Below are positions 1 to 64,000 of a DNA stretch of 64,000 nucleotides, one piece after another. Below the pieces are notes generated by a model. That model was not told the DNA's origin, ran no database searches, and worked only from the letters and a program-made list of their open reading frames with translations. A program made the position numbers and the translations under genes. How positions within the stretch are numbered: the stretch's first letter is position 1; each line of letters opens with the position of its first letter. The DNA is taken from the NCBI GenBank assembly GCA_963708135.1, contig OY970192.1, positions 4,672,001-4,736,000 on the forward strand, given 5' to 3'. The stretch is from an uncultured Gemmatimonadales bacterium (GTDB lineage Bacteria > Gemmatimonadota > Gemmatimonadetes > Longimicrobiales > RSA9).

Positions 1-632
1 AGGTTGTGGGTGACGAGCAGCACGGTGACGCCACTCCGGCGTGCGAGCTCGGAGAGCAGCTCGAGGATGCGCATCTCGTGGCGGATGTCGAGCGCGGTGG
101 TCGGCTCGTCGAGCACCAGTGCGGCCGGCCGCTGCGCCAGCGCGCGGGCGATCCTCGCCCGCTGCCGCTCGCCCGCGGAGAGGGTGGTCACGGCGCGCTC
201 GGCGAAGCGGGTGACATCGCATCGGGCCATGGCCTCGTCCACGGCGTGCCGGTCCTCGGCCCGCTCGGGGCGCCAGGCGCCGAGGTGCGGGTAGCGCCCC
301 ATGGCGACCAGCTCGCGGACCGACACCGGGAAGACGAACTCCTCGCCCTGGTGCACCACGCCGACCTCCGCCGCGAGCGCGCGGCGCGGCCATTCGGCCA
401 GCGGCCGGGCGCGGTAGCGCACCGCGCCGGCGGAGGGGGCGAGCGCGCCGAGCAGCAGCCGGAGCAGCGTGGACTTGCCGGAGCCGTTCGGCCCCAACAC
501 GGCGGTGAGCGCGGCGGGAGGGACGCGTAGGGAGACGTCGCCTACGGCATCCGCATCGGCACCGGGGTAGCGGAAGCGGAGCCCGGCCGCCTCGAAGACG
601 GCGCCGCCGGCGGGCGCGGGTGCGGCGCTCAT
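1..632 (-). CDS. btuD: ABC transporter ATP-binding protein (cobalamin/iron-chelate, BtuD/FecE-like), runs off the window edge
   Basis: Manual translation of the minus strand from ATG 632: MSAAPAPAGGAVFEAAGLRFRYPG...VLGPNGSGKSTLLRLL (Walker A), later LSAGERQR and LVLDEPT. The start overlaps the permease stop (ATGA). Not in the ORF track because it is truncated. Confidence 0.85.
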   Translation of the reverse strand, partial: MSAAPAPAGGAVFEAAGLRFRYPGADADAVGDVSLRVPPAALTAVLGPNGSGKSTLLRLLLGALAPSAGAVRYRARPLAEWPRRALAAEVGVVHQGEEFVFPVSVRELVAMGRYPHLGAWRPERAEDRHAVDEAMARCDVTRFAERAVTTLSAGERQRARIARALAQRPAALVLDEPTTALDIRHEMRILELLSELARRSGVTVLLVTHN

Positions 633-1636
633 GAGCGGCTGCGGGTGAGGAGCACGACGAAGACCGGGACGCCCACGATCGCGGTGACCACGCCGACCGG
701 GATCTCGGCGGGCGCGGCAATGGTGCGGGCGAGGGTGTCGGCGAGGAGCAGGAAGGCGGCGCCGGCCAGGAACGAGGCGGGCAGCAGCAGGCGGTGGTCG
801 CTTCCCCAGACGAGCCGCAGCGCGTGCGGGATGATGAGGCCGACGAAGCCGATGACGCCGGCCACGGCGACGCCCGCCGCCACCATGAGCGAGGCGACGA
901 GGTACGCGCCGGTCTTCACGCGCTCGACCCGCGTCCCGAGGTAGAGCGCCGTGTCCTCGCCGAGCGCGAGCAGGTTGAGCGGCCGGGCCAGGGCGATGAG
1001 CACGGCCGCGGCAGGGAGCAGGTAGGCGGTGAGCAGCCCGACGGCGGGCCAGGTCGCGGCGGAGAGGCTGCCCATCATCCAGAAGACGGCCGAGCGGAAG
1101 CTCTCGACGTCGGCCAGGGTGAGCAGGAGCAGGATGATGGCGTTGAAGAACGCGCCCACGACCACGCCCGCCAGCAGCAGCACCCGCGTGTCGAGCGCGC
1201 GGCCGACGCCGGCGGCGATGCGGAAAACGAGGAGCACGGCGCCCACCGCGCCCGCGAGCGCGGCGAGTGGAACGCTCCAAGGCGCGCGCACCCCCAGCCC
1301 CAGGACGACGGCGCCCACGGCGCCCACGGCCGCGCCGCCGGAGACGCCCAGGATGTAGGGCTCGGCGAGCGGGTTCCTGAGCAGCGCCTGGAAGACGGCG
1401 CCGCTCAGGGCGAGGCCTCCGCCCACCAGCGACGCCAGTGCGGCGCGCGGCAGCCGGAGCTCGAGCACGATCGTGCGCGCCTCGGCCGTGCCGCCGCCCG
1501 CCAGCGCGGCGAGCACGGCACGGAGCGGCAGGCGCGCGGCCCCGAGCGCGGTCGCGGCGATGAGCGCTGCGCCCAGAATGGCGGCAAGGATCGCGAAGCG
1601 GGCGAGCCCGGCGGGGCCGCGCGCCCTGGCCCTCAT
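629..1636 (-). CDS. btuC: FecCD/BtuC-family ABC permease
   Basis: LRLPRA, LLRNPLAEPYILGVSGGA, GVIGFVGLIIPH and EIPVGVVT motifs. Probable start ATG 1636 overlaps the binding-protein stop. Confidence 0.9.
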   Translation of the reverse strand: MRARARGPAGLARFAILAAILGAALIAATALGAARLPLRAVLAALAGGGTAEARTIVLELRLPRAALASLVGGGLALSGAVFQALLRNPLAEPYILGVSGGAAVGAVGAVVLGLGVRAPWSVPLAALAGAVGAVLLVFRIAAGVGRALDTRVLLLAGVVVGAFFNAIILLLLTLADVESFRSAVFWMMGSLSAATWPAVGLLTAYLLPAAAVLIALARPLNLLALGEDTALYLGTRVERVKTGAYLVASLMVAAGVAVAGVIGFVGLIIPHALRLVWGSDHRLLLPASFLAGAAFLLLADTLARTIAAPAEIPVGVVTAIVGVPVFVVLLTRSRS

Positions 1637-2682
1637 GGCGTGCCTCCGGTCCGGGAGGGATGCAGGAGCGCGGCGAGCCGGCGGGCGGCCTCCGCGATAC
1701 GCGGGCCGGGCCGGTTGGACAGGTAGGGATCGAGCCGCATCACGCGGCCGGCGCGCACGGCGCGGAGAGTTCGCCATCCCGGCAGCGCACGCAGGCGGTC
1801 CAGCGGGTGGGCCCCCTCGCCCGCGACGGCGACGAGGATCACGTCCGGGTCCCGGCGGACGACCTCCTCCACGCTGACCTGCGGCCATTGCGCGCCGGCG
1901 TCCTCCAGGATGTTCCGTGCCCCGGCGATGCCGAGCAGCTCGTCCACGAAGGTGCCCGCCCCCGCGGCCATCGGCGGATCGGTGCCGATGAGGTAGAGCA
2001 CGGTGGGCCGGGGGCGGGCGGCCACCGCCGCCCGCACGGAGTCGAGGCCGGCGCGCAGCTGCGCGTCGAGCGCCGCGGCGCGGCCGGGCAGCCCCAGCAG
2101 CGTGCCCATGTCCCGGGTGACGCGGAACGCGTCCTCGATCGACTGGATCCGCGCCGCGTAGACGGCCACCCCCGCATTGGTCAGGTGGGCGACGAGCGAG
2201 CGCGAGCGCTCGTCCGGCCACGCCACCACCAGGTCGGGGTGGCGGGCCACCAGCCACTCCACGCTGGGGGTGAGCCCGCCGCCGACGGAGGGCAGGTGCG
2301 CGAGCGCCGGCTGGAGGTCGTAGTCGGTGCGCGCCACGATGCGATCGCCGGCGCCCAGGGCCAGGAAGATCTCATTGACGGACGGGATGAGCGAGATGAT
2401 GCGGCGGGCGGGGCGGGCGAGCCGGACTGGCCGGCCGGCGGCATCGGAGACGGAGGGAGGCTCGGAGCTCGGGGTTGGGGGCTCGAGGCTCGGGCTCGGA
2501 GCCTCGGCGGCGGGCACGTTTCCGGCCGCGACGGCGCTGCGAGTGGAGCCCGGGGCTGCTTCCGCGTCGCCGTGCGCGGCCCGGGGGCGGGCGGGGCGCT
2601 CCCCACAGCCGAGCGCGCCGGCGGCCAGCACCGCGGCGAGAGCGGGGCCGAGAAGCAGGGCGATTCTGGAGCGTCCGCGCAA
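1633..2682 (-). CDS. btuF: Periplasmic cobalamin-binding lipoprotein (BtuF-like helical-backbone receptor)
   Basis: RRIISLIPSVNE, PSVEWLVARHPDLV and NRPGPRI motifs. Lipobox ALGC follows a TTG start at 2682 with an AGGAAGGA RBS. Lies downstream of a B12 riboswitch. Confidence 0.85.
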   Translation of the reverse strand: MRGRSRIALLLGPALAAVLAAGALGCGERPARPRAAHGDAEAAPGSTRSAVAAGNVPAAEAPSPSLEPPTPSSEPPSVSDAAGRPVRLARPARRIISLIPSVNEIFLALGAGDRIVARTDYDLQPALAHLPSVGGGLTPSVEWLVARHPDLVVAWPDERSRSLVAHLTNAGVAVYAARIQSIEDAFRVTRDMGTLLGLPGRAAALDAQLRAGLDSVRAAVAARPRPTVLYLIGTDPPMAAGAGTFVDELLGIAGARNILEDAGAQWPQVSVEEVVRRDPDVILVAVAGEGAHPLDRLRALPGWRTLRAVRAGRVMRLDPYLSNRPGPRIAEAARRLAALLHPSRTGGTP

Positions 2683-2791
2683 CGAGGAACCCCGTCCTTC
2701 CTGCGGATGGAAGGGCGGGGCGGAGTGCCGGCCGACGACGGCCGCGCGCGCGTTCCCGGCTCCCCCCATCGAGGAGCGTGTCTCGGGAACG

Positions 2792-2968
2792 AACGAGGCC
2801 GGTCTCCTGGCTCGAGGCGGCGCCGCTCGCCTTCCCGGGACCGGGTCCCAGTGGCACGTAGAGCGGGCCTGCTTCCGGGCGCACGCAGAGCGTGCGCGCC
2901 GGGCCTCTTACAGTGGCGGGGCCGCGCCGGTCTCACACCGGACTTCCGGGAGGCCCCGTTCGTCTATG
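2792..2968 (-). ncRNA. Cobalamin (B12) riboswitch
   Basis: Minus strand reads CCGGAAGTCCGGTG-TGAG-ACCGGCGCGGCCCCGCCACTGTAA ... GCCACTGGG ... GGGAAGG ... GAGCCAGGAGACCGGCC, the conserved B12-element core and B12 box, directly upstream of btuF. Confidence 0.93.
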
Positions 2969-2976
2969 TGGGTGGA

Positions 2977-3005
2977 AGCCTAGCCGCGGGCGGGGGGCGG
3001 CGCAA
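2977..3005 (-). promoter_or_regulatory. Putative sigma70 promoter for the riboswitch-btuFCD transcript
   Basis: TTGCGC (3005-3000), 17-nt spacer, TAGGCT (2982-2977). The predicted start site (~2970) coincides with the riboswitch 5' end. Confidence 0.5.
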
Positions 3006-3214
3006 GGTTTGCGGGCTCCTCGCTGTCTCACGTGGGTTCCGCCGGCCGGCGGCGGCTCGAAACCCGTGTGCGTGTGCACGTGCGTTCCAATCCTCACCCA
3101 CTCGGAACAGCGAGGAGCCGGTTCGCGGTTCGGGCTCGGACTCGCGACGGTGCCCCTGACCTGCCGGCGAGCCTCCCGCGCCTCCGCGACGGCGCGCGTA
3201 CCCGAAGCCGGGGC

Positions 3215-3616
3215 TCACCCCTCCAGCCGCGCCTCCGGGATCTTCGGCTGGAAGAGCTCGACCGGGTTGCCGGATGGGTCCTCGACGATGATCTGCTTCC
3301 CGCCCACTCCATCGACGATATCGTTGCGGAAGCGGGCTCCGGCGGCGCGCAGGCGGGCGACCTCCGCGTCGAGGTCCTCGACCTCGATGGCGAAGCGGTT
3401 CCAGCCGCCGGGCTGCTGGACGGTGCCGTCCGGCATCGCCTGGCCACCGCCCGCGGAAGGGTTCGGCGCGGACAGCACCAGGCGCAGCGCCCCACGCGAG
3501 AGCATGGCGAACGGCGGCGCGGGGTGCATGACCAGCGCGAAGCCGAGCTGCTCGGTGTAGAACGTGATCGCCGCATCGACGTCGCGGACGATGTAGCGGA
3601 CCTGGATCCTGCTCAT
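3215..3616 (-). CDS. VOC/glyoxalase family protein
   Basis: VRYIVRDVDAAITFY ... EVEDLDA ... EDPSGNPVELF. GGAGG RBS. Confidence 0.9.
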   Translation of the reverse strand: MSRIQVRYIVRDVDAAITFYTEQLGFALVMHPAPPFAMLSRGALRLVLSAPNPSAGGGQAMPDGTVQQPGGWNRFAIEVEDLDAEVARLRAAGARFRNDIVDGVGGKQIIVEDPSGNPVELFQPKIPEARLEG

Positions 3617-3694
3617 TGAAGCCTCCCGAGGGGGGGTTCCGCGTGCGCCCGCCCTGTGCGCGTGAACGGGCGGCCTGTTCCGTCCTGCCCGGCC

Positions 3695-4180
3695 TTAGGC
3701 GGGTCGGGCCTCGGGCGGCTCGTCGTCGGCGGGCGGCTCATCGAGCTCGTCCCGTGCGGCGGGCGGGACCGGTGGAGCGCCCTCCGCGGTGGCTCCGCCT
3801 GGCGCGAGGCCGCGGACGTCCACCTCCAGGATCGGGTTCTGCTGGCAGCTGTCGCAGTGGAGCCGGTGCGGCAGGGCGAGCCTGGTCGGCTTCTCCTGCC
3901 GGAGCGGTGAGCCGCACTTGGGGCAGGTGGTCTCGAGGGCGACGAGGGTGTAGCGCTCGCGCCAGTAGTGGATGGCGAAGTAGATGCCGCCGAAGAAGCC
4001 GGCGAGCACCCACGGCACGTGCGGCGGCACGAACATGACGACCGGGATCAGCCCCCAGCCGATGGCCAGCGACACGAGCGCGTGGCTGGCGCGCCAGGAG
4101 GTCGGGCGGGCGATGACCTCGACCCGGGCCGGCGTGGGCTTGAAGCCGAAGAGCTGCGTGTGAGCCGGGGGAGAAGGCAT
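3695..4180 (-). CDS. Hypothetical membrane protein with zinc ribbon
   Basis: Two hydrophobic helices followed by CPKC...CDSC. Protein-like composition. Confidence 0.7.
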   Translation of the reverse strand: MPSPPAHTQLFGFKPTPARVEVIARPTSWRASHALVSLAIGWGLIPVVMFVPPHVPWVLAGFFGGIYFAIHYWRERYTLVALETTCPKCGSPLRQEKPTRLALPHRLHCDSCQQNPILEVDVRGLAPGGATAEGAPPVPPAARDELDEPPADDEPPEARPA

Positions 4181-4223
4181 GGCGGAGGATCGGGGACTCA
4201 GGATTCGGGGACGAGCGCGCCCA

Positions 4224-5360
4224 TCAGTGGCCGGTGTCCGGCGATGGGTGGAGCGGGCGGCCGAGGAGCGGGGGGCGGCCGGGTGGGTGGGCGGCGCCGG
4301 CGGTGTTGGATGCGCCGGCCGGAGCCACGACCCCGGCCGCGCTGTCGGCGGCGGCGCTGTCTGCCGCCGTCATGGGCGAGGCGCCGCCCTCGCAGCGGTC
4401 CAGGAAGACCTGCCGCCAATTGCCGTCTACCTTGCCAATGCCCTCCCACCAGCTGGTCGTGGTGCCGTAGACGTGCATGAGCAGCTCGACCTGGTTGTCG
4501 CGGTTCCAGTCCAGGTAGTCGATCAATTTGGGGGCGGCCTTGCCGCCGCTGGCGTAGTCGTGGAACTGCACGAACGTGGTATCGTAGCCGACCTGGCCGC
4601 GCGGAGTGGCGATGAAGAAGAGAGAGTAGCCGACGTCGTCGTAGCCGGGACCGAGGGTGTCGTCCACCAGGAAGGTGGCGCTGAAGGCGGGGTCGGCGGC
4701 GCCGGAGACCGGGAAGGGCTGGAGCTGCTGCATGGCGCGCTGCCAGTTGCCGGGCAGCTGGGCGTGGCGGGCGCGCAGCAGCCGCTCGGCCAGGATCGGG
4801 CCGATCACCTGCATGCCGCGGGTGACCTCGATCGGGCCGCCGATCCGGCTGCTCGGCGCCTGCGTCTTGGCCATCGCGAGGAACTCGGGGAGCTGCTCCG
4901 CGCCCGGCGCGAGCTCGAGTCCGCCTTCGGCGATGGGGACGCGCGGACAGACCGATGCCGGCGGGACGGACGCGGACTGCACGAGGAACGTGCCCACGCG
5001 TTGTCCCTGGTGGAAGAGGGCGAACTCGTTGCCGCGGCGGAGGAAGCGGGCAATGTAGCGGGTGTCGAAGGCCTCCCAGTCCTGGCGGGCCCTTACCGGG
5101 ATCAGCGAGTCGCCGGCCACCTCGCCCAGCGGGATCATGGTGCCGCCCGTGCCGGAGGGCGCGACGTAGTAGAGGACCGGGCCCTGCGGCAGCGACTCCG
5201 CCGGGCCGCCCTCGGCGCTCGCGGCCGCCGGCGCCGTCGCCTTCGGCGGAGGGGGCACGATGGCCACGCTGGCACCGCCCCATTGCACGTTGTCGCAGCC
5301 TCCGGCAACCGTTAGAATCAGGGCCGCCGTCAGCCACGCAGCAACGCGCGGCTTCCTCAT
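4224..5360 (-). CDS. Hypothetical lipoprotein
   Basis: Signal MRKPRVAAWLTAALILTVAGGC (lipobox). A DYLDWNRDNQVE motif resembles a Ca-binding/FG-GAP loop. Confidence 0.8.
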   Translation of the reverse strand: MRKPRVAAWLTAALILTVAGGCDNVQWGGASVAIVPPPPKATAPAAASAEGGPAESLPQGPVLYYVAPSGTGGTMIPLGEVAGDSLIPVRARQDWEAFDTRYIARFLRRGNEFALFHQGQRVGTFLVQSASVPPASVCPRVPIAEGGLELAPGAEQLPEFLAMAKTQAPSSRIGGPIEVTRGMQVIGPILAERLLRARHAQLPGNWQRAMQQLQPFPVSGAADPAFSATFLVDDTLGPGYDDVGYSLFFIATPRGQVGYDTTFVQFHDYASGGKAAPKLIDYLDWNRDNQVELLMHVYGTTTSWWEGIGKVDGNWRQVFLDRCEGGASPMTAADSAAADSAAGVVAPAGASNTAGAAHPPGRPPLLGRPLHPSPDTGH

Positions 5361-5617
5361 GGAACCGCTTCGATCAGGACGACGTCGCCGCCTGCCGTGT
5401 GCCGCCCGAGAAGCCGCACGCTCGTTTCTCCCGGTTCGTTGTGCTCCGATGGGGGCCGTCCACCCGGTGTCTGCACGGCCCGGGAAACGGGGACCGCAAG
5501 TTAGGAACCCCCCTTGCGCGGCGCAACGCGGGGCAGAGCGTGATCTCGGGGGAGCGAATGGATCTGGATTCGGGCGGACGGGGGCTGGGGCGAGAGCGCG
5601 GACCGGGCTGGGAGATC

Positions 5618-6097
5618 ATGGCGGTAGAACCGGCGGAGTTCCGCAGGATCCTGGGACACTGGACCACGGGGGTCTCGATCGTGGCGACGATGCGCGCCGA
5701 CGGCGTGCCGTGCGGCCTCACGGCGAACGCGGTGGCCTCCGCGTCGCTCACGCCGCCGCTGGTTCTGGCCTGCATCGAGAGCGTCGCCGACACACACGAC
5801 TTCATCCGCGAGAGCGGCTGCTTCTCGGTCAACGTGCTGAACGCCGGGCAGGAGCGGCTGGCGCGCCGCTTCGCCACGTGGGAGGCCTCCGGCAAGTTCG
5901 CGGGCGTGGCCTACCGGACCGAGGCGACGGGCGCGCCGGTGCTCGAGGACGCGCTCGCCTGGGTGGACTGCCGGCTGACGGCCGAGCACGTCGCGGGAGA
6001 CCACACGATCTACGTCGGCGAGGTGGTGGCGGGAGACGCCGTCGAGGGGACGCCGCTCGTCTACTACCGCGGCGGCTACGGCCGCTTCCTGCCGTGA
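5618..6097 (+). CDS. Flavin reductase (HpaC/RutF-like)
   Basis: FRRILGHWTTGVSIV, SASLTPPLVLAC, AGDHTIYVGEV and PLVYYRGGY motifs. GGGAGA RBS before ATG 5618. Confidence 0.92.
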   Translation: MAVEPAEFRRILGHWTTGVSIVATMRADGVPCGLTANAVASASLTPPLVLACIESVADTHDFIRESGCFSVNVLNAGQERLARRFATWEASGKFAGVAYRTEATGAPVLEDALAWVDCRLTAEHVAGDHTIYVGEVVAGDAVEGTPLVYYRGGYGRFLP

Positions 6098-7413
6098 TCG
6101 ATCCGGCGCGCCACGCGGCGGCGCGCGCCGTGGGCGCCCTCGTGGCCGGCGTCGCGCTGGGTGTGGCGGTCACGGCGGGCGGGGCGCTGCTGCTCTATAC
6201 CGGGATCGGCGTGCTGCCGTCCACCGGCTTCCTGCTTGCCCTGGCCCTCGGCGCGCTGGCCGCCGGCGTCTGGATCGGGCCGCCGGCCGCGCGGGACGGC
6301 GCCCCGTCCAGCCGCGGCCGGTGGAACCTCGCGGTCCTCCTCTTCGGCATCGCGGGCATCTACGCCGAGGCCTGGGCGGAGTCCGAGCCACTGCGCCGGA
6401 GTGACCTCGGCCGCGCCGTCGCGGCGCTGCTGCTGGTGGCCGCGCCCGCCTACGCGGCGGGCGCGCTGCTCATCGCGCTCGCCGGCCGGGAGCGTGCCGC
6501 GCGCGGGCCGGCGGGCTCCGGGCGCAGCGCGCTGCTCGCGCTCGCGGGCGCGGCGGCCGGCGCGCTCCTGTCCACGCTGGTCCTGATCCCGCGGCTCGCG
6601 CCCGCGGCGGTGTTCCTGGGCAGCGCGGCCGCGCTGGCGCTCACGGGAGTGTACGAGAGCGTGCTCGGCGCGAGCGGGCGCGCGGGAGGAGGAGCCATGC
6701 AGGACAGCGTCGCGCTGGTGACGGGGGTGGGCGGCGAGGGCCAGGTGGGCTGGGCGGTCGCGCGTGCGCTCGCCGCCGCGGGCGCGCGGGTCGTCGCCGT
6801 GGCCTTCCACGCGGACACGGATGCGCTGGCCCGCGCCATCGCGGACGCCGCGGGGGCCGGCGAGGTGGTCGGGGCAAACATCGACCTGACGGACGCGGCT
6901 GCCGTGGACGCGCTCATGGACGGGATCCGGGACCGGTTCGGCCGGTTGGATGCGGTGGTCAACGTCGCCGGCGGGCTGTCCGTGATGAAGCCCGTCGAGG
7001 CGACGACGCCCGAGGAGTGGGACCGGGAGCTGGCCCGCAACGCGCGCACCGCGTTCCTCGTCTCGCGCGCCGCGTTGCCGCTGCTGCGCGAGTCGCGCGG
7101 CGCCATCGTGAGCTTCGCCTCGCCCGCGGGGGAGCGGGCCGGCGCGTCGCTCTCCGCGTACAGCGCGGGCAAGGCGGCCGTGCTCGCGCTGACGCGCTCG
7201 CTCGCGCTGGAGGAGCGGGGGCGGGTGCGCGTCAACGCGGTGGCGCCGGGGACGATCGACACGGAGCAGAACCGGCGCTCCATGCCGGACGCCGACCGCA
7301 CGAAGTGGGTGGGGCGTGACCAGGTGGTGGACGCGGTGCTGTTCCTGCTGGGACCCGCGGCGGCGGGGATCACGGGGGAGACGCTCCACGTCGTGGGAGG
7401 CGGCATCGCGTGA
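6094..7413 (+). CDS. Multi-TM membrane domain fused in frame to a short-chain dehydrogenase/reductase
   Basis: GTG 6094 overlaps the upstream stop. About 200 hydrophobic aa, then an SDR (LVTGVGGEGQVG, NVAGG, YSAGK, VNAVAPG). Internal GGAGGAGG + ATG at 6697. Confidence 0.8.
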   Translation: MIDPARHAAARAVGALVAGVALGVAVTAGGALLLYTGIGVLPSTGFLLALALGALAAGVWIGPPAARDGAPSSRGRWNLAVLLFGIAGIYAEAWAESEPLRRSDLGRAVAALLLVAAPAYAAGALLIALAGRERAARGPAGSGRSALLALAGAAAGALLSTLVLIPRLAPAAVFLGSAAALALTGVYESVLGASGRAGGGAMQDSVALVTGVGGEGQVGWAVARALAAAGARVVAVAFHADTDALARAIADAAGAGEVVGANIDLTDAAAVDALMDGIRDRFGRLDAVVNVAGGLSVMKPVEATTPEEWDRELARNARTAFLVSRAALPLLRESRGAIVSFASPAGERAGASLSAYSAGKAAVLALTRSLALEERGRVRVNAVAPGTIDTEQNRRSMPDADRTKWVGRDQVVDAVLFLLGPAAAGITGETLHVVGGGIA

Positions 7414-9338
7414 GTCGCGCGGTCGCGATCGGGCGCGTGGTCGGGACGGAGAAGAAGCCGAGCACGCCCCACGAGTTCCGCTTCTGGACCGGCCCGGAGG
7501 CCGGCGTCGGGATCGGCACGCTCGTGAAGGTCGTGGCCGGGGGCCCGAGCCCGGTCACCGTCTATGGCATCGTGGTGGACGGCGCGAGCTGGGGCGAGCG
7601 CGAGACGGCGCTCGAGGACTACACGATCCGGGAGGGCGACCCGGCCGGCCGGGGCTCCGCGGGCGCGGCGTCGCCGGAGGTCCGCGTCTACACCGCCGCC
7701 GTCCTGCGCCACGAGCCCGCCGAGCCGCTCCGGCCGGTGCCCGCCGGGCCCGTCTACCCGCTCGAGGAGGCGGAGGTGGCGGTGGCGCTTCGGATGGACG
7801 CGTACGCGCGCCCGGGCGGCACCGGCATCCCGGCGGGGCTGCACGTTACCGGCGGGCAGGGGAGCCCGATCTTCCTCGACGCCGACTTCCTGCTCGGTCC
7901 CGAGGCCGCGCACCTGAACATCACGGGCGTCAGCGGCCTCGCGACCAAGACCTCCGCCGTGCTGTTCCTGCTGGCTTCGCTGTTCGAGCACCTGCCCGCG
8001 GAGAAGGGGCGCGTGGCCGCGCTCTGCTTCAACGTGAAGGGGCCCGACCTGCTGTTCCTCGACCGGCCCGGCGAGATCGGCGAGGCGGACCGACGCATGT
8101 ACGATCTGCTGGGCGTGCCCGCCGCCCCGTTCCGCGACGTGCACTACTACGCGCCCTACAAGGCCGACGGCTACAACCTGAACACGCTGCGCACGCACGA
8201 GGCGCTCGAGCATAATGTGGCGCCGCTCGTATGGGGGCTCGAGCAGATCCTGGAGTTCGCGGAAGTGCTGCTCACGCGCGACAATGTGGATGCCAAGGCG
8301 GACGCGCTGCTCGAGCTGATTCGCGACCGCGTGGCGGGGCACGATTGGGACGAGGGCACGAGCCGCCGGCACACGGTGCGCACCTTTCAGGACCTCGAGG
8401 CCTGGTTCGGCGATGTGCTTGCGGCGTGCGAGCGGCAGAACCTGCAGGTGTGGAAGACGCACCACGTGGCCACGATCCGGAAGGTCCGCAACCGCCTGCT
8501 CAACCTGACCACGCGCGCCAAGGGGCTGGTCTCCGACGATGCCAGCGTGAGCGACCTGCCGTGGGGCGAGCTGCGCGACCGCGCGGTCTACGTGGTGGAC
8601 GTGGCCAACGTCGAGCCGGACGCGCAGGATCTCATCTTCGCGCGCGTCGTGACGGAGGCGCGCGAGCGGCTCGAGTCGAACCGGCTCGGCGTGGACCACC
8701 TCGTCGTCTTCGTGGACGAGCTGAACAAGTACGCGCCGGCCGACGGGCTCGACACCTACGTCCGCCAGATGCTGCTGGACGTGAGCGAGCGCGGCCGCTA
8801 CCTCGGTCTGGTGCTCTTCAGCGCGCAGCAGTTCCGCAGCCAGGTGCACCGGCGCGTGGTCGGCAACGCGGGCACCGCCCTCTATGGCCGCATGGACCTG
8901 GACGAGCTCGCCACGCCCGGCTACGCCGTGCTCTCCCAGTCGACGAGGGCCCGGCTCGCCACGCTGCCCAAGGGCGAGCTGATGGTGCGCCACCCGCACT
9001 TCACGCAGCCGGTCTTCCTCCGCTTCCCCCGCCCCGCCGTGCTGCCGGGCCGCGAGGGCGTGCGCCGCTTCGAGCCCGCGCACGAGCTGCCGCTCGAGGA
9101 CGCCGTCGCCCGGCTGCTCCGGCGGCTGGACCGCTCGGTCTCTGCCAACGAGGTGAAGGACCTGATCGCCGGCCGCGACGAGGCCGAGGTGCTCGCCGCG
9201 CTGCACCGCACGCAGCAACTCCGCCCCGCCGGCGTGCTGGCGTTCTTCCGGGGCTGTCTTCGCAAGCGCCCCGCCCGCGAGGTGGTGTCCGCTCCCCGGC
9301 CCGTGCCGGTGGAGCTGCCGGAGGACCCGTATGCGTAG
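7410..9338 (+). CDS. herA: HerA/FtsK-family ATPase (bacterial HerA type)
   Basis: N-terminal HAS-barrel-like region, HLNITGVSGLATKTS variant Walker A, FNVKGPDLL, VVFVDELNKYAP Walker B, ERGRYLGLVLFSAQQ arginine finger. Confidence 0.85.
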   Translation: MSRAVAIGRVVGTEKKPSTPHEFRFWTGPEAGVGIGTLVKVVAGGPSPVTVYGIVVDGASWGERETALEDYTIREGDPAGRGSAGAASPEVRVYTAAVLRHEPAEPLRPVPAGPVYPLEEAEVAVALRMDAYARPGGTGIPAGLHVTGGQGSPIFLDADFLLGPEAAHLNITGVSGLATKTSAVLFLLASLFEHLPAEKGRVAALCFNVKGPDLLFLDRPGEIGEADRRMYDLLGVPAAPFRDVHYYAPYKADGYNLNTLRTHEALEHNVAPLVWGLEQILEFAEVLLTRDNVDAKADALLELIRDRVAGHDWDEGTSRRHTVRTFQDLEAWFGDVLAACERQNLQVWKTHHVATIRKVRNRLLNLTTRAKGLVSDDASVSDLPWGELRDRAVYVVDVANVEPDAQDLIFARVVTEARERLESNRLGVDHLVVFVDELNKYAPADGLDTYVRQMLLDVSERGRYLGLVLFSAQQFRSQVHRRVVGNAGTALYGRMDLDELATPGYAVLSQSTRARLATLPKGELMVRHPHFTQPVFLRFPRPAVLPGREGVRRFEPAHELPLEDAVARLLRRLDRSVSANEVKDLIAGRDEAEVLAALHRTQQLRPAGVLAFFRGCLRKRPAREVVSAPRPVPVELPEDPYA

Positions 9339-9344
9339 CCGGCC

Positions 9345-10529
9345 ATGAGGATCGCGCACCTGGCCGACCTGCATCTCGGCTACCGGGCGTACCACCGCAT
9401 GGGGCCGGGCGGGATCAACGCCCGCGAGCGGGACGTGGCGCAGGCCTTCCGCGCGGCGCTGGAGCGCGTCGTGGCACTCGCGCCCGACCTCGTGCTCGTG
9501 GCGGGCGACGTCTTCCATACCGTGCGTCCGTCGAACTCCGCGATCGCCGACGCGTTCCGCCAGTTCGCCTCGCTGCGCGCGCGCCTGCCGGGGGCCCCCG
9601 TGGTGGTGATCGGCGGCAACCACGACTCGCCGCGCGCGGTGGAGACGGGCAGCATCCTCCGGCTGCTCGCCGAGATCCCCGGGATCCACGTCGTCGATGA
9701 CGAGGCGCGCGCGCTCCACCTCGATGGCCTCGATACCTCCGTGCTCTGCCTGCCGCACAACGCGCTGGCCTCCGGCGCGCCGTACGCCATGGAGCCGGAT
9801 CCGGCTGCGGCCACGAACGTGCTCATGCTGCACGGCACCGTGGTGGGCGGGCTCGCGGACGAGAAGCTGCGCTGGATGAGCGAGTACGGCGGCGCGCGCG
9901 TGGAGACGTCGGAGATCCGCCCCGTCGCCTGGGACTACGTGGCGCTCGGCCATTACCACCTGCTCACGGACCTGGCGCCCAACATGTGGTACGCGGGCGC
10001 GCTCGAGCGCACCTCCACCAACATCTGGGAGGAGAGCGCCGAGAAGGGGTTCCTCCTCTTCGACACGGACGCCGGGGAGGCCAGCTTCCACGCCGTGCCG
10101 ACGCGGGAGATGCTGGACCTGCCCCGCTTCTCCGCGCGCGGGCTCGCGCCCGCCGAGCTGGACGCCCGCATCGCCGCCGCCGTCGATGCCGTGCCCGGCG
10201 GGATCGCCGGCAAGATCGTGCGCCTCGTGGTCGAGGACGTCCACCGGGAGGTGTTCCGCGAGCTCGACCACCGCCGCATCCGCGACTACCGCGCGGAGGC
10301 GCTCCACTTCCATCTCGACGCACGTCGCCCGGAGCGGGCGCATGTCCTCGGTGCCGATCCGCCCGGGCGCCGCCGCACGCTACGCGAGGAGCTGGAGGAC
10401 TTCCTCTCGGCGCGCTGGCGGCTCTCTTCCCCGGAGATCCGGCGGGACCGGCTCGTCGCCCTCGGCACGTCCTACCTCGACCGGGCGGGGCAGGGCGAGG
10501 ACGAGGCCCCCATCCCGGAGGGCGCGTAG
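9345..10529 (+). CDS. sbcD: SbcD/Mre11 nuclease
   Basis: HLADLHLG, AGDVFH, GNHDS, MLHG and YVALGHYH metallophosphoesterase motifs. Adjacent to an SMC ATPase. Confidence 0.92.
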   Translation: MRIAHLADLHLGYRAYHRMGPGGINARERDVAQAFRAALERVVALAPDLVLVAGDVFHTVRPSNSAIADAFRQFASLRARLPGAPVVVIGGNHDSPRAVETGSILRLLAEIPGIHVVDDEARALHLDGLDTSVLCLPHNALASGAPYAMEPDPAAATNVLMLHGTVVGGLADEKLRWMSEYGGARVETSEIRPVAWDYVALGHYHLLTDLAPNMWYAGALERTSTNIWEESAEKGFLLFDTDAGEASFHAVPTREMLDLPRFSARGLAPAELDARIAAAVDAVPGGIAGKIVRLVVEDVHREVFRELDHRRIRDYRAEALHFHLDARRPERAHVLGADPPGRRRTLREELEDFLSARWRLSSPEIRRDRLVALGTSYLDRAGQGEDEAPIPEGA

Positions 10530-10532
10530 GCG

Positions 10533-12959
10533 ATGCGGCTGCTCCGGCTCCGGCTGCTGAACTTCAGGCAGCACGCATCGACGGACATCGAGTTCCGGAC
10601 CGGCCTCACGGGCATCATCGGCCCCAACGGCGCGGGCAAGAGCACCATCCTCGAGGCGATCGCCTGGGCGATCTACGGCTCGTCCGCCGCCCGCGGCACG
10701 AACGACACGATCCGCTTCTCGCGCGCGCAAGGACGCGCCCGGGTCGAGGTCGAGCTGGCCGTGGCGCTGGCCGGCCACGAGCTTCGGATCGTGCGCTCCC
10801 TTACGAGCGCGGAGGTCTACCTCGACGGCGGACAGAGCCCGGTCGCCAGTGGGATCGGCACCGTCACGCGCTACGTGCAGGAGCGCCTCGGGATGTCCCG
10901 CGAGGAGTTCTTCAACACCTACTTCACCGGCCAGAAGGAGCTCCAGTTCCTGGCGCAGATGGGCCCCGCCCAGCGCGGCCGGTTCCTCGGCCAGGTGCTC
11001 GGCTACGAGCGGCTGCGCCGCGCCCAGGACCTCGCCCGGGTGCGGCGCAACGAGCTCAGGCACGAGATGGAGGGCGTCCGCTCCTCGATGCCGGATCCCG
11101 AGGCGGTGGCCGCCGAGCGGAGCGCGGCCGAGGCGCGGCGCGAGGCGGCCGTCGCGGAGCTCGCGCGCGCCGAGGAAGCGGGCCGCGCGGCGCTGGCAGA
11201 GCGCGCGGAGCTGGTGCCCGAGTGGGAGCGGGCACAGGCCGCCCGCGATGGCGCCCGCGAGGCCAGGCACGCGCTCGATGTGGCCAGCACCGGCCTCGCC
11301 GCCGCCCGCCGCGACCTGGAGCGGACCCGGGGCGAGCTCGAGGCGGTCGCGCGGGCGGAGGCGGAGCTCGCGCCGCTACGCGAGCGGCTGGCGGAGCTCC
11401 CCGCGCTCGCCGAGGAGTGCGAGCGCCTCGCGCGCCTGGCCCGCGAGGCGGAGCGCCGGCGGGCGCTGGAGGAGCAGGGGAAGACGCTCGAGGCGGAGCG
11501 GGCGGAGATCGCCGCGCGCCGGGCGAGCCTCGAGCGCGCGCCGGCGCTGCTCGAGCAGTGCCGGGCCGAGGCCGTGGACGTGCGCGCGGAGCTCGCCGAG
11601 GCGGAAGCCGGGGCCGCCCGCCTGCGCGACGAGTGGATCGAGCGCCGCCGCGAGGCGGAGACCCGGCTGGACACCTACCGCGGCCGCGCGCAGGACCTCA
11701 AGACGCAGCTCCAGCAGCTCCGCGAGGCCGGTCCCGAGGGCACCTGTCCCACGTGTGAGCGGCCGCTCGGCAGGGAGTTCGACAACGTGATCGGCCGCCT
11801 GCAGGACGAATGGGAGACGCTCGTCCAGGACGGCAAGTGGCTGAGCCAGCGGGTGGCGCAGCTCCAGGATCCGCCGCCTGAGCTCGCCGCCGCCGAGAAG
11901 GAGCGCGTCCGGCTGGCGAAGGCGCTCGAGGAGAAGTCGCAGCGGGTCACCCGCTGCGAGCGCGCCGTGCAGGACCGCGATGCGGCGGAGCGGGAGCACG
12001 CCCGCCGCGAGGAGCAGCTGGCCCGGCTGCGCCAGGAGCTCGCCGGCCTCTCCGCCGATTACGATGCCGCGCGCCACACCGCCGCCGACGCCCGCCTCGC
12101 CGAGCTGCGCAGCGCGGAACGCGACGCCGCGCGCCTCGAGCAGGCCGCCACCGCCCGCGCCGCACGGGAGGCCGAGCGCGCGGATGCGGAGTCGCGGGCG
12201 CGGACCGAGGAGGCCGCCATCGCCGGGCTCGAGGCCCGCCTGGCGTCCAGCCCGTTCGACGAGGAGGCGTTCAGCGCGCTGCGCGCCGCGTACGACGTGG
12301 CCGGCGACGCGGTGCGCCGGGCCGAGCTCCACCGGACCGAGTGCAGCGGCGCCGCGAAGGCGGCGGCCGAGGCGCTCGAGGCCGCGCTGCGCGCGGAAGC
12401 CGCGCTCCACGAGCGGCAGGCCGCGCTCCAGGCGCTCCGTATCGAGCAGCGCCACCACAGTGAGCTCGACGACGCGCTCACGGAGCTGCGCGGCGAGCTC
12501 AACGGCCGCGTGCGCCCCGAGCTCGGCGAGCTGGCCAGCGGCTTCCTCACCGAGATCACAGACGGCCGCTACACCAACCTGGAGATCGACGACAACTACA
12601 ACGTGCTCGTGCTCGACGAGGGGGAGGAGAAGCCGGTCATCAGCGGCGGCGAGGAGGACGTGGCCAACCTCGTGCTGCGGCTGGCCATCAGCCAGATGAT
12701 CGCCGAGCGCGCCGGCCATCCCCTCTCGATCCTCGTCCTGGACGAGGTCTTCGGCTCGCTCGACGTCGAGCGGCGCGACAACGTCATCCAGCTCCTGCAC
12801 CGGCTGGGCAACCGCTTCGACCAGGTCATCCTGATCACCCACATCGAGACGATCCGCGAGGGCCTCGACCACATCATCCGCGTCGACTTCGACGAGCGTG
12901 CCGGCGCCAGCCGCGTCGTCGAGGAGAACGCCCCCGAGCCCGAAGCCGAGTTCGCGTGA
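10533..12959 (+). CDS. sbcC: SbcC/Rad50 SMC-family ATPase
   Basis: GPNGAGKST Walker A, long coiled coil with central CPTC zinc hook, ISGGE signature, LVLDEVFGSLD, LITH. Confidence 0.93.
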   Translation: MRLLRLRLLNFRQHASTDIEFRTGLTGIIGPNGAGKSTILEAIAWAIYGSSAARGTNDTIRFSRAQGRARVEVELAVALAGHELRIVRSLTSAEVYLDGGQSPVASGIGTVTRYVQERLGMSREEFFNTYFTGQKELQFLAQMGPAQRGRFLGQVLGYERLRRAQDLARVRRNELRHEMEGVRSSMPDPEAVAAERSAAEARREAAVAELARAEEAGRAALAERAELVPEWERAQAARDGAREARHALDVASTGLAAARRDLERTRGELEAVARAEAELAPLRERLAELPALAEECERLARLAREAERRRALEEQGKTLEAERAEIAARRASLERAPALLEQCRAEAVDVRAELAEAEAGAARLRDEWIERRREAETRLDTYRGRAQDLKTQLQQLREAGPEGTCPTCERPLGREFDNVIGRLQDEWETLVQDGKWLSQRVAQLQDPPPELAAAEKERVRLAKALEEKSQRVTRCERAVQDRDAAEREHARREEQLARLRQELAGLSADYDAARHTAADARLAELRSAERDAARLEQAATARAAREAERADAESRARTEEAAIAGLEARLASSPFDEEAFSALRAAYDVAGDAVRRAELHRTECSGAAKAAAEALEAALRAEAALHERQAALQALRIEQRHHSELDDALTELRGELNGRVRPELGELASGFLTEITDGRYTNLEIDDNYNVLVLDEGEEKPVISGGEEDVANLVLRLAISQMIAERAGHPLSILVLDEVFGSLDVERRDNVIQLLHRLGNRFDQVILITHIETIREGLDHIIRVDFDERAGASRVVEENAPEPEAEFA

Positions 12960-14125
12960 GGGCGTCGCGCCCGTCCCCGCACGCGGCGACGCCCCGCGCC
13001 GCCCTGGCCGCCCTCCTCCTCGCCGCCCTGGTCGCCCCCGGCACCGCAGCACCCCCCGAGCGAGCCCTAGCGACGCTCCCCTTCGAGAGCGCCGACGACC
13101 TCATCTTCCTGCGCGCCCGGATCAACGGCCACGGCGCCTGGCTGCTCCTGGACAGCGGCGCGGGCGTGATGGCGCTCGAGCGCGCGCGGGAGCGTGCCCT
13201 CGGGCTGCGGGAGCGGGGCCGGCGCATCATCCGCGGGATGGGCGCGGGACCGGTCGAGGCGGGCATGGTGCGGAATGTCGACGTCGCGCTCGGCCCGCTC
13301 GATCTGCGCATCGCGACCGCCGTGGCGGTGGGTCTCGACGCGCTGCGGGAGACGGCGGGACACGAGGTGGACGGCGTGCTCGGCTACGAGCTGCTGCGGC
13401 GCTGGGTCGTGGCGATCGACTACGCCGCGGGCGTCGTGCGGCTGTACGAGCCGTCCGGCTTCCGCTACGCGGGGGCCGGCACGGTCGTGCCGCTCCGGAT
13501 CGAGGACGGCCACGCCTATGCGGCGGCGGCGGTGGACCTCGCGGGCTCCGGGGCGCTCGCCTCGCGGGAGTACATGATCGACACCGGGGCGAGCCGCGCC
13601 CTCGTCGATCCGGATCTCATCCGGGCGCCCGAGGGACGCGAGACGCTCGGCGGGCTCGGGATCGGCGCGGCACGCTCCGCCCGCCTGGCCCGGGTGCCGG
13701 CGTTGCGCTTCGGCGGCGTGCGGTTCGACGGCGCGCTGGGCGTGACCGGCCCGCTGCGCGCGATCGGCGCCGGGCTGTTGCGCCGCTTCGTCGCCTGGTT
13801 CGACTACCCGCACCGTCGGCTGATCCTCGTGCCGGGGCCGCACCTCCGCGACGGCTTTCCCGCGGATGCCAGCGGGCTGCTGTTGCTGAGGAGCGGCGGC
13901 ACGGGGCCGATCGCCGTCCGGGCGGCGCTCGCGGGCACGCCCGCCGCGGCGGCCGGGCTCCGCGCGGGAGACGTGGTCGAGCGGGTGGACGGAGAGGTGG
14001 CGACGGAGCTGGGGCTGGACCGGCTGCGCGCGCTGCTCCGCCGCGATGGCGCCGAGGTCCGGCTCAGCGTGCGGCGGGGGGCGGCGCGGTGGGAGGTACG
14101 GCTGCGGCTGGCGAAGCTGCTCTGA
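12956..14125 (+). CDS. Secreted retropepsin-like aspartyl protease with C-terminal PDZ domain
   Basis: Signal peptide, LLDSGA and IDTGAS motifs, DGVLGYELL, PAAAAGLRAGDVVERVDG (PDZ). Confidence 0.8.
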   Translation: MRASRPSPHAATPRAALAALLLAALVAPGTAAPPERALATLPFESADDLIFLRARINGHGAWLLLDSGAGVMALERARERALGLRERGRRIIRGMGAGPVEAGMVRNVDVALGPLDLRIATAVAVGLDALRETAGHEVDGVLGYELLRRWVVAIDYAAGVVRLYEPSGFRYAGAGTVVPLRIEDGHAYAAAAVDLAGSGALASREYMIDTGASRALVDPDLIRAPEGRETLGGLGIGAARSARLARVPALRFGGVRFDGALGVTGPLRAIGAGLLRRFVAWFDYPHRRLILVPGPHLRDGFPADASGLLLLRSGGTGPIAVRAALAGTPAAAAGLRAGDVVERVDGEVATELGLDRLRALLRRDGAEVRLSVRRGAARWEVRLRLAKLL

Positions 14126-15041
14126 CCGGCCCGCCGGCGGGGGAGGACCTGCTGGCGCGCGCGAGCAGCAGCGCCGCGGCCACGATGAGGGCGATGCCGA
14201 GCACGCGCTCGGGCGCCAGGCTCTCGCCCAGCAGGGCGGCGCCCAGCACCGCCGCCACCACCGGCTCGGCCGTGGCCAGCATGCTGGCCGTGCCCGCGCG
14301 CAGGTGGCGCAGCCCCGCCAGGTAGAGGACGAACGCGGCGAGCGTGGGCAGCGCGCCGAGCGCGAGCAGGAGCGGGAGCGCGGCCGCCGGCGTGTGCGCG
14401 GCGATCCGCCAGGGCGGCGCGGCGAAGGCCATTGCCGGCGCAGCGAACGCGAAGACCCAGAAGGAGGCCCGCATCGGGTCGTGGTTCCGCAGGGCGCGCT
14501 TGCTGAAGAGAGTGTAGACGCCGTACAGCAGCCCGGAGCCGAGCCCCATGGCGATGGTGGCGGGCGCGAGCGCCGCCCCGCCGGTCAGAAGCGCCCGCGC
14601 GGCGCCGGTCACCAGGAACACCCCGGCCAGCACGAGCGCCAGCGCGCCGAGCTGCGGCGCGCCGAGCGGCTCGTCCTCCAGGAAGCGGGAGAGCACGACG
14701 ACGAACGCCGGAGCGGTGTAGAGGAGCGCGGCCGCCACCGCCACGGTGGTGCGAGCCACGGTCGCGAAGTACAGCGTCTCGAAGAGCGCGAAGGCGCCGA
14801 TCCCGTAGGCGGCGAAGAACGGCAGGTCCCGGAGCGGGACGCGGATGCGTGATGGGCCGGCCGCGGCCCAGGCGGCGAGCCCGAGGAAGCCGAGAGTGGC
14901 GCGGGCGCTGGCCAGCTCGATCGGGCTCAGGCCGTAGCGGTAGAGCGCCTTGCCGAAGAGGCCGAGGGTACCCCACAGCACCGCGGCGGCGAGCACCAGC
15001 GCCACGCCGAGCGCCGGCCGCCGGCCGCCGGCCGCCTTCAC
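14064..15041 (-). CDS. EamA/DMT family transporter
   Basis: About 10 TM helices: VLAAAVLWGTLG, LLYTAPAFV, LATAEPVVAA. GTG 15041 overlaps the DUF2723 stop. Confidence 0.88.
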   Translation of the reverse strand: MKAAGGRRPALGVALVLAAAVLWGTLGLFGKALYRYGLSPIELASARATLGFLGLAAWAAAGPSRIRVPLRDLPFFAAYGIGAFALFETLYFATVARTTVAVAAALLYTAPAFVVVLSRFLEDEPLGAPQLGALALVLAGVFLVTGAARALLTGGAALAPATIAMGLGSGLLYGVYTLFSKRALRNHDPMRASFWVFAFAAPAMAFAAPPWRIAAHTPAAALPLLLALGALPTLAAFVLYLAGLRHLRAGTASMLATAEPVVAAVLGAALLGESLAPERVLGIALIVAAALLLARASRSSPAGGPVRAASPAAAVPPTAPPPAAR

Positions 15042-17317
15042 TTGTTGGCCAGCGCCGTCCAGACGCCGAGCCGCGCCTCGTGCTTCTCCGCCAGTGCCGC
15101 CTGGCCGAGCGCATCGTGCGCCTGCGCGGCGGCCATGTGGGCGTAGGCGTAGTAGTACGGGATCCCCTGGGTCGATGCGTCGACCCAGTGCGTCCACTTG
15201 TCGGGGAAGCCGTTGCTGCTCACGAACACGTGCCACAGCAGACTGTCCGTGCGGGGCAGGTCGATGTAGCGGCCCGTCACCACCCGGTACGGGCTGTTCT
15301 GCGGCTCGGCCACGATGCCGTTCGCGGCGGACGGCTGCACCGGCCCGTCGTGCAGCTTGAAGGCGACGCCCTGGCGCACCAGGAACTCCCCGACGTTGAT
15401 GTCGTCGAAGGCCTGCGTCGTCGTGGCGTAGTAGATCGGCCGGTCGCCCATCGAGCTGGTCAGGATCCCCGTCATGAAGATGTCCGCCGGCAGCAGCACC
15501 TGCCCGGTCGGGATCGTCGTCTCCAGCCGGTCCGCGTGGAAGACCAGCGGGTTCTGTGTCTGGAACGGCGGCGTGGCCGCGATCTGCTCGATCTGCGCGT
15601 CCGTGAGCGGGAGGATGCTCTTGGTCGGCTTCCTCGTCAGCTCGGGGGTGTCGTAGAACGGCGTGCGCGGGTCCGGCACGTACGGCCGCTGGCAGATGAT
15701 GCGGGTCGGGTCCTGCGCCGCGCTCTCCCCCGGCGGGCAGGGCCGGGTCAGGTCGCGGAGCTGCTTCGTGTACCACGGCGTGTTGAGGTAGCTCATCACG
15801 ATGACCGTGACGTCCTTGCGCACGCCCTCCACCTCCTGCGCGTACCAGAGCGGGAAGGTGTCGTTGTCGCCGTTCGTGAAGAGCACGCCGTAAGGCTCGA
15901 CGCTGTTCAGCAGGTTGTACGCCCAGTCGCGCGCCACGTAGTCGCCGGCCCGCGAGGCCCAGCTCCAGTTGACGAACAGCGGGATCGCCGCCACCGCCAG
16001 GATCGGCGCCGTGAGCGCGAGACCGCGCCGGCCGCCGCCCTCGAAGCCCTCCGACAGCCGCCTCCACAGCGCCGCGAGCCCGATCCCGGCCCACAGCGCC
16101 CAGACCGAGAAGCTGACGATGAAGAAATAGTCGCGCTCGCGGACCTCGCGCATCTCCTGCGAGATCCCCTGTCCCGGATAGCTGTAGCCGTACTTGAAGT
16201 TGAGGTAGAAGGTCAGCCCCAGCGACAGCGTGGCGAAGAGCACCACCATGTACGCAAAGCTGATCCGGTCCCGCTTGTAGTGGCTCCAGGCGCCGTAGAT
16301 CCCGAGCGAGGCGAACAGCAGCGTGAAGAGCGGCCGCACGCCGCCGAACCACGAGGCCTTCCCCGCGATCGAGCGCGCCCACTGCCAGTCGAAGTACTGG
16401 ATATAGTTGCCGATCTGCGCGATCAGCAGCCCGATGTCGCGCGGCATGCGCGGGTCGATCGGGTTCGAGAACATCGACGGCTTGTCGTATTGCTTGCGCG
16501 CGAGCGATTCCAGCAGCGCGTGCCACGTGCTCGGGTTCGCCTCGTTGATCACCGGACCCAGCGAGGCACGGATCGGCAGGAACAGGTGGATCGACAGCCC
16601 CAGAACCGCCACCACCGCCGCCGCAGCCCACAGCTTCCAGTTGAGCAGCGTGCGCGGAGCCACCAACAGGATGAACACCACCAGCGCCGGCGCGGCCAGG
16701 AACGCCATCAGGTGGTTGCCCACCGAGAGGGCGAGGATGAACACCATGAACAGGATCAGGTTGTCATCCTTGCCCCGTCCCAGGTTGTCCCGCCACCGGA
16801 ACGCCAGCCAGCTGAGCAGCGCGATCGTGAACAGCGAGACCGTGTAGACCTTCTCGTTCACGTCCGACTGGTTCCACACCGTGAACGCCGTCGCCGACAG
16901 CAGCACCGCCGCCGCCGCGCCCACCAGGCGCACCACCCGGTGCTCCGTGTAGTACGAGAGGATCCGGTGCACCAGCAGAAACCAGCACCCGTGCGCCAGC
17001 GCGCTCATGGTCGCGCTGAACAGGTTGACTCGCTGCGCCACCGGCAGGCTCGTCCACGACAGCAGGACGTCCCATGCGCGCGCGAGCACCACGAACGTCG
17101 GGTTCCCCGGCGGGTGCGGAATCCCCAGAATGTGCGCCGTCGCTATGTACTCGCTCGTGTCCCAGAACGCCGTGGACGGCGAGAGCGTCACGAGGTAGAG
17201 GAGCCACACCGCCAGCGCGGCGATCCCCGCCGCCAGGTACGGTGGCCTGTACTCCTCCGCCTCGAGCCGCGCCGATTCTCCCCGCGGCGCCGCCATCGTC
17301 CCTGCTGTGGACTTCAT
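15038..17317 (-). CDS. DUF2723 / TMEM260-like GT-C membrane glycosyltransferase
   Basis: FWDTSEY, LGIPHPPGNP, EKVY, REVRERDYFF and LFTNGDNDTFPLWYAQEVEG motifs. Start could also be 17296. Confidence 0.88.
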   Translation of the reverse strand: MKSTAGTMAAPRGESARLEAEEYRPPYLAAGIAALAVWLLYLVTLSPSTAFWDTSEYIATAHILGIPHPPGNPTFVVLARAWDVLLSWTSLPVAQRVNLFSATMSALAHGCWFLLVHRILSYYTEHRVVRLVGAAAAVLLSATAFTVWNQSDVNEKVYTVSLFTIALLSWLAFRWRDNLGRGKDDNLILFMVFILALSVGNHLMAFLAAPALVVFILLVAPRTLLNWKLWAAAAVVAVLGLSIHLFLPIRASLGPVINEANPSTWHALLESLARKQYDKPSMFSNPIDPRMPRDIGLLIAQIGNYIQYFDWQWARSIAGKASWFGGVRPLFTLLFASLGIYGAWSHYKRDRISFAYMVVLFATLSLGLTFYLNFKYGYSYPGQGISQEMREVRERDYFFIVSFSVWALWAGIGLAALWRRLSEGFEGGGRRGLALTAPILAVAAIPLFVNWSWASRAGDYVARDWAYNLLNSVEPYGVLFTNGDNDTFPLWYAQEVEGVRKDVTVIVMSYLNTPWYTKQLRDLTRPCPPGESAAQDPTRIICQRPYVPDPRTPFYDTPELTRKPTKSILPLTDAQIEQIAATPPFQTQNPLVFHADRLETTIPTGQVLLPADIFMTGILTSSMGDRPIYYATTTQAFDDINVGEFLVRQGVAFKLHDGPVQPSAANGIVAEPQNSPYRVVTGRYIDLPRTDSLLWHVFVSSNGFPDKWTHWVDASTQGIPYYYAYAHMAAAQAHDALGQAALAEKHEARLGVWTALANK

Positions 17318-17652
17318 TCGTCGTTCCGGCTGTCGGTTGGATCCTGCCTCCGCCGCTTTACCCGGCCCCGCCCCCGCCGTTCCGGCGGAAGCCTGGAAAG
17401 ATAGACGCTGCAGACGGCGGATTCCAGCCCGGCGCCCGCCGCGCGACCCCGCCCTATACGCCACCCAGCCCGAACCACCACTCCACACCCCGCCCGACGC
17501 GGGGACGCGGGGAAACGTCGAGCGGCGCGATCGCGTGCTTCGGCTGCCCGGCGAGGCGGGGGTGGGGGAATCACGGGGGGCGCGCGGACGGGAACGCCCG
17601 GCAGGGATCTTGCCCTTTCCACCTCACGGACTCGCACCAGCAGGAGGGCAGC

Positions 17653-17916
17653 ATGCCAGGAACCGACCGGCGAGAGGCCGCCTACAGCGAAGCCCGCAGC
17701 GAGCTGCTCCACGAGATGCTCCGCGGCGGCATCTTCGACATGGATGAGCACGAGCGAGGCGAGAACGTCTCGCGCATCGTGCGCCAGCTCCAGGAGAAGC
17801 ACCCCGAGCTCGACGAGCAGATGACGCGCCGCCTCGTGGGCGAGGGGATGCAGCGCCGCTACGGCGACGCCACCTGGAACGAGTCCGCCCGCAGTCGACG
17901 CAGCGCGCCGGAGTAG
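17653..17916 (+). CDS. Small hypothetical helical protein (87 aa)
   Basis: AGGAGG RBS, ATG 17653, typical high-GC3 codon usage (MPGTDRREAAYSEARSELLHEML...). Confidence 0.75.
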   Translation: MPGTDRREAAYSEARSELLHEMLRGGIFDMDEHERGENVSRIVRQLQEKHPELDEQMTRRLVGEGMQRRYGDATWNESARSRRSAPE

Positions 17917-18348
17917 CCGCGAAGCCCTGTCGCTCGGCGCGACCGGGGGGCGCAAGGGGCCGGACGGGCACGCCCCATAATCGGCGCCCGCGACGCTGTC
18001 CGGCCCACCAGTGTCCTTCGGTCCCTGCCGCGGCGTCGCGCCGCCCGCCGGGGCGGCGGCCGGACATTTCTGCGCTCCTGTCGCCTTTCCGCGGACGCTC
18101 TCGCACTTATGGCCACTATGCGGCCCAAACTGCCCCGTCGGCCCGCGCCGCCGTCGGCGTGACCGGATTTTGGTGCGCATAGCGACCATTTCTGCAAGCG
18201 CAGCTCCCCACCCCTCGACGATCCGGGAGTTTGGTCCGCCGGGCGCGCGCCGCGCGTGGCGCGTACACCTACACCCGGCCCGTCCCGCCACCGGGCGGCG
18301 CAAGCCAGCTCGCGTACCTTCCAGCGCATCTGCCTCGGCCGGAAAGAG

Positions 18349-18422
18349 CCGGATTCGGATTCGGATTCCGCTGCGCTGGATTCGGATTCGTTGAACGGCG
18401 GGTGGGGAACGAATCCGATTCC
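18349..18422. repeat. (GGATTC)3-spacer-(GGATTC)2 hexamer element, copy 1
   Basis: GGATTC x3 at 18351-18368, x2 at 18378-18389, inverted GAATCC at 18411. Inverted near-copy at 22526-22574. Confidence 0.75.
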
Positions 18423-18544
18423 CGAGCTCCGTAGGCAAGTAGCCGCGATCATCGAGTCCTAACAACAAGGCTCGCGAGCCCGTCGTCCCTCGCCCCGCTG
18501 TGGCGCGAGCACCTCGGCGCGCCCGTCACCGCGGCGGGCACATG

Positions 18545-20581
18545 CTACCTTCGCGGCCGGGCCGACCCTCGGTGGCTAAGATGCTTTCTATTTCTCCTCC
18601 GCCACTGCTCCAGCAGCAGCCCCCCGCCTTCCAGCACCTCCGCTCGCCACCCGGGCGGCAGCCAGGTCGTCGCGCTGTACTCGGTCACGACGGCCGGCCC
18701 CTCGAGGCGGTCGCCGGCCGCGAGCGCCTCGCGCGCGAGCAGCCGGGCGGGAACCGTCTCTCCCCGGTAGGCGACGTCCCGCCGCTCGTTCCCCGGCGTT
18801 CCTCGGCCGCCGCGGGCGAGGCGGCGCTCGGGCGCGGGCGGCGCCGGCGCCGTCGCCTCGACGCGCAGGGTGACGGCCTCGATCGGCGCATCGGGACGGG
18901 CGTAGCCGTAGCGGGCCTGGTGGGCGGCGTGGAACGATGCCCGCCAGTCCTCGGCGCCGACCCGGAGCTCGTAGCTCTGCCCGACGTAGCGGGCATCCAC
19001 CATGCGCCGGACGGCCAGCGAGGCGGCCGGGAACCCCTCCACCTCGAGCTGGCGCACGGCTTCCCCGGCGAGGGCATCGAGCTCCGCCTCGAGCCGCCCT
19101 CCCTCCGCTTCCTCGGCTCGGAGCAGCAGGGTGCGCGACACGTCCTTCCGCACCGGGGAGACGAGCATCCCGTACGCCGAGAGCACGCCCGGATCCGGCG
19201 GCACCAGCACCCGCGCAACGCCGAGCCTCGCCGCCAGCTCGGCGGCGTGCAGCCCGGCGGCGCCGCCGAAGGGGACCAGCGTGAAGTCCGCCGGGTCGTG
19301 GCCGCGCTCGACGCTGATGAGGCGAAGCGCGCCCTCCATGGCGGTGTCCGCCACCGCGAGGACCCCCTCGGCGGCTGCCTCGGCCGAGCGGCCGAGCGCG
19401 CCCGCCAGCGCCTCGAGGGGCGCCCGGACCGCGTCGCGGTCGAGGCGACGCTCGCCGCCCAGGAAGGCATCCGGGGGCAGCCGGCCCAGCCAGACGTGGG
19501 CGTCCGTGACCGTGACGTGGCGCCCGCCGAGGCCGTAGCAGATCGGGCCGGGCTCCGCGCCCGCGCTCTCCGGGCCGACCCGGAGCGCCCCAGCGCCGTC
19601 CAGCCGCGCGATCGAGCCGCCGCCCGAGCCGACCGTGTGGATGTCGATCACCGGGACCGCCACGGGCACGCCGCTGATCTGGAACTCGCGCGTGTGCAGC
19701 GGGCGCCCGGGGCAGAGCGACACGTCCGTCGAGGTCCCGCCCATGTCGAACGTGATGAGATCGTCGAATCCCGCTTCGCGCGCGCGCGCGAGCGCACCGA
19801 TGACACCGCCGGCGGGACCCGAGAGCACCGTGTGCACCGCCTCACGCCGCGCCCGCGCGACCGGAATCGCGCCGCCGCCCGAGCCCATGATTCGGACCCG
19901 CGCCGCCCCCGACTCCGCGTCCAGCCGCCCCAGGTAGCGGTCCATGAGTGGCGCCACGTACGCGTTCACGACCGTCGTCGACAGCCGCTCGTACTCCCGG
20001 TACTCCGGCAGCAGCGCGGACGAGACGGCGATCGGGACGCCGAGCGCCTCGAGCGCCGCCGCCACGCGCCGCTCGTGCGCGGGATCCGCGTAGCTGTGCA
20101 GCAGGCAGACGGCCAGCGACTCCACCCCCCGCAGGCGTGTCGCGAGCGCGTCGAGCTCCTGCGCGTCCAGCGGCTCCTCCTCCCGCCCGTCCGGCCCCAG
20201 CCGGCCCGACACGCCGTGCCGATCCGCCCGCGCCACCAGCGGCGGCGGCCGGTGCCCGACGAGCGCGTAGAGCTGCGGCCGGGTCTGGCGGCCGATCTCG
20301 ATGATGTCCTCGAAGCCGCGGTTCGTCACCAGCCCCACAAGCGCGCCGCGCCGCTCCAGCAGCGCGTTCGTGGCCACCGTCGAGCCGTGCACGAGCACGA
20401 ACGGCGCCTCCCCGCCGAGTCCCGCCGCCGCGCGCACCCGCCGCACCCCCTCGAGCACCGCCGCCGCCGGGTCCACCGGCGTCGACGGCAGCTTCAGCCG
20501 GTGCACCACGCCGCCGGCGAGGCAGACCACGTCCGTGAACGTGCCGCCCGTGTCGACCGCGATGATCGCTTGATCCGGCAT
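18545..20581 (-). CDS. Hydantoinase A / 5-oxoprolinase ATP-binding subunit
   Basis: AVDTGGTFTD, HGSTVATNALLER, EYREYER, SGPAGG, DMGGTSTD, VGPESAGAEPGPICYG. Confidence 0.93.
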   Translation of the reverse strand: MPDQAIIAVDTGGTFTDVVCLAGGVVHRLKLPSTPVDPAAAVLEGVRRVRAAAGLGGEAPFVLVHGSTVATNALLERRGALVGLVTNRGFEDIIEIGRQTRPQLYALVGHRPPPLVARADRHGVSGRLGPDGREEEPLDAQELDALATRLRGVESLAVCLLHSYADPAHERRVAAALEALGVPIAVSSALLPEYREYERLSTTVVNAYVAPLMDRYLGRLDAESGAARVRIMGSGGGAIPVARARREAVHTVLSGPAGGVIGALARAREAGFDDLITFDMGGTSTDVSLCPGRPLHTREFQISGVPVAVPVIDIHTVGSGGGSIARLDGAGALRVGPESAGAEPGPICYGLGGRHVTVTDAHVWLGRLPPDAFLGGERRLDRDAVRAPLEALAGALGRSAEAAAEGVLAVADTAMEGALRLISVERGHDPADFTLVPFGGAAGLHAAELAARLGVARVLVPPDPGVLSAYGMLVSPVRKDVSRTLLLRAEEAEGGRLEAELDALAGEAVRQLEVEGFPAASLAVRRMVDARYVGQSYELRVGAEDWRASFHAAHQARYGYARPDAPIEAVTLRVEATAPAPPAPERRLARGGRGTPGNERRDVAYRGETVPARLLAREALAAGDRLEGPAVVTEYSATTWLPPGWRAEVLEGGGLLLEQWRRRNRKHLSHRGSARPRR

Positions 20582-20995
20582 GCGCCTCGTGGCTGGTTGC
20601 AACGTGGGCCGGCCGCGCCCCGGCCGATGCCGGAAGGTTACCCGGCCGCCGCCGTGGCCGGCAAGCGCCGCCACGCGCGCCGCGGCCTGGATTCGGATTC
20701 CTTTGGAAGGCGGGAGGCGCGTGGGAACGCGAGCAGGATCGGGGAATGGAGGTCGCCGCGGGCATCGCAATCCCGAAGTTGATCGGAATCCGAGACGAAC
20801 GGCGCAGTGGCCGCGGTGGCGGCCCGACGAGATCCCGATCCTGCTCGCTATCCGAGATGAATCGGCATCGGGCCGGATCGGGATGCGTCGAGTGCGCGAT
20901 CGTTCTCGCGCGACCCGTCGGGCCGCGGCCGGACGCGGGAGCCCGTCCCGCCTCGCATTTGACTTCCCCCGCCCCGCCCCGGAGATTTCCGCCGC

Positions 20996-22486
20996 ATGCC
21001 GAGCCCCGCCTTCGACCACTTCGTCCGCCTCGCCGCGGGCGCCCGGCTCGTGCCGGTCTGGCGCGAGATCCTCTTCGACACGGACACGGCGGTCACCGCC
21101 TACGCCAAGCTCGCGCGGCCGCCCTTCGGCTTCCTGCTCGAGTCCGTGGTCGGCGGGGAGAAGTGGGCGCGCTACACCTTCCTGGGCACGAGCCCGCGCG
21201 CCGCCTGGCGCCTCCAGGCCGGCCGCCTGACCAGCAGCTGGACGCCCGCGGCCGGCTGGAGCGAGGCGCGCCGGGTCGAGGATCCGCTCGGCGAGCTCGA
21301 CGACCTCCTGCGCGCGCACACCATCGCCGACGTGCCGGGGCTGCCCCGCTTCATCGGCGGCGCCGTCGGCTACCTCGGCTACGACGTGGTGCGGACGCTC
21401 GAGCGGCTGCCCGACGCGCCGCCGGATCCGCTGGAGCTGCCCGAGGCGCTGCTCCTCTTCACCGACACCGTCCTGGCCATCGACAACGTCTTCGGGAAGG
21501 CGCTCGCCGTGGCGACGGTGGACACCCTCGGGGCCGACGCCGGCGAGCTCCGGCGCCGCTACGACGCCGCCGCGCAGCGCCTCGAGACGCTCGTGCGCAC
21601 GCTGCGCGACGCGCCTCCGCCGCCCGCCCTCCAGCCCAGCGCCGGAGCCGAGCCGAGCTTCCACAGCAGCTACACGCGCGAGCGCTACCAGGCCGATGTC
21701 GAGCGCATCCGCGAGTACATCCTCGCCGGCGACGCCTTCCAGGTCGTCCTCTCGCAGCGCCTGGAGCTCCCCCTCGATGCCGCCCCCTTCGACGTCTACC
21801 GCGCGCTCCGCTCCCTCAACCCCTCTCCCTACCTCTACTTCCTCGAGCTCGACGGCGTCTCCCTCGTGGGCTCCTCCCCCGAGGTCCTCGTCCGCGTCGA
21901 GGACGGCCGCGCCACCGTCCGGCCGATCGCCGGCACCCGGCCGCGAGGCGCCACCGAGGCCGAGGACCTCGCGCTCACCCGCGAGCTCCTCGCCGACGAG
22001 AAGGAGAGAGCCGAGCACCTCATGCTCGTCGACCTCGGCCGCAACGACGTCGGCCGCATCGCCCGCTTCGGCTCCGTCCGCGTAAGCGAGTTCATGGCCG
22101 TCGAGCGCTACAGCCACGTCCTCCACATCGTCAGCCAGGTCGAGGGCGAGCTGCGCCCCGGCCTCTCCGCCATGGACGTCTTCCGCGCCTGCTTCCCCGC
22201 CGGCACCGTCAGCGGCGCACCCAAGATTCGCGCGATGGAGATCGTCGATGAGCTCGAGCCCGTCCGGCGCGGCCCCTACGCCGGAGCCGTCGGCTACTTC
22301 TCCTACGGCGGCGCGAGCATGGACACCGCCATCGCCATCCGCACCCTCGTCGCCGCTGGCGGCCGGGCCTTCGTGCAGGCCGGCGCCGGCATCGTCGCCG
22401 ACAGCATCCCCGAGCGCGAGTACGAGGAGACGCTCGCCAAGGCCCGGGCGCTCCTGCGCGTGCTCGGATCGCTGCGGAGGGAGTAG
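20996..22486 (+). CDS. trpE: Anthranilate synthase component I
   Basis: FLLESVVGGEKWARY, GDAFQVVLSQR, NPSPY, GSSPE, PIAGTRPRG, KERAEHLMLVDLGRND, PAGTVSGAPKIRAM. Confidence 0.93.
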   Translation: MPSPAFDHFVRLAAGARLVPVWREILFDTDTAVTAYAKLARPPFGFLLESVVGGEKWARYTFLGTSPRAAWRLQAGRLTSSWTPAAGWSEARRVEDPLGELDDLLRAHTIADVPGLPRFIGGAVGYLGYDVVRTLERLPDAPPDPLELPEALLLFTDTVLAIDNVFGKALAVATVDTLGADAGELRRRYDAAAQRLETLVRTLRDAPPPPALQPSAGAEPSFHSSYTRERYQADVERIREYILAGDAFQVVLSQRLELPLDAAPFDVYRALRSLNPSPYLYFLELDGVSLVGSSPEVLVRVEDGRATVRPIAGTRPRGATEAEDLALTRELLADEKERAEHLMLVDLGRNDVGRIARFGSVRVSEFMAVERYSHVLHIVSQVEGELRPGLSAMDVFRACFPAGTVSGAPKIRAMEIVDELEPVRRGPYAGAVGYFSYGGASMDTAIAIRTLVAAGGRAFVQAGAGIVADSIPEREYEETLAKARALLRVLGSLRRE

Positions 22487-22525
22487 AGGCCCGCGTGCGG
22501 GCAGGTGTGGGCGGCGGGGCGGAGC

Positions 22526-22574
22526 GAATTCGAATCCAGCGGCCGCAGGCCGCGGAATCCGAATCCGAATCCGG
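22526..22574. repeat. Hexamer element, copy 2 (inverted)
   Basis: GAATTCGAATCC ... (GAATCC)x3 at 22555-22572. Its reverse complement closely matches 18349-18390. Confidence 0.75.
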
Positions 22575-22840
22575 CTGTTGCCGCCGTGACAGGTGCGTCA
22601 GGCCTCGAGGCCGTCTCGCCACCCCGAGCCCCGAGCCCCGAGCGATTCTGTAACACGACCGACGGCCGGAGCGAATCTGTCACATTTCCCCGACCTTGCA
22701 CGTTATGGCAGCGATGCTTCCGGCTGCCACCACCGTACTGGATGCCGCGCGGTCCGCCCCGCGCGGCGGCGGCCACAGGGGCTGGGCCGGGGGGCGAGAG
22801 GGCTCGGAACGGGCGCGGCCACGTCCCTTTCGAGCCAGGA

Positions 22841-22877
22841 CGGGTTTCTTGACAGGGCTGGAAACCCGCGCTACTCT
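22841..22877 (+). promoter_or_regulatory. Sigma70 promoter of the TonB-receptor operon with overlapping palindromic operator
   Basis: TTGACA (22849-22854), 17 nt, TACTCT (22872-22877). The -35 is bracketed by the inverted repeat CGGGTTTC (22841-48) / GAAACCCG (22861-68). Confidence 0.65.
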
Positions 22878-23031
22878 CGACCCGGCTTTGCCTCTTCTTG
22901 CCGGAAATCGCAGCTCGCGACAGGGCCCTGGTCACGGAGCCGTCCGCCGCCGCACAACGGGGGACGTTCGAACTCCGGGCCGGAGTCATTTCGGGACGTC
23001 AGTTCCAAGTTCACTCGACTGGAGGGACCGC

Positions 23032-26000
23032 ATGCGCATCTCAGTTCGGGGCACCGGGCCTCTGGCCTCCCTCGTTCTGCTGCTCCTGGGCCTGGCCATG
23101 CCGGCGGGCGCACAGCAGACGACGGGGAAGGTGCAGGGTCGCGTGACCGACGTGGGTGGCCAGCCCCTGGCAGGGGTGCAGGTCATCGTGGTCGGGACGG
23201 GTCTCGGCAACCTTACGGATCAGCAGGGCTTCTACTTCATCAACAACGTGCCCGCGGGCGTGCAGGACATCCAGGCCCAGTTCATCGGATACCAGACGAC
23301 GACGGTGCAGGGCCAGCGGATCACGGCCGGCTACACCACGACCGTGGACTTCAAGCTGGCCCAGCAGGCGGTGGCGCTCAAGGCGATCACGGTCCAGGGC
23401 GAGCGCAACCCGCTGGTGCCGCGCGACAAGACGGTCTCGGGCTCGATCGTGACCGGCGACATCGTGCGCCAGCTGCCCGTGGACAACGCGAACGCCGTGA
23501 TCGCCCTCCAGCCGGGCGTGATCAGCTACGGCGGGCAGTTCGTGATCCGCGGCGGCCGGCCGGGCGAGGCTTCGGTGTACGTGGACGGCGTGCTGGTCCG
23601 CAACTTCGACCGCGGTGAGCAGGGCAACGTGAGCGTGGACCTGAGCGGGCTCGAGGAGGTCAACGTCCTCACGGGCGGCTTCGGTGCCCAGTACGGGCAG
23701 GCGCAGTCCGGGGTGATCAACTACGTCACGCGGACCGGCGGCACGCGCACGAGCGGCGCCTTCAACTTCGGCACGGACGAGTGGGCGCCGAACAGCGAGC
23801 GGTGGGGGTGGAGCGTCCTGCACGCGAACATCGACGGGCCGCTGGTGAAGAACCTCCTGACCTACCAGATCGCGCTGGGGGCGCAGGGCATGCGCGACCG
23901 GAGCCCGCAGTTCACCGACATCGCCGGCCCCGAGGGGATTCCGGTCCAGCAGCACTACTTCCGGCCGACCGGCATGCAGGCGCTGGCGGGCGGCGATTCC
24001 GCCATGAGCTACGAGGAGATCACCGGCCTCGGGCCGCGCCGGCCGTACAACAACGGCGACGTCTACAACGCCACCGCCGGCCTGCGCTTCAGCCCGAGCA
24101 GCTACACCAAGATCACGGTGACCGGTGTGGCCGGCCGCAGCCAGGGGCTGAACTTCAACTCCGGCTACCAGTTCCGGCCGTGGTCGTTCGGCGCCTACCG
24201 CAACACCAGCGACCTGGCGCGCGTCGGCCTCGAGCAGATCCTCTTCCAGAGCGCCAACAGCCAGGCGGTGCTCCGGATCAATGCCGCCTATCAGAACGAC
24301 CAGCACCGCAGCGGCGTGCGCGCCGACACCACCGGTCTCGAGCCCTCCGGCCCGGACTTCCTCGGCTTCCGCTTCAGCAACTACAAGCTGATGTTCGAGA
24401 ACGTGACCCCGGAGATGTTCCTCACGCGCGTCAACTCGATCCGCGCGGGTGCCAGCGCCCTGCCGTTCTATCCGGCCTACACGCTCGACTGCGGCGGCCA
24501 CCCGTGCACCAAGGCGGAGGCCACGGACAGGTTCAACGGCGTGAACGGCACCGACACGCCCTACGGAATCCTCGGCCCGAGCCCGTTCAGGACGACCGGC
24601 TTCGGCGACGGCCTCTACTACTCCGGCGAGAAGACTTATAGCCTGGACGCCAGCCTCGACCTGCAGGCCGGCCGCTTCAACCGCATTGGCGCCGGCGTCC
24701 AGTACTACAAGAAGAACGTCGGCCACATCAGCGTCAGCAACTACAACACCACCTTCCAGGACGTCTACGCCGTCAAGCCGACGATCGGCGCCGGCTACCT
24801 GACGGATCGCCTCGACCTGGGCGAGATGGTGCTCGACCTGGGGCTGCGCCTCGACTACTACTCGAGCGACGCCAAGTACCCGGCCGCGCCCGGCGTCGTC
24901 TACCCGTTCGAGCCCGACGCCTCGACGCTGCAGTACTGCGAGTCGCCGCCGCCGGCCGGCCAGATCACCTGCACGCCCAAGCTGATCGGCCAGGACAACC
25001 TCTGGAACCTGAGCCCGCGTCTCGGCGTGGCGTTCCCGATCAGCGACGCGACGAACTTCCGCCTGAGCTACGGGCACTTCTTCCAGCTGCCCTCCTTCGT
25101 CAACCTCTACGATGGCATCAATACCGACCTCAACTCGACGAACACCAACCAGCTCTACGGCCGGCCCATCCCGGCCATGCGCACCGTGCAGTTCGAGGTC
25201 GGCGTGACGCACCTGTTCAACCCGACCACGGTGCTCGACGTAACGGCGTACAACAAGAACAAGCAGGCCGACGCCACCTACCGCATCCAGAACTTCAACC
25301 TGCCTCCGTCCTACGGCGGGCCGACCGACATGCGCGTCCTCACCAACCTGGACTTCGGCGCGGCCAAGGGCGTCAACGTCCGCCTGACGCGCCGCTACGG
25401 CCAGTTCTTCACGGCGATCCTGTCCTACAGCTTCCTGGACTCCAAGGACACCGGCTCCGATCCGACCAGCTACGTCTACACTTTCGGCCGCTTCACGGAC
25501 CCGGTGACCGGCGCGGCGCTCTCGCCCGCGCAGGCAATGCAGAACACGGACTTCGACATCAACCACCAGTTCACCATCGAGAGCACGGCCAACCTCGGCA
25601 AGGACGTGCTCAGCGGCACCGGCTGGAACCCGCTGCTCCGCAACACCAACCTGTCTCTCACCTTCCTCGCGCACAGCGGGCTGCCGTGGACGACCTCGAG
25701 CAGCGTGGGCGCCAGCGGCACCGGCGGCAGCGGCGCGCGCTTCACCGAGCTCCAGAACTCCTCGCGGATGCCGTGGTTCTCGAACGTCGATGGCCGCTTC
25801 ACGCGCGGCTTCACCCTGGCCGGCAGCCGGCTCGCGGCGTACCTCGAGGTCCGCAACATCCTGAACACCCGCAACATCACCAATGTCTACGGCTACACGG
25901 GCTCGCCCACGAACCCCGGCGCCCCGGCGGTGCTCACCGCCGAGCTGTGGAACGGGACGCCCAGCGGCCCCCTCGACGTCGGGACCGGAACGGCCTCCGA

Positions 26001-26187
26001 GCAGCTCCAGAAGCAGCGGCAGCAGCAGATGCTCGCCGTGTACGGGCTCGCGGACGCGGACCCGAGCACGCTCAGCGTGGCCGAGCAGAAGAACATCGGG
26101 CTGCTCCAGTACGTGAACACGCTCGGGCTGCCGGGCAACTACAGCGCGCCGCGCCGCTGGCGGCTCGGCATCGAGTGGACGTTCTGA
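23032..26187 (+). CDS. TonB-dependent receptor with N-terminal carboxypeptidase-regulatory-like domain
   Basis: GGAGG RBS + ATG 23032, signal peptide, TGKVQGRVTD, plug motifs IRGGRPGE..YVDGV and EVNVLTGGFGAQYG..SGVIN, SPRLGVAFPI, C-terminal LGIEWTF. Confidence 0.93.
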   Translation: MRISVRGTGPLASLVLLLLGLAMPAGAQQTTGKVQGRVTDVGGQPLAGVQVIVVGTGLGNLTDQQGFYFINNVPAGVQDIQAQFIGYQTTTVQGQRITAGYTTTVDFKLAQQAVALKAITVQGERNPLVPRDKTVSGSIVTGDIVRQLPVDNANAVIALQPGVISYGGQFVIRGGRPGEASVYVDGVLVRNFDRGEQGNVSVDLSGLEEVNVLTGGFGAQYGQAQSGVINYVTRTGGTRTSGAFNFGTDEWAPNSERWGWSVLHANIDGPLVKNLLTYQIALGAQGMRDRSPQFTDIAGPEGIPVQQHYFRPTGMQALAGGDSAMSYEEITGLGPRRPYNNGDVYNATAGLRFSPSSYTKITVTGVAGRSQGLNFNSGYQFRPWSFGAYRNTSDLARVGLEQILFQSANSQAVLRINAAYQNDQHRSGVRADTTGLEPSGPDFLGFRFSNYKLMFENVTPEMFLTRVNSIRAGASALPFYPAYTLDCGGHPCTKAEATDRFNGVNGTDTPYGILGPSPFRTTGFGDGLYYSGEKTYSLDASLDLQAGRFNRIGAGVQYYKKNVGHISVSNYNTTFQDVYAVKPTIGAGYLTDRLDLGEMVLDLGLRLDYYSSDAKYPAAPGVVYPFEPDASTLQYCESPPPAGQITCTPKLIGQDNLWNLSPRLGVAFPISDATNFRLSYGHFFQLPSFVNLYDGINTDLNSTNTNQLYGRPIPAMRTVQFEVGVTHLFNPTTVLDVTAYNKNKQADATYRIQNFNLPPSYGGPTDMRVLTNLDFGAAKGVNVRLTRRYGQFFTAILSYSFLDSKDTGSDPTSYVYTFGRFTDPVTGAALSPAQAMQNTDFDINHQFTIESTANLGKDVLSGTGWNPLLRNTNLSLTFLAHSGLPWTTSSSVGASGTGGSGARFTELQNSSRMPWFSNVDGRFTRGFTLAGSRLAAYLEVRNILNTRNITNVYGYTGSPTNPGAPAVLTAELWNGTPSGPLDVGTGTASEQLQKQRQQQMLAVYGLADADPSTLSVAEQKNIGLLQYVNTLGLPGNYSAPRRWRLGIEWTF

Positions 26188-26196
26188 GACTTCCCA

Positions 26197-26227
26197 GCGG
26201 TGGCCGGGCTGCACGCCCGGCCACCGC
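26197..26227 (+). other. Intergenic 13-bp GC stem-loop (no U tail)
   Basis: GCGGTGGCCGGGC-TGCAC-GCCCGGCCACCGC between the receptor stop and the next RBS. Confidence 0.7.
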
Positions 26228-26248
26228 CATTCAAGGAGAAACTCCGAC

Positions 26249-29200
26249 ATGAGGCCAATTGTGAATGCGGCGATGCGGCTGGCTAAGCGCGTGCTCGCGG
26301 GCGGCGTGCTGGTGGCGGCGCTCGCCGGGCCGGCGGCCGCGAAACCGGGGAAGCCGGGGAAGCCGAACCCGAAGTCCCCGTTCAACCTGAACGCGGCCAC
26401 GACCACCCTGCTCAACGGCAACGAGTGGTCGTGCGGCCTGGACAATCTGGGCGACATCTGCGTCAACCCGGCCGGCAGCTCGGTCGGCGGCGGCGGCTGG
26501 TGGCCGCAGGGCACGCAGAACCAGTACATCTTCAACACCGGGCTCCAGCTCGGTGCCATCGTCGGTGCCGACGGCGGCGCCTGGGCCGGGGACACCATCG
26601 CGGACCACTTCTTCGACGCGTACGGCGCCTTCAACTCCGGCGTGCCGATCACCAACATCTTCCTGTCGAGCGACCCGGCCGACCTCGACTCCTGGCCGCA
26701 GGACTGCTACCTGACCAATCCGGCCACGGGCGAGCAGGTGAAGACGCTCGGGCAGTTCGACAGCTGCGTTCAGTACTGGGACGCGGACCCCAAGAAGGGC
26801 TTCGCCGACGGCCACCCGATGGGCCTCAAGGTCGTGCAGCACTCGCTCGAGTGGGCGTACTCGACCAACAAGGACATCATCTTCTTCATCTTCACCTTCA
26901 CCAACGTCAGCAACGACCCCGGCTTCCTCGCCCGCGTGCCGGACGCGCCCGCCGGCGGCTTCACGCTGACCAACATGTTCGCGGCCTTCGGCGCCGACCC
27001 GGATGAATCCGCGGACGAGGCGGGCGACAACTACGCCACCGTCGTCCCCGACCAGAACATGGGCGTGAACTGGCAGTGGGACTTCTCGGCCCCGGATTTC
27101 GTGCCCTATCCGCCCAACTTCGATGCCGCTCCGGGCTTCTTCGGCGTGAAGTTCCTGAAGGGGCCGCCGAACACGGCCGACACGGCGATCATTCGCAGGA
27201 TCGGCGCGGTGGTGGATACGGTGCAGCCCGGGCAGCCGCTCGGGATGACCTTCTTCTCGGTCAACACGAACGGCGGCGCGTTCCCCGACCCGACCACGGC
27301 GCACCAGGCCTACCGGTACGTGTCCGGCCACCTGAGCGCGGCTGAGCAGCAGGCCTGCTCCCCGTTGCCCGGGGTTTGCTACGTGGACCTGGCCTCGCGG
27401 GCGGACACCCGCTTCATCGAGTCCTCCGGGCCGTTCAGCCTGAAGCCCGGCGAGTCCGCGCAGATCGTGGTGGCCTACGTCGCCGGCGCACCCGTGCCGG
27501 GCACGTACGTGAAGGGCACGCCGATCCCGATCGGCAGCGTCGCCGACACCACGCGGCCGATCGAGAAGGTGATGGGGCGGGGCTACGACCAGCCGTTCCC
27601 GAGCCTCTTCACCAACGCCCGCAACGCGCAGGCGATCTTCGACGCCGGCTTCATCCTGCCGGGCGCGCCGCCGCCGCCGAACGTGACCGTCGTCCCGGGC
27701 GACCACCAGAACACGGTCATCTGGGATGCCGCGCCCGTAAACCTGGCCGATGCGTACTACCAGATCGCGTCGCAGCAAACGATCAACGGCGAGCCGAACC
27801 CGCTCTACAACCCGGCCTACCGGGAGCACGACTTCGAGGGCTTCCGCGTCTACCGCAAGACGAGCGCGAGCGACCCCTGGACGCCGATCGCGCAGTTCGA
27901 CCTGGCGAACGGGATCACGCAGGAGGTGACGCCGCTCACGAAGGCGCTCAACCTGAATGGCGACACGATCGTGATCGTGGCCGACACGGCCAGTGTCTGC
28001 CGGGCCGGCACGGCCAGCGAGCTGGGGCTGGGCGCGAACTTCGCCGGCTGCGCGGCGGAGACCGGGCTCAAGTTCGCCATCGTCGACAAGGGCGGCCCGT
28101 TCCCCGATCCGTCCGCGGGCCCGGGGCTGGTGAACGGGCACACCTACTACTACGCGGTCACGAGCTTCGACATCAACTCGCCGCTCAGCGGCCCGAGCTC
28201 GCTCGAGTCCGCGCGCGTGCTGTCCAACGAGGCCGCCGGAACCCCGCGCGCGAATGCGGCCGGCTTCGTGGCGGCGGATGTGTCGGCACCGACCCTCATG
28301 GGCGGTGGAAAGGCGCTGGACCCGAGCGCGACTGTGACCATCGACCCCTCGGCGGGGACCTTCTCCGGCCCGCAGCCCGCGAGCAACGGTCTCAACATCA
28401 ACCTGGACGTGTACGACCCGGCGGCGATCCCGCAGGGTAACTTCTCCGCCGCCATCGATTCGGTGATCCCGATCAACGATGCGGGCGTGACCTTCGTCGG
28501 CGGCCACACAATGACCTCCGGCGGCAATGCGCTGGGCGCGGCCACGATCTACTACTCTACCGTGACCACGCCGGACACGAGCTACCAGGTCCGGACGGAG
28601 GTCCAGAGTCCGTTCGGCTACTACACGGCCGGCGAGGCGAACGTCGACATTGCGAACGCGCCGGTGGCCGGAAAGGGCACGAACCACTACGCGGGCAACC
28701 TGCACGCTTGGTTCGACTACGGCTCGCAGATCTACAACTCCGGCTCGGAGGCGGTAGGCTGGCTGCGCGCCGGGCAATGGCCGGATGGTTCCGGCGGCTC
28801 GCGCTGGTTCTCCGGCTCGCCGGAGGCCAACCCCACGCTGGCGCAGGCGGCAGGCAGCCTGCCCGGTGTGGACTCGATCGTCAACCTGGCCAGCCAGTAC
28901 GGCGCCAACGCCAACCTGCGTTGGCAGGTCTACCTGATGTTGACCGTGTATCACGCGGCGGACTATGAGATCACCTGGGGCGACAACGGCTCGATCAGTC
29001 AGGTGATGGATCTGTCGAACAACACGGAGGTCCAGTTCAACCCCGAGTTCCGGGGCGGGACGTGGGGCTTCCTGCCGGACGGCTCCGGTGACGGGATCCT
29101 CTCGTTCGGCGACTTCTGGACCATCAGCCCGCTGGCCGAGTGGTGGTGCGCGCCGGACGTGAACTGCATTCCATTCGCGCAGCTGAAGCAGACGGCGACC

Positions 29201-29797
29201 ATCATGCCGATCTCGATGGCGCCGCCCTCGGGCTACAACCTCGACACCTCGGGCTCCGACGCCACAGGCTTCGGCCTCTACATCGGAGGCGAGGAGTACC
29301 TGTTCAAGACGAGCTCGCTGCCGACTTCGGGGACGAAGTGGGTGCTGCGCACCTACGAGGGCAAGGTCGCGCAAGCCGATGATGGGACGTACTCGTGGTC
29401 GGCCAATACGCTCCGTTCGCCGACAGTCCCCGGGCTGTCCGCGCAGGTGTCGGTCAATGCCGCGGCCACCGTTGACCTGGCTACGGCCGACCTGAGCAAG
29501 GTGCACACGGTTCCGGACCCGTACTACGTGACGAACACGCTGGAGACCAACCAGCTGCAGAAGAAGCTGATGTTCGTCAACCTGCCGCCGCAGGCGATCA
29601 TCCGGATCTACTCGCTGTCCGGGACGCTGATCGCGGTCGTGAACCACGACGACCCGTCCGGCGGCGGGCAGGAGTTCTGGGACCTGCGTACCCGTAACCA
29701 GCAGTACGTGGCGAGCGGCGTCTACTTCTACCACGTGGAAGCGCCGGACGGGAAGACGAAGGTCGGCAAGTTCACCGTCATCCAGTACGCCCAGTAA
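26249..29797 (+). CDS. Large secreted beta-rich protein with FN3-like segments and a C-terminal FlgD-Ig / T9SS-CTD-like domain
   Basis: AAGGAG RBS, signal peptide, PPPPNVTVVPGD, DFEGFRVYR, NGHTYYYAVTSFD. C-terminus VPDPY..MFVNLP..IRIYSLSGTLI..WDLRTRN..VASGVYFYHV..GKFTVI. Confidence 0.85.
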   Translation: MRPIVNAAMRLAKRVLAGGVLVAALAGPAAAKPGKPGKPNPKSPFNLNAATTTLLNGNEWSCGLDNLGDICVNPAGSSVGGGGWWPQGTQNQYIFNTGLQLGAIVGADGGAWAGDTIADHFFDAYGAFNSGVPITNIFLSSDPADLDSWPQDCYLTNPATGEQVKTLGQFDSCVQYWDADPKKGFADGHPMGLKVVQHSLEWAYSTNKDIIFFIFTFTNVSNDPGFLARVPDAPAGGFTLTNMFAAFGADPDESADEAGDNYATVVPDQNMGVNWQWDFSAPDFVPYPPNFDAAPGFFGVKFLKGPPNTADTAIIRRIGAVVDTVQPGQPLGMTFFSVNTNGGAFPDPTTAHQAYRYVSGHLSAAEQQACSPLPGVCYVDLASRADTRFIESSGPFSLKPGESAQIVVAYVAGAPVPGTYVKGTPIPIGSVADTTRPIEKVMGRGYDQPFPSLFTNARNAQAIFDAGFILPGAPPPPNVTVVPGDHQNTVIWDAAPVNLADAYYQIASQQTINGEPNPLYNPAYREHDFEGFRVYRKTSASDPWTPIAQFDLANGITQEVTPLTKALNLNGDTIVIVADTASVCRAGTASELGLGANFAGCAAETGLKFAIVDKGGPFPDPSAGPGLVNGHTYYYAVTSFDINSPLSGPSSLESARVLSNEAAGTPRANAAGFVAADVSAPTLMGGGKALDPSATVTIDPSAGTFSGPQPASNGLNINLDVYDPAAIPQGNFSAAIDSVIPINDAGVTFVGGHTMTSGGNALGAATIYYSTVTTPDTSYQVRTEVQSPFGYYTAGEANVDIANAPVAGKGTNHYAGNLHAWFDYGSQIYNSGSEAVGWLRAGQWPDGSGGSRWFSGSPEANPTLAQAAGSLPGVDSIVNLASQYGANANLRWQVYLMLTVYHAADYEITWGDNGSISQVMDLSNNTEVQFNPEFRGGTWGFLPDGSGDGILSFGDFWTISPLAEWWCAPDVNCIPFAQLKQTATIMPISMAPPSGYNLDTSGSDATGFGLYIGGEEYLFKTSSLPTSGTKWVLRTYEGKVAQADDGTYSWSANTLRSPTVPGLSAQVSVNAAATVDLATADLSKVHTVPDPYYVTNTLETNQLQKKLMFVNLPPQAIIRIYSLSGTLIAVVNHDDPSGGGQEFWDLRTRNQQYVASGVYFYHVEAPDGKTKVGKFTVIQYAQ

Positions 29798-29805
29798 AAC
29801 CGGAT

Positions 29806-29831
29806 CCGGGGGCGGGGCGGCCCGCCCCCGG
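29806..29831 (+). other. Intergenic 11-bp GC stem-loop
   Basis: CCGGGGGCGGG-GCGG-CCCGCCCCCGG just before the AGGAGG RBS of the porV-like gene. Confidence 0.7.
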
Positions 29832-29848
29832 GTCAACAGGAGGAGACC

Positions 29849-30925
29849 ATGAGGAAGGTACTGAAGAGCGGCGCGCTCGCCGGCCTGGCCCTGCTCTGCG
29901 CGGGATTGCCGCTCCGCGCGCAGGGGACGCAGCCGGAGAACAACATCCCCTACGGCACGCGCGGGGGCGAGTTCCTGCTCCTGCCGGTCGGGGGCCGGGG
30001 CACGGCCATGGGGATGGCGTTCGATCCGCTGGCGAACGACGTCACGGCCATGTTCTGGAATCCGGCCGGGCTCTCGCTCATGCCGGGGGCGGGCGCGGAG
30101 GTGAGCCGGATCAACTACCTCGCGAACACGAGCTTCACCTGGGCCGGGCTCGCGATGCCGATGGCCGGTGGCGACGTGGCGATCGGGCTGCAGATCGGCG
30201 TGTTCGGCTTCTCGGACCAGCCGGTCTACACCGTGGACCAGCCGGACGGGACCGGGCAGACCTACTCCGTGTCCGACACGTATGTCGGCGCGACGTACTC
30301 GCAGCAGTTCAACGAGCGGTTCAGCTTCGGCGCCACGGCCAAGTTCATCAACGAGAGCCTGGCGAGCGCGCACGCGTCCACGGTCGGCGCCGACTTCGGC
30401 GCGAACTACCACGCCCGGATCGGCGGCCGGATGATCCGCGGCTCCTTCACCGTCACGAACATCGGCGGCACGCTGAAGCACAGCGGGCCGGCGCTGGACA
30501 CGACGCTCACGGGAGGCTCGGCGGTCGAGTTCCGGACGAAGGGCTTCGAGCTGCCGTCGTCGTTCCGGGTGGGGCTCGCCTACGATCTCCTGAACTCGTC
30601 GAGCAACCGGCTGACGGCCTCGGGCGAGTTCCTCCAGCCGACGGCCGCCGACATCAGCGGCGCCTTCGGCGCGGAGTACGCGCTGAGCCACGTGGGCGGG
30701 AGCGGCTTCAACGCTGCGCTGCGCGGCGGCTGGAACATGCAGACCGACAAGGGGTTGGATGTAGCCGGGTCGACGATGAACGGCGCCGGCAACGCCGGTC
30801 TCGCGTTCGGGCTCGGCGTCGGTTACGACTTTTCCAAGACGAGTTCCTTCGGATTCGACTACGCCTGGCGGAGCGCGGGGCTGCTCGGGAACGAGAACCT
30901 GTTCAGCCTGAACGTGCACTGGTAG
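29849..30925 (+). CDS. PorV/PorQ-family (UPF0164, FadL-like) outer-membrane beta-barrel
   Basis: Signal peptide, FLLLPVGGRGTAMG..A..ND..AMFWNPAGL motif, amphipathic strands, FDYAW, C-terminal aromatic W. Confidence 0.85.
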   Translation: MRKVLKSGALAGLALLCAGLPLRAQGTQPENNIPYGTRGGEFLLLPVGGRGTAMGMAFDPLANDVTAMFWNPAGLSLMPGAGAEVSRINYLANTSFTWAGLAMPMAGGDVAIGLQIGVFGFSDQPVYTVDQPDGTGQTYSVSDTYVGATYSQQFNERFSFGATAKFINESLASAHASTVGADFGANYHARIGGRMIRGSFTVTNIGGTLKHSGPALDTTLTGGSAVEFRTKGFELPSSFRVGLAYDLLNSSSNRLTASGEFLQPTAADISGAFGAEYALSHVGGSGFNAALRGGWNMQTDKGLDVAGSTMNGAGNAGLAFGLGVGYDFSKTSSFGFDYAWRSAGLLGNENLFSLNVHW

Positions 30926-30963
30926 CAGACGGGTCCGAGGGTCCAGCACCCGAGGAGTCACAG

Positions 30964-32406
30964 ATGGAGCAGGTAACGCGGGCATCGGAGCTGGGATGCC
31001 GCGTTCGCCGCGCGGGCAGGTGGCTGGCCGTTCTCACGGCCGCCACCTGCCCGTTTGGCGCGGCGGTCGCAGCGCAGCAGCCCAGCGGGCTGACCGTCAA
31101 GACCTACCGTTTCTGGCGGCCCCACGACATCACGATGGTCGAGACGTACGCCAACGTGCCGTGGCGGGCGCTCACCTTCGCGCAGGCCGGCGCCCAGGCG
31201 ACCGCCCACTTCGAGACGACCCTCGAGGTGAAGGATGCACAAGGCACCGTGCTGGCCACGCAGTCGTGGGCCGACTCGGTGCGCGGGGCGGCGCTCTCGA
31301 GCGCCGGGATGATGCGGGCGAGCTCGATCGAGCACGGCACGCTGAACCTCAAGCCGGGCCGCTACGTGTTCACGATGCGGGTGAAGGACACGGCCAGCGG
31401 AAAGGTGGTCTCCGGCGTCGATACGGTGGAGGCGTTCGCGAGCGAGCCGCGCCACAGCGACCTGGTGGTGGCGGCGTCGATCGCGTCGCTGTCTGCGGAT
31501 TCCGCGGCGCCGGCCGCGGCGCTGCGGCGGGGCGAGCTCGTGGTGCTGCCGAACCTGGAGGGCGCCGTGACGGCCGAGCAGCCGAACGTGCCCCTCTTCG
31601 CTGAGCTGTACAACTCCGCCGCGCAGCCGGAGACGGCGCAGGCGGTGGTGCGGATCACGAGCGACGCCGGGTTCCACCACGAGACGCCGCCGCGCGTCCG
31701 CATCGTGGAGCCGGGGATCGGCGTCGAGGCGCTGGCCATGAACCTGACCGGGCTCCCGCCCGGCGACTACGAGCTGCACCTCGAGTGGAAGTATGCGAAC
31801 GAGACCGCGGCGGCGGGGCAGCCGATCCGCATGCTGCCGATGGGCGCGGGCGAGGTCACGCTGGCGGCCCCGGATGCATACGACGCCATGGACGTCGCCC
31901 AGCTCGACAGCGTCTTCGGCCCCCTGCGTTACGTGGCCACGGACGACGAGAAGGCGGCCTTCGACCTGGCCAAGGACGCGGGCTCGAAGCGCAGGGTGCT
32001 GCGCGAGTTCTGGACCGCGCACGCCAAGGCCGCGGGGGAGGCGCCGGCTGAGTTCAAGTCGGAGCTCGAGGAGCGAGTCCAGTACGTGAACCGCAACTTC
32101 CGGCCGCCGGCCGCCCGGAACCGGAAGAAGCCGGTGCAGGGGTGGCAGACGGATCGTGGCCGCATCTACATCATGCTCGGGGCCCCGGCCGACAAGATGG
32201 TCTCGCAGGAGCGGGGCGGCGCCCTCACCAGGCGCTGGGAGGCGTGGAAGTATGCCCAGGGCCGCGGCGACATCTACCTGTTCGTGGACGTCTCCGGGTT
32301 CGGCCGCTACGAGATGCTGTACACGACGAACCCCTACATTCCGTCGGATCCGAGCTGGCAGAACTACCTCGGCCGCGAGGACCTGCAGCGGCTGCAGGCG
32401 TTCTAG
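30964..32406 (+). CDS. GWxTD domain protein (secreted)
   Basis: REFW...ERVQYVNRNF...GWQTDRGRIYIMLGAPA...WEAWKY...YLFVD. Ig-like N-terminal part. GAGGAG RBS. Confidence 0.88.
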   Translation: MEQVTRASELGCRVRRAGRWLAVLTAATCPFGAAVAAQQPSGLTVKTYRFWRPHDITMVETYANVPWRALTFAQAGAQATAHFETTLEVKDAQGTVLATQSWADSVRGAALSSAGMMRASSIEHGTLNLKPGRYVFTMRVKDTASGKVVSGVDTVEAFASEPRHSDLVVAASIASLSADSAAPAAALRRGELVVLPNLEGAVTAEQPNVPLFAELYNSAAQPETAQAVVRITSDAGFHHETPPRVRIVEPGIGVEALAMNLTGLPPGDYELHLEWKYANETAAAGQPIRMLPMGAGEVTLAAPDAYDAMDVAQLDSVFGPLRYVATDDEKAAFDLAKDAGSKRRVLREFWTAHAKAAGEAPAEFKSELEERVQYVNRNFRPPAARNRKKPVQGWQTDRGRIYIMLGAPADKMVSQERGGALTRRWEAWKYAQGRGDIYLFVDVSGFGRYEMLYTTNPYIPSDPSWQNYLGREDLQRLQAF

Positions 32407-32446
32407 GCGCGCGGGGGCGCGGGGCTCAGGGCTCGGAGAAAGGGAA

Positions 32447-32476
32447 GGGTGGGGCGGACCGCCGTCCGCCCCACCC
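32447..32476 (+). other. Intergenic 13-bp GC stem-loop
   Basis: GGGTGGGGCGGAC-CGCC-GTCCGCCCCACCC. Confidence 0.7.
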
Positions 32477-32489
32477 GTGTATCAGCAGG

Positions 32490-34538
32490 ATGATGGCACG
32501 TTCCCGCAGCGCGCTCGCCGCGCTCGTCCTCCTCCTCGGCGCCGCCGCCCCCACCCTCGCCCAGTCCCCGCCGGACAGCGCCCGGGCCCGTGCGCAGTAC
32601 GAGCGCGGCGTGGCGCTCCTGGCGAAGGGCGACGCGCACATCCCCTCGCCGGGCGACATCCTGCGCGGCCTCACCTTCTGGCAGGACTTCCTCTCTGCGA
32701 TCGGCAGGGACCACGTGGCCGGCGCCCGGCGCGCGTTCGGGGCGGCCCTCGAGGCGGACCCGGCGTTCGCCCCCGCGGCCGTCGAGCTGGGCAAGCTGGC
32801 GCTCGCCTCGCGCGACCCGGACGACCTGGCCGGGGCCGCCGCCGCGCTGGACCGGGTGGCGGCCGCGCCGGACGCGACGGCCGAGACGCTGCGCCTCGCG
32901 TCGGAGGTCGCGCTCGCGGTCGGAGACAGCGCGGCCGCGGGCGCGCGGGCGCGGGCGTACGCGACGGCGCCCGGGCGCGACGCGTCGCTTGCGGGCCTCG
33001 ACCTCGCGCGCGCGGAGCTGGAAGCCGGGCGGGCCGCCGAGGGCTGGGCCGCCTACACGGCGGGGCTCGACTCGCTGACCGACGCCGGAGCGGACGCCTA
33101 CCTCGCCGACCTTGGGCCGCTCTCCGAGGACGCGAGCGCCGCGGACTGGCAGAGCCTCCCGCTCGGCGGCAGGGCCACGTGGCTGCGCCACTACTGGGTG
33201 GCCCGCGCCGCGGCGGCGGGGCGCACCCCCGCCGCCGTGCTGACGGAGCACGAGCGGCGGCTGCGCTTCGCGCAGCAGCATTATCCGCGGACCAGCCGGC
33301 GGGCCGTGACCGCGGCGACGCCGGACGCGGTCGCCCACGCCGTCGCCTCCGGGCTCGACGACCGGGGCATCCTCTACGTCCGCCACGGCGCGCCCGACCG
33401 AGTCGTGCGCACGCCGGTATCCGGGTGCGCGCCCCACGAGAGCTGGCTCTATCAGGCCGACGGCGGTCCCCTCATCTACCACTTCGTGTCGCTCAACCGC
33501 GCCAACGAATACGTGCTCGTGGCCGACCCCCTTGCCGGCTGCGGCGATGGCAGCGCGCGCGCCCGGGAGCTCGGGGCGCTCGCGGACCTCGACGGCCGCT
33601 ACGCCGCCCTCGAGGCGCAGGCGAACCTGGCCGGTGTGGGCGGCACGCGCAGCGTCGCCGAGGAGTTCAACACCGATCTCGCCAGGCTGGTCACGGAGCG
33701 GCGGGGCGAGGCGATCGAGGGCCTGAGGGAGAGCGGCTACAGGCCGCGGGCGAAGGACGTGGTCTCGTTCTACTACGACACGTACGCGTTCCGCGGCGCC
33801 TCGGGACGGACGGACCTCGTGGCGGCGCTCGCCATACCGGGCGGCGCGCTCCGCGGCCGGGAGGCCGGACAGGGTGTGCGCTACGCCGCCGACGTCGCCT
33901 TCGCGGTGCTGGACACCGTCACCGCCGGTACCTGGCAGTCGGACACCACGCTGGACTTCATGGCGCCGCGCGCCTTCGGGGCGCGGGAGAACCTGCGGGT
34001 CGCCGTCGAGCTGCCGGTGCCGCCCGGCCGCGCCTACGCCGACCGCGTGAGCGTGCGGTTGCCCGGGCAGGACGCGGAGGGCGGCTACGGCGGCGCGCTC
34101 GCCGTGCCGAGCTTCCGCGGGGACACCCTGATGGTGAGCGACCTCGTGCTGGCGGAGCCCGCCGGCCACGGCTGGCGCCGCGGCGGCGTGGAGCTCGGTC
34201 TGGTCCCGCCCCGGCAGTACACGCGCGGGCCGATCTCTCTCTTCTACGAGCTCTACAACCTGCGGGCGGACTCCACGTACACGACCCGGATCCGCGTCAT
34301 CTCGCTCGGCGGAAAGGATCTGTTCGGCGCGCTGAAGCGGCTCTTCACCGGCGGCGGCGCCGCTCTCTCGGTCTCGTTCCGCGACGTGGCGCACCCCCGC
34401 TCCGACGGCACCGTGCAGGTGCTGCGGCACGTGGACCTCGGCCAGCTCTCGCCTGGCGCGTATCGGATGGAGGTCGAGACCCGCTCAGGCGGGCGGACGG
34501 TGCGGAGGGAGACGGAGTTCCTGGTCAGGAAAGAATAA
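32490..34538 (+). CDS. TPR + degenerate GWxTD domain protein (secreted)
   Basis: Signal peptide, TPR-like helices (ALEADPAFAPA), EHERRLRFAQQHY, GLDDRGILYVRHGAPD, ESWLY, then SDLVLA / FYELYNL / LSPGAYRMEV Ig-like C-terminus. Confidence 0.8.
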   Translation: MMARSRSALAALVLLLGAAAPTLAQSPPDSARARAQYERGVALLAKGDAHIPSPGDILRGLTFWQDFLSAIGRDHVAGARRAFGAALEADPAFAPAAVELGKLALASRDPDDLAGAAAALDRVAAAPDATAETLRLASEVALAVGDSAAAGARARAYATAPGRDASLAGLDLARAELEAGRAAEGWAAYTAGLDSLTDAGADAYLADLGPLSEDASAADWQSLPLGGRATWLRHYWVARAAAAGRTPAAVLTEHERRLRFAQQHYPRTSRRAVTAATPDAVAHAVASGLDDRGILYVRHGAPDRVVRTPVSGCAPHESWLYQADGGPLIYHFVSLNRANEYVLVADPLAGCGDGSARARELGALADLDGRYAALEAQANLAGVGGTRSVAEEFNTDLARLVTERRGEAIEGLRESGYRPRAKDVVSFYYDTYAFRGASGRTDLVAALAIPGGALRGREAGQGVRYAADVAFAVLDTVTAGTWQSDTTLDFMAPRAFGARENLRVAVELPVPPGRAYADRVSVRLPGQDAEGGYGGALAVPSFRGDTLMVSDLVLAEPAGHGWRRGGVELGLVPPRQYTRGPISLFYELYNLRADSTYTTRIRVISLGGKDLFGALKRLFTGGGAALSVSFRDVAHPRSDGTVQVLRHVDLGQLSPGAYRMEVETRSGGRTVRRETEFLVRKE

Positions 34539-34611
34539 CGAACAGGCACACAAGGCCGGCGGCGGGAGCCGGTCGAGTGCCGGTTTTCCATTCGGCGAGG
34601 GGCGCCGCCGT

Positions 34612-35967
34612 TCATCCGTTCTTTCCGTTCTCGCCGCGCCTGCAGGCGGCGAGGCCCTCGAACAGGCGATCGAACTGCTCGGGCCGGTGCGCGGCGGTGG
34701 CGCAGAGGCGCAGGCGCGCGAGTCCCGGCGAGACGGCGGGGTAGGTCACGGCGGAGACGAACACGCCGCGCGCCAGGAGCTGGCGGGCCCAGTGGTAGGC
34801 GCGCCATTCGTCGCCGAGCAGGACGGGGATGACGGGTGTCGTCGAGGGGCCGGTGGGCAGCCCCAGCTCGCGCAGGCCGTCGCGCAGCCGGCGGCTGTTC
34901 TCGTGCAGGCGGCGCACGTGCTGCGGCTCGTCCTGGATGATCCGGATCGCCTCGAGCGCCGCGGCGGCGTTGGCGGGCGTCATGGCGGCGGAGAAGATGT
35001 AGGGGGCCGAGCCGTGCTGGATGTAGATCCTGAGCGGCAGCGAGCCCGCCACGAAGCCGCCGGAGGAGGGGATGGCCTTGGAGAGGGAGCCGGTCAGGAT
35101 GTCGATGGAGGTGGGGTCGATGTCCTGGGCCTCGCAGATGCCGCGGCCGGTAGCGCCCACGGCGCCGATGGAGTGGGCCTCATCGACGAGGAGGAAGGCG
35201 CCGTAGCGGTCCTTGAGGGCGATGAGATCGGCGAGGGGCGCCTCGTCGCCATCCATGCTGAAGACGGAGTCCACGGCGACGAGGATGCGACCCTCGCCCT
35301 TGTTGCGGGCCTGGCGCAGCCGTCGCTCGAGGTCGGCCATGTCGTTGTGGCGGAAGCGGTGCGTGCGGCAGCCGGCCATGCGCACTCCATCCTGGATGCT
35401 CTGGTGCGCATACTGGTCGAGGAGCGCGAGGTCGTCCGGTCCGAACAGCGAGGTGATGGCGGCCACGTTGGCGTCGTAGCCGGAGGCGAAGGTGGCGGTG
35501 GCCTCGTGGCCGAGGAAGTCGGCCAGGGCGCGCTCGAGCTCGAGGTGGAGCTGGAGCGTGCCCGTGAGCAGGCGCACGCCTCCCGTCGAGGTCCCGTAGC
35601 GCTCGACGGCCTCCTTCACGGCCGTGGCGAGACGAGGATGCCCGATGAGCCCGAGGTAGCTGTACGAGGAGAACATCACGAAGCCGGTGCCGAGCGCCTC
35701 GCTCTCGGGGCCGGCCGCGCGGGAGAGCGGCACCTGGTACGTGTAGAGCGACTCCGGCAGGCCGGCGGCGAAGAGGTCGAACCACCGCCGTACGTTGGCG
35801 GTGTCGAGCAGGGAGCCCGGCTCGATCAGCGTATCGACGCTCTTCCCCTCGAAATAGCCGAGGAACGGGTCGCGTGTGAAGTCGTCGAGGCGCTCAGCCG
35901 CCGGGCCGGAACGCGACTTTGATGGAGCCGTGGCCGCCCTTGTCGAGAGCGGCTCTGATCGCGGCAC
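34612..35967 (-). CDS. PLP-dependent alpha-oxoamine synthase (BioF/SPT/KBL family)
   Basis: MFSSYSYLGL, FASGYDAN, FRHNDM, DSVFSMDGD, VDEAHS, GSLSKA. GGAGGA RBS before GTG 35967, overlapping the upstream ADH by 74 nt. Confidence 0.9.
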   Translation of the reverse strand: MPRSEPLSTRAATAPSKSRSGPAAERLDDFTRDPFLGYFEGKSVDTLIEPGSLLDTANVRRWFDLFAAGLPESLYTYQVPLSRAAGPESEALGTGFVMFSSYSYLGLIGHPRLATAVKEAVERYGTSTGGVRLLTGTLQLHLELERALADFLGHEATATFASGYDANVAAITSLFGPDDLALLDQYAHQSIQDGVRMAGCRTHRFRHNDMADLERRLRQARNKGEGRILVAVDSVFSMDGDEAPLADLIALKDRYGAFLLVDEAHSIGAVGATGRGICEAQDIDPTSIDILTGSLSKAIPSSGGFVAGSLPLRIYIQHGSAPYIFSAAMTPANAAAALEAIRIIQDEPQHVRRLHENSRRLRDGLRELGLPTGPSTTPVIPVLLGDEWRAYHWARQLLARGVFVSAVTYPAVSPGLARLRLCATAAHRPEQFDRLFEGLAACRRGENGKNG

Positions 35968-37111
35968 GATAGTCCTCCAGGGCGAAGACGTGGGTCAGCA
36001 TGCCGAGCGCCTCGAGGCGGTCCCGCCTCATGAGCTCGAGGGCGGCATCGTAGATGTCGGTGTCGCGGCCGCCGAACGGGGCGAGCCCGTACGCAAAGAC
36101 GCCCGCCACGGTGATCTGTCGGTACCACACCCGGGTCCAGTCCACGGCCAGCTTCGCCGCGGCGCCCACCAGGACGAGGCGGCCCGCCTCGCGGACGAGG
36201 GCCAGCGCGTCGCCGGCCGTCCGCTGCGTCCCGACCGTGTCGTAGACCAGCGACGGTCCACCCTCGACGAAGCGCGGCGCCAGCGTGGGCCGGTAGGCGC
36301 GGGCATCCGGCAGCGCGGCGGCCCACGCGTAGACCTCCTCGCGGGTGGAGAAGATCGGCCCCGCTCCCGCCCGCTCGGCCAGCGCCCGCTGCGCCGGATG
36401 GCGCGCGAGCACGGCGACCGGGCCCGTAAAGCCCGTGAGGCGCAGCGCCTTCACCGTGAGCGCCCCAATGCTGCCGGCGCCGATCACCAGCACGACATCG
36501 TCTTCCGCGGGCGGGTGCAGCAGCACCGGCCGAAGCGCCGAGACGAACGGGTCCGCCAGAACGGCCGCCTCCTCGGGCAGCTCCCCGGTACGGTGCAGCT
36601 GGCTGCGGTGCGCCACGAAGGAGGCCGACCAGCCGCCGCCGACGGCGGGGCAGTAGCCGATCATCGGTCCGGTGCCAATGGCGCCGTCGGTGGTGCGGCG
36701 GCAGAGCCCGTACTCGCCGCGGCCGCACGCGGGGCAGACCGGATCGAGCCCTCGCTGGGCGCAGGCGAGCATCGGGTTCACGATCACCGCGTCGCCCGCC
36801 CGCCACTCGCCCGCCGCGCTCCCCGCCTCCGCCACCCGTCCGATGTTCTCGTGGCCGAAGGTGAAGGGATAGGCGCCGAAGGGCTCGAGCGTGAACGAGT
36901 CGTGCGCCGTTACGGCGGCAAGGTCGCTGCCGCAGATCCCGCTGAGCGTGGTCTCGATCCGCACCCAGTCCGGGCCGGGCAGCGCGGGCGGATCCACCTC
37001 GTCGAACGTCACGCAGCCGAGCGGGCCCAGCGCCATGCCGGGGCGGTGGCGAGCGGTCCAGCGGGTCCACAGATACCGCACCGGCCGGTAGTGGAATCGG
37101 ATCGCCCGCAT
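35894..37111 (-). CDS. Zinc-dependent alcohol dehydrogenase (MDR, TDH-like)
   Basis: SGICGSD, FGHE, C..C..C..C structural zinc site, IGAGSIG. ATG 37111. Confidence 0.9.
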   Translation of the reverse strand: MRAIRFHYRPVRYLWTRWTARHRPGMALGPLGCVTFDEVDPPALPGPDWVRIETTLSGICGSDLAAVTAHDSFTLEPFGAYPFTFGHENIGRVAEAGSAAGEWRAGDAVIVNPMLACAQRGLDPVCPACGRGEYGLCRRTTDGAIGTGPMIGYCPAVGGGWSASFVAHRSQLHRTGELPEEAAVLADPFVSALRPVLLHPPAEDDVVLVIGAGSIGALTVKALRLTGFTGPVAVLARHPAQRALAERAGAGPIFSTREEVYAWAAALPDARAYRPTLAPRFVEGGPSLVYDTVGTQRTAGDALALVREAGRLVLVGAAAKLAVDWTRVWYRQITVAGVFAYGLAPFGGRDTDIYDAALELMRRDRLEALGMLTHVFALEDYRAAIRAALDKGGHGSIKVAFRPGG

Positions 37112-37241
37112 TCTCGCTCCCGCTGGTGTGTCACGCCGCCCACGAGCGACGCCCGCAGCTCCCTTTGAATCTCGAAAAGCTAGGGGACGCGCGCGGTGCG
37201 GACAAGGCTCCGGGGCCGGGCGGGGGGCGGGACGAGCCCCG

Positions 37242-38797
37242 GAGTGGGAGAGTGGGGGAGCGGGAGCTGCGACCTGCTTTCCCGCGCCCTCGCACTGCTG
37301 GACGCGACGCCGGTGCCGGCGCGCGCGGGATTCCTTCTTCCGGCGCCGACTACGTGCGGCCCGCCGGTTGGCCGCGCCGGAGGCGCACGCCGGAATCCAC
37401 TTTCGGGCCCGGTATGGGCGGCGCGCGGAGACGCTGCCCCGTCCCCCACTCCCCCACTCCCCCACTCCCCGCCGCCAGGCGCCCGCGCCCCCAGAGTGGG
37501 AGAGTGGGCGAGTGGGAGCTGCGGCCTGCTTTCCCGCGCCCTCACATCGCCGGGCGCGACGCCGGTGCCGGCGCGCGCGGGATTCCCTTCTTCCGACGCC
37601 GGCCACGTGCGGCCGACCGGCTGCTCGCGCGGACCGGCTGCTCGCGCCGGAGGCGCACGCCGGAATCCACTCTCGGACCCGGTATGGGCGGCGCGCGGCG
37701 ACGCTGCCCCGTCCGCCACTCTCCCACTCTCCCACTCTCCGCCGCCGGGCGCCCGCGCCCCCAGAGTGGGAGAGTGGGTGAGTGGGATCTGCGGCCTGCT
37801 TTCCCGCACTCTCGCATCGCCGGGCGCGACGCCGGTGCCGGCGCGCGCGGGATTCCTTCTTCCGGCGCCGACTACGTGCGGCCCGCCGGTTGGCCGCGCC
37901 GGAGGCGCACGCCGGAATCCACTTTCGGGCCCGGTTTGGGCGGCGCGCGGAGACGCTGTTCCGTCCGCCACTCTCCCACTCTCCCACTCTCCGCCGCCAG
38001 GCGCCCCGCCCCAGAGTGGGAGAGTGGGCGAGTGGGAGCTGCGGCCTGCGTTCCCGCGCCCCTATATCGCCGGGCGCGACGCCGGTGCCGGCGCGCGCGG
38101 GATTCCTTCTTCCGGCGCCGACTACGTGCGGCCCACCGGCTGGTCCGCGCCGGAGGCGCACGCCGGAATCCACTTTCGGGCCCGGTATGGGCGGCGCGCG
38201 GAGACGCTGCCCCGTCCGCCACTCTCCCACTCTCCCACTCCCCGCCGCCAGGCGCCCGCGCCCCCAGAGTGGGAGAGTGGGCGAGTGGGAGCTGCGGCCT
38301 GCTTTCCCGCGCCCCTATATCGCCGGGCGCGACGCCGGTGCCGGCGCGCGCGGGATTCCTTCTTCCGGCGCCGACTACGTGCGGCCCGCCGGTTGGCCGC
38401 GCCGGAGGCGCACGCCGGAATCCACTTTCGGGCCCGGTTTGGGCGGCGCGCGGCGACGCTGCCCCGTCCGCCACTCTCCCACTCTCCCACTCTCCGCCGC
38501 CGGGCGCCCCGCCCCCAGAGTGGGAGAGTGGGCGAGTGGGAGCTGCGGCCTGCGTTCCCGCGCCCCTATATCGCCGGGCGCGACGCCGGTGCCGGCGCGC
38601 GCGGGATTCCTTCTTCCGGCGCCGACTACGTGCGGCCCGCCGGTTGGCCGCGCCGGAGGCGCACGCCGGAATCCACTTTCGGGCCCGGTATGGGCGGCGC
38701 GCGGAGACGCTGCCCCGTCCCCCACTCTCCCACTCCCCCACTCTCCGCCGCCAGGCGACGCTGCCCCGTCCCCCACTCTCCCACTCCCCCACTCTCT
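37242..38797. repeat. Tandem array of six ~250-bp units with octamer inverted termini
   Basis: Units start at 37242, 37494, 37764, 38014, 38267 and 38518 (first five are 252, 270, 250, 253, 251 bp). Each runs (GAGTGGGN)x3 ... (NCCCACTC)x3. An extra right end lies at ~38755-38797. Confidence 0.95.
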
Positions 38798-38860
38798 CAA
38801 TCTTGTCGCGTCCCGCGGCGCTCCCTACGTTTCAGCCGGATCCTCCAACCCCGTGTCGCC

Positions 38861-39445
38861 ATGGCCAAGAGACCCGCGCCGCCGCCCTCCCTGCCGCCCG
38901 GCATCGACCGTCGGGGCTTCCTCAGGACGACGACCGGCGGCGCCGCCGCGCTGCTCGTCGCCTCGGTGCTTCCGGCCGGCTGCGCCGCGGATTACCCGCA
39001 GGCGGCCGAGGATGGGGCCACGCTGCGCTCGCTCACGCCGAAGCAGTACGCGACGACGCGCTCGGTGGCGGAGGCGATGCTCGTCGATGTCCCCGTGGCG
39101 CCGGCGGCGATCGCGGCCGACATGGACCGGGAGATGGAGCGCGTCGGCGACCCGGTGGCCCACGACCTCAAGGTGGTGCTCGCGCTGATCGAGAACCTCA
39201 CGTTCTTCTCCGGCCACGTGCGGCCGTTCTCGTCGCTTTCCATCGAGGACCGGCGGGGGACGCTGCACGGCTGGGCGACGAGCCGCTTCAACCTGCGGCG
39301 CGGCGCCTACCAGGCGCTCAAGGCATTCGTCATGTTCTACGCCTACTCCAGCGACTCGACCCGCCCGCTGACCCACTTCCCGGGACCGTGGCCGGAGCGC
39401 TTCAAGCTGCCGGCGACCCCGATCGACTTCGGGGAGGTCACATGA
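38861..39445 (+). CDS. Tat-exported small partner subunit (gluconate-2-dehydrogenase subunit-3-like)
   Basis: Twin-arginine DRRGFLR signal with a following Cys, RPFSSLSIEDR motif. Translationally coupled to the GMC gene. Confidence 0.78.
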   Translation: MAKRPAPPPSLPPGIDRRGFLRTTTGGAAALLVASVLPAGCAADYPQAAEDGATLRSLTPKQYATTRSVAEAMLVDVPVAPAAIAADMDREMERVGDPVAHDLKVVLALIENLTFFSGHVRPFSSLSIEDRRGTLHGWATSRFNLRRGAYQALKAFVMFYAYSSDSTRPLTHFPGPWPERFKLPATPIDFGEVT

Positions 39446-40983
39446 TCATCCAGGGCACGAACCGGGCGGGGGACGTGCGGGAGAGCGCCGACGCCGTCGT
39501 GGTCGGCACGGGCGCGGGCGGCGGCACGCTCGGCGCCTACCTTGCGGAGCGCGGCTGGAAGGTGGTCATGCTGGAGAAGGGCGGCTTCTGGCGCGCGGAG
39601 GACTTCACGCAGCGCGAGGAGGACGCCATGGCCGACTTCAACGGCCGGCGCGGCCTCGATACCACCACCGACAACGCGATCTTCCTGAACTACGCCGAGG
39701 CGGTGGGCGGCTGCACGGTCCACTACTGGGGCGACTCGTTCCGCACCCCCGACGATCGGCTGGAGCGCTGGCGCACGGAGAAGGGGCTCGAGTGGATGCG
39801 CCCCGAGGTGCTCGGGCCGCACTGGGATGCCATCGAGAAGGAGCTCGGCATCCACACGGCCGAGGAGCAGCTCTTCAACGACAACAACCGCATGGTGCGG
39901 AAGGGGTGCGAGGCGCTGGGCGTCGAGGCGGGCGCGGTGCCGACCGCGCGCGTCGGGTGCTACGCCTGCGGCTGGACGCAGTACGGCTGCGCGTACAACA
40001 AGAAGAGCTCGCAGCTGATCACGACTGTCCCGCGCGTCTCGAAGGCGGGCGGGCGGGTCTACAGCGACGCGCACGTGACCCGGATCATCATCCAGGACGG
40101 GCGGGCGCGCGGCGTCGAGGGTGCCCTCGTCGAACGCGCGACGAAAAAGCCGCACGCGCGCATTCGCGTGGACGCGCCGGTGGTGGTGCTGGCCGGCGGC
40201 TCGCTCGGCACGGCAGACCTGCTGCTGCGTAACATCGACGATCCCGTGGTGGGGCGGCGCCTCTACATCAACCCGCACTTCTTCGTGTTCGCGGATTTCG
40301 GGCGCGAGATCGAGAACGTCACCGGGATCCCATGCGCCTACGCCGTGCACGGTTTCCGGCAGGTGAAGCGCGACGCCGGCGGGGGGTATGCGGGCGGCGG
40401 CTACATCATGCTCTCCAGCCACCAGTCGCCAGGGGTGACCGCCGCGATCCTGAACGGCTTCGGCGCGGATCACACGGAGCAGATGAGGAAGTACCGGCAC
40501 TACGGTTCGCTCATGTCCGTCATCGACGAGGACAACCCGGGCCGCGTCTTTCTCGACAACGGCATCCGCAAGACGGAGTTCCACCTGAAGGGCATCGACC
40601 GCCTCAAGGCCGTCGACTACATGAAGAACGCCTCGCGCATCTTCCTCGCCGCCGGCGCGCGCGAAGTGCGCATCCCGGACATCTACGGCACCGTCGTCCG
40701 CACCGAGGCCGACGTCCGCTCCCACATCACGCTCCGCTCCACGGAGCCCAACGCGCAGTTCGTGGCCGGTAGCCATCTCCAGGGCACCGCCCCGCTCGGC
40801 GCCGATCCCGCCGACTCCTTCGCCGGCCCTACGGGCGAGGCGCACCGGGTGAAGGGGCTGTACGTGGCGGACGGCGCCGCCATGCCGACCTCGATCTCCG
40901 TCGATCCGTCGCTCACCATCATGGGCGTGGCGCGCCATGTCGCGGCGGGCATAGACGAGAGGCACGGGCGGGGGCATGCGTAG
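39442..40983 (+). CDS. GMC-family FAD oxidoreductase
   Basis: VVVGTGAGGG, LEKGG, C..CG.C-like segment, SHLQGT, GLYVADG..PTS..VDPSLTI. GGAGG RBS. Confidence 0.92.
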   Translation: MIIQGTNRAGDVRESADAVVVGTGAGGGTLGAYLAERGWKVVMLEKGGFWRAEDFTQREEDAMADFNGRRGLDTTTDNAIFLNYAEAVGGCTVHYWGDSFRTPDDRLERWRTEKGLEWMRPEVLGPHWDAIEKELGIHTAEEQLFNDNNRMVRKGCEALGVEAGAVPTARVGCYACGWTQYGCAYNKKSSQLITTVPRVSKAGGRVYSDAHVTRIIIQDGRARGVEGALVERATKKPHARIRVDAPVVVLAGGSLGTADLLLRNIDDPVVGRRLYINPHFFVFADFGREIENVTGIPCAYAVHGFRQVKRDAGGGYAGGGYIMLSSHQSPGVTAAILNGFGADHTEQMRKYRHYGSLMSVIDEDNPGRVFLDNGIRKTEFHLKGIDRLKAVDYMKNASRIFLAAGAREVRIPDIYGTVVRTEADVRSHITLRSTEPNAQFVAGSHLQGTAPLGADPADSFAGPTGEAHRVKGLYVADGAAMPTSISVDPSLTIMGVARHVAAGIDERHGRGHA

Positions 40984-41109
40984 GGAGACCACGCCGCCCC
41001 GAGGAAAGGTCAGGGGCCGGGCACGGCGCCTGCGGTGAGGAGCCGCGTCCTGTTCCCGACCGAGGATCATGCCCGCGGACCGTGACCCCGCCCCTGCCCC
41101 TGCGCTGAT

Positions 41110-41784
41110 GTGAGCTCGCCCGATCCCGCCGGACTCGCCTCGCTCCTCGACCGCCACGCTCCCCTGACGCCCGTTCCGCTCTCGCCCGAGGTTCGCGTCT
41201 TCACGGCGCGCTCGCTGGTGGAGGTCTGGGGCGCGGCGGAGGCGCTCGCGGGGCGGCAGCTGCCCTCTCCCTTCTGGGCGTACGCCTGGCCGGCGGGGGC
41301 GGCGCTCGCGCGCGTGGTGCTGGACGGGGTCGTGGACGTGAGGGGGCTGCGCGTGCTGGACATCGGGGCGGGCGGCGGCGTCGCGTCGCTGGCGGCGGCG
41401 CGGGCGGGGGCGGCGAGCGTCGTCGCCAACGACATCGACCCGTGGGCGCTCGCCACGGCGCGGCTGGCGGCGGAGCGGCAGGGGGTGGAGCTGATCCCGC
41501 TGCTGTCGGACCTCACGCGGGAGCCCGCCGCGGCCGCGGGATTCGACGTGGTGCTGTGCGGCGACCTCGCGTACGAGAGTGGGGAGGCGCCGCGCCAGCG
41601 GGCGCTGCTCGAGTGGCTGGCCGCCGGCGGCGCCCGCGTGGTCGTGGCGGACGCGGGACGGGCGTACTTCGAGGGTGCCGGCCTGGAGACGCTGGCCCGC
41701 TACGATGTCGACGTGCCGCGGGACCTGGAGGGCGTCGCGGTGCGCGCGGCGGTCGTCTACCGGCTCATCCCAGGAGCTCGCTGA
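41110..41784 (+). CDS. Class I SAM methyltransferase (PrmA/METTL20-like)
   Basis: PFWAYAWPAG, VLDIGAGGG, NDID, GDLAY, VADAGR. Confidence 0.85.
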   Translation: MSSPDPAGLASLLDRHAPLTPVPLSPEVRVFTARSLVEVWGAAEALAGRQLPSPFWAYAWPAGAALARVVLDGVVDVRGLRVLDIGAGGGVASLAAARAGAASVVANDIDPWALATARLAAERQGVELIPLLSDLTREPAAAAGFDVVLCGDLAYESGEAPRQRALLEWLAAGGARVVVADAGRAYFEGAGLETLARYDVDVPRDLEGVAVRAAVVYRLIPGAR

Positions 41785-42055
41785 GGCGGGACAGGTCGAT
41801 GTTGCCGCCGCTCACGACGGCCACCTCCGGCCGCCGCCCCTTCGCGGCGGCGGCAACACCGGAGATGAGGCCGCCGCCACCGACCGGGACCACGATCGCG
41901 TCGACGTCCGGCAGGTCCTCGAGCACCTCCAACCCGAGCGTCCCCTGGCCGGCCACGACGTCGGCATCGTCGAACGGGTGCACCAGCACCCGCCCCTCCT
42001 CGCGCCGCAGCCGCTCCATCTCCTCGAAGGCCTCGTACACGGTGCCGCGAAGCAC
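41765..42055 (-). pseudogene. Threonine/serine dehydratase remnant (5' truncated, internally deleted)
   Basis: VHPFDDADVVAGQGTLGLE..VPVGGGGLISG joins directly to the C-terminal VVSGGNID. No PLP-lysine region. The 5' end abuts the octamer repeat element. Confidence 0.85.
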
Positions 42056-42056
42056 G

Positions 42057-42297
42057 GAGTGGGAGAGTGGGACAGTGGGAGAGTGGAAGAGTGGGCGATG
42101 GTCGTGGGGTACGCGGCTTCGGGGCGTGAGCGGCCGGCGCACCCGCTCCCCCTGCCCGGAGTGCGGCGGCGAGGTAGTCGCCGCAGGCGGGAACTCGGAG
42201 GCCGCCGGGCGGCGCACCCACTCTCCCACTCGGAGTGAGGCGGCGAGGTAGTCGCCGCAGGCGGGAGCTCGGAGGTCGCCGGGCGGTTCACCCACTC
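42057..42297. repeat. Octamer-terminated element with an internal 74-bp-period direct repeat
   Basis: GAGTGGGA-like x5 at 42057-42095, CCCACTCTCCCACTC at ~42217-42231, and two copies of CGGAGTG.GGCGGCGAGGTAGTCGCCGCAGGCGGGA... at ~42157 and ~42231. Confidence 0.8.
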
Positions 42298-42359
42298 CGG
42301 CGGGTGCAACCCGGTACGGACCTTGCCCGATAGGTCCCGGTCCAGCGAGGAACGGAGGC

Positions 42360-44324
42360 ATGAAAATCGACCGCAGGAACGCGAGCCCCGAGCGCAGGCG
42401 GACGGATCGGCGCGGCTCGAACGACCGCCGGGACGGACCGATGGGGGACAAGCGCATGCGCTTCTCCATCGTCTATTTCGTGCTGGTACTCGCGCTCCTT
42501 TTCGGGCTGAACTACATCCTGGGCCAGCAGCACACGAAGGAGCTGCCCTACAGCCAGCTGAAGGCGAAGCTCGCGGCGGGGCAGGTCAAGTCGGTCGTGC
42601 TGGGGCAGACGAGCGTCAAGGCGGTGCCGGTGGACAGCCTCAAGAAGGCTGGGGCGCCGGACGCGTGGACGGCCGTTCGCGTGCAAGGCGACGACCGTCT
42701 CGTTCCGCTGCTGGACTCGATGGATGTCAGCTACGCGGGCACGACGCAGGGCTGGTTCAGCCAGGCGCTCGGCTGGCTGCTGCCGCTGGGCCTGCTCTTC
42801 CTGTTCTGGATGTGGATGATCCGGCGCATGAACCCGGCGCAGGGCGTCATGACGGTGGGGAAGAACCGCGCTCGCATCGTGGGCGTGGAGGGGACGGGGG
42901 TGACGTTCGACGACGTGGCGGGGGCGGACGAGGCGAAGCAGGAGCTGGAGGAGGTCGTCGAATTCCTGAAGACGCCGGAGAAGTTCGCGAAGCTCGGGGC
43001 CAAGATCCCGAAGGGAGTGCTGCTGGTCGGCCCGCCTGGGACGGGGAAGACGCTGCTCGCGCGCGCCGTGGCGGGGGAGGCGGGGGTCACGTTCTTCTCG
43101 ATCAACGGCTCGGAGTTCGTGGAGATGTTCGTGGGTGTGGGCGCGGCGCGGGTGCGCGACCTGTTCGAGCAGGCCAAGGCGCAGGCGCCGTGCATCGTCT
43201 TCATCGACGAGCTGGACGCGCTCGGCAAGGCGCGCGGGGTGAGCGGGATCATGGGCGGGCACGACGAGCGGGAACAGACGCTGAACCAGCTGCTCGTGGA
43301 GATGGACGGCTTCGATCCCCGCCGCGGCGTCATCATCATGGCGGCGACGAACCGGCCGGAGATCCTGGACCCGGCGCTGCTGCGGCCGGGCCGCTTCGAC
43401 CGGCAGGTGGTGGTGGACCGGCCGGACCTGAACGGGCGGGAGGCGATCCTGCGGGTGCACTCGAAGGAGGTCAAGCTCGCCGGGGACGTGGACCTGCGCA
43501 TCGTCGCCCGGCGCACGCCCGGCTTCGTGGGCGCGGACCTGGCCAACGTGCTGAACGAGGGTGCGCTGCTCGCGGCTCGCCGGGACAAGGACCGGGTCGA
43601 GATGGCCGACATCGACGCTGCGATAGACCGCGTCGTCGCGGGCCTGGAGAAGCGGAACCGGCTGATCAACGAGAAGGAGCGCGAGATCGTGGCGTTCCAC
43701 GAGGCCGGGCACGCGCTCGTGGCGGAGGGCGTGGACACCGCGGACCCGGTGCACAAGATCTCGATCATCCCGCGCGGCGTGGGGGCGCTCGGCTACACGC
43801 AGCAGCTGCCGCTCGACGAGCGGTTCCTGCTGCAGCGGCGGGAGCTCATGGACCGGCTGGCGGTGCTGCTCGGCGGCCGCGCCGCGGAGGAGCTGGTCTT
43901 CCACGAGATCTCGAGCGGCGCGAGCAACGACCTGGAGCGGGCGAGCGACATTGCGCGCCGCATGGTCTCCGAGCTCGGCATGTCGGAGGCGCTCGGGCCG
44001 GTCGCCTTCGGCAAGCGGCGGGGGCCGGGCTTCCTCGACGGCGGCGAGGGTCCGGGCATGGCGCAGGAGCGCAACTACAGCGAGGCCACCGCCGAGACCA
44101 TGGACCAGGAGGTGCGCCGGGTGCTGAACGAAGCACACGATCGGGCATTCTCGATCCTGGAGGGGCAGCGCGCGGTGCTCGACCAGCTCGCGCACCTGCT
44201 GCTCGAGAAGGAGGTCGTGGAGCGGGCGGAGTTGCGCGAGCTCCTCGGCAAGCCGCCGGAGGAGCCCGGCGATGCGCATCGCCCCGAGGTCGGCCATGTC
44301 CCGGGCGACCAGGCCGCGGACTGA
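42360..44324 (+). CDS. ftsH: ATP-dependent zinc metalloprotease FtsH
   Basis: Two TM helices, [44 protein letters not shown]. Confidence 0.97.
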
Positions 44325-44340
44325 GGCGGGCGGGCCGCTG

Positions 44341-45507
44341 ATGGCGCGGGGAGTGGAGGCCCCATCCCAGGGGGCGCCGCAGCCCGGGCATGACGGCGGC
44401 CGCTTCGGCTCGAGCGGGCAGGCGGCGATGTTCGCGCGCTTCCTGGAGAAGCATCGCGGCGAGGTCCACGCCGCTACGCTGCAGGACTACCCCGATCCCG
44501 ACGCGATCTCCTCGGCGCTGGCGTATCGCGCGCTGGCGAGCCGCTTCGACATCGACGTGGACATCGTCTACGAGGGACGGATCAGCCATCAGGAGAACCT
44601 GGCGCTCGTCCACCTGTTGCGCATCGACATGACCCGCGTCACGGACGCGCTCCCGCTCGAGCGCTACGATGGCGCCATCTACATCGACAACCAGGGCACC
44701 ACCACCCGGCTCAGGGACCGCTTCGAGGCCGCCGGCGTGCCCGCCCTGGCCGTCATCGACCACCACGCGCCGCAGGGCGTGCTCACCCCCGAGTATTCCG
44801 ACGTGCGGCCGGTCGGCGCCGCCGGGACGATCCTCACCGACTACCTGCGCAACGGCGGGATCCTCACGCTCCAGCCCGACCGAGAGGAGCACATCCACCT
44901 CGCCACCGCCCTCCTGCACGGGCTGCGGAGCGAGACGGAGGGCTTCATCCGCGCCGGCCCGGAGGAGTACGCGGCGGGCGAGTACCTGGCCCCCTTCATC
45001 GATCCGCAGCTGCTCGAGGCCGTGCTGCGCGTGCAGCGCAGCAAGGGCACGATGGAGGTCATCCGCATCGCGCTGACCGACCACTACACGCGCGGCGGCT
45101 TCTCCGTGGCCGGCGTCGGCTACCTGCGGCACGCGGACCGCGACGCGATCCCCCAGGCCACGGACTTCCTGCTGACCGAGGAGAACATCCACACCGCGGT
45201 GGTCTACGGCATCCTGCTCGGCGAGGGGGAGCGGGAGGTGGTGGTGGGGAGCGTGCGCACCTCCAAGCTCACGCTGGACGTCAACCAGTTCCTGAAGAGC
45301 GCGCTCGGCAGCGATCTGCGCGGACGCTACTACGGCGGCGGGCGCAGCCGCGCCGGCGGCTTCGAGATCCCGGTCGGCTTCCTCGGGGGCACGGAGGACC
45401 GCGAGCAGATGCGGCTGAAGTGGGACACGTTCAACCGTCAGATCCGGACCAAGCTGCTGCGCGCTGCGGGGCTGGAGCCGGAGGACGGCGCGGGGGAGGG
45501 CGCCTGA
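44341..45507 (+). CDS. DHH-family phosphoesterase
   Basis: PDPDAISS, IDNQG, VIDHH, YGGGR..AGG. Start uncertain (44341 or 44428). Confidence 0.88.
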   Translation: MARGVEAPSQGAPQPGHDGGRFGSSGQAAMFARFLEKHRGEVHAATLQDYPDPDAISSALAYRALASRFDIDVDIVYEGRISHQENLALVHLLRIDMTRVTDALPLERYDGAIYIDNQGTTTRLRDRFEAAGVPALAVIDHHAPQGVLTPEYSDVRPVGAAGTILTDYLRNGGILTLQPDREEHIHLATALLHGLRSETEGFIRAGPEEYAAGEYLAPFIDPQLLEAVLRVQRSKGTMEVIRIALTDHYTRGGFSVAGVGYLRHADRDAIPQATDFLLTEENIHTAVVYGILLGEGEREVVVGSVRTSKLTLDVNQFLKSALGSDLRGRYYGGGRSRAGGFEIPVGFLGGTEDREQMRLKWDTFNRQIRTKLLRAAGLEPEDGAGEGA

Positions 45508-45525
45508 GCGGGCGCGGCCGCCCGT

Positions 45526-45978
45526 TCACGGCAGCTCGCGGCGGATCTCCTCGGCGATCTCAGGCGTGATCGGCTGGCGGCCGGCAAAGCCGCCATCGAT
45601 CTCGTGCCAGAAGGCGACGCGCGACTCACCCAGCTTCCAGCACAGCAGGACCGGGCGGCCGCGGTAGAGGCTGTGGAAGTCGATCAGCCCTTCCTGGAAG
45701 TCCTTGACCACGCAACCCACCTGGTCGAGCTCCCGGAGATAGCCGTGCAGCCGCTCGGCGTAGGCGTCCACGGCGTCGCTCAGCGACTGCAGCTTCGAGC
45801 CGAGCGCCTCCCCCGTCGAGGCATCGAGCTGCCGGTAGAGCGAGCGCTTGCGCTGGAACTCCGGGTAGCCGTCCACGATGTCGCGCACGATGCGCGCGAC
45901 CAGCGGCAGCGTCCGGCTCGCCTCCTCGACCGTGAAGAAGCGCGGCTGGCGCGCGCCGCCCGAAGCCGGCTCGCTCAT
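45526..45978 (-). CDS. DUF2203 family protein
   Basis: FFTVEEA..LPLV, VKD..GLIDF, LLCWKLGE..FWH..GGFAGRQPI. Confidence 0.88.
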   Translation of the reverse strand: MSEPASGGARQPRFFTVEEASRTLPLVARIVRDIVDGYPEFQRKRSLYRQLDASTGEALGSKLQSLSDAVDAYAERLHGYLRELDQVGCVVKDFQEGLIDFHSLYRGRPVLLCWKLGESRVAFWHEIDGGFAGRQPITPEIAEEIRRELP

Positions 45979-46634
45979 GCGTCGCCCTCGGCGAGCACCC
46001 ACTCGCAGCCGGCCGCGCCCCGGACCGCGCAGGCGCTGTGCAGCACCCGGGCGCGCGTGCCGGTGAACGCCGCCACCAGCTCCTCGAGTGCGCCGCCGTA
46101 CAGCACGCAGGCAGTGCCGCTCGGGTCGAGCGTCGTAGCCAGGGTTCCGCTCGCCTCCACGTGGAGTGGCCGCCCCGAGACCCGCACGGTCCCGCCGCCG
46201 GCGAGCCCGCGCAGCAGGCGGCCGGCGGAGCGGCGGATGTAGGCGAAGGAGAGCGCGCGCGGGAGCGAGGGCAGGACGCGCGCGAGGAAGCGGGGCGCCC
46301 GCGCCACGTGCTCGCGCGCAACGCGGTGGCCGGCGTCGCGCAGGATCGCCTCGGCGTCCGGCCGCCGGAGCACGAGCTGGATGAGGTTGGCCGCCTCGGC
46401 GCTCGGCACCCGCCGTCCGCGGCGGGCCGCGCGCTCGTAGTTGTGGATCTGCGACTCGACCACCCCGCTCAGCCCGAGGCGGCGGGGCAGACTGGCCGAC
46501 AGGTCCTCGTCCTCCAGGATCTCGCCCGGGCGGTCGTGTGCCCGCACCGAGAGGAGCAGGGACAGCGGGAGGAACGGCGTGACCGGCTCATCGGGGAGCG
46601 ATCCGCCTGTGACATCGTCGGTTGCCGCGCTCAC
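45975..46634 (-). CDS. V4R-like small-molecule-binding domain protein
   Basis: C-terminal ACVLYGGALEEL...VLHSACAVRGAAGCEW, the three-Cys V4R pattern. Coupled to DUF2203. Confidence 0.7.
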   Translation of the reverse strand: MSAATDDVTGGSLPDEPVTPFLPLSLLLSVRAHDRPGEILEDEDLSASLPRRLGLSGVVESQIHNYERAARRGRRVPSAEAANLIQLVLRRPDAEAILRDAGHRVAREHVARAPRFLARVLPSLPRALSFAYIRRSAGRLLRGLAGGGTVRVSGRPLHVEASGTLATTLDPSGTACVLYGGALEELVAAFTGTRARVLHSACAVRGAAGCEWVLAEGDA

Positions 46635-46697
46635 TGGTGCACCTTACCCTCAGCGGGGCGTAGATTCGCGCCGCTCAAGAGAAGTGCTTCGGCGTCC

Positions 46698-46856
46698 GGG
46701 TAGGGAGAGCCAGCGTCGCTTGCCGCTCGACGGCCCGCATGAGACCCGCTCCCCTGCCCGGCGTGGAAGGCCCCAACCGACCACAGGGTGTAGCGCCACG
46801 GCACCTGAAGCCGAGAGCGCCTTTCAGTGAGCGATCGGTGAGACCTTCCAACGCCG
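46698..46856 (+). ncRNA. Putative IS110 bridge RNA (target- and donor-binding loops)
   Basis: Two consecutive stem-loops. The first holds GCCGCTC and GCATGAG, matching the flanks. The second holds CACAGGGTGT, matching the element right end. Confidence 0.75.
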
Positions 46857-46891
46857 GAGCGAGGGAGTGAATCTCTGCTCGGAGGTGAGGC

Positions 46892-48139
46892 GTGGAAGGA
46901 CTGGATCCAAGCTACCTCGTCGGAATTGACTGGGCCAGCGACAAGCATGACGTCTGTGTGCTCGATCTGAGCGGCGCCCTCGTTGACGCGTTCACCATCC
47001 CTCACACGGCCGGTGGGCTGAGTGAGCTGATCCGGCGCCTGCGTCGCGTCAGCTCTCCGGCGCAGCTGCCCATCGCCATCGAGCGGCCGTCCGGACTTCT
47101 GGTGGATACGTTGGTCGAGGCCGGCTTCCCGGTCGTTCCGATCCACCCGAACGCCCTCAAGGCCACCCGGCCCCGCTACGCCGCGGCTCCGGGGAAGAGC
47201 GATCCCGGTGATGCCTACATCCTCGCCGACGTCCTGCGTACCGATGGGCATCGATTCCGGCCGCTCCGGGTCCCCTCCGATCGCACCAAGGCGCTTCGCG
47301 CCGCCGTTCGCACCCGCGATGACCTGGTCGCGACCCGCGTCCAGCTCGCCAATCAGCTCCGCAGCCTGCTCGACAGCTTCTGGGCCGGCGCTGCCGCCAT
47401 TTTCGCCGATGTCGATAGCCCGATCGCCCTCGATTTCCTGGACGCCTACCCCACCCCGGAGAGCGCCGCCCGCCTCGGGCCCAAGCGCCTCGAACGATTC
47501 CTCAAGCGCACTGCCTACTGCGGCCGCCGGCCGGTCGATCAGCTCCTCGAGCGGCTCCGCTCCGCCCCCGCAGGGCAGGCCGCCGAGCTCGAGAGCGAGA
47601 CCAAAGGTCAGCTCGTCCGTTCCCTGGTCGCCGTCCTCCGCCCTCTCGTGGCTCAGATCCGCGAGCTCGACGGGCTCATCGCCGCTCACCTCGCGCAGCA
47701 TCCCGACGGTGAGATCCTGAAGTCCTTCCCCCGCACCGGCACCATCAATGCCGCCCAGATTCTCGCCGAGCTCGGCGACGACCGGCTCCGCTTCGCCACC
47801 GACGCCCAGCTCGCCGCCGAAGCCGGCGTCGCCCCCGTTACGCACAGCTCCGGCAAGCATCGCGGCGTCGCCTGCCGCTTCGCCTGCAACAAGCGCCTGC
47901 GACAAGCCCTCACCACCTGGGCGGACAACTCCCGCCATGCCCACCCCTGGGCCGCCGCCGTCTACAAGTGCGCCCGTGCCCGCGGCTGCGATCACCCGCA
48001 CGCAATCCGAATCCTCGCCCGAGCCTGGGTCCGCGTGCTGTGGCGCTGCTGGCACAATCGGTCCACCTACGACCCCTCCCGACATGGACGGGCTATCCCC
48101 TTCTTCACCCCCGCGGAACCCACCGCGGCGGCTGCTTGA
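46892..48139 (+). CDS. IS110-family DEDD recombinase/transposase
   Basis: VGIDWASDKHD, IAIE, GKSDPGDA (DEDD RuvC-like), AGVAPVTHSSGK (Tnp serine motif), NKRLR, LARAW. GGAGGTGAGG RBS. Confidence 0.95.
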   Translation: MEGLDPSYLVGIDWASDKHDVCVLDLSGALVDAFTIPHTAGGLSELIRRLRRVSSPAQLPIAIERPSGLLVDTLVEAGFPVVPIHPNALKATRPRYAAAPGKSDPGDAYILADVLRTDGHRFRPLRVPSDRTKALRAAVRTRDDLVATRVQLANQLRSLLDSFWAGAAAIFADVDSPIALDFLDAYPTPESAARLGPKRLERFLKRTAYCGRRPVDQLLERLRSAPAGQAAELESETKGQLVRSLVAVLRPLVAQIRELDGLIAAHLAQHPDGEILKSFPRTGTINAAQILAELGDDRLRFATDAQLAAEAGVAPVTHSSGKHRGVACRFACNKRLRQALTTWADNSRHAHPWAAAVYKCARARGCDHPHAIRILARAWVRVLWRCWHNRSTYDPSRHGRAIPFFTPAEPTAAAA

Positions 48140-48323
48140 ACACAGGGGGGTTGACACAGGGTGTCTCATGCCGCCTCGTGAAGGAGCCACCGGTGCGCGG
48201 CTCAATCTTGCGGCGCGGCGGCCCGACTGGCAACGGGGCAGGGAGGCGGCACCCGGCCCGCTTCCTGCATTGTCAGGGGCCCGCTGACAGGAACGGCACC
48301 GCGCCCAGTCGGAGGACCCCCCA

Positions 48324-48770
48324 ATGGTGGATGAAACCTGCATCTTCTGCCGCATCATCGGCGGCGCGGAGATGGTGAGCATCGTGCACGAGGACAGCGA
48401 CGTGATCGCCTTCATGGACATCCAGCCCGCGAGCGTCGGCCACACCCTCGTGGTCACGAAGGACCACTACCCGACCCTCTTCGAGCTGCCGGACGACCTG
48501 GCCGCCCACTGCATCTCCACCGCCAAGTGGATCGGCGAGGCGATCAAGCGCGCCACCGGCGCCGACGCCGTCAACCTCTTCAGCGCCAACGGCCGCGCCG
48601 GCGGCCAGGACGTGCTCCACTTCCATCTGCACCTCATTCCCGTCCGTGAAGGCGACGACTTCGCCCTCCAGCTCCCGCTCGCCGACGCGCGCATCCCGTC
48701 GCGCTCCGAGCTCGACGTGACCGCCGCCCGCATCGGCCGGGCCGTCCAGGACCAGAGCGCGAAGGTCTGA
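48324..48770 (+). CDS. HIT-family nucleotide hydrolase
   Basis: CIFCRII, FMDIQP..GHTLVV, GQDVLHFHLHLIP. Confidence 0.93.
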   Translation: MVDETCIFCRIIGGAEMVSIVHEDSDVIAFMDIQPASVGHTLVVTKDHYPTLFELPDDLAAHCISTAKWIGEAIKRATGADAVNLFSANGRAGGQDVLHFHLHLIPVREGDDFALQLPLADARIPSRSELDVTAARIGRAVQDQSAKV

Positions 48771-48882
48771 GGGCCGCCCCCCACGGGCCGGGGGGCGGGG
48801 AAGCCGCGGGACGCGCACCGGGCCGCGGCCGCTCCAGACGTTTTCCTTGCCTGACCTCCCGCGAGGCACCAACTTGCTGGCG

Positions 48883-50007
48883 ATGGAACGGTATCCTCCC
48901 TTCGATCCGCCGGAGTACCTCTCCTGGAAGCCCGATCCCGCGCTGACCGCGGAGTACCGCGAGCGACTTGCGGCGGACCCGTCGCGTGCGGCGATCATCG
49001 AGGGGCTCGATGAGGCGGCGCTCCTCGCGCTGTACGCCGGCATGCTGCGCAACCGGCTGCACGACTACGCGCTGAAGCGCTGGGTGCGGCAGGGCGTGAT
49101 CTCGAAGGCGTGGCTGGGGACGGGCGAGGAGGCGGTCACGATCGGAAACGTGCACGCGCTGGAGCGCGGCGTGGACGTTGTGGCGCCGATGATCCGGAAC
49201 GCGGGCGCCTGCCACGAGCTGGGGATGCCGCTGGACGACATGCTGCGTGGCTACCTGGGCACGGCCGACTCGCCGACGCACGGGCACGACCTGCACATCG
49301 GCTCGCTCGAGCACGGCGTGCTGCAGCCGATCTCACCGGTCGCGGAGATGGTGCCGATCATAACGGGGGTGGCGATGGCGTTCCAGCGGCGGGGCGAGCC
49401 GCGGGTCGCGCTGACCTGGGTGGGCGATGGCGCCACCAAGGCGGGCCTGTTCCACGAGGGGATGAGCCTGGCGGCGGTGCAGCAGGTGCCGGCGATCTTC
49501 GTCCTGCAGAACAACCAGGTCGCGCTCGGCACCCGCCTCGACCAGCACCAGCGGGGCGACCTCCTCGACTGGCCGCGGCTCTACGGGGTGGCAGGGGCGT
49601 CGGCGGACGGGAACAACGTGCTCGACGTCTATGCGGCCACGAAGCTCGCGGCGGACCGCGCGCGCGCGGGCGGCGGCGTGACGCTGCTGGTGGCGGAGAC
49701 GTTCCGGATGGGGGGACACGCCACGCACGACGAGGCGGAGGCGCGGGCGACGTTCCCGCCGGAGCTCTTCGAGCGCTGGGGCCGCCGGGACCCGATCGGC
49801 CTGTACGAGGAGTACCTGGTGGGCGAGGGGATCGGGCGGGACCGGCTGGAGTCGATCGAGGCGGACGTCATCGCCGAGGTCGATGCCGCCGCGGAGCGGG
49901 CGCTGGCCTCGCGCGAGGGCGCCCCCGCCAGGGCGGCCGATGCCGAGTACGCGGGCGTGAGCGCGGGGGTCCGGCAGCCGGGGCTGGCGGCCCGGCTCAG
50001 GCGCTGA
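48883..50007 (+). CDS. TPP-dependent 2-oxoacid dehydrogenase E1 alpha-like subunit
   Basis: GEEA, VGDGATKAG..LQNN, DGNNV, FRMGGHATHD, RDPI. Confidence 0.9.
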   Translation: MERYPPFDPPEYLSWKPDPALTAEYRERLAADPSRAAIIEGLDEAALLALYAGMLRNRLHDYALKRWVRQGVISKAWLGTGEEAVTIGNVHALERGVDVVAPMIRNAGACHELGMPLDDMLRGYLGTADSPTHGHDLHIGSLEHGVLQPISPVAEMVPIITGVAMAFQRRGEPRVALTWVGDGATKAGLFHEGMSLAAVQQVPAIFVLQNNQVALGTRLDQHQRGDLLDWPRLYGVAGASADGNNVLDVYAATKLAADRARAGGGVTLLVAETFRMGGHATHDEAEARATFPPELFERWGRRDPIGLYEEYLVGEGIGRDRLESIEADVIAEVDAAAERALASREGAPARAADAEYAGVSAGVRQPGLAARLRR

Positions 50008-50590
50008 TCCCGGCGCGCGCCGCGAGCTCGAGGAACTGACCCAGGATGCGGTGGGTGAGCCCCCAGATCACGTGCTCGCCGTAGGCGATGGAGGGGAAGG
50101 TCCGCCGCATCCCCTCGATCTCGAGCACCAGCTCGCTGGCGGCGCCCTCGGCCCGGAGCTCATCGAGCGGGACCCAGAGCGCGGCCTCGACCTCGCGCGG
50201 ATCGGGGCTCGCCACCACGTCCGCGGGCACGCCGAACACGAAGGGCGCGATGACCAGCGGCGGCAGGCGGCGCGAGCCCGGCGCGACCTCGTCGAGCGCG
50301 CCGAGCGGGTGGAGCGGTGCGCCGATGCCGGTCTCCTCCTCGGTCTCCCGGACGGCCGTGGCGTGGAGGTCCGGATCGCGCAGATCGCGCCGCCCGCCGG
50401 GGAGAGCCATGTGGCCGGACCAGGGGTCGCCTGCCACCTCGGCGCGCTTGATGAGCAGCAGCTCGAGCCTCTGGCGTGGGCGCAGGAGCAGCGCGACGGC
50501 GGCCTCGCGCGACTCCGGCTCGCGCGGCAGGCCGCGGGCGCGGTGGCCCGCGAGCACGGCCTCGAGCCGGAGGATGCGGGGGTCGTCCAT
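49997..50590 (-). CDS. Nudix CoA pyrophosphatase (NudL-like)
   Basis: WSGHMALPGG, TAVRETEEETG, PREV, IWGLT. Confidence 0.88.
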   Translation of the reverse strand: MDDPRILRLEAVLAGHRARGLPREPESREAAVALLLRPRQRLELLLIKRAEVAGDPWSGHMALPGGRRDLRDPDLHATAVRETEEETGIGAPLHPLGALDEVAPGSRRLPPLVIAPFVFGVPADVVASPDPREVEAALWVPLDELRAEGAASELVLEIEGMRRTFPSIAYGEHVIWGLTHRILGQFLELAARAGISA

Positions 50591-50653
50591 GCCGGACACA
50601 GTACGGCCCGGCGCTGAGGGGAGCAACGCGCGCTCCCGCGTGTATGAAGAATC

Positions 50654-50974
50654 GTGGCAGGACCCGGAGGCTCGCGGGACTCGACCCGCCGTGAACGGAT
50701 CTACCGCAGGGATGGCTGGCGCTGCGTGTACTGCGGCGCCGTGCTCCCACCCGACGAGTTGACGCTGGATCACGTGCAGCCGCGGATGAAAGGCGGAGAC
50801 GCCTCGGAAGGCAACCTCGTCACGTGCTGCCGGGCGTGCAACACGGCCAAGGGCGGAGAGGCCGCGTGGTCGTTCCTGGCGCGGCGTCCCGAGCTGCGCC
50901 AGAACTTCCTTCGCTACGCCCGCGGCATCTGGCCCCGGCTGCGGCGGGCGGTCGCCGAGGCGGCCGGCGAGTAG
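50654..50974 (+). CDS. Small HNH endonuclease
   Basis: RDGWRCVYCG..LTLDHVQPR.KGG..NLVTCCRACNTAKG. Confidence 0.88.
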   Translation: MAGPGGSRDSTRRERIYRRDGWRCVYCGAVLPPDELTLDHVQPRMKGGDASEGNLVTCCRACNTAKGGEAAWSFLARRPELRQNFLRYARGIWPRLRRAVAEAAGE

Positions 50975-51065
50975 CCGCCCACTCCGGCTCAGGCAGGACG
51001 TCGCCCGCGGACGGGCGGCAGCGCGGTACCGCGCCCGACGCGGGCGCACTCCACTGGGAACGAAC

Positions 51066-53453
51066 ATGAGAGCACGACGTCGTCATCTCGTCCTGGCAGC
51101 GCTCGCCGCGCTGACCCTGGGGGCGTGCGCCCCGGGGCCGCGGCAGGCGCTCGGGCCGGATGTGCGGCGCGAGCTCGACCGCGGGCGGGCGCTGGCGGAG
51201 CGGTGGAGCGTGGCGGGGCGGAGCCGCACGCCGATCCACACGGCCGACGCGGCCGCCGCCGCCTACCTGGAGCGGCTCCGGCTCGGGCTGGGCAGCCCGT
51301 TCCGGTTGATCGACTATGCGACGACGGACCCCCGGCTCTCTGCGGCGCAGCGCCGCGACCTGGGCTGGGCGCTGCTCGCGCGCGTGGTCGCCGGCGCCGA
51401 CTACGTCATCGAGCCGGCGGCGCTGGACCGGGCCGGCACCCCGGGCGTGGCGCCGGCGGGGACGGGGCGCTACCACCTGCGGCTGATCGAGAACGCGGTC
51501 CGCGAGGCGCGCGACCCGCGCGGGGGCGAGCTGGCGGTGCGGCTGGCCTACGGGCTGGCGGCAGCCGAGCGGAGCGTGGGCAGGGACGCGCCGCGGCTGG
51601 CGGCGGAGGCAGCCGCCCTGCTGCGGGACCGCGAGCTGGCGCGCATCGATGCCGACCGGCTCCTGCGGACGGCCAGCCGCCTGCACGAGGATCCGCTGAC
51701 GCTGCTGCCGCGCTGGCGGGCGGAGCGCCGCTTCCTCGTGGAGGCGCCGCCGCTGGAGAAGCTGCCGCAGGCGGTCGAGCGAGAGGCCATGGAGATGGCG
51801 CCGCGGCTGGCGGAATCGCTCAGGCTGCTCGCGCCGCGCCTGGCCGACCAGCCCGTGCAGCTGGAGACACCGGCGGCGGGCACGGCGCCGCTCCTCTCGC
51901 CCGCCGTGGCGCGGGAGCTAGCCGCGACGCCCGACAGCCTGCAGCTCCCGCCGGAGACGCCGATCGTCGTGGCCACCATGATCGAGCGGGAGCAGATCCT
52001 CGGGGCGGCGGATGCGCCGGCGACGGCGCGCACGGCGCGGCGTCGCTTCCTCGACCGGGCGACCGACGGCGAGCGCTACGCGGTCGAGCACGCCCGCGTG
52101 CTGGCCACGGATTCCACGAGCGCGGAGCTCCTGGCCCGGGTCACGCTCGCGGTGGCGACATCGCTGCGCAGCTACGCGCAGGAGGCGGTCTGGTGGCCCT
52201 CCTACGGTGGCCCGTCGGGGAGCGAGTTGCGCGACCGGCTGGGGCTGCGTGTCTCCTTCGACGCCGCCGTGCCGGCGCTCTGGCGCCCCTACTACCGCGG
52301 GATGCTGGCACGCGGGCTCGCCGACCTGCAGCGCGTGCTGCCCGCGCTCGACTTCCGCGGGCTGCGCGTGCGCTTCGGCCGCGCGCCGGCCGGCAGCACG
52401 GTCCTCGCGCTCCACGATCCGCAGCACCGCACGGTCTTCCTTCCGCCGGCCACGGGGGCGGGCACGATCGCGCACGAGTTCGCCCACGACCTCGACTACC
52501 AGGTGGCGGAGCGACGCTACGGGATCCGGGGCGACTACGCCACCGACTTCGCCACGCGCACCGAGCGCGGCCGGCTGGCCGCCTCCGTCACGGGGCTGAG
52601 CGGCGCCACGCTGGTGGCGCCCGCGCCCGGCGACCCGGCCGTGCCCGACCACGCCCACCGCCCGGCCGAGGTCTTCGCCCGCAGCATGGAGTGGTTCGTG
52701 GCGGTCTCGCTCGCCCGCGAGGGCCGCACGGACGGCTACCTCACCTCCGTCCAGGACGACATGCTGACCGGGTACGGGACCGTCGTCCCGCCCGATGTGA
52801 GCGGCGGGGCGGGACGGGCGCTGATCGAGATCCTGGATGACGTGGCCCCGGTCCACGCGGACACCCGCGCCTGGTTCCTCAAGGCGTACGGGCCCGACCG
52901 CGTGCTCACGCCCTTCGACCTGCTGCGCCGCGTGCTCGAGACGGCGCGGGTGCCCGGCCGCAGCCCCGAGACCCCCGCGCCCATCGCCTCGCCGGCGCCC
53001 GCGGCCGACTCCGCGGGCGGCGCCCCGCTCGAGCTGCCGTCGCTCACCGGCGCCGGCTACGCCTCGATCCGGCGCGCCAGGGACGCCGGGTTCGAGGCGA
53101 TCGACGCCTGGATCTGTGACGCGCCCGGCGCGGTCTACGACCGGGGGCTCGAGCAGGCGCGGCGTCGCCTGGTGACGCTGGCGGCGGGGGCACGGGCCCG
53201 CGGGCTGGCCCTGCGGATCGGTGGGCGGGTGGCCGGCACGCCCGGGCGCGACTGGGTGGCACGCGCCCTCTACGGCGCGCCCTGGCCGGGGGCGGCGCTC
53301 GACTCCGCCACCGTGGCCGTGCTCGACCCCGTCATCGCGGAGGCGCGGGCGATGGGCCGCTCGGACCTGCCGGATCCGGGACCCGGCTTCGGACTGGAGG
53401 AGGCGCCACGTCAGTGCGCGGCGCGGCCGTTCCCATCGCTCCGAGGCGACTGA
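51066..53453 (+). CDS. Large lipoprotein with HExxH metallopeptidase-like motif
   Basis: Lipobox LTLGAC, TIAHEFAHDLD, downstream PAEVFAR. Confidence 0.75.
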   Translation: MRARRRHLVLAALAALTLGACAPGPRQALGPDVRRELDRGRALAERWSVAGRSRTPIHTADAAAAAYLERLRLGLGSPFRLIDYATTDPRLSAAQRRDLGWALLARVVAGADYVIEPAALDRAGTPGVAPAGTGRYHLRLIENAVREARDPRGGELAVRLAYGLAAAERSVGRDAPRLAAEAAALLRDRELARIDADRLLRTASRLHEDPLTLLPRWRAERRFLVEAPPLEKLPQAVEREAMEMAPRLAESLRLLAPRLADQPVQLETPAAGTAPLLSPAVARELAATPDSLQLPPETPIVVATMIEREQILGAADAPATARTARRRFLDRATDGERYAVEHARVLATDSTSAELLARVTLAVATSLRSYAQEAVWWPSYGGPSGSELRDRLGLRVSFDAAVPALWRPYYRGMLARGLADLQRVLPALDFRGLRVRFGRAPAGSTVLALHDPQHRTVFLPPATGAGTIAHEFAHDLDYQVAERRYGIRGDYATDFATRTERGRLAASVTGLSGATLVAPAPGDPAVPDHAHRPAEVFARSMEWFVAVSLAREGRTDGYLTSVQDDMLTGYGTVVPPDVSGGAGRALIEILDDVAPVHADTRAWFLKAYGPDRVLTPFDLLRRVLETARVPGRSPETPAPIASPAPAADSAGGAPLELPSLTGAGYASIRRARDAGFEAIDAWICDAPGAVYDRGLEQARRRLVTLAAGARARGLALRIGGRVAGTPGRDWVARALYGAPWPGAALDSATVAVLDPVIAEARAMGRSDLPDPGPGFGLEEAPRQCAARPFPSLRGD

Positions 53454-53456
53454 GCC

Positions 53457-54185
53457 TCAGACGCCGTGGACGTCGGCGCCCCAGATGATCTTGTGGAGCT
53501 GGATCTGGTAGCGGACGGGGAGCCGGTCGTCGAGGATCCAGGCGGCGAGGTCGCGCAGGTCGAGGCTGTCCCAGACGGGTGAGAAGAGCAGGGCGCGGAG
53601 GGTGCCGTCCTGGATGCGCCGGTCGAGGCCGCGGCCGCGGATGACGCCGCGCGCCCATTCGTAGTCGGCGCGGTCGCGGAGAACGAACTTCAGCTCGTCG
53701 CCGGGACCGAGGTGGTCCAGGTTGGACCACAGGTTCCGCCCCACCTCGCCCGAGCCCGGGCACTTCAGGTCCATGATGCGGTGCGCGCGCGAGTCGAGGG
53801 GCGCGATGTCGATGGCGCCGGAGGTCTCGACCAGCACGGTGAAGCCGCGGTCGAGGAGCCGCTCCGCGAGCACGAAGGCGTTCCGGTGGATGAGGGGCTC
53901 TCCGCCCGTGATCTCGATGAGCCGGGTGCCGATCGCCTCGACGCGGGCGAGGATGTCGTCGAGGGCCAGCCGCTCGCCGCCGTAGAAGGCGTACTCCGTG
54001 TCGCACCAGGCGCAGCGGAGCGGGCAGCCGGTGAGGCGGACGAAGGTGCAGGGGAGCCCGGCCCAGGTGCTCTCGCCCTGGATGGAGTGGAAGATCTCCG
54101 TGACCCGCAGGAACGCCCGCCCGGCCTCCCGCTCGGCCGTCTCGCCCGCCTCGTGGCCGGCCTGCGCCGGCGCGCCGCCGCTCAC
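53457..54185 (-). CDS. queE: 7-carboxy-7-deazaguanine synthase (radical SAM)
   Basis: EIFHSIQGE, FVRLTGCPLRCAWCDT, ITGGEP, ETSG, QLHKIIW. Confidence 0.92.
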   Translation of the reverse strand: MSGGAPAQAGHEAGETAEREAGRAFLRVTEIFHSIQGESTWAGLPCTFVRLTGCPLRCAWCDTEYAFYGGERLALDDILARVEAIGTRLIEITGGEPLIHRNAFVLAERLLDRGFTVLVETSGAIDIAPLDSRAHRIMDLKCPGSGEVGRNLWSNLDHLGPGDELKFVLRDRADYEWARGVIRGRGLDRRIQDGTLRALLFSPVWDSLDLRDLAAWILDDRLPVRYQIQLHKIIWGADVHGV

Positions 54186-55135
54186 CGGTGGCCGTTGCCG
54201 CCCACGAGGAAGCCGAGCGGCGATTCCCGGAGCACGTTGTTCACGATGAAGAAGACGTTGGCCGGGCGTTCCGCCATGCGACGCATGAGGTAGGGGTACC
54301 AGGCGTCGCCGAACGGCACGTAGATGCGCACGTTGAAGCCGCTCTTCACGAGCCGCTGCTGGAGGTCGCGGCGCACGCCGTAGAGCATCTGGAACTCGAA
54401 GGCGGAGCGGTCGATGCCCGCCTCGGCCACGTGGTCCTCGGTGGCGCGGATCATCGCCTCGTCGTGCGTGGCGATGCCGGGGTAGGTGCCGTGGTCGAGC
54501 AGCTTCTTCATGAGCCGCACGAAGCTCGCATCGACGTCCGTCTTGTCGGGGTAGGCGACGCTCTTCGGCTCCTGGTACGCACCCTTGCAGAGCCGGACGC
54601 GCGCGCCGAGCTCGTTCAGCGCGTCGATGTCGGCGGCGCTGCGGTAGAGGTAGGACTGGATCACGACGCCGACGTTGCGATAGCCCTCCTCCCAGACGCG
54701 GTGGAAGAAGTGGAGCGTGCGCTCGGTGGTGTCGCTCCCCTCCATGTCGAAGCGGACGAACAGGTCGTGCGCGCGCGCCGCGTCGAGGATGCGGCCGGCG
54801 TTGTCCCGCAGGAAGGGCTCGTCGATCTCCTGCCCCATCTGCGTCAGCTTGACGGAGATGTTGGCGTCCAGCTTCTCCGCCGCGATGCGCTCGACGATGC
54901 CGAGCGCCACGTCCGCCGCGGCCCGCGCCTCCTCCCGCGTCGTCACCGCCTCGCCCAGGTAGTCCAGCGAGACGTGCATGCCCGCCTCGTTCAGCTCGCG
55001 GGCGACGCGCACCGCCTCGTCCAGCCGCTCTCCCGCGACGAAGCGCCGGGCCGCGGTGCGTGCGAACGGCGCGTGCGTGACGAGGCCGCGCGCCAGCCGG
55101 TTGTGGCTCAGGAACAGCAGGCCCTCGCGCAGCAT
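54182..55135 (-). CDS. Monofunctional proline dehydrogenase
   Basis: RFVAGE, SVKLTQMG, FDME, RLCKGAY, IATHD, EFQMLYG, YLMRRMAERP. Confidence 0.93.
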   Translation of the reverse strand: MLREGLLFLSHNRLARGLVTHAPFARTAARRFVAGERLDEAVRVARELNEAGMHVSLDYLGEAVTTREEARAAADVALGIVERIAAEKLDANISVKLTQMGQEIDEPFLRDNAGRILDAARAHDLFVRFDMEGSDTTERTLHFFHRVWEEGYRNVGVVIQSYLYRSAADIDALNELGARVRLCKGAYQEPKSVAYPDKTDVDASFVRLMKKLLDHGTYPGIATHDEAMIRATEDHVAEAGIDRSAFEFQMLYGVRRDLQQRLVKSGFNVRIYVPFGDAWYPYLMRRMAERPANVFFIVNNVLRESPLGFLVGGNGHR

Positions 55136-55137
55136 GA

Positions 55138-55608
55138 TCAATCCTCCAGCTCCGCCCGCCGCCGCGCGATGGCGGCATCGAGCTCGGCCTTGACCTCGTA
55201 GAGGGAGAGCTCCATCACGGCCTGCCGGGCCTCCTCCTCGCTCCGGCCCCGGGACAGGTCGCCCGACTCCGTGTGCTCCATGATCCCCGCCCCGGTCGCT
55301 GCCCAGCGCAGGAACACGAGGAAGCCGACGAAGCGCCCATCCCCCTCCCCGCTGTCCTCCACATCCACGTCCACCGTGTAGGGCTGCCCGTCGCTCCCCT
55401 CGAACGCCGGCACGCGGTTGTGCCTGGCGACGTAGCCGCCGAGCGTCACGTCGCCCGCCGCGCTGGCCTGCTCGTCCGAGGGCGCGCGTCCCGCGAGCCC
55501 TTCGACGAGGTCCGGCGCCTCCGCCTCGTCCTCGTCCGCGGCGGCCTCGATCGCGCGCATCTCGAGGGCGTCGAGCAGGCTCTCGTCCGGCGTCTCGTTG
55601 TCTTCCAT
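55138..55608 (-). CDS. Acidic hypothetical protein
   Basis: GGAGG RBS, ATG 55608, protein-like TLGGY..H..PAFEGSDGQPYTV..HTESG. Abuts the proline dehydrogenase start. Confidence 0.8.
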   Translation of the reverse strand: MEDNETPDESLLDALEMRAIEAAADEDEAEAPDLVEGLAGRAPSDEQASAAGDVTLGGYVARHNRVPAFEGSDGQPYTVDVDVEDSGEGDGRFVGFLVFLRWAATGAGIMEHTESGDLSRGRSEEEARQAVMELSLYEVKAELDAAIARRRAELED

Positions 55609-55763
55609 CGCGTGCGCCTCCGACCGATTCCGGGCCCCGGGGTTGCATGGTCCGGACCCCGCTGAAAGTGTATCCGGGCCGGGAGAGGGGGACAAGGTCG
55701 GGTGGGCATCTGCGCCCCGGGCCGGAGCGCGGGCGGCCGGGGGCGGACGGGGCCCGACGGCGA

Positions 55764-56000
55764 GAGTGGGGGAGTGGGGGAGTGGGGGACCGCGGCCGGC
55801 TGCCGCGAGCTCCTCCCATCACCGTGCGCGGCGACGCGCGCGACGCGCGCGGGTCCGCCGTGGATCTTCCGCTGCCGTGCGCGGCGCCCCGGCCGGCGCG
55901 GCGAGGACGCCGGCGCGCTCGGCGAAGGGCGCGGCGGGTGGAGGAGGGCCGGCCGGCGCGGCGGCCGGAGTCGTCGCTCCGGTCCCCCACTCTCCCACTC
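55764..56000. repeat. Solo octamer-terminated element
   Basis: (GAGTGGGG)x3 at the left and CCCCCACTCTCCCACTC at the right, 237 bp apart, in a divergent intergenic region. Confidence 0.7.
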
Positions 56001-56082
56001 GGGCCGTGGGGAAGTCGCGGGCGCTTTGCCCGGCCTTCGACGAGGTCATAAGCTTCGACTCGACCATCGCGTGGGAGGAAAG

Positions 56083-57105
56083 ATGCGGGCGGCGGTATTC
56101 CACGAGTTCGGCGGTCCGGAGCAGGTCCGTCTCGAGGACGTCCCCACGCCGGAGCCGGGGCCGGGCGAGGTGCGCCTGGCGGTCCGGGCGGTGGGCATGA
56201 ACCACCTGGACGTGTGGGTGCGGCGGGGCCTTCCGGTGAATGCGCCGATGCCGCACATCGGCGGCGCGGACGCGGCGGGGGTCGTGGACGCGCTCGGGCC
56301 GGGGGTCGAAGGAATCGAGGTCGGTGCGCGGGTCGTCGTGAACCCGGGGCTGTCGTGCGGGCACTGCGCGTGGTGCCTGGCGGGCGAGCAGAGCCTGTGC
56401 GAGTCGTTCCGCATCCTCGGCGAGCACACGCAGGGTGCCTTCGCGGAGTATGTCGTGGTGCCGGTGGGCAACCTGTTCCCCATCCCGGAGGAGATGCCCT
56501 TCGAGGAGGCCGCCGCGGCACCGCTGGCGTTTCTCACGGCGTGGCGCGGTCTGATCGGCCGCGGGCGCCTGCGGGCCGGCGAGGACGTGCTGGCGACGGG
56601 CGCATCGGGCGGTGTCGCCACGGCGGCGGTCCAGATCGGCGCGCTCGCCGGTGCGCGCGTCTTCGCCGTGACGAGCACTCCGTACGTCGAGCGGGTACGG
56701 GCGCTCGGGGCCGACGTCGTCTACGATCGCGAGCGGGTGGATTACTCCCGCGAGGTCTGGCAGGCCACGGGCAAGCGGGGCGTGGACGTGATCCTCGATT
56801 CCGTGGGCCAGGCGACCTGGAAGCAGAACGTGCGCGCGCTGGCGCGGGGCGGGCGCCTGGTGGTCTACGGCGCGACGACGGGCCCGACGGCCGAGACCGA
56901 CTTGCGGCTGATCTTCTGGAAGCAGGTCGAGGTGATCGGCACGACCATGTCGAGCCGAACGGAATTCGAGACGGTGATGCGGCTCGTCGTCCGGGGCGCG
57001 CTGCATCCGGTCGTGGACGTGGTCCTGCCCCTCGAGCGGGCGGCGGACGCCCATGCCCGGCTCGAGGCCGGCGCACAGTTCGGCAACATCGTGCTGAAGC
57101 CGTGA
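56083..57105 (+). CDS. Zinc-binding dehydrogenase / quinone reductase (MDR)
   Basis: MRAAVFHEFGGPE, NHLDVW, CGHCAWC..C, ATGASGGV, FGNIVL. GGGAGGA RBS. Confidence 0.92.
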   Translation: MRAAVFHEFGGPEQVRLEDVPTPEPGPGEVRLAVRAVGMNHLDVWVRRGLPVNAPMPHIGGADAAGVVDALGPGVEGIEVGARVVVNPGLSCGHCAWCLAGEQSLCESFRILGEHTQGAFAEYVVVPVGNLFPIPEEMPFEEAAAAPLAFLTAWRGLIGRGRLRAGEDVLATGASGGVATAAVQIGALAGARVFAVTSTPYVERVRALGADVVYDRERVDYSREVWQATGKRGVDVILDSVGQATWKQNVRALARGGRLVVYGATTGPTAETDLRLIFWKQVEVIGTTMSSRTEFETVMRLVVRGALHPVVDVVLPLERAADAHARLEAGAQFGNIVLKP

Positions 57106-57681
57106 GCGGGCCGGCCTCGAGCGGCGGCCCGGAGGAGACCGGCGGCAGCTGGCGGGAGCTGTCCCGCGACGTGGTGGGCGAGTTCGACATCTTCCGCGTC
57201 GAGCGGATCGTGGCCCGCTCGCCGCGCACCGGCGAGACGCACCCCTTCCACGTGCTGCGCGTCCCGGACTGGGTGAACGTCGTGGCCGTTCGCCGCCGAT
57301 GGCCGGATCATCATGGTCGAGCAGTACCGCCACGGGACGGGCGAGCGCACGCTGGAGTTCCCCTCCGGGATCATCGAACCGGGCGAGGACGCGTGCGCGG
57401 CCGGGCTCCGCGAGCTGGAGGAGGAGACGGGCTACTGCGCCGGCGGGTGCCGGCTCCTCGGCCGCGTGCAGCCGAACTCCGCGCTGCAGGACAACGAGCT
57501 GGCGGTGGTCAGCGCCTGGGGCTGCACCGCCACCGGGCGGACGGCGCTCGATCCCGGGGAGGACGTGACCGTGCATCTCTTCACCCCCGCCGAGGTCACG
57601 GCGCTGATCGAGAGCGGCCGGATCCGGCACGCGCTCGCGCTGATCACGTGGGGGCTGTATGAGCGGAGCCCGGCGAGGTGA
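57102..57681 (+). pseudogene. Nudix ADP-ribose pyrophosphatase-like gene with a +1 frameshift (pseudogene or sequencing error)
   Basis: Frame 1 gives ...[23 protein letters not shown]. After one extra base near 57287 the next frame continues [31 protein letters not shown]. Confidence 0.8.
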
Positions 57682-57687
57682 GTGAGA

Positions 57688-57845
57688 GAGTGGGGGAGTG
57701 GGGGAGTGGGGGAGTGGGGGAGTGGGGGATGCGGCCGCCGGCGCGGCGTTCCGCCGGGGCGCGGGCGCGGCGCCGTTGCCGGCGCGCGCCAGCGCCACCG
57801 GGCCGTTGCTCGTCGCTCCGGCCTTCACACTCTCGCACTTCCCAC
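57688..57845. repeat. (GAGTGGGG)x5 octamer run with degenerate inverted end
   Basis: GAGTGGGG x5 at 57688-57728, GCCGTTGCCGGCGCGCGC (similar to the array core), CACACTCTCGCACTTCCCAC at ~57826-57845. Confidence 0.75.
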
Positions 57846-57858
57846 CCCGGCGCTTCGG

Positions 57859-58173
57859 CTACCTCTTCGTCCACCGCTCAGCGTCGCGCGTCCGGTACTT
57901 CTCCAGCACCTCGTCGAAGGCTGCCTCGAGATCGATCCCCTGCTCGTTGGCGAGGGCCACGAGCACGAAGAGGATGTCGGCCATCTCGAGGGCGAGGTCG
58001 GCGGCGGGCTCATCGGCCTTCTTCGGCTTGTGGCCGTAGCGGTGGTTCAGCTCGCGGGCGAGCTCGCCGACCTCTTCGACGAGCCGGGCGAGGTTGGAGA
58101 GCGGCGGCCAGTAGCCGTCCTCGAGCTGGCCGATCCACGCGTCCACCGCCCGCTGCGCTTCCGAGATCCTCAC
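57859..58173 (-). CDS. MazG-like nucleotide pyrophosphohydrolase (YpjD-like)
   Basis: YWPPLSNLARLVEEVGELARE..G.KPKK..EMADILF..KYRTRD. Confidence 0.9.
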   Translation of the reverse strand: MRISEAQRAVDAWIGQLEDGYWPPLSNLARLVEEVGELARELNHRYGHKPKKADEPAADLALEMADILFVLVALANEQGIDLEAAFDEVLEKYRTRDAERWTKR

Positions 58174-59300
58174 GCCTGCCTCCACGCCGCGAGCTCGCGC
58201 GCCACGAGGTCGATCTCGTCCTCCGTGTTGTAGAAGTGGGGCGAGATGCGGACGAGGCCCGGGCGCCAGTCCACGATGATGCCGCGCGCGGCGAGGTGCA
58301 CCACCGCGCCGGCGGGGTCCTCCTCCTCGACCATCACGATCGCGGAGCGGCGCTCCGGATCCGCGGCGCAGCGGAGGCGCAGCCCCACATCCCCCAGCGC
58401 CTCGATCAGCCGCTCCGTGAGGGCGGCGTTCCGTCTGCGAATGGCCGGCACGCCGATCTCGTCGATCACGTCCTGCCCGCCCAGCGCGAAGTGGACGCTC
58501 GGCAGCGATGGCGTGCCCATCTCGAAGCGGCGCGCGTCCTCCTTCGGCTCGTAGCGTGAGATATCGAAGGCGAACTGCTCGCGGGCGCCGAACCAGCCCC
58601 CGAGCGTCGGCACGAGCGTGGAGGCCAGCTCCTGCTGAAGCCAGAGGTAGGCGAGGCCGGGGCCGCCGAGGAGCCACTTGAGCGGCCCGGTGGTCAGGAT
58701 GTCCGCGCCGCTGGCGGGAGCATTCACGGGGATCTGCCCCACGCTCTGGTAGGCGTCCACGAGCAGCAGCGCGCCGCGGCGGTGGGCGATCTCGGCGAGC
58801 GCCGGCAGGTCCTGGATGGCTCCCGTGGTGAAGTAGACGTGGCTGGTGGCGAGGAGGGCGGTGCGCCCGTCCACGGCGTCGGCGAAGCGGGCCGGGTCGA
58901 TGGTGGTGCCATCGTCGCTCGGGACACGCACCACCTCGACGTCGGGCCGGGCCATCCAGGCATAGGCGAGGGTGGGAAAGTCGAGCTCGCCTACGACCAC
59001 GCGCGGCCGCCGGTGGTAGTCGAGCGCGGAGGCGACCGCGGCGAGCGCCACGGAGGTGGAGGGCGCGAGCGCGAGGGCGGCGGCGTCGCCTCCGAGCATG
59101 GCGGCCACGCGCGCGCGGAGCTCCGCGAGACGGCCGATCCACGTCTCGTACCATGCCGAGGCGCCGTGGGCACTCCACTCCTCCTCGAACGCCGCGACCC
59201 GTCGCGTCGCCCGGCGGCCGAGCGCGCCGAGCGAGCAGGAGTTGAGGTAGACGGTGTCCGCGAGGATGGGGAACTCGCTGCGCCAGTCGGTCCAGTCCAT
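58170..59300 (-). CDS. Class V PLP aminotransferase (kynureninase/cysteine-lyase-like)
   Basis: YLNSCSLG, DFPT, VDAYQS, GPLKWLLGGPG, RISPHFYNT. Confidence 0.9.
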   Translation of the reverse strand: MDWTDWRSEFPILADTVYLNSCSLGALGRRATRRVAAFEEEWSAHGASAWYETWIGRLAELRARVAAMLGGDAAALALAPSTSVALAAVASALDYHRRPRVVVGELDFPTLAYAWMARPDVEVVRVPSDDGTTIDPARFADAVDGRTALLATSHVYFTTGAIQDLPALAEIAHRRGALLLVDAYQSVGQIPVNAPASGADILTTGPLKWLLGGPGLAYLWLQQELASTLVPTLGGWFGAREQFAFDISRYEPKEDARRFEMGTPSLPSVHFALGGQDVIDEIGVPAIRRRNAALTERLIEALGDVGLRLRCAADPERRSAIVMVEEEDPAGAVVHLAARGIIVDWRPGLVRISPHFYNTEDEIDLVARELAAWRQA

Positions 59301-59374
59301 GGCGGCAAGGTAGTGGACGGCTTTCGGGGGCGGCAAGCTCGCGGGATGGCCCCGCGCCGCCTACCTTTCAGGCC

Positions 59375-60589
59375 ATGGCGCCGCTTCTCGCCGCACTGCC
59401 GTGGATCCTGCTCGCCCTCCTGGCGACGCTGGCGTTCCGCCGCCGCCCGCGTCTCGCCGACTACCCGGCGCCGGCAGGCGGCGCGGGCGCGCCGACCGTC
59501 TCCGTCATCGTGCCGGCGCGCGACGAGGCGGAGAACATCGGGGCATGCGTCGCGACGCTCCTCGCCTCCGCCTACCCGGAGCGCGAGGTCATCGTCGTGG
59601 ACGACGGGAGCCGTGACGGCACCGCGGAAGTGGTGCGGGCGCTCGCGCAGCGCAGCGAGCGCGACGTGCGGGTGGTGGATGGGGCGCCGCTCCCGGAGGG
59701 CTGGTTCGGCAAGCCGTGGGCGTGCTGGCAGGGAGCGCGCGAGGCGAGCGGCGAGCTGCTCCTCTTCACCGATGCCGACACCCGGCACGACGACGACCTG
59801 CTCGGCCACGCCGTCGGCGCGATGGAGGCGGAGCGGGCGGACCTGCTGAGCGTCCTGCCGCACCAGCGGCTCGACAGCTTCTGGGAGCGGCTCGTCATGC
59901 CCCACGTGCTCACCCTCATCGCCATGCGCTACGCCGACCTCCGGCGGGTCAACCGCACCACCCGCGCGCGCGACGTCGTCGCCAACGGCCAGTTCATCCT
60001 GGTGCGCCGCGAGGCCTACGACGCCATCGGCGGCCACGAGGCGGTGCGCGGCGACGTCGTCGAGGACCAGCGACTGGCGCAGCGAATGGTCTCGGCGGGC
60101 CGCCGGATCTTCCTCGCCCACGCCGAGGAGCTGCTCGAGACGCGCATGTACCGTGGCCTGCGCGACCTCGTGGCCGGCTGGACGAAGAACCTGGCGACGG
60201 GCGCGCGCCACGCCGTCGCTCCGCCGCTGCGGCGGGCGATCCCCTGGCTCGTGGCCGCGACGCTGCTCCTGGTCTGGGTCGTGCCTCCGGCCGCGCTGGT
60301 CCTCTGGATCTTCGGGGCGACCCGCTCCGGCGTCGGGGCGTGGGCCCTCTGGGCCACCCTGGCGAGCATTGCCTTCTGGCTCATCTCGCTGGCCAGCATG
60401 AAGGTGCCTCCGAGATTCGCGCTGCTCTACCCGCTCGGCGCCCTCTGCGTGGCGGGCCTGTTCGTCCGGAGCGCGGTGCGCGGTGCGCGCATCACCTGGA
60501 AAGGACGCTCCTACGGCGCCCCGGCATCGCCGCGCGGCTCGCCGCCGCCGGGGTCCGCGCGTCCATCCGGAAACGCGCGCCGGCCTTGA
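59375..60589 (+). CDS. Membrane GT2 glycosyltransferase (HpnB/CrtQ-like)
   Basis: SVIVPARDE, VDDGSRDGT, GKPWAC, FTDAD, ANGQF, VEDQ, RMY, C-terminal TMs and WKGR. Confidence 0.9.
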   Translation: MAPLLAALPWILLALLATLAFRRRPRLADYPAPAGGAGAPTVSVIVPARDEAENIGACVATLLASAYPEREVIVVDDGSRDGTAEVVRALAQRSERDVRVVDGAPLPEGWFGKPWACWQGAREASGELLLFTDADTRHDDDLLGHAVGAMEAERADLLSVLPHQRLDSFWERLVMPHVLTLIAMRYADLRRVNRTTRARDVVANGQFILVRREAYDAIGGHEAVRGDVVEDQRLAQRMVSAGRRIFLAHAEELLETRMYRGLRDLVAGWTKNLATGARHAVAPPLRRAIPWLVAATLLLVWVVPPAALVLWIFGATRSGVGAWALWATLASIAFWLISLASMKVPPRFALLYPLGALCVAGLFVRSAVRGARITWKGRSYGAPASPRGSPPPGSARPSGNARRP

Positions 60590-60743
60590 CGTTTCGTCGC
60601 GCAACGGCAATACATTCAGGTCGCAGTCGGGCCCTCTCCCCCACGACTGCCTACAATTTTGTATACGGACGCGCGATGCGGACGGTGCGCCAGACCGGCC
60701 ACCGCCCTCCCGCGAGGTTCCAGGGACAGGAGAGCCGCTGCTG

Positions 60744-62393
60744 ATGTCGTCCAGGCCCCGACGCCCGTGGATGGTCTTCTCCCGGTCGAAGCTGATCGTG
60801 GGCCTTCTCCTGCTCATCCTGATCGTCACCTCGACGCTCGCCTACCAGGCACAGGACGCCGCCCGGCTGCACCGGCAGACCGCCGAGCGCGCGCTGCGCG
60901 AGTATGCCGCGTTCGCGGCGTGGGAGCTGACGCGCCGGACCGAGGACCAGACGTACATGGCGCTCAAGGGGATCTTCCAGCCGCTGACGGTTCGAGCGGA
61001 CGACGCCGCTCTACGGGATGGTGTTACGCTGGTCCATCGGAACATTCTCGCGAACCGGCAGTGCCGCTGTCTGTTCAGTACCTCCTCCTACGTCTTCGGG
61101 TACGATTTCCGGTCCGGACGGCGCGTCGAGTCCGGGCGCGCGCCGGAGGGCATCGAGGCGCTCGCGGCAGCGGCCATGGATTGGGCCAGCGTTCCCATGG
61201 GGGAGTGGCGGGTCTCGCTGGCCTTTCCTCCCGAGTTCGGCGGCCGTGGACTCGCGGTCGCGTCGCGGAGGGATTCGGCGGGGCAGCCGTTTGCGGTATT
61301 CGGTTTCACGGTCGAGCGCTCGGAGATCACTCACCTCTTCGAGACCGCCATCCGCGTTTCGCCGCTGCTGCCAACCTCATTGCTCCGCGGGGCGGGGTAC
61401 CGGCAGATCCTTTCCGCCACCGTGGCGGCGCGTAACCGGCGACTATTCGCTTCCACGCCGGAGTACGAACCGCGCTTCGCGGCGCAGGACACCTTCACCT
61501 CCGCGTTAGGGAGCTCTGTTGTACGGGTCGCCATCAATCCCGAGGCGGCGAGCCACCTGGTTATCGGGGGAGTCCCGAAGTCGCGGTTCGCGCTTCTCGT
61601 GACGCTGGTCCTGCTCATCGCGGGCCTGACCCTGGTGGCCATCCACCAGCTGCGGCGGGAGGCCGAGCTCACGCGGCTGCGGACCGACTTCGTCTCGGGC
61701 GTCTCCCACGAGCTGCGCACGCCGCTGGCGCAGATCCGCATGTTCGCGGAGACGCTGCTGCTCGGCCGGGTGCGGACGGAGGCGGAGCGGCAGCGCTCGC
61801 TCCAGATCATCGACCAGGAGGCGCGGCGGCTGTCGCAGCTGGTGGAGAACGTGCTCCGCTTCTCGCGGACGGAGCGCAGGGTGGAGCAGGTCGCGCCGGA
61901 GACGACGGAGATCTCGGCGGAGGTGGCGGAGATCGTCGAGGGATACCGCCTCTACGCCCAGTCGCGGAAGGCCGAGGTGCGGGCGGAGGTGCAGGAGGGC
62001 GTGATGGTCTCCGTGGATCGCGGCGCGCTCCGGCAGATCGTGCTGAACCTGCTCGAGAACGCGCTCAAGTACGGGCCGGCCGGGCAGCGGGTGGTGGTCG
62101 GGCTCGCGCTCTTCACCGACGCCGCGCGCCTGTGGGTGGACGACGAGGGGCCGGGGATCCCCGCCTCCCGGCGGGAAGAGGTGTTCGCGCCGTTCTACCG
62201 GCTGGCGCGCGATTCCGGCTCGTCGGTGGCCGGGAGCGGCATCGGCCTGGCCGTCGTGCGGCAGCTCGCCGTCCTGCACCGTGGGCGCGCCTGGGCCGAG
62301 GACGCGCCCGGCGGCGGCGCCCGGATTGTAGTGGAGATCCCCGGCGCGTACCTTCGGCCCGTGGTCGAGAAGGGCGGCATCGAGGCCGCCTGA
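60744..62393 (+). CDS. Membrane sensor histidine kinase
   Basis: Two TMs, VSHELRTPL (H box), NLLENALKY (N), DEGPGI (G1), GSGIGLAVV (G2). Start 60744 or 60771. Confidence 0.93.
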   Translation: MSSRPRRPWMVFSRSKLIVGLLLLILIVTSTLAYQAQDAARLHRQTAERALREYAAFAAWELTRRTEDQTYMALKGIFQPLTVRADDAALRDGVTLVHRNILANRQCRCLFSTSSYVFGYDFRSGRRVESGRAPEGIEALAAAAMDWASVPMGEWRVSLAFPPEFGGRGLAVASRRDSAGQPFAVFGFTVERSEITHLFETAIRVSPLLPTSLLRGAGYRQILSATVAARNRRLFASTPEYEPRFAAQDTFTSALGSSVVRVAINPEAASHLVIGGVPKSRFALLVTLVLLIAGLTLVAIHQLRREAELTRLRTDFVSGVSHELRTPLAQIRMFAETLLLGRVRTEAERQRSLQIIDQEARRLSQLVENVLRFSRTERRVEQVAPETTEISAEVAEIVEGYRLYAQSRKAEVRAEVQEGVMVSVDRGALRQIVLNLLENALKYGPAGQRVVVGLALFTDAARLWVDDEGPGIPASRREEVFAPFYRLARDSGSSVAGSGIGLAVVRQLAVLHRGRAWAEDAPGGGARIVVEIPGAYLRPVVEKGGIEAA

Positions 62394-62416
62394 GGCACTC
62401 AGCGAGCCGGAGCGGC

Positions 62417-63112
62417 ATGGCGAAGGTGCTCATCATCGAGGACAACCCGGATCTCGCCTTCGGGTTGATCAACAATCTGGAAATCGAGGGTTACCGGGTC
62501 GAGCTGGTCGAAGACGGCGCGCGTGGACTCGCGCGCGCCATCGAGACGGAGCCCGACCTGATCATCCTGGACGTGATGCTCCCCAGCCTCAACGGGTACG
62601 GGGTGCTGCGCTCGCTCCGGGAGGAGGGGCTGCAGACGCCCGTGCTCATCCTGAGCGCGCGCGGCGAGGAGGCGGACAAGCTGCGGGGCTTCCGCTTCGG
62701 CGCGGACGACTACGTGACGAAGCCGTTCAGCCTGCTCGAGCTGCTGGCGCGGGTGGACGCGCTCATGCGGCGGGCTCGGGCGTCCGCCGAGTCCGCGGAA
62801 GTTGAAGCGCCGCGGGTGGAGCGGTTCGGCGATGTGGAGGTGGACACGGCGTCTCACGCGGTGCGGAAGGGCGGCGTCGAGGTGGCGCTCACGCCCAAGG
62901 CGTACGACCTGCTCCTCGCGCTGCTGCGCCGGAGAGGCCGCGTCGCCTCGCGGGTCGAGCTCCAGAAGGAGGTGTGGGGGCACCGCGGACTGGTCACCAG
63001 CCGGACCGTGGACACCCACGTGGTGGAGCTGCGGCGCAAGCTCGAGGACGATGCCTCCAGCCCCAGGCACATCCTCACGGTCCGCAAGGCGGGGTACCGG
63101 CTGGACGCATAG
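62417..63112 (+). CDS. OmpR-family response regulator
   Basis: VLIIEDN, LDVMLP, GADDYVTKPF, LTPKAYDLL, SRTVDTHV..LRRKLE, TVRKAGY. Confidence 0.95.
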   Translation: MAKVLIIEDNPDLAFGLINNLEIEGYRVELVEDGARGLARAIETEPDLIILDVMLPSLNGYGVLRSLREEGLQTPVLILSARGEEADKLRGFRFGADDYVTKPFSLLELLARVDALMRRARASAESAEVEAPRVERFGDVEVDTASHAVRKGGVEVALTPKAYDLLLALLRRRGRVASRVELQKEVWGHRGLVTSRTVDTHVVELRRKLEDDASSPRHILTVRKAGYRLDA

Positions 63113-63185
63113 CCCCCTTGCCGCGGCGGCCGATCCGCCCGCTTCCCGGCACGCCCCTTCGATCCGCGCGCGCTCCTCCTCCGGG

Positions 63186-63251
63186 CCTTGACCGAACCGT
63201 AACAATCCTCCCACAGGTCTCTCACGCGACCCTGACCCGGCCATCACCTGC
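63186..63251 (+). promoter_or_regulatory. Six tandem 11-bp-periodic boxes, candidate OmpR-family operator
   Basis: CCTTGAC, CCGTAAC, CTCCCAC, CTCTCAC, CCCTGAC, CCATCAC starting at 63186, 63197, 63208, 63219, 63230 and 63241. Confidence 0.6.
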
Positions 63252-63298
63252 GCCGGGCCAGGGCGCGCTAGCTTCCACCTCACACAGGACAAACGGGC

Positions 63299-63631
63299 AT
63301 GAAACGACCGGAGACGGACATGAGCATCTTCCATCCACGCCTGAAGCGGACCTTCGCGGGGCGGCCCACGGACCGGGTCCGCGCCGCGGACCACGTGGTC
63401 TCTGCCAGCCAGGGCGACCGGACGGTGCTCCTCGACACGCGACGCGGGCGCTACTACGGAATGGACGGCGTCGGCACGCGGATCTGGCAGATCATCGGGG
63501 AGGGCGTGAGCTTCACGGAGGTCGTGGACCGGCTCGAGCGCGAGTACGATGCGCCCCGGCCGGTGCTGGAGCAGGACGCGGCGAGCTTCCTCGTCCGACT
63601 GACCACGAGCCGCCTGGCGGTGCGGGCATGA
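63299..63631 (+). CDS. PqqD-family RiPP recognition element (lasso B1/E protein)
   Basis: DRTVLLDTRRGRYYGMDGVGTRIWQ..LEREYD..LEQD..FL. Start 63299 or 63320. Confidence 0.9.
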   Translation: MKRPETDMSIFHPRLKRTFAGRPTDRVRAADHVVSASQGDRTVLLDTRRGRYYGMDGVGTRIWQIIGEGVSFTEVVDRLEREYDAPRPVLEQDAASFLVRLTTSRLAVRA

Positions 63632-64000
63632 GCGCTCGCCGACCCGGCGCTCCCCGGCCGCCCTCGGTGGCTGCGGCGGCGGTGGCTCTCGCGGCCGCGA
63701 AGCTGGGCCTCGCGGTGCTCGGGCTCGGACGCTTCAAGAAGCTGATCGAGCGGCTCACAGCGGCGCGGCCTGTGACGGACGCCATCCCTGCGGGACTGCC
63801 GGCAGAAACCGCGCGGCGGGTCGCCGTCGCGGCCGCGTTCTACCCGGGCCGGGCGCTCTGCCTCGAGCAGTCGGTGACGCTGTACCTGCTGCTGCGCCGC
63901 CGCGGGCTCCCGGTCGACCTGCGTCTCGGGGTGCACGTCTACCCGTTCCTGGCCCACGCGTGGGTCGAGCACGCCGGAACGCCTCTGAACGAGTCGCCCG
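63628..64000 (+). CDS. Lasso peptide B2 leader protease (transglutaminase-like), runs off the window edge
   Basis: Manual translation from ATG 63628: ...AFYPGRALCLEQSVTLYLLLRRRG..LRLGV..PFLAHAWVE. Overlaps the RRE stop (ATGA). Confidence 0.88.
   Translation, partial: MSARRPGAPRPPSVAAAAVALAAAKLGLAVLGLGRFKKLIERLTAARPVTDAIPAGLPAETARRVAVAAAFYPGRALCLEQSVTLYLLLRRRGLPVDLRLGVHVYPFLAHAWVEHAGTPLNESP

Follow-up and report, generated by a model that had tools for sequence, protein, structure and literature searches.

A conserved receptor, cargo and barrel gene set in Gemmatimonadota as a candidate TonB-dependent uptake unit with a barrel-tethered surface protein

Introduction

In the SusC/SusD (RagA/RagB) systems of Bacteroidota, the gene immediately downstream of a TonB-dependent transporter gene encodes an extracellular partner, and genomes carry many paralogous copies, often near glycan genes. 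[quoted passage not shown] The idea that uncleaved tails are guarded by cognate PorV-like barrels has been published for PorZ/PorQ (PMC10202324). The same source describes type B CTD substrates of Flavobacterium johnsoniae, for which a dedicated PorP/SprF-like barrel gene adjoins the substrate gene. Furthermore, the Oar-PopC system of Myxococcus xanthus, as presented in PMC6434023, ties a TonB-dependent transporter to protein secretion.

Here we analyse a Gemmatimonadota locus that resembles each of these systems in part. As in SusC/SusD, a TonB-dependent receptor gene directly precedes the gene of a putative extracellular partner (hereafter the cargo), and some genomes carry many paralogous copies, often near sugar-related genes. 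In contrast to SusC/SusD, the receptor fails the SusC/RagA model, and the partner is neither a lipoprotein nor SusD-like; delivery by the T9SS is proposed for it, and a third component, a barrel, would hold it, from where it may contact the receptor. The likeness to PorZ-PorQ lies in a proposed barrel-bound CTD, in a cargo tail whose best score is to the PorZ C-terminus, and in a barrel closer in score to PorQ than to PorV. However, the passenger is an unrelated beta super-sandwich that does not match the PorZ body, the genes of the pair come after that of a TonB-dependent receptor, some genomes have several copies, and the phylum is a different one. PorU, the partner of PorV, was not found in the class to which the genome belongs. 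As with type B substrates, the barrel gene adjoins the gene of its particular T9SS substrate, but the barrel is of the PorV/PorQ family and the tail is type-A-like. Oar-PopC, as described, likewise links a large non-SusC TonB-dependent barrel functionally to a secreted protein, whereas our cargo combines a Sec signal with a T9SS tail and a barrel of its own; co-occurrence points to a dependence on SprA. We found no publication on this receptor-cargo-barrel gene set in the literature.

Results

The locus and its genes

The locus occupies positions 23032-34538 of the window, i.e. the 64,000 nucleotides of a soil-type Gemmatimonadota genome that were analysed. It consists of five open reading frames, co-oriented as the first-pass annotation had reported and all on the + strand (Table 1). 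The intergenic gaps are, in order, 61, 51, 38 and 83 bp, GC3 ranges from 0.89 to 0.96 across all five genes, and the N-termini of the five products read by eye as signal peptides. The gene trpE lies upstream of gene 1 (+ strand) and an aminotransferase gene downstream of gene 5 (- strand). As had been noted from the window, SusD and sprA genes are absent from it: none of the 14 SusD_RagB matches (PF07980) in the genome falls there, and the sprA gene of the genome (481-483 bits) is located at 3.24 Mb, 1.46 Mb from the cassette.

Table 1. Features of the locus, with positions in the window.
Feature	Position	Strand	Basis or remarks
TonB-dependent receptor (gene 1), 1051 aa	23032..26187	+	signal peptide, CarboxypepD_reg (PF13715/PF13620), plug (PF07715), large barrel (PF00593)
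Cargo (gene 2), 1182 aa	26249..29797	+	signal peptide, no lipobox
Cargo beta super-sandwich, residues ~43-540	26375-27868	+	AlphaFold model; further beta domains after it
Cargo T9SS type-A-like sorting domain, residues ~1085-1182	29501..29797	+	TIGR04183, PorZ C-terminus, Foldseek
PorV/PorQ-family outer-membrane barrel (gene 3), 358 aa	29849..30925	+	NF033709; putatively cognate to cargo
GWxTD protein (gene 4), 480 aa	30964..32406	+	signal peptide; TIGR04514
Gene 4 Ig-like beta-sandwiches, residues 44-157 and 168-290		+	model
Gene 4 C-terminal alpha/beta GWxTD domain, residues 311-479	31894-32400	+	TIGR04514
Hairpin between genes 4 and 5	32447..32476		perfect 13 bp, G+C-rich; terminator-like scan
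Long GWxTD paralogue (gene 5), 681-682 aa	32490..34538	+	signal peptide; divergent GWxTD
Gene 5 divergent GWxTD domain (GLDDRG)	~32991-33521	+	after Ala-rich TPR-like helical region
Gene 5 beta-sandwich region	~33789-34526	+	C-terminal to GWxTD domain

The receptor

Gene 1 encodes the TonB-dependent receptor that had been claimed, as both the plug (41.9 bits, cut-off 23.9) and the 22-strand-type receptor barrel (53.4 bits, cut-off 27) exceeded the Pfam thresholds. By eye, the plug is preceded by the stretch KAITVQG, a candidate TonB-box-like motif. Assignment to the SusC/RagA subfamily was rejected: TIGR04056 matched residues 33-165 only, with 32.9 bits vs a cut-off of 368.25, and the downstream gene product, read by eye, lacks a lipobox and is not SusD/RagB. 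A bona fide SusC-type receptor elsewhere in the genome reached 442 bits on the same model. The search for solved relatives returned none close to the receptor, the best being plug-level matches at E 2e-5.

The cargo and its tail

None of the Pfam families matched the cargo. Its AlphaFold model (pLDDT 80.4) is almost entirely beta beyond the super-sandwich as well. The N-terminus superimposed on the N-terminal domains of GH15, GH94 and GH116 enzymes (VIA-align, Z 17-19, rmsd 3-4 A over ~240-280 residues); super-sandwiches of this kind are seen beside glycan-active enzymes. No catalytic (alpha/alpha)6 barrel follows the super-sandwich in a fold search that barely covered residues beyond 640, and a shared fold alone proves no function for the cargo. 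Among 8000 candidates scored, 346 homologues were obtained at E ≤ 0.001, and those with a named source were all labelled Gemmatimonadota or an order of it.

The tail scored close to the TIGR04183 cut-off of 23 bits, reaching 19.9 bits when the protein was searched and 25.0 bits when the genome was searched in six frames; we counted this borderline score against the proposal. The PorZ C-terminus matched the tail with 27.5 bits (E 1e-6), and Foldseek aligned it with PorZ structure 5m11 (143 columns, 20% identity). Identity of the cargo as PorZ itself was rejected, since the 27.5 bits on NF052228 compare with a cut-off of 260 and cover the last ~70 residues only. In the tails of the cargo family, the PDP and SGVY motifs and T1176 are invariant.

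The barrel and its predicted complex with the tail

The product of gene 3 matched NF033709 over model positions 2-325 of 326 (136.4 bits, cut-off 90), and the F. johnsoniae PorV structure 6h3i_F was matched by a profile of the barrel family (E 3.9e-13). The barrel, described as PorV-like from the sequence, is thus a member of the PorV/PorQ family and not an ordinary FadL transporter. It is neither PorV proper (NF033710 equivalog, 36.4 bits vs a cut-off of 250) nor PorQ proper (NF033711 equivalog, 70.5 bits vs a cut-off of 220).

An interface between CTD and barrel, a point on which the earlier proposal hinged, was predicted with high confidence. Complex prediction of the tail (residues 1080-1182) with the barrel (residues 25-358) gave ipSAE values of 0.89, 0.90 and 0.89, compared to 0.01 for the best of three controls; at least 82% of the contacts were common to the runs, and partner pLDDT was at least 81. 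Of 157 solved complexes, 116 reached the pass mark for ipSAE, as did 2 of 215 mismatched pairs. The predicted interface is built from residues that are invariant in the cargo and barrel families. Solved SprA-PorV-tail complexes exist (PMC10994853; PDB 8gl6 and others), so the high values may reflect the predictor's exposure to a similar complex.

Conservation of the gene order

We surveyed 64 Gemmatimonadota loci with 66 cargo copies, and used as denominators the copies with enough DNA to judge. The receptor gene was immediately upstream of the cargo gene in 40 of 54 related loci, the barrel gene immediately downstream in 46 of 55, and a GWxTD gene came directly after the barrel gene in 41 of 52. 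The trio was missing around 9-14 of ~55 cargo copies, which we counted against the proposal. A distant Gemmatimonadota family has 7-14 barrel copies per genome. Here, the cargo-like proteins align with our cargo mainly over the C-terminal part, and all 11 copies examined kept the order receptor, cargo-like gene, barrel. Six of ten loci in this family adjoin sugar-related genes (melibiase, GH38, acetyl-xylan-esterase-like, ROK, PIG-L, GFO/IDH/MocA). Conversely, the closest orthologous trios are surrounded by housekeeping genes that give no hint of a substrate, which we counted against the proposal. Dozens of other genomes show this order again, which puts the arrangement far beyond chance, and the gene order that had been put forward proved to be conserved. 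Judged by these neighbourhoods, the conserved core is receptor, cargo and barrel.

Co-occurrence with SprA

Co-occurrence was studied in 151 Gemmatimonadota genomes, of which 120 had SprA over the cut-off and 31 were SprA-negative. SprA was present in all 75 cargo-positive genomes, whereas neither cargo nor barrel occurred in any of the 31 SprA-negative ones. The first-pass annotation had suggested a self-contained cassette, or a minimal export route; neither idea agrees with a genome that encodes SprA and with a cargo and barrel confined to SprA-positive genomes. Of the 48 genomes that matched the cargo strongly, 47 also had the barrel, so that the two are inherited together, and only two of 73 barrel-positive genomes (E ≤ 1e-20) showed no cargo match. 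Among the 120 SprA-positive genomes, 45 had no cargo match and 47 no barrel. Hence, the barrel tracks the cargo rather than SprA, and is not a general PorV. Related genomes are not independent, so these counts overstate the support.

The rest of the type IX machinery was sparsely recognised. Families f10-f12 comprise 15 genomes; PorU (NF033707) exceeded the cut-off in 14 of them and is split over two contigs in the other one. It did so in none of the 136 genomes of the class studied here (18.3 bits vs a cut-off of 420 in the genome itself). Peptidase_C25 had no match in this genome. Since no PorU sortase was found in the class, the cargo tail is probably kept. PorL/GldL was recognised in none of the 151 genomes, by a model that had no positive control, and we counted this against the proposal, as SprA-dependent export may not be powered here. 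In the genome itself, GldM and the PorP/SprF family were without match, again with models lacking a positive control, and GldK scored 34.6 bits vs a cut-off of 350. A complete T9SS of the Bacteroidota type was therefore not recognised: SprA was found, but GldL and GldM were unmatched and PorU was below the cut-off.

The GWxTD genes

Gene 4 encodes a canonical GWxTD protein, as initially described, exceeding the cut-offs of both GWxTD models (TIGR04514, 69.1 bits, cut-off 28; PF20094, 37.7 bits, cut-off 26.9). Its structural model has a pLDDT of 87.2, and matches in the PDB were to the sandwiches only (Z 9-11). The degenerate GWxTD domain read in gene 5 was also borne out: TIGR04514 gave 24.2 bits, under the cut-off, together with weak TPR-type matches, and a profile built from 35 GWxTD proteins of the module gave 60.5 bits (E 4.9e-17). 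Genes 4 and 5 share 30% identity over 169 aa (BLASTP, E 4e-4), and reciprocal profiles indicate that the domain order in gene 5 is permuted relative to gene 4. The frame of gene 5 is open from 32142, with the real start at ATG 32490 or 32493; the gene call of the source collection gives 681 aa. The family of gene 5 comprises 1078 representatives at E ≤ 0.001; a threshold of E ≤ 1e-30 leaves 151, mostly of 700-800 aa.

The hairpin between the two genes ends 13 nt upstream of the gene 5 start codon. Folding of 32400-32495 gave -50.2 kcal/mol (z -2.9), and the + strand has no U-tract at the hairpin. In the nearest relative, the sole other genome of the same family, the gene 5 orthologue is in the same place but inverted, which does not support counting gene 5 among the conserved members of an operon; its linkage to the locus is restricted to this family. 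Gene 5 is a lineage-specific long GWxTD paralogue and may form a separate transcription unit.

GWxTD proteins occurred in 19 of the 31 SprA-negative genomes, and a GWxTD gene was adjacent to none of the 11 trios of the distant family. The role specific to this module that had been envisaged for them does not fit these counts; they may act as assembly factors, as had been proposed. Gene 4 encodes a Sec-exported, probably periplasmic factor of a broader family that is only loosely tied to the trio. The GWxTD genes are accessory to the receptor-cargo-barrel core.

Discussion

We propose, with a probability of roughly one half, that the trio forms a TonB-dependent uptake unit in which a T9SS-delivered surface capture protein, tethered by its barrel, serves the receptor. 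The cargo would cross the inner membrane via Sec, and its type-A-like tail would direct export by the SprA translocon. The private PorV/PorQ-family barrel encoded next door would take up the tail, which, remaining uncut, would keep the cargo tethered at the cell surface, as PorZ on PorQ. The tethered all-beta protein may then capture a nutrient for the adjacent receptor, with transport presumably directed inward, and would thus act toward the receptor as a SusD-type lipoprotein acts toward SusC.

It is unlikely, though worth serious consideration, that the pair serves surface display only: the T9SS-delivered cargo would sit on its own barrel as an adhesin, enzyme or coat protein, next to a receptor gene that is co-regulated at most or an unrelated neighbour. 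The tail-barrel pairing, on which this explanation builds, is the best-supported part of our analysis, and the same genome has a second pair of this kind: directly downstream of the gene of a 1042-aa subtilisin-like protease lies that of a further PorV/PorQ-family barrel, and the open reading frames scanned showed no receptor beside them. Moreover, two loci (L037 and L066) have cargo and barrel without a receptor. However, the receptor gene is upstream in 11 of 11 distant-family copies and 40 of 54 closer loci, and because this persistent position is otherwise hard to explain, a joint function of receptor and cargo is favoured.

We regard as improbable a TonB-assisted type IX step, in which, where SprA occurs but a PorLM motor is not recognisable, the receptor couples TonB/ExbBD energy to the release of the loaded barrel from the translocon or to cargo maturation, the trio being an export rather than an import device. 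SprA passed the cut-off in 120 of 151 genomes and GldL in none, GldM was unmatched in the genome itself, and the receptor is strictly linked to cargo-barrel pairs in the distant family. Yet the models for GldL and GldM were run without a positive control, so a divergent motor may exist. The 45 cargo-less and 47 barrel-less SprA-positive genomes imply that SprA does not generally depend on the receptor, the 7-14 copies beside sugar genes resemble nutrient loci, and no exbBD or tonB gene was seen among the window's open reading frames scanned.

A role in outer-membrane biogenesis, with the FadL-like barrel and its partner acting with BAM in the manner of BamG/BamH rather than in the T9SS, appears very unlikely. 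A 14-stranded FadL homologue whose loops bind a surface protein is described as a Bacteroidota BAM subunit in PMC12578637, and GWxTD proteins occur independently of SprA. However, our barrel scores as PorV/PorQ family, matches a solved PorV, is absent from SprA-negative genomes and is multi-copy in some genomes, and its partner has no lipoprotein character. Export of the cargo over the outer membrane by the receptor itself, as reported for Oar and PopC in Myxococcus, would make the cassette self-contained but is hardly credible: the receptor is of the large non-SusC CarboxypepD_reg type and protein secretion requiring a TonB-dependent transporter has been published (as given in PMC6434023), but the cargo bears a tail of T9SS type and is paired with a PorV/PorQ barrel of its own, and neither is seen without SprA (SprA in 75 of 75 cargo-positive genomes; cargo or barrel in 0 of 31 SprA-negative ones).

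At least one of the 14 SusD matches in the genome directly follows a SusC-type receptor, and since the genome carries SusD as well, the trio would represent a parallel, SusD-less design. An energy-driven import channel, a large secreted protein and the small barrel that would anchor it apparently form an alternative to the SusC/SusD systems of Bacteroides.

Organization of the five genes

The genome that carries the window is a single contig of 5.45 Mb with ~72% G+C, and the named relatives of the window's proteins are Gemmatimonadota. The five genes were described in the first-pass annotation as co-oriented with short gaps. Indeed, all five lie on the + strand, with intergenic gaps of 61, 51, 38 and 83 bp, between trpE and an aminotransferase gene. 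Coordinates are collected in the table.

Features of the window and related features elsewhere in the same genome (G000)
Feature	Position	Strand	Remarks
TMEM260-like protein	15038-17488	-	816 aa; protein O-mannosyltransferase domain, 124 bits
trpE	20996-22486	+	Upstream flank of the five-gene set
Gene 1, TonB-dependent receptor	23032-26187	+	CarboxypepD_reg, plug and barrel domains
Antisense open frame	23041-26658	-	1205 aa
Antisense open frame	26231-30985	-	1584 aa
Gene 2, cargo	26249-29797	+	1182 aa; without Pfam family
Gene 3, PorV/PorQ-family barrel	29849-30925	+	136 bits, cut-off 90
Gene 4, canonical GWxTD protein	30964-32406	+	69 bits
Antisense open frame	32403-34430	-	675 aa
Hairpin between genes 4 and 5	32447-32476		Perfect, 13 bp, G+C-rich
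Gene 5, long GWxTD paralogue, start	32490/32493	+	
Aminotransferase	34612-35967	-	Downstream flank of the five-gene set
Second cargo and barrel pair	G000:C1 ~4604860-4608970 (L080:7860-11970)	-	Subtilisin-like protease and barrel
'Core' GWxTD gene	G000:C1:4627299-4628720 (L083:7299-8720)		Paralogue in synteny with polA

The receptor encoded by gene 1 failed the SusC/RagA model (32.9 bits, cut-off 368), and a search of solved structures gave no close relative. The last ~70 residues of the cargo matched the T9SS type A tail model (TIGR04183) at threshold level (19.9 / 25.0 bits, cut-off 23), and its C-terminus matched that of PorZ (E 1e-6). The barrel encoded by gene 3 is closer to PorQ (70.5) than to PorV (36.4), with neither equivalog passed; the profile of its family retrieved the solved PorV of F. 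johnsoniae with an E value of 3.9e-13.

An alternative start of gene 5 at 32142 was rejected. The long antisense open frames over the genes were also rejected as genes, being the usual artefact at ~72% G+C; GC3 favours the genes on the + strand. A scan of positions 22000-36000 for sigma-70-like promoters yielded 0 sites, but such a scan is uninformative at 72% G+C. The TMEM260-like gene precedes the module by 5.5 kb.

Conservation of the trio

The module occurs widely; scanning one genome per species yielded at least 582 relatives of the cargo. Locus counts rest on the best 64 loci (66 cargo copies) of these relatives, which bear Gemmatimonadota titles save one 'uncultured bacterium' and one 'archaeon' bin. 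A receptor gene was found directly upstream of the cargo gene on the same strand in 40 of the 54 copies with enough DNA, and a barrel gene directly downstream in 46 of 55; in 41 of 52 cases, the barrel gene was followed by a GWxTD gene. Two loci scored as receptor misses (L067, L068) are artefacts of the gap window used. True exceptions are five loci with the cargo alone (L027, L031, L058, L072, L073), two with cargo and barrel without receptor (L037, L066) and one with receptor and cargo only (L065).

The distant family f10 carries 7-14 barrel copies per genome. We picked ten f10 loci (L091-L100) by adjoining cargo-like and barrel matches, ignoring the receptor. All 11 copies in these loci had the order receptor, cargo-like gene, barrel, with two trios in tandem in L095, and none of the 11 had a GWxTD gene beside it. 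Since the order of the trio is kept in these f10 copies without an adjoining GWxTD gene, the trio is the conserved unit and GWxTD an add-on of some lineages. The expected conservation of gene order holds for the trio. Six of the ten f10 loci adjoin sugar-related genes (melibiase, GH38, esterase, ROK, PIG-L, GFO/IDH/MocA), and two adjoin sigma-54 activators.

Other neighbours vary between lineages. In family f4, the module is directly preceded by an M24 peptidase gene (29 loci) and, further out, by a divergent sigma factor gene (22 loci); its GWxTD gene is directly followed by the gene of a PPC-domain protein. The M24 peptidase and PPC-domain genes were discarded as substrate hints, as both are absent beside the window's module. 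The locus with the 'archaeon' title (L077) has receptor, cargo and barrel in module order, and no GWxTD gene follows its barrel; its contig is probably misbinned bacterial DNA.

Co-occurrence with SprA

We compared the presence of the cargo and the barrel with that of the translocon protein SprA in 151 Gemmatimonadota genomes, each at least 90% complete (tallies include the unpublished genome G053). The cargo profile matched 75 genomes, 48 of them strongly, the barrel profile matched 73 (E<=1e-20), and SprA was found in 120. SprA was present in every one of the 75 cargo-positive and 73 barrel-positive genomes, and neither cargo nor barrel was detected in the 31 SprA-negative genomes. Of the 48 genomes with a strong cargo match, 47 had a barrel. 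Apart from two of the 73 barrel-positive genomes, this type of barrel was also missing from genomes that have SprA but no cargo. Because the barrel is missing where SprA stands without the cargo, it is the cargo's own partner rather than a general carrier. These co-occurrence counts overstate the association, since related genomes are not independent.

The proposal that the cassette is self-contained is at odds with these tallies and with the SprA gene of the own genome (2146 aa, 481 bits), which lies outside the window at 1.46 Mb from the module. In the large family f4, at least two dozen genomes have the module and sprA 10-25 kb apart on one strand (for example L086/L087 of genome G055 and L088/L089 of G118). 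An operon of sprA and the module was rejected, as housekeeping genes lie between them (CtaA, amino-acid permease, nadB/nadC, LptF/G). Given these genes and the distance of 1.46 Mb in the own genome, we read the proximity as synteny and not as a functional cluster.

Predicted structure of the cargo and predicted binding of its tail

The model of the cargo has a pLDDT of 80.4 and is nearly all beta. Over ~240-280 aligned residues (Z 17-19, rmsd 3-4 A), the super-sandwich formed by residues ~43-540 resembles the N-terminal, non-catalytic domains of GH15, GH94 and GH116 enzymes. The model has no catalytic barrel behind the sandwich, with the fold search covering mainly residues up to 640. The C-terminus of the cargo matches the PorZ structure 5m11.

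Complex prediction with barrel residues 25-358 and cargo residues 1080-1182 yielded the interface that had been anticipated between tail and barrel, with ipSAE scores of 0.89, 0.90 and 0.89 against 0.01 for the best control. The runs had at least 82% of contacts in common, and the pLDDT of the partners was at least 81. This score level was attained by 116 of 157 solved complexes and by 2 of 215 mismatched pairs; as the prediction was made with our own alignments, this calibration applies here only approximately. The predicted contacts include N32, G36, E41, F119-F121, Q124, P125, Y139 and V141 of the barrel and H1086-P1091, R1119, G1125, L1127, S1156-V1158 and T1176 of the cargo, and these residues are invariant or near-invariant in both families. 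A type A tail bound to the loops of PorV within SprA has been solved (PMC10994853). Because a like complex has been solved, the high score shows likeness and may reflect what the predictor learnt from such structures.

Components of the type IX system

The model of the sortase PorU scored over its cut-off in 14 of the 15 genomes of families f10-f12, and the 15th has PorU split over two contigs; these families hence served as an internal positive control. In the window's class, by contrast, none of 136 genomes had PorU over the cut-off (18 bits in the own genome), which suggests, from sequence searches, that the tail is not removable by this known sortase here. The GldL model was over its cut-off in none of the 151 genomes, but it matched nowhere, so that absence of GldL is not established. 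GldM, PorP/SprF and Peptidase_C25 gave no match in the own genome, but as these models were silent in the control genomes too, this does not establish their absence either. Together, the searches suggest that the type IX system of Gemmatimonadota may be reduced or differently powered.

TIGR04183 matched only twice in the own genome, which has four further, weaker-scoring PorV-family barrels. One of these barrels (76.5 bits with the PorV/PorQ family model; PorQ 63.8) belongs to a second cargo and barrel pair, in which a 1042-aa subtilisin-like protease is encoded directly upstream of the barrel, followed by a GroES-like gene and a heptosyltransferase gene. No receptor was found beside this pair among the ORFs scanned.

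GWxTD proteins

In the model of the gene 4 protein (pLDDT 87.2), two Ig-like sandwiches precede the GWxTD domain, an alpha/beta domain at the C-terminus (residues 311-479). Foldseek and a wide VIA-align search of this protein gave PDB matches to Ig-like sandwiches only (residues 41-298), and a search of the ESM Atlas with residues 300-480 gave GWxTD clusters only. The GWxTD domain was found in 132 of the 151 genomes, and 19 of these belong to the 31 that lack SprA. GWxTD paralogues become more numerous together with the trio: the median number of GWxTD matches was 1 in genomes that lack both cargo and barrel (at least three in 10 of 74) and 4 in genomes that have both (at least three in 61 of 71). 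Barrel and GWxTD copy numbers had a Spearman correlation of 0.74 across kin genomes that are not independent. A single 'core' GWxTD copy (also at L101-L108) occurs in most genomes, with or without SprA, in synteny with polA, a Ser/Thr kinase gene and in places a TPR-SLT lytic transglycosylase gene. Its occurrence by polA and the GWxTD domains in SprA-negative genomes therefore point to a wider, SprA-independent role. The neighbours of the core gene in trio-less genomes were considered as a functional clue but gave no lead.

As indicated by reciprocal profile matches, gene 5 encodes the same pieces as gene 4 in another order: the GWxTD domain comes after TPR-like helices and before the sandwiches. 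A word-indexed search had given only 2 relatives, an artefact of its sensitivity; in a full HMMER scan the family, mostly of 700-800 aa, had 1078 representatives at E<=0.001, of which 151 reached E<=1e-30. The window's family contains one further genome, in which synteny extends from a hydantoinase gene to the aminotransferase gene and the gene 5 orthologue (39% identity) occupies the same place but is inverted. Among 64 other loci, only L077 has a gene of this type nearby, on the opposite strand. The hairpin ends 13 nt before the start of gene 5 and has no U-tract on the + strand. Given the inverted orthologue, the rarity elsewhere and the intervening hairpin, gene 5 counts as a linked neighbour in the window's family and drops out of the conserved cassette to which it had been assigned. 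In f10 genomes, open frames for long GWxTD-type proteins (740-840 aa) stand in tandem, for example three in succession on G005:C110 and on G002:C17; they are not adjacent to the trios examined.

Interpretation and significance

We consider it most likely, at about even odds (roughly 0.5), that the trio forms a surface unit in which an SprA-exported, barrel-held cargo serves the upstream TonB-dependent receptor. The cargo would be exported via Sec and then SprA, the private barrel would capture it by its uncleaved tail, and the cargo would act as a capture protein at the cell surface. Read in this way, the trio would be the equivalent of a SusC/SusD pair without SusD; ordinary SusC/SusD pairs are present in the genome as well.

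Among the rivals to this capture-partner picture, the cargo may be displayed only. Alternatively, the TonB-dependent barrel ahead of cargo-barrel pairs could assist export rather than import, providing the energy coupling of a type IX variant in which a pull by TonB/ExbBD releases the loaded private barrel from the translocon. This reading draws on the presence of SprA, the lack of a recognisable PorLM motor and the lack of PorU in the window's class, and we regard it as improbable. Oar-type export and a BAM-linked role are further rivals.

In the literature searched, which covered PorV-like barrels and the T9SS of Gemmatimonadota, we found no paper on the trio or the module, nor any using the term 'GWxTD'. 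If the capture-partner reading is true, FCB-group bacteria outside Bacteroidota make nutrient-capture units of three parts, in which a type IX-secreted binding protein, held by a private PorV/PorQ-type anchor, works with a TonB-dependent transporter and no SusD-type lipoprotein takes part. The presence of SprA, with no PorU found in the class and no recognisable PorLM in any of the 151 genomes, suggests a reduced type IX system. The three-part unit, if real, would widen two textbook views: the requirements of TonB-dependent uptake, and the purpose of PorV-family barrels.

Follow-up and report, generated by a model that had tools for sequence, protein, structure and literature searches.

An IS110-group insertion sequence with an IS621-like bridge RNA in a Gemmatimonadales genome, and its possible host-started antisense frame

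The reference point for RNA-guided recombinases of the IS110 group is IS621 of E. coli, in the layout described by Durrant et al. 2024 (PMC11208160) and Hiraizumi et al. 2024 (PMC11208158); according to these papers, IS110 bridge RNAs have already been predicted by the thousand. The bridge recombinases ISCro4 and IS622, as presented in a preprint (10.1101/2025.05.14.653916), belong to the same family, and the element described here is no closer to them (profile E 2.5e-16) than to IS621. Elements of the IS1111 group, or seekRNA elements, use the same recombinase family and likewise an RNA-guided mechanism. In their case the RNA is described as lying in a long right end, with long subterminal inverted repeats, whereas here the left end measures 262 nt and the right end 27 nt.

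The window, a stretch of 64,000 nucleotides from an uncultured Gemmatimonadales bacterium, contains an element that follows the IS621 plan and, as a bridge-RNA element, adds little that is new. Features shared with IS621, as far as the published accounts describe it, include a long left end and a short right end with a CT core at both, an RNA made up of a 5' stem-loop and two internal-loop modules, a 9-nt left target guide (7 nt plus CT) on the 5' side of its internal loop, handshake dinucleotides 3' of the right target and right donor guides, an invariant A bulging from the lower stem, a right end with a -35-like TTGACA, and DEDD residues with a serine in the recombinase. What is useful is a corrected map, backed by covariation, of the four guides and the two handshake dinucleotides in a high-GC subfamily, along with a natural case of a left donor guide that leaves the core uncovered.

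Element boundaries, copies and recombinase

46630..48166, + strand: IS110-group insertion sequence, both CT core copies included; 1535 bp CT to CT
46630..46631, + strand: left CT core dinucleotide, the sole sequence common to all targets and donors
48155..48166, + strand: left donor CACAGGGTGT and right CT core copy, where the identity of the four copies stops
46892..48139, + strand: IS110 recombinase gene, 415 aa, GTG start, GGAGG 6 nt upstream

The genome contains four copies of the element, which have 0-2 differences and are alike from 46630 over a 1540-nt stretch. Their host flanks all differ and are unrelated, and contigs assembled from run X1 break at 46628 and 48170. The insertion targets of the four copies are GCCGCG-CT-CATGC, AGCTCG-CT-CATGC, TGCGCG-CT-CATGG and ATCGTG-CT-CATGG, and the empty site reconstructed for the window copy reads ...GCCGCG-CT-CATGCC.... 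The CT core is present at both ends in all four copies and in the empty form of a fifth site. In some relatives CTGC, CTCC or CTGG stands next to the right end; CA therefore lies outside the core, as part of the right target and the right donor. The non-coding ends are 46630-46891 on the left (262 nt) and 48140-48166 on the right (27 nt), and with this long left end, short right end and an RNA upstream of the gene the element belongs to the IS110 group.

At the fifth site, an X1 contig fuses a different left flank to the element from 46628 onward, and in the assembled genome the same flank runs on without the element as ...CTCACCG-CT-CATGGCC...; run X1 may be the sample from which the genome was assembled. 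This polymorphic insertion with its matching empty site supports recent mobility, and 46630-48166 is apparently an ordinary IS110-family insertion sequence that is still mobile. The search for further copies and empty sites that had been proposed in an earlier note on this DNA has thus yielded four copies and the empty form of the fifth site in the assembly. When the flanking 219-aa ORF was used as the query in other genomes, a match was found in 26 of 31 (a count that takes in the unpublished genomes G015, G016 and G020), and no orthologous empty site was readable among them, since the matching relatives are other genera with at most 60% identity and unaligned N-termini. Runs X2-X21, a small share, contributed short or relative-derived pieces only.

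The recombinase matches PF01548 over residues 10-163 (E = 2.4e-37), the N-terminal RuvC-like DEDD domain, and PF02371 over residues 274-358 (E = 2e-17), the C-terminal Tnp domain with the catalytic serine (both Pfam). The NCBIfam model NF033542, 'IS110 family RNA-guided transposase', gives 204.7 bits against a cut-off of 140. Residues D13, E64, D104, D107 and S320 are invariant among 33 relatives, after L039, L042, L069 and L078 were removed from the alignment candidates, and align with the IS621 motifs GIDtA, IEa, KtDtvDA and eSG, with S320 in SG. The protein is too distant from IS621 for single-sequence searching: against solved structures nothing was found at E 0.001, and only a chance SusD match appeared (E 1.4). 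It is the family profile of the 33 relatives alone that reaches IS621 (8wt6, E 1.6e-17), and the same profile matches ISCro4 (9t56, E 2.5e-16). Both differences between the copies, at 46969 and 48085, fall within the gene at third codon positions and are read as synonymous changes. Together the domain, model and profile matches support the gene as an intact member of the IS110 family, as the earlier note had proposed. The subfamily occurs in Gemmatimonadota, Alphaproteobacteria, Acidobacteriota, Rokubacteria and Actinomycetota.

Fold and guides of the bridge RNA

46649..46681, + strand: 5' stem-loop of the RNA (46652-56/46671-75, 46658-60/46667-69, loop TAGATT), from single-sequence folds
46696..46761, + strand: target-binding loop module, stems 46696-705/46752-61 and 46707-10/46748-51, bulged invariant A46706
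46722..46734, + strand: upper hairpin of the target loop, GCCG/CGGC with loop CTCGA, 99.3% paired
46765..46849, + strand: donor-binding loop module, stems 46765-69/46845-49, 46777-80/46835-38 and 46793-96/46817-20

The left end folds into two stem-loops with large internal loops, and this architecture is backed by covariation. In 67 relatives the fold is 94.8% paired over 31 pairs, as compared to 39.9-46.1% when the partners are slid; 25 of the 31 pairs show compensatory double changes, and the observed values were reached by none of 500 shuffles. RNAalifold independently gave the same two-loop architecture from the 67 sequences. Helices 1 and 2 of the target loop are 84.5% and 93.9% paired, with double changes in 13 of 14 pairs, and in the upper hairpin there are 28 double changes at pair 35:50 and 14 at pair 34:51. 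Donor-loop helices 4-6 are 93.4, 99.3 and 100% paired, and pairs 100:183 and 102:181 have 33 double changes each. A bispecific bridge RNA in the left end, with stem-loops about where these two modules lie, had been called in the earlier note. A hairpin at the position of the 5' stem-loop can be discerned by eye in the close relatives L007, L010 and L011.

The minimum-energy fold of the single sequence 46634-46900 contains long-range structure unlike the consensus, with a z-score of only -2.06, and was set aside for the consensus fold. An Rfam scan of 46300-48500 at E values up to 1 gave nothing, and Rfam 15 may hold no bridge-RNA model. One RNA-library match was obtained, a 176-nt metatranscriptome contig from a relative about 96% alike, which covers 46716-46889, shows neither ends nor strand, and may be DNA.

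46712..46720, + strand: left target guide AGCGTCGCT, 7 nt plus CT, covarying with the left flank
46737..46743, + strand: right target guide GCATGAG, complementary to CT+CATGC
46744..46745, + strand: target-loop handshake dinucleotide AC, complementary to the donor's final GT (48163-64)
46782..46791, + strand: left donor guide CACAGGGTGT, the same as -10 to -1 of the right end, core uncovered
46825..46831, + strand: right donor guide CAGTGAG, the complement of CT+CACTG in 46630-36, where the element truly begins
46832..46833, + strand: donor-loop handshake dinucleotide CG, complementary to the CG preceding CT in targets

The left target guide is identical in sequence to the target's top strand and would therefore pair with the bottom strand. 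Its association with left-flank positions -6 to -1 (Z = 2.9, 2.6, 4.7, 4.5, 6.1 and 7.3) strengthens towards the core, the match falling from 98% at -1 to 44% at -6, and its CT is conserved in 100% of the 54 insertions; these left-side counts leave out unmappable flanks or ends, such as those of L012, L015, L026, L041, L052, L055, L057 and L076. The neighboring position 46721 is always T or C, unlike in IS621, and could add a pair with the G opposite position +1 of the right target. The right target guide is complementary to right-target positions +1 to +5 in 98, 96, 94, 87 and 78% of 55 insertions (Z = 6.3 to 10.4), with no signal past +5 in the same set, and relatives with the guides CTAGCAG, GGGGGAG, CAACCAG and GGAGGAG are inserted next to CTGCTAG, CTCCCCC, CTGGTTG and CTCCTCC, respectively. 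It has 7 nt in its natural form here, whereas IS621 is described as pairing 4, extendable to 7. The AC at 46744-45 complements the right end in 98% of 55 cases at position -1 and in 96% at position -2; the handshake role given to this and the corresponding donor-loop dinucleotide is taken from the IS621 structure paper. The 5' side of the target loop thus matches the left target and core, and its 3' side complements the core and right target.

In the donor loop, each base of 46783-90 agrees with its counterpart in donor -9 to -2 in 31-33 of the 33 distinct guide/end pairs, and the matched sequences change together across relatives (GGGTG/GGAAG/GGATG...); position -1 agrees in only 20 of the 33. 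The RNA directly after this guide is AG, not CT. The core is therefore covered by the left target, right target and right donor guides but not by the left donor guide, which pairs with donor -9 to -2 (-10 to -1 in the window copy), whereas the guides of IS621 are all described as including the core. Each of the 7 positions of the right donor guide complements the left end in 24-25 of 25 distinct pairs, and the matched guides and left ends change across relatives (CAATGAG/CTCATTG, TGATGAG/CTCATCA, CAGTAAT/ATTACTG). Of the handshake dinucleotide, the first base (46832) complements target position -1 in 24 of 25 distinct pairs and the second (46833) complements -2 in 13 of 25, and CG ends the left target half in three of the four copies in this genome. 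The donor loop thus matches the right end on its 5' side and complements the core and left end on its 3' side.

Several of these assignments bear on what the earlier note had drawn from a single sequence. Its right target guide (46737-43) and left donor guide (46782-91) agree with the guide/flank covariation, and its observation that the donor guide stops before the core extends to the whole family. For the right donor guide it had given TGAG at 46828-31, which is part of the guide; the extent of 4 nt was too short, the guide being the 7-nt CAGTGAG. The left target guide was misplaced: it is AGCGTCGCT at 46712-20 rather than GCCGCTC at 46722-28, as decided by the covariation diagonal, and with a guide on the 5' side of the internal loop, as in IS621, the apparent oddity of a guide within a CGTCG/CGACG hairpin loop vanishes. 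The distinct specificity attributed to the element was overstated, as L013, L017, L030 and L035 share the same left and right target guides.

Proposed cycle and target specificity

48151..48156, + strand: TTGACA, candidate -35, its promoter completed only in the circular form
46640..46645, + strand: CACCTT, weak -10-like hexamer, 18 nt downstream of TTGACA in the circular form

The preferred reading, with a probability of roughly 0.9, is that of an IS110-group element with an IS621-like bridge RNA whose 5' stem-loop, target-binding loop and donor-binding loop are all encoded in the 262-nt left end. It is carried by the boundaries and copies, by one site known both empty and occupied, by the covarying fold and the conserved catalytic motifs, and by the way in which each of the four guides covaries with its DNA partner. 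For transcription, circle, chemistry and promoter, we infer the following course. The element would leave host DNA as a circle, and the circle junction, ...TTGACACAGGGTGT-CT-CACTGGTGCACCTT..., would probably complete a promoter for the bridge RNA; the DEDD/Ser recombinase would then swap strands at CT between the circle junction and a target resembling AGCGTCG-CT-CATGC.

The junction predicted from the true ends reads ...CACAGGGTGT-CT-CACTGGTG.... The hexamer at 48151, pointed out in the earlier note, is a real feature of the family: among 51 distinct junctions of relatives, it reads TTGACA in 39 and TGGACA in 9; at the given spacing the -10-like hexamer is CACCTT in 22 of the 51 and TACCTT, TACCCT or TACCTC in 12. 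A junction promoter is described for IS621 (PMC11208160, PMC11208158), and TTGACA at 48151-56 may function here as the junction -35, with CACCTT at 46640-45 as a putative -10. A consensus scan of the linear sequence returned 0 promoters and 0 terminators. TAGATT at 46661-66 was rejected as a -10, being the loop of the 5' hairpin and 39 nt from TTGACA in the circle.

The natural targets in this family are start-codon regions, not the REP sequences that IS621 reportedly prefers. At the four occupied sites the left target guide matches 4, 3, 2 and 1 of its 7 non-core positions. Given this poor fit, practical specificity looks like CG-CT-CATG(C), a type for which the genome has 566 CGCTCATG sites. 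The genome matches the predicted 14-mer at 2 sites with one mismatch and at 81 with two, and the occupied four are not among them. A considerably less probable reading than the one preferred here is that the copies multiplied recently and are now inert, or that the recombinase and CG-CT-CATG mainly set the target, with the distal left target guide playing a minor role. The 1-4 matching positions and the 83 better-fitting but unoccupied sites would be expected under this alternative, as would the mean match of 3.8/7 for the left target against 5.4/7 for the right among 53 insertions of relatives, and a 2026 preprint describes half-match recombination by IS621. However, guide positions -3 to -6 still covary with the flanks (Z 2.6-4.7), the copies differ by only 0-2 third-codon-position changes, read as synonymous, the fifth site is polymorphic, and the catalytic residues are intact. 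As a natural case of loose left-target but tight right-target matching, the element bears on the off-target rules of bridge recombinases.

It is very improbable that the left-end structure is instead a 5' leader governing translation or stability of the recombinase, with no guide RNA. The structure does lie directly upstream of the recombinase start, the RNA-library contig reaches 46889, and there is no Rfam family match; however, four single-stranded segments track both element ends and the host flanks in 25-55 independent cases, and a leader needs none of this.

The motifs quoted in the earlier note are all present: GCCGCTC at 46670-76 and 46722-28, GCATGAG at 46737-43, TGAG at 46828-31, CACAGGGTGT at 46782-91 and 48155-64, TTGACA at 48151-56, and CTCA at 46674-77 and 48165-68. 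The proposed start was nevertheless 44 bases too far in: the four copies are alike from 46630, which makes 46634-46677 internal to the element and moves the left junction to the other CTCA, at 46630-33. With the true left end at 46630, the empty site CGCGCCG-CTCA-TGCC and the circle junction ...GTGT-CTCA-AGAG that had been reconstructed are wrong, and other insertions, which had been expected to match GCCGCTCATGC, fail to do so on the left half. The GCCGCTC at 46670-76 belongs to the 3' arm of the 5' stem-loop and that at 46722-28 to the covarying upper hairpin of the target loop, and their 7-mer identity is read as coincidental. An element starting at 46678 after CTCA 46674-77, inserted into GCCGCTCATGC and using GCCGCTC 46722-28 in a hairpin loop as its left target guide, can be dismissed: GCCGCTC is truly present twice and a pairing of CGTCG 46714-18 with CGACG 46728-32 would be possible in this one sequence, but 46630-46677 is common to all four copies while the flanks differ, the right donor guide fits CT+CACTG at 46630-36 over 7 nt and the proposed end over just 4, 46722-25/46731-34 behaves as a covarying stem (with 28 and 14 double changes), the flank-covariation diagonal falls on 46713-20 and off 46722-28, and the empty site of the fifth insertion is CG-CT-CATGG.

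A whole-element antisense frame

46631..48169, - strand: whole-element antisense open frame, 512 codons, within a 608-aa ORF

The closest described counterpart to this frame is hed of IS900 (Doran et al. 1997), which is described as an ORF covering the whole element opposite the transposase, without a start codon or ribosome-binding site of its own, and for which use of host translation signals at the insertion site was proposed (PMC8141618). IS900 is an IS110-family element of Mycobacterium avium subsp. paratuberculosis, and its likeness to the present frame is one of description: here too an opposite-strand ORF spans the whole element without start signals of its own. For IS900, insertion is said to take place between ribosome-binding site and start codon, whereas in the present family it takes place behind base five of the host ORF, directly following ATGAG, and gives a rebuilt (A/G)TG overlapping the antisense TGA. 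A literature search found no paper tying hed to bridge-RNA guides; the phased frame ties that old observation to guide programming.

In the window copy, the antisense frame starts at a host ATG (the reverse complement of 48167-69) and stops at TGA (the reverse complement of 46631-33), and this TGA overlaps a GTG (the reverse complement of 46632-34) that re-opens the host ORF 45975-46634. Across the family, 45 of 56 elements keep the frame open up to its last 1-2 codons. Of the distinct end lengths, 19 of 22 on the left and 15 of 16 on the right equal 1 mod 3. Among 57 left ends, 54 contain stops in the in-phase frame of the sense strand. The end-length and sense-stop counts exclude L044 and L083, both with ends that seem mis-called; the open-frame count includes them. 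The antisense product has no Pfam match.

It is possible, at somewhat less than even odds, that this widespread IS110 subfamily is built to couple bridge-RNA targeting with translation by way of a host-started antisense frame. The right target guide would be mostly fixed on CAT/CAC, the start codon reversed, so that insertion takes place behind base five of a host gene. From the host's ribosome-binding site and ATG, translation would then follow an antisense frame of about 500 codons across right end, recombinase gene and bridge-RNA DNA, and the left end would supply its TGA. As this TGA overlaps a rebuilt (A/G)TG preceded by AAGGTG, the host gene could re-initiate by stop-start coupling. If true, this would make for low-harm insertion, and possibly for sensing of host expression through antisense translation across the recombinase gene.

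The proposal is supported by the phase constraint on both non-coding ends, by an in-phase ATG, GTG or TTG at 43 of 51 insertion sites, and by three copies out of the four in this genome being placed at the ATG of an ORF (219, 337 and >500 codons). On the weaker side, the openness of the frame over the gene is to be read against chance, as 64% of 415-codon stretches in high-GC3 ORFs of at least 450 codons in this genome leave the antisense frame open. A Shine-Dalgarno-like motif stands at the right distance at only 15 of the 43 sites, compared to 12% of random 20-mers. An in-phase host ORF of at least 100 codons is present at 26 of 38 sites as against 19 of 38 in the control frame, and the product is without a Pfam family.

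Boundaries, copies and recombinase of the element

To judge from its sequence, the element is an IS110-group insertion sequence with a predicted bridge RNA of the canonical kind; it is intact and probably still mobile. The genome, assembled as one 5.45-Mb contig of 72% G+C, contains four full copies. Compared side by side, they agree from 46630 through to the right end, differing at 0-2 positions over 1540 nt, and their flanking sequences have nothing in common. Because this agreement starts at 46630, the stretch 46634-46677 lies inside the element, and CTCA at 46630-33 forms the left junction. The CTCA at 46674-77, around which an earlier note had placed the left end, with the empty site and circle junction it reconstructed, is ruled out as the left junction. 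Its supposed left flank, GCCGCTC at 46670-76, is instead the 3' arm of a 5' hairpin (46652-56/46671-75 plus 46658-60/46667-69, + strand, loop TAGATT). A sequence check found all the strings quoted in that note at their coordinates; what needed correcting was the left end and the assignment of two of the four guides.

Occupied target sites of the four genomic copies
Site 1 of 4: GCCGCG-CT-CATGCC
Site 2 of 4: AGCTCG-CT-CATGCG
Site 3 of 4: TGCGCG-CT-CATGGC
Site 4 of 4: ATCGTG-CT-CATGGG

Since the right flanks of some relatives open with CTGC, CTCC or CTGG, the shared core is CT only, and the next two bases, CA, are part of the right target and right donor rather than of the core. Further evidence on the left junction comes from X1, a DNA sequencing run in which 90% of the sampled words are present and which may represent the source sample of the genome. 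Pieces of its contigs break at 46628 and 48170, and in a 917-nt contig the sequence from 46628 onward follows a fifth left flank. The final 15 nt of that flank occur exactly once in the assembled genome, which agrees there with 30 nt of the X1 flank and continues ...GGCGCCTCACCG-CT-CATGGCCGCAGG... without the element. This occupied/empty pair confirms that the left junction lies at CT and shows the insertion to be polymorphic in that population. The empty target, ...CTCACCG-CT-CATGGCC..., lies at about 1497-1505 of locus L096 (- strand; G000:C1 near 1016300, in the window's genome), and its occupation in the X1 contig, at least at the left junction, represents a fifth, polymorphic insertion. 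The window copy itself is flanked by divergent ORFs, 48324-48770 (+, 148 aa) and 45975-46634 (-, 219 aa); the insertion has cost the latter its own ATG, in place of which the element supplies a GTG.

46892-48139, + strand, recombinase ORF of 415 aa (ORF listing)

This protein is assigned to the IS110 family on the basis of Pfam matches (DEDD_Tnp_IS110, E 2.4e-37; Transposase_20, E 2e-17), the NCBIfam model NF033542 'IS110 family RNA-guided transposase' (204.7 bits, cut-off 140) and profile matches. A single-sequence search found no solved structure for it; in a structure search, a profile of 33 relatives matched IS621 (8wt6, E 1.6e-17) and ISCro4 (9t56, E 2.5e-16). Residues D13, E64, D104, D107 and S320 are invariant across the 33-relative alignment and align with IS621 motifs containing D11, E60, D102, D105 and S241 (numbered as in PMC11208158). 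The copies vary at 46969 and 48085, both third codon positions, and we read these changes as synonymous.

Bridge RNA fold, guides and possible expression

Scanning a single genome for each species gave 141 stretches encoding a relative, of which 80 loci (54-89% identity) were kept, with hosts among the Gemmatimonadales, Longimicrobiales, Alphaproteobacteria, Acidobacteriota, Rokubacteria, Actinomycetota and others. At these loci the left ends can be aligned over the whole length. For 67 distinct segments equivalent to 46692-46853, RNAalifold gave two stem-loops with large internal loops and double changes in 25 of 30 pairs. In a 31-pair version, 94.8% of cells are paired, compared with 39.9-46.1% when partners are slid by 1-3 columns; double changes occur in 25 of the 31 pairs, and none of 500 shuffles equalled the observed values. 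The rough extent of both stem-loops had been recognized correctly in the earlier note.

Consensus fold
46696-705/46752-61, + strand, stem of the target loop module
A46706, + strand, bulged invariant A of the target loop module
46707-10/46748-51, + strand, stem of the target loop module
46722-25/46731-34, + strand, covarying upper hairpin of the target loop module (pair 35:50, 28 double changes)
46765-69/46845-49, 46777-80/46835-38 and 46793-96/46817-20, + strand, stems of the donor loop module

Guides were assigned by comparing single-stranded segments with the DNA adjoining each element, against shuffled pairings.

Guides and their partners
46712-20 (signal on 46713-20), left target guide: left flank -6 to -1, then CT
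46737-43, right target guide: CT and right target (RT) +1 to +5
46744-45, handshake guide of the target loop: last two donor bases, complementary in 98% and 96%
46783-90, left donor guide: donor -9 to -2, identical in 31-33 of 33 distinct pairs, guide and donor changing together
46791 and 46782, ends of the left donor guide: donor -1 and -10, identical in only 20/33 and 19/33
46825-31, right donor guide: CT and five left-end bases, complementary in 24-25 of 25 distinct pairs, guide and left end changing together
46832, handshake guide of the donor loop: target -1, complementary in 24 of 25

Over 54 insertions, the left target guide gives Z values of 2.9, 2.6, 4.7, 4.5, 6.1 and 7.3 for flank positions -6 to -1, with CT at 100%. 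The segment 46722-28, where the earlier note had put this guide (GCCGCTC), belongs to the covarying upper hairpin, and the note's puzzling 'guide in a hairpin loop' thus stems from that mis-assignment. The note's right target guide at 46737-43 is upheld by flank covariation in 55 insertions, with complementarity of 98, 96, 94, 87 and 78% at RT+1 to +5 (Z 6.3-10.4) and no covariation beyond RT+5. The left donor guide that the note placed at 46782-91 also stands. In the window copy this guide agrees with all ten donor positions, after which the RNA reads AG where the donor has CT, so the guide does end before the core, as had been proposed. For the right donor guide, four nucleotides had been seen correctly and the rest of the 7-nt guide missed.

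With its left, right and handshake guides, this element follows the layout presented for IS621 in PMC11208160 and PMC11208158, including a left target guide of seven bases plus core (as given in PMC11208160); the one tested difference from IS621 as described there is that the left donor guide excludes the core. Position 46721, the base after the CT of the left target guide, is T or C in all relatives, and RT+1 is C in 98% of targets; the left guide could thus reach one position beyond the core by U-G or C-G pairing. In four elements from Actinomycetota MAGs (L078, L080, L081 and L082), the core-reading guides say AT (left target ..CCAT, right target ..GAT, right donor ..AAT). The left junction of this subgroup is AT and the right junction GT, so their two ends seem to have different cores. 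Two relatives are flanked on the left by partial copies, nested or in tandem: next to L072 stands the 5' half of another copy's bridge-RNA target loop (...GCCGCTCGACGGCCCG), and the left flank of L028 contains a 20-nt fragment of a left end.

A consensus scan found no promoter on the linear element sequence. The TTGACA pointed out earlier is real, being present in 39 of 51 distinct junctions (TGGACA in 9). On the other side of the joint, 18 nt further downstream, 22 of the 51 have the hexamer CACCTT and 12 have TACCTT, TACCCT or TACCTC. A junction promoter is described for IS621 in PMC11208158, and these hexamers suggest one with a weak -10 here. A 176-nt contig from a soil metatranscriptome (run X20) covers just the bridge-RNA part, 46716-46889, differing at 3 letters and by 4 gaps; its source is a relative rather than the window's strain, and it is a weak hint of expression.

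Target specificity and gene starts

The site predicted from the guides, AGCGTCG-CT-CATGC, has no perfect match in the genome; there are 2 one-mismatch and 81 two-mismatch sites, and the four occupied sites are not among them. These match the left target at 4, 3, 2 and 1 of 7 positions and the right target at 5, 5, 4 and 4 of 5, and mean matches among relatives (53 insertions) are 3.8/7 and 5.4/7, respectively. From the occupied sites and these counts, the working motif seems to be CG-CT-CATG(C), and the genome has 566 occurrences of CGCTCATG. The data fit a loose reading of the left target, and a 2026 preprint on 'half-match' recombination by IS621 points in the same direction. Both target guides are identical to the window copy's in L013, L017, L030 and L035, so this specificity is not unique to the window copy.

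Read on the opposite strand, the CAT in the right target gives ATG. Start codons were inspected at 48167-48190 of the window, at the sites of the other three genomic copies (L002-L004) and in the right flanks of relatives L006-L085. At three of the four copies, that ATG opens an ORF leading away from the element (219, 337 and >500 codons); at the fourth, the ORF has just 20 codons. Across the subfamily, in-phase start codons occur at 43 of 51 insertion sites (ATG 32, TTG 6, GTG 5). With three of four copies at start codons of long ORFs, the guide thus seems tuned to gene starts. A Shine-Dalgarno-like motif lies 4-12 nt upstream at 15 of the 43 sites, versus 12% of random 20-mers, and an in-phase host ORF of at least 100 codons is present at 26 of 38 sites, versus 19 of 38 in the control frame.

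An open frame antisense to the whole element

46631-48169, - strand, whole-element antisense open frame (window copy and loci L007-L082)

The most interesting lead of this element is its antisense frame. In the window copy, a host ATG (reverse complement of 48167-69) is followed by 512 stop-free codons in phase, antisense through the element, to a TGA (reverse complement of 46631-33). This TGA overlaps the GTG (reverse complement of 46632-34) that re-opens the host ORF 45975-46634, with AAGGTG 5 nt upstream of the GTG. At loci L007-L082, the frame is likewise phased to a host start codon, and its TGA shares bases with a reconstituted (A/G)TG. No Pfam family matched the antisense product. IS900, another IS110-family element, is described in PMC8141618 (citing Doran et al. 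1997) as having on its opposite strand an ORF, 'hed', that extends over the entire element and has no start signals of its own; the literature search found no paper tying such an ORF to bridge-RNA guides.

In 45 of 56 distinct elements, no stop interrupts the frame before its last one or two codons, and the remaining two antisense frames have 4-20 stops in those elements. A codon-aligned antisense frame is open by chance in 64% of 415-codon stretches from high-GC3 ORFs of at least 450 codons in this genome, so the coding part alone proves little, and the weight of the case is on the non-coding ends. Element size is 2 mod 3 in 50 of 56 distinct elements (24 of 30 distinct sizes). Of the 22 distinct left-end lengths (250-364 nt), 19 are 1 mod 3, as are 15 of the 16 distinct lengths of the right-end segment (25-226 nt). 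The insertion-site evidence on gene starts is more modest than this phasing. The lengths of both ends change almost only by threes, and the sense frame that shares the recombinase's phase contains stops in 54 of 57 left ends.
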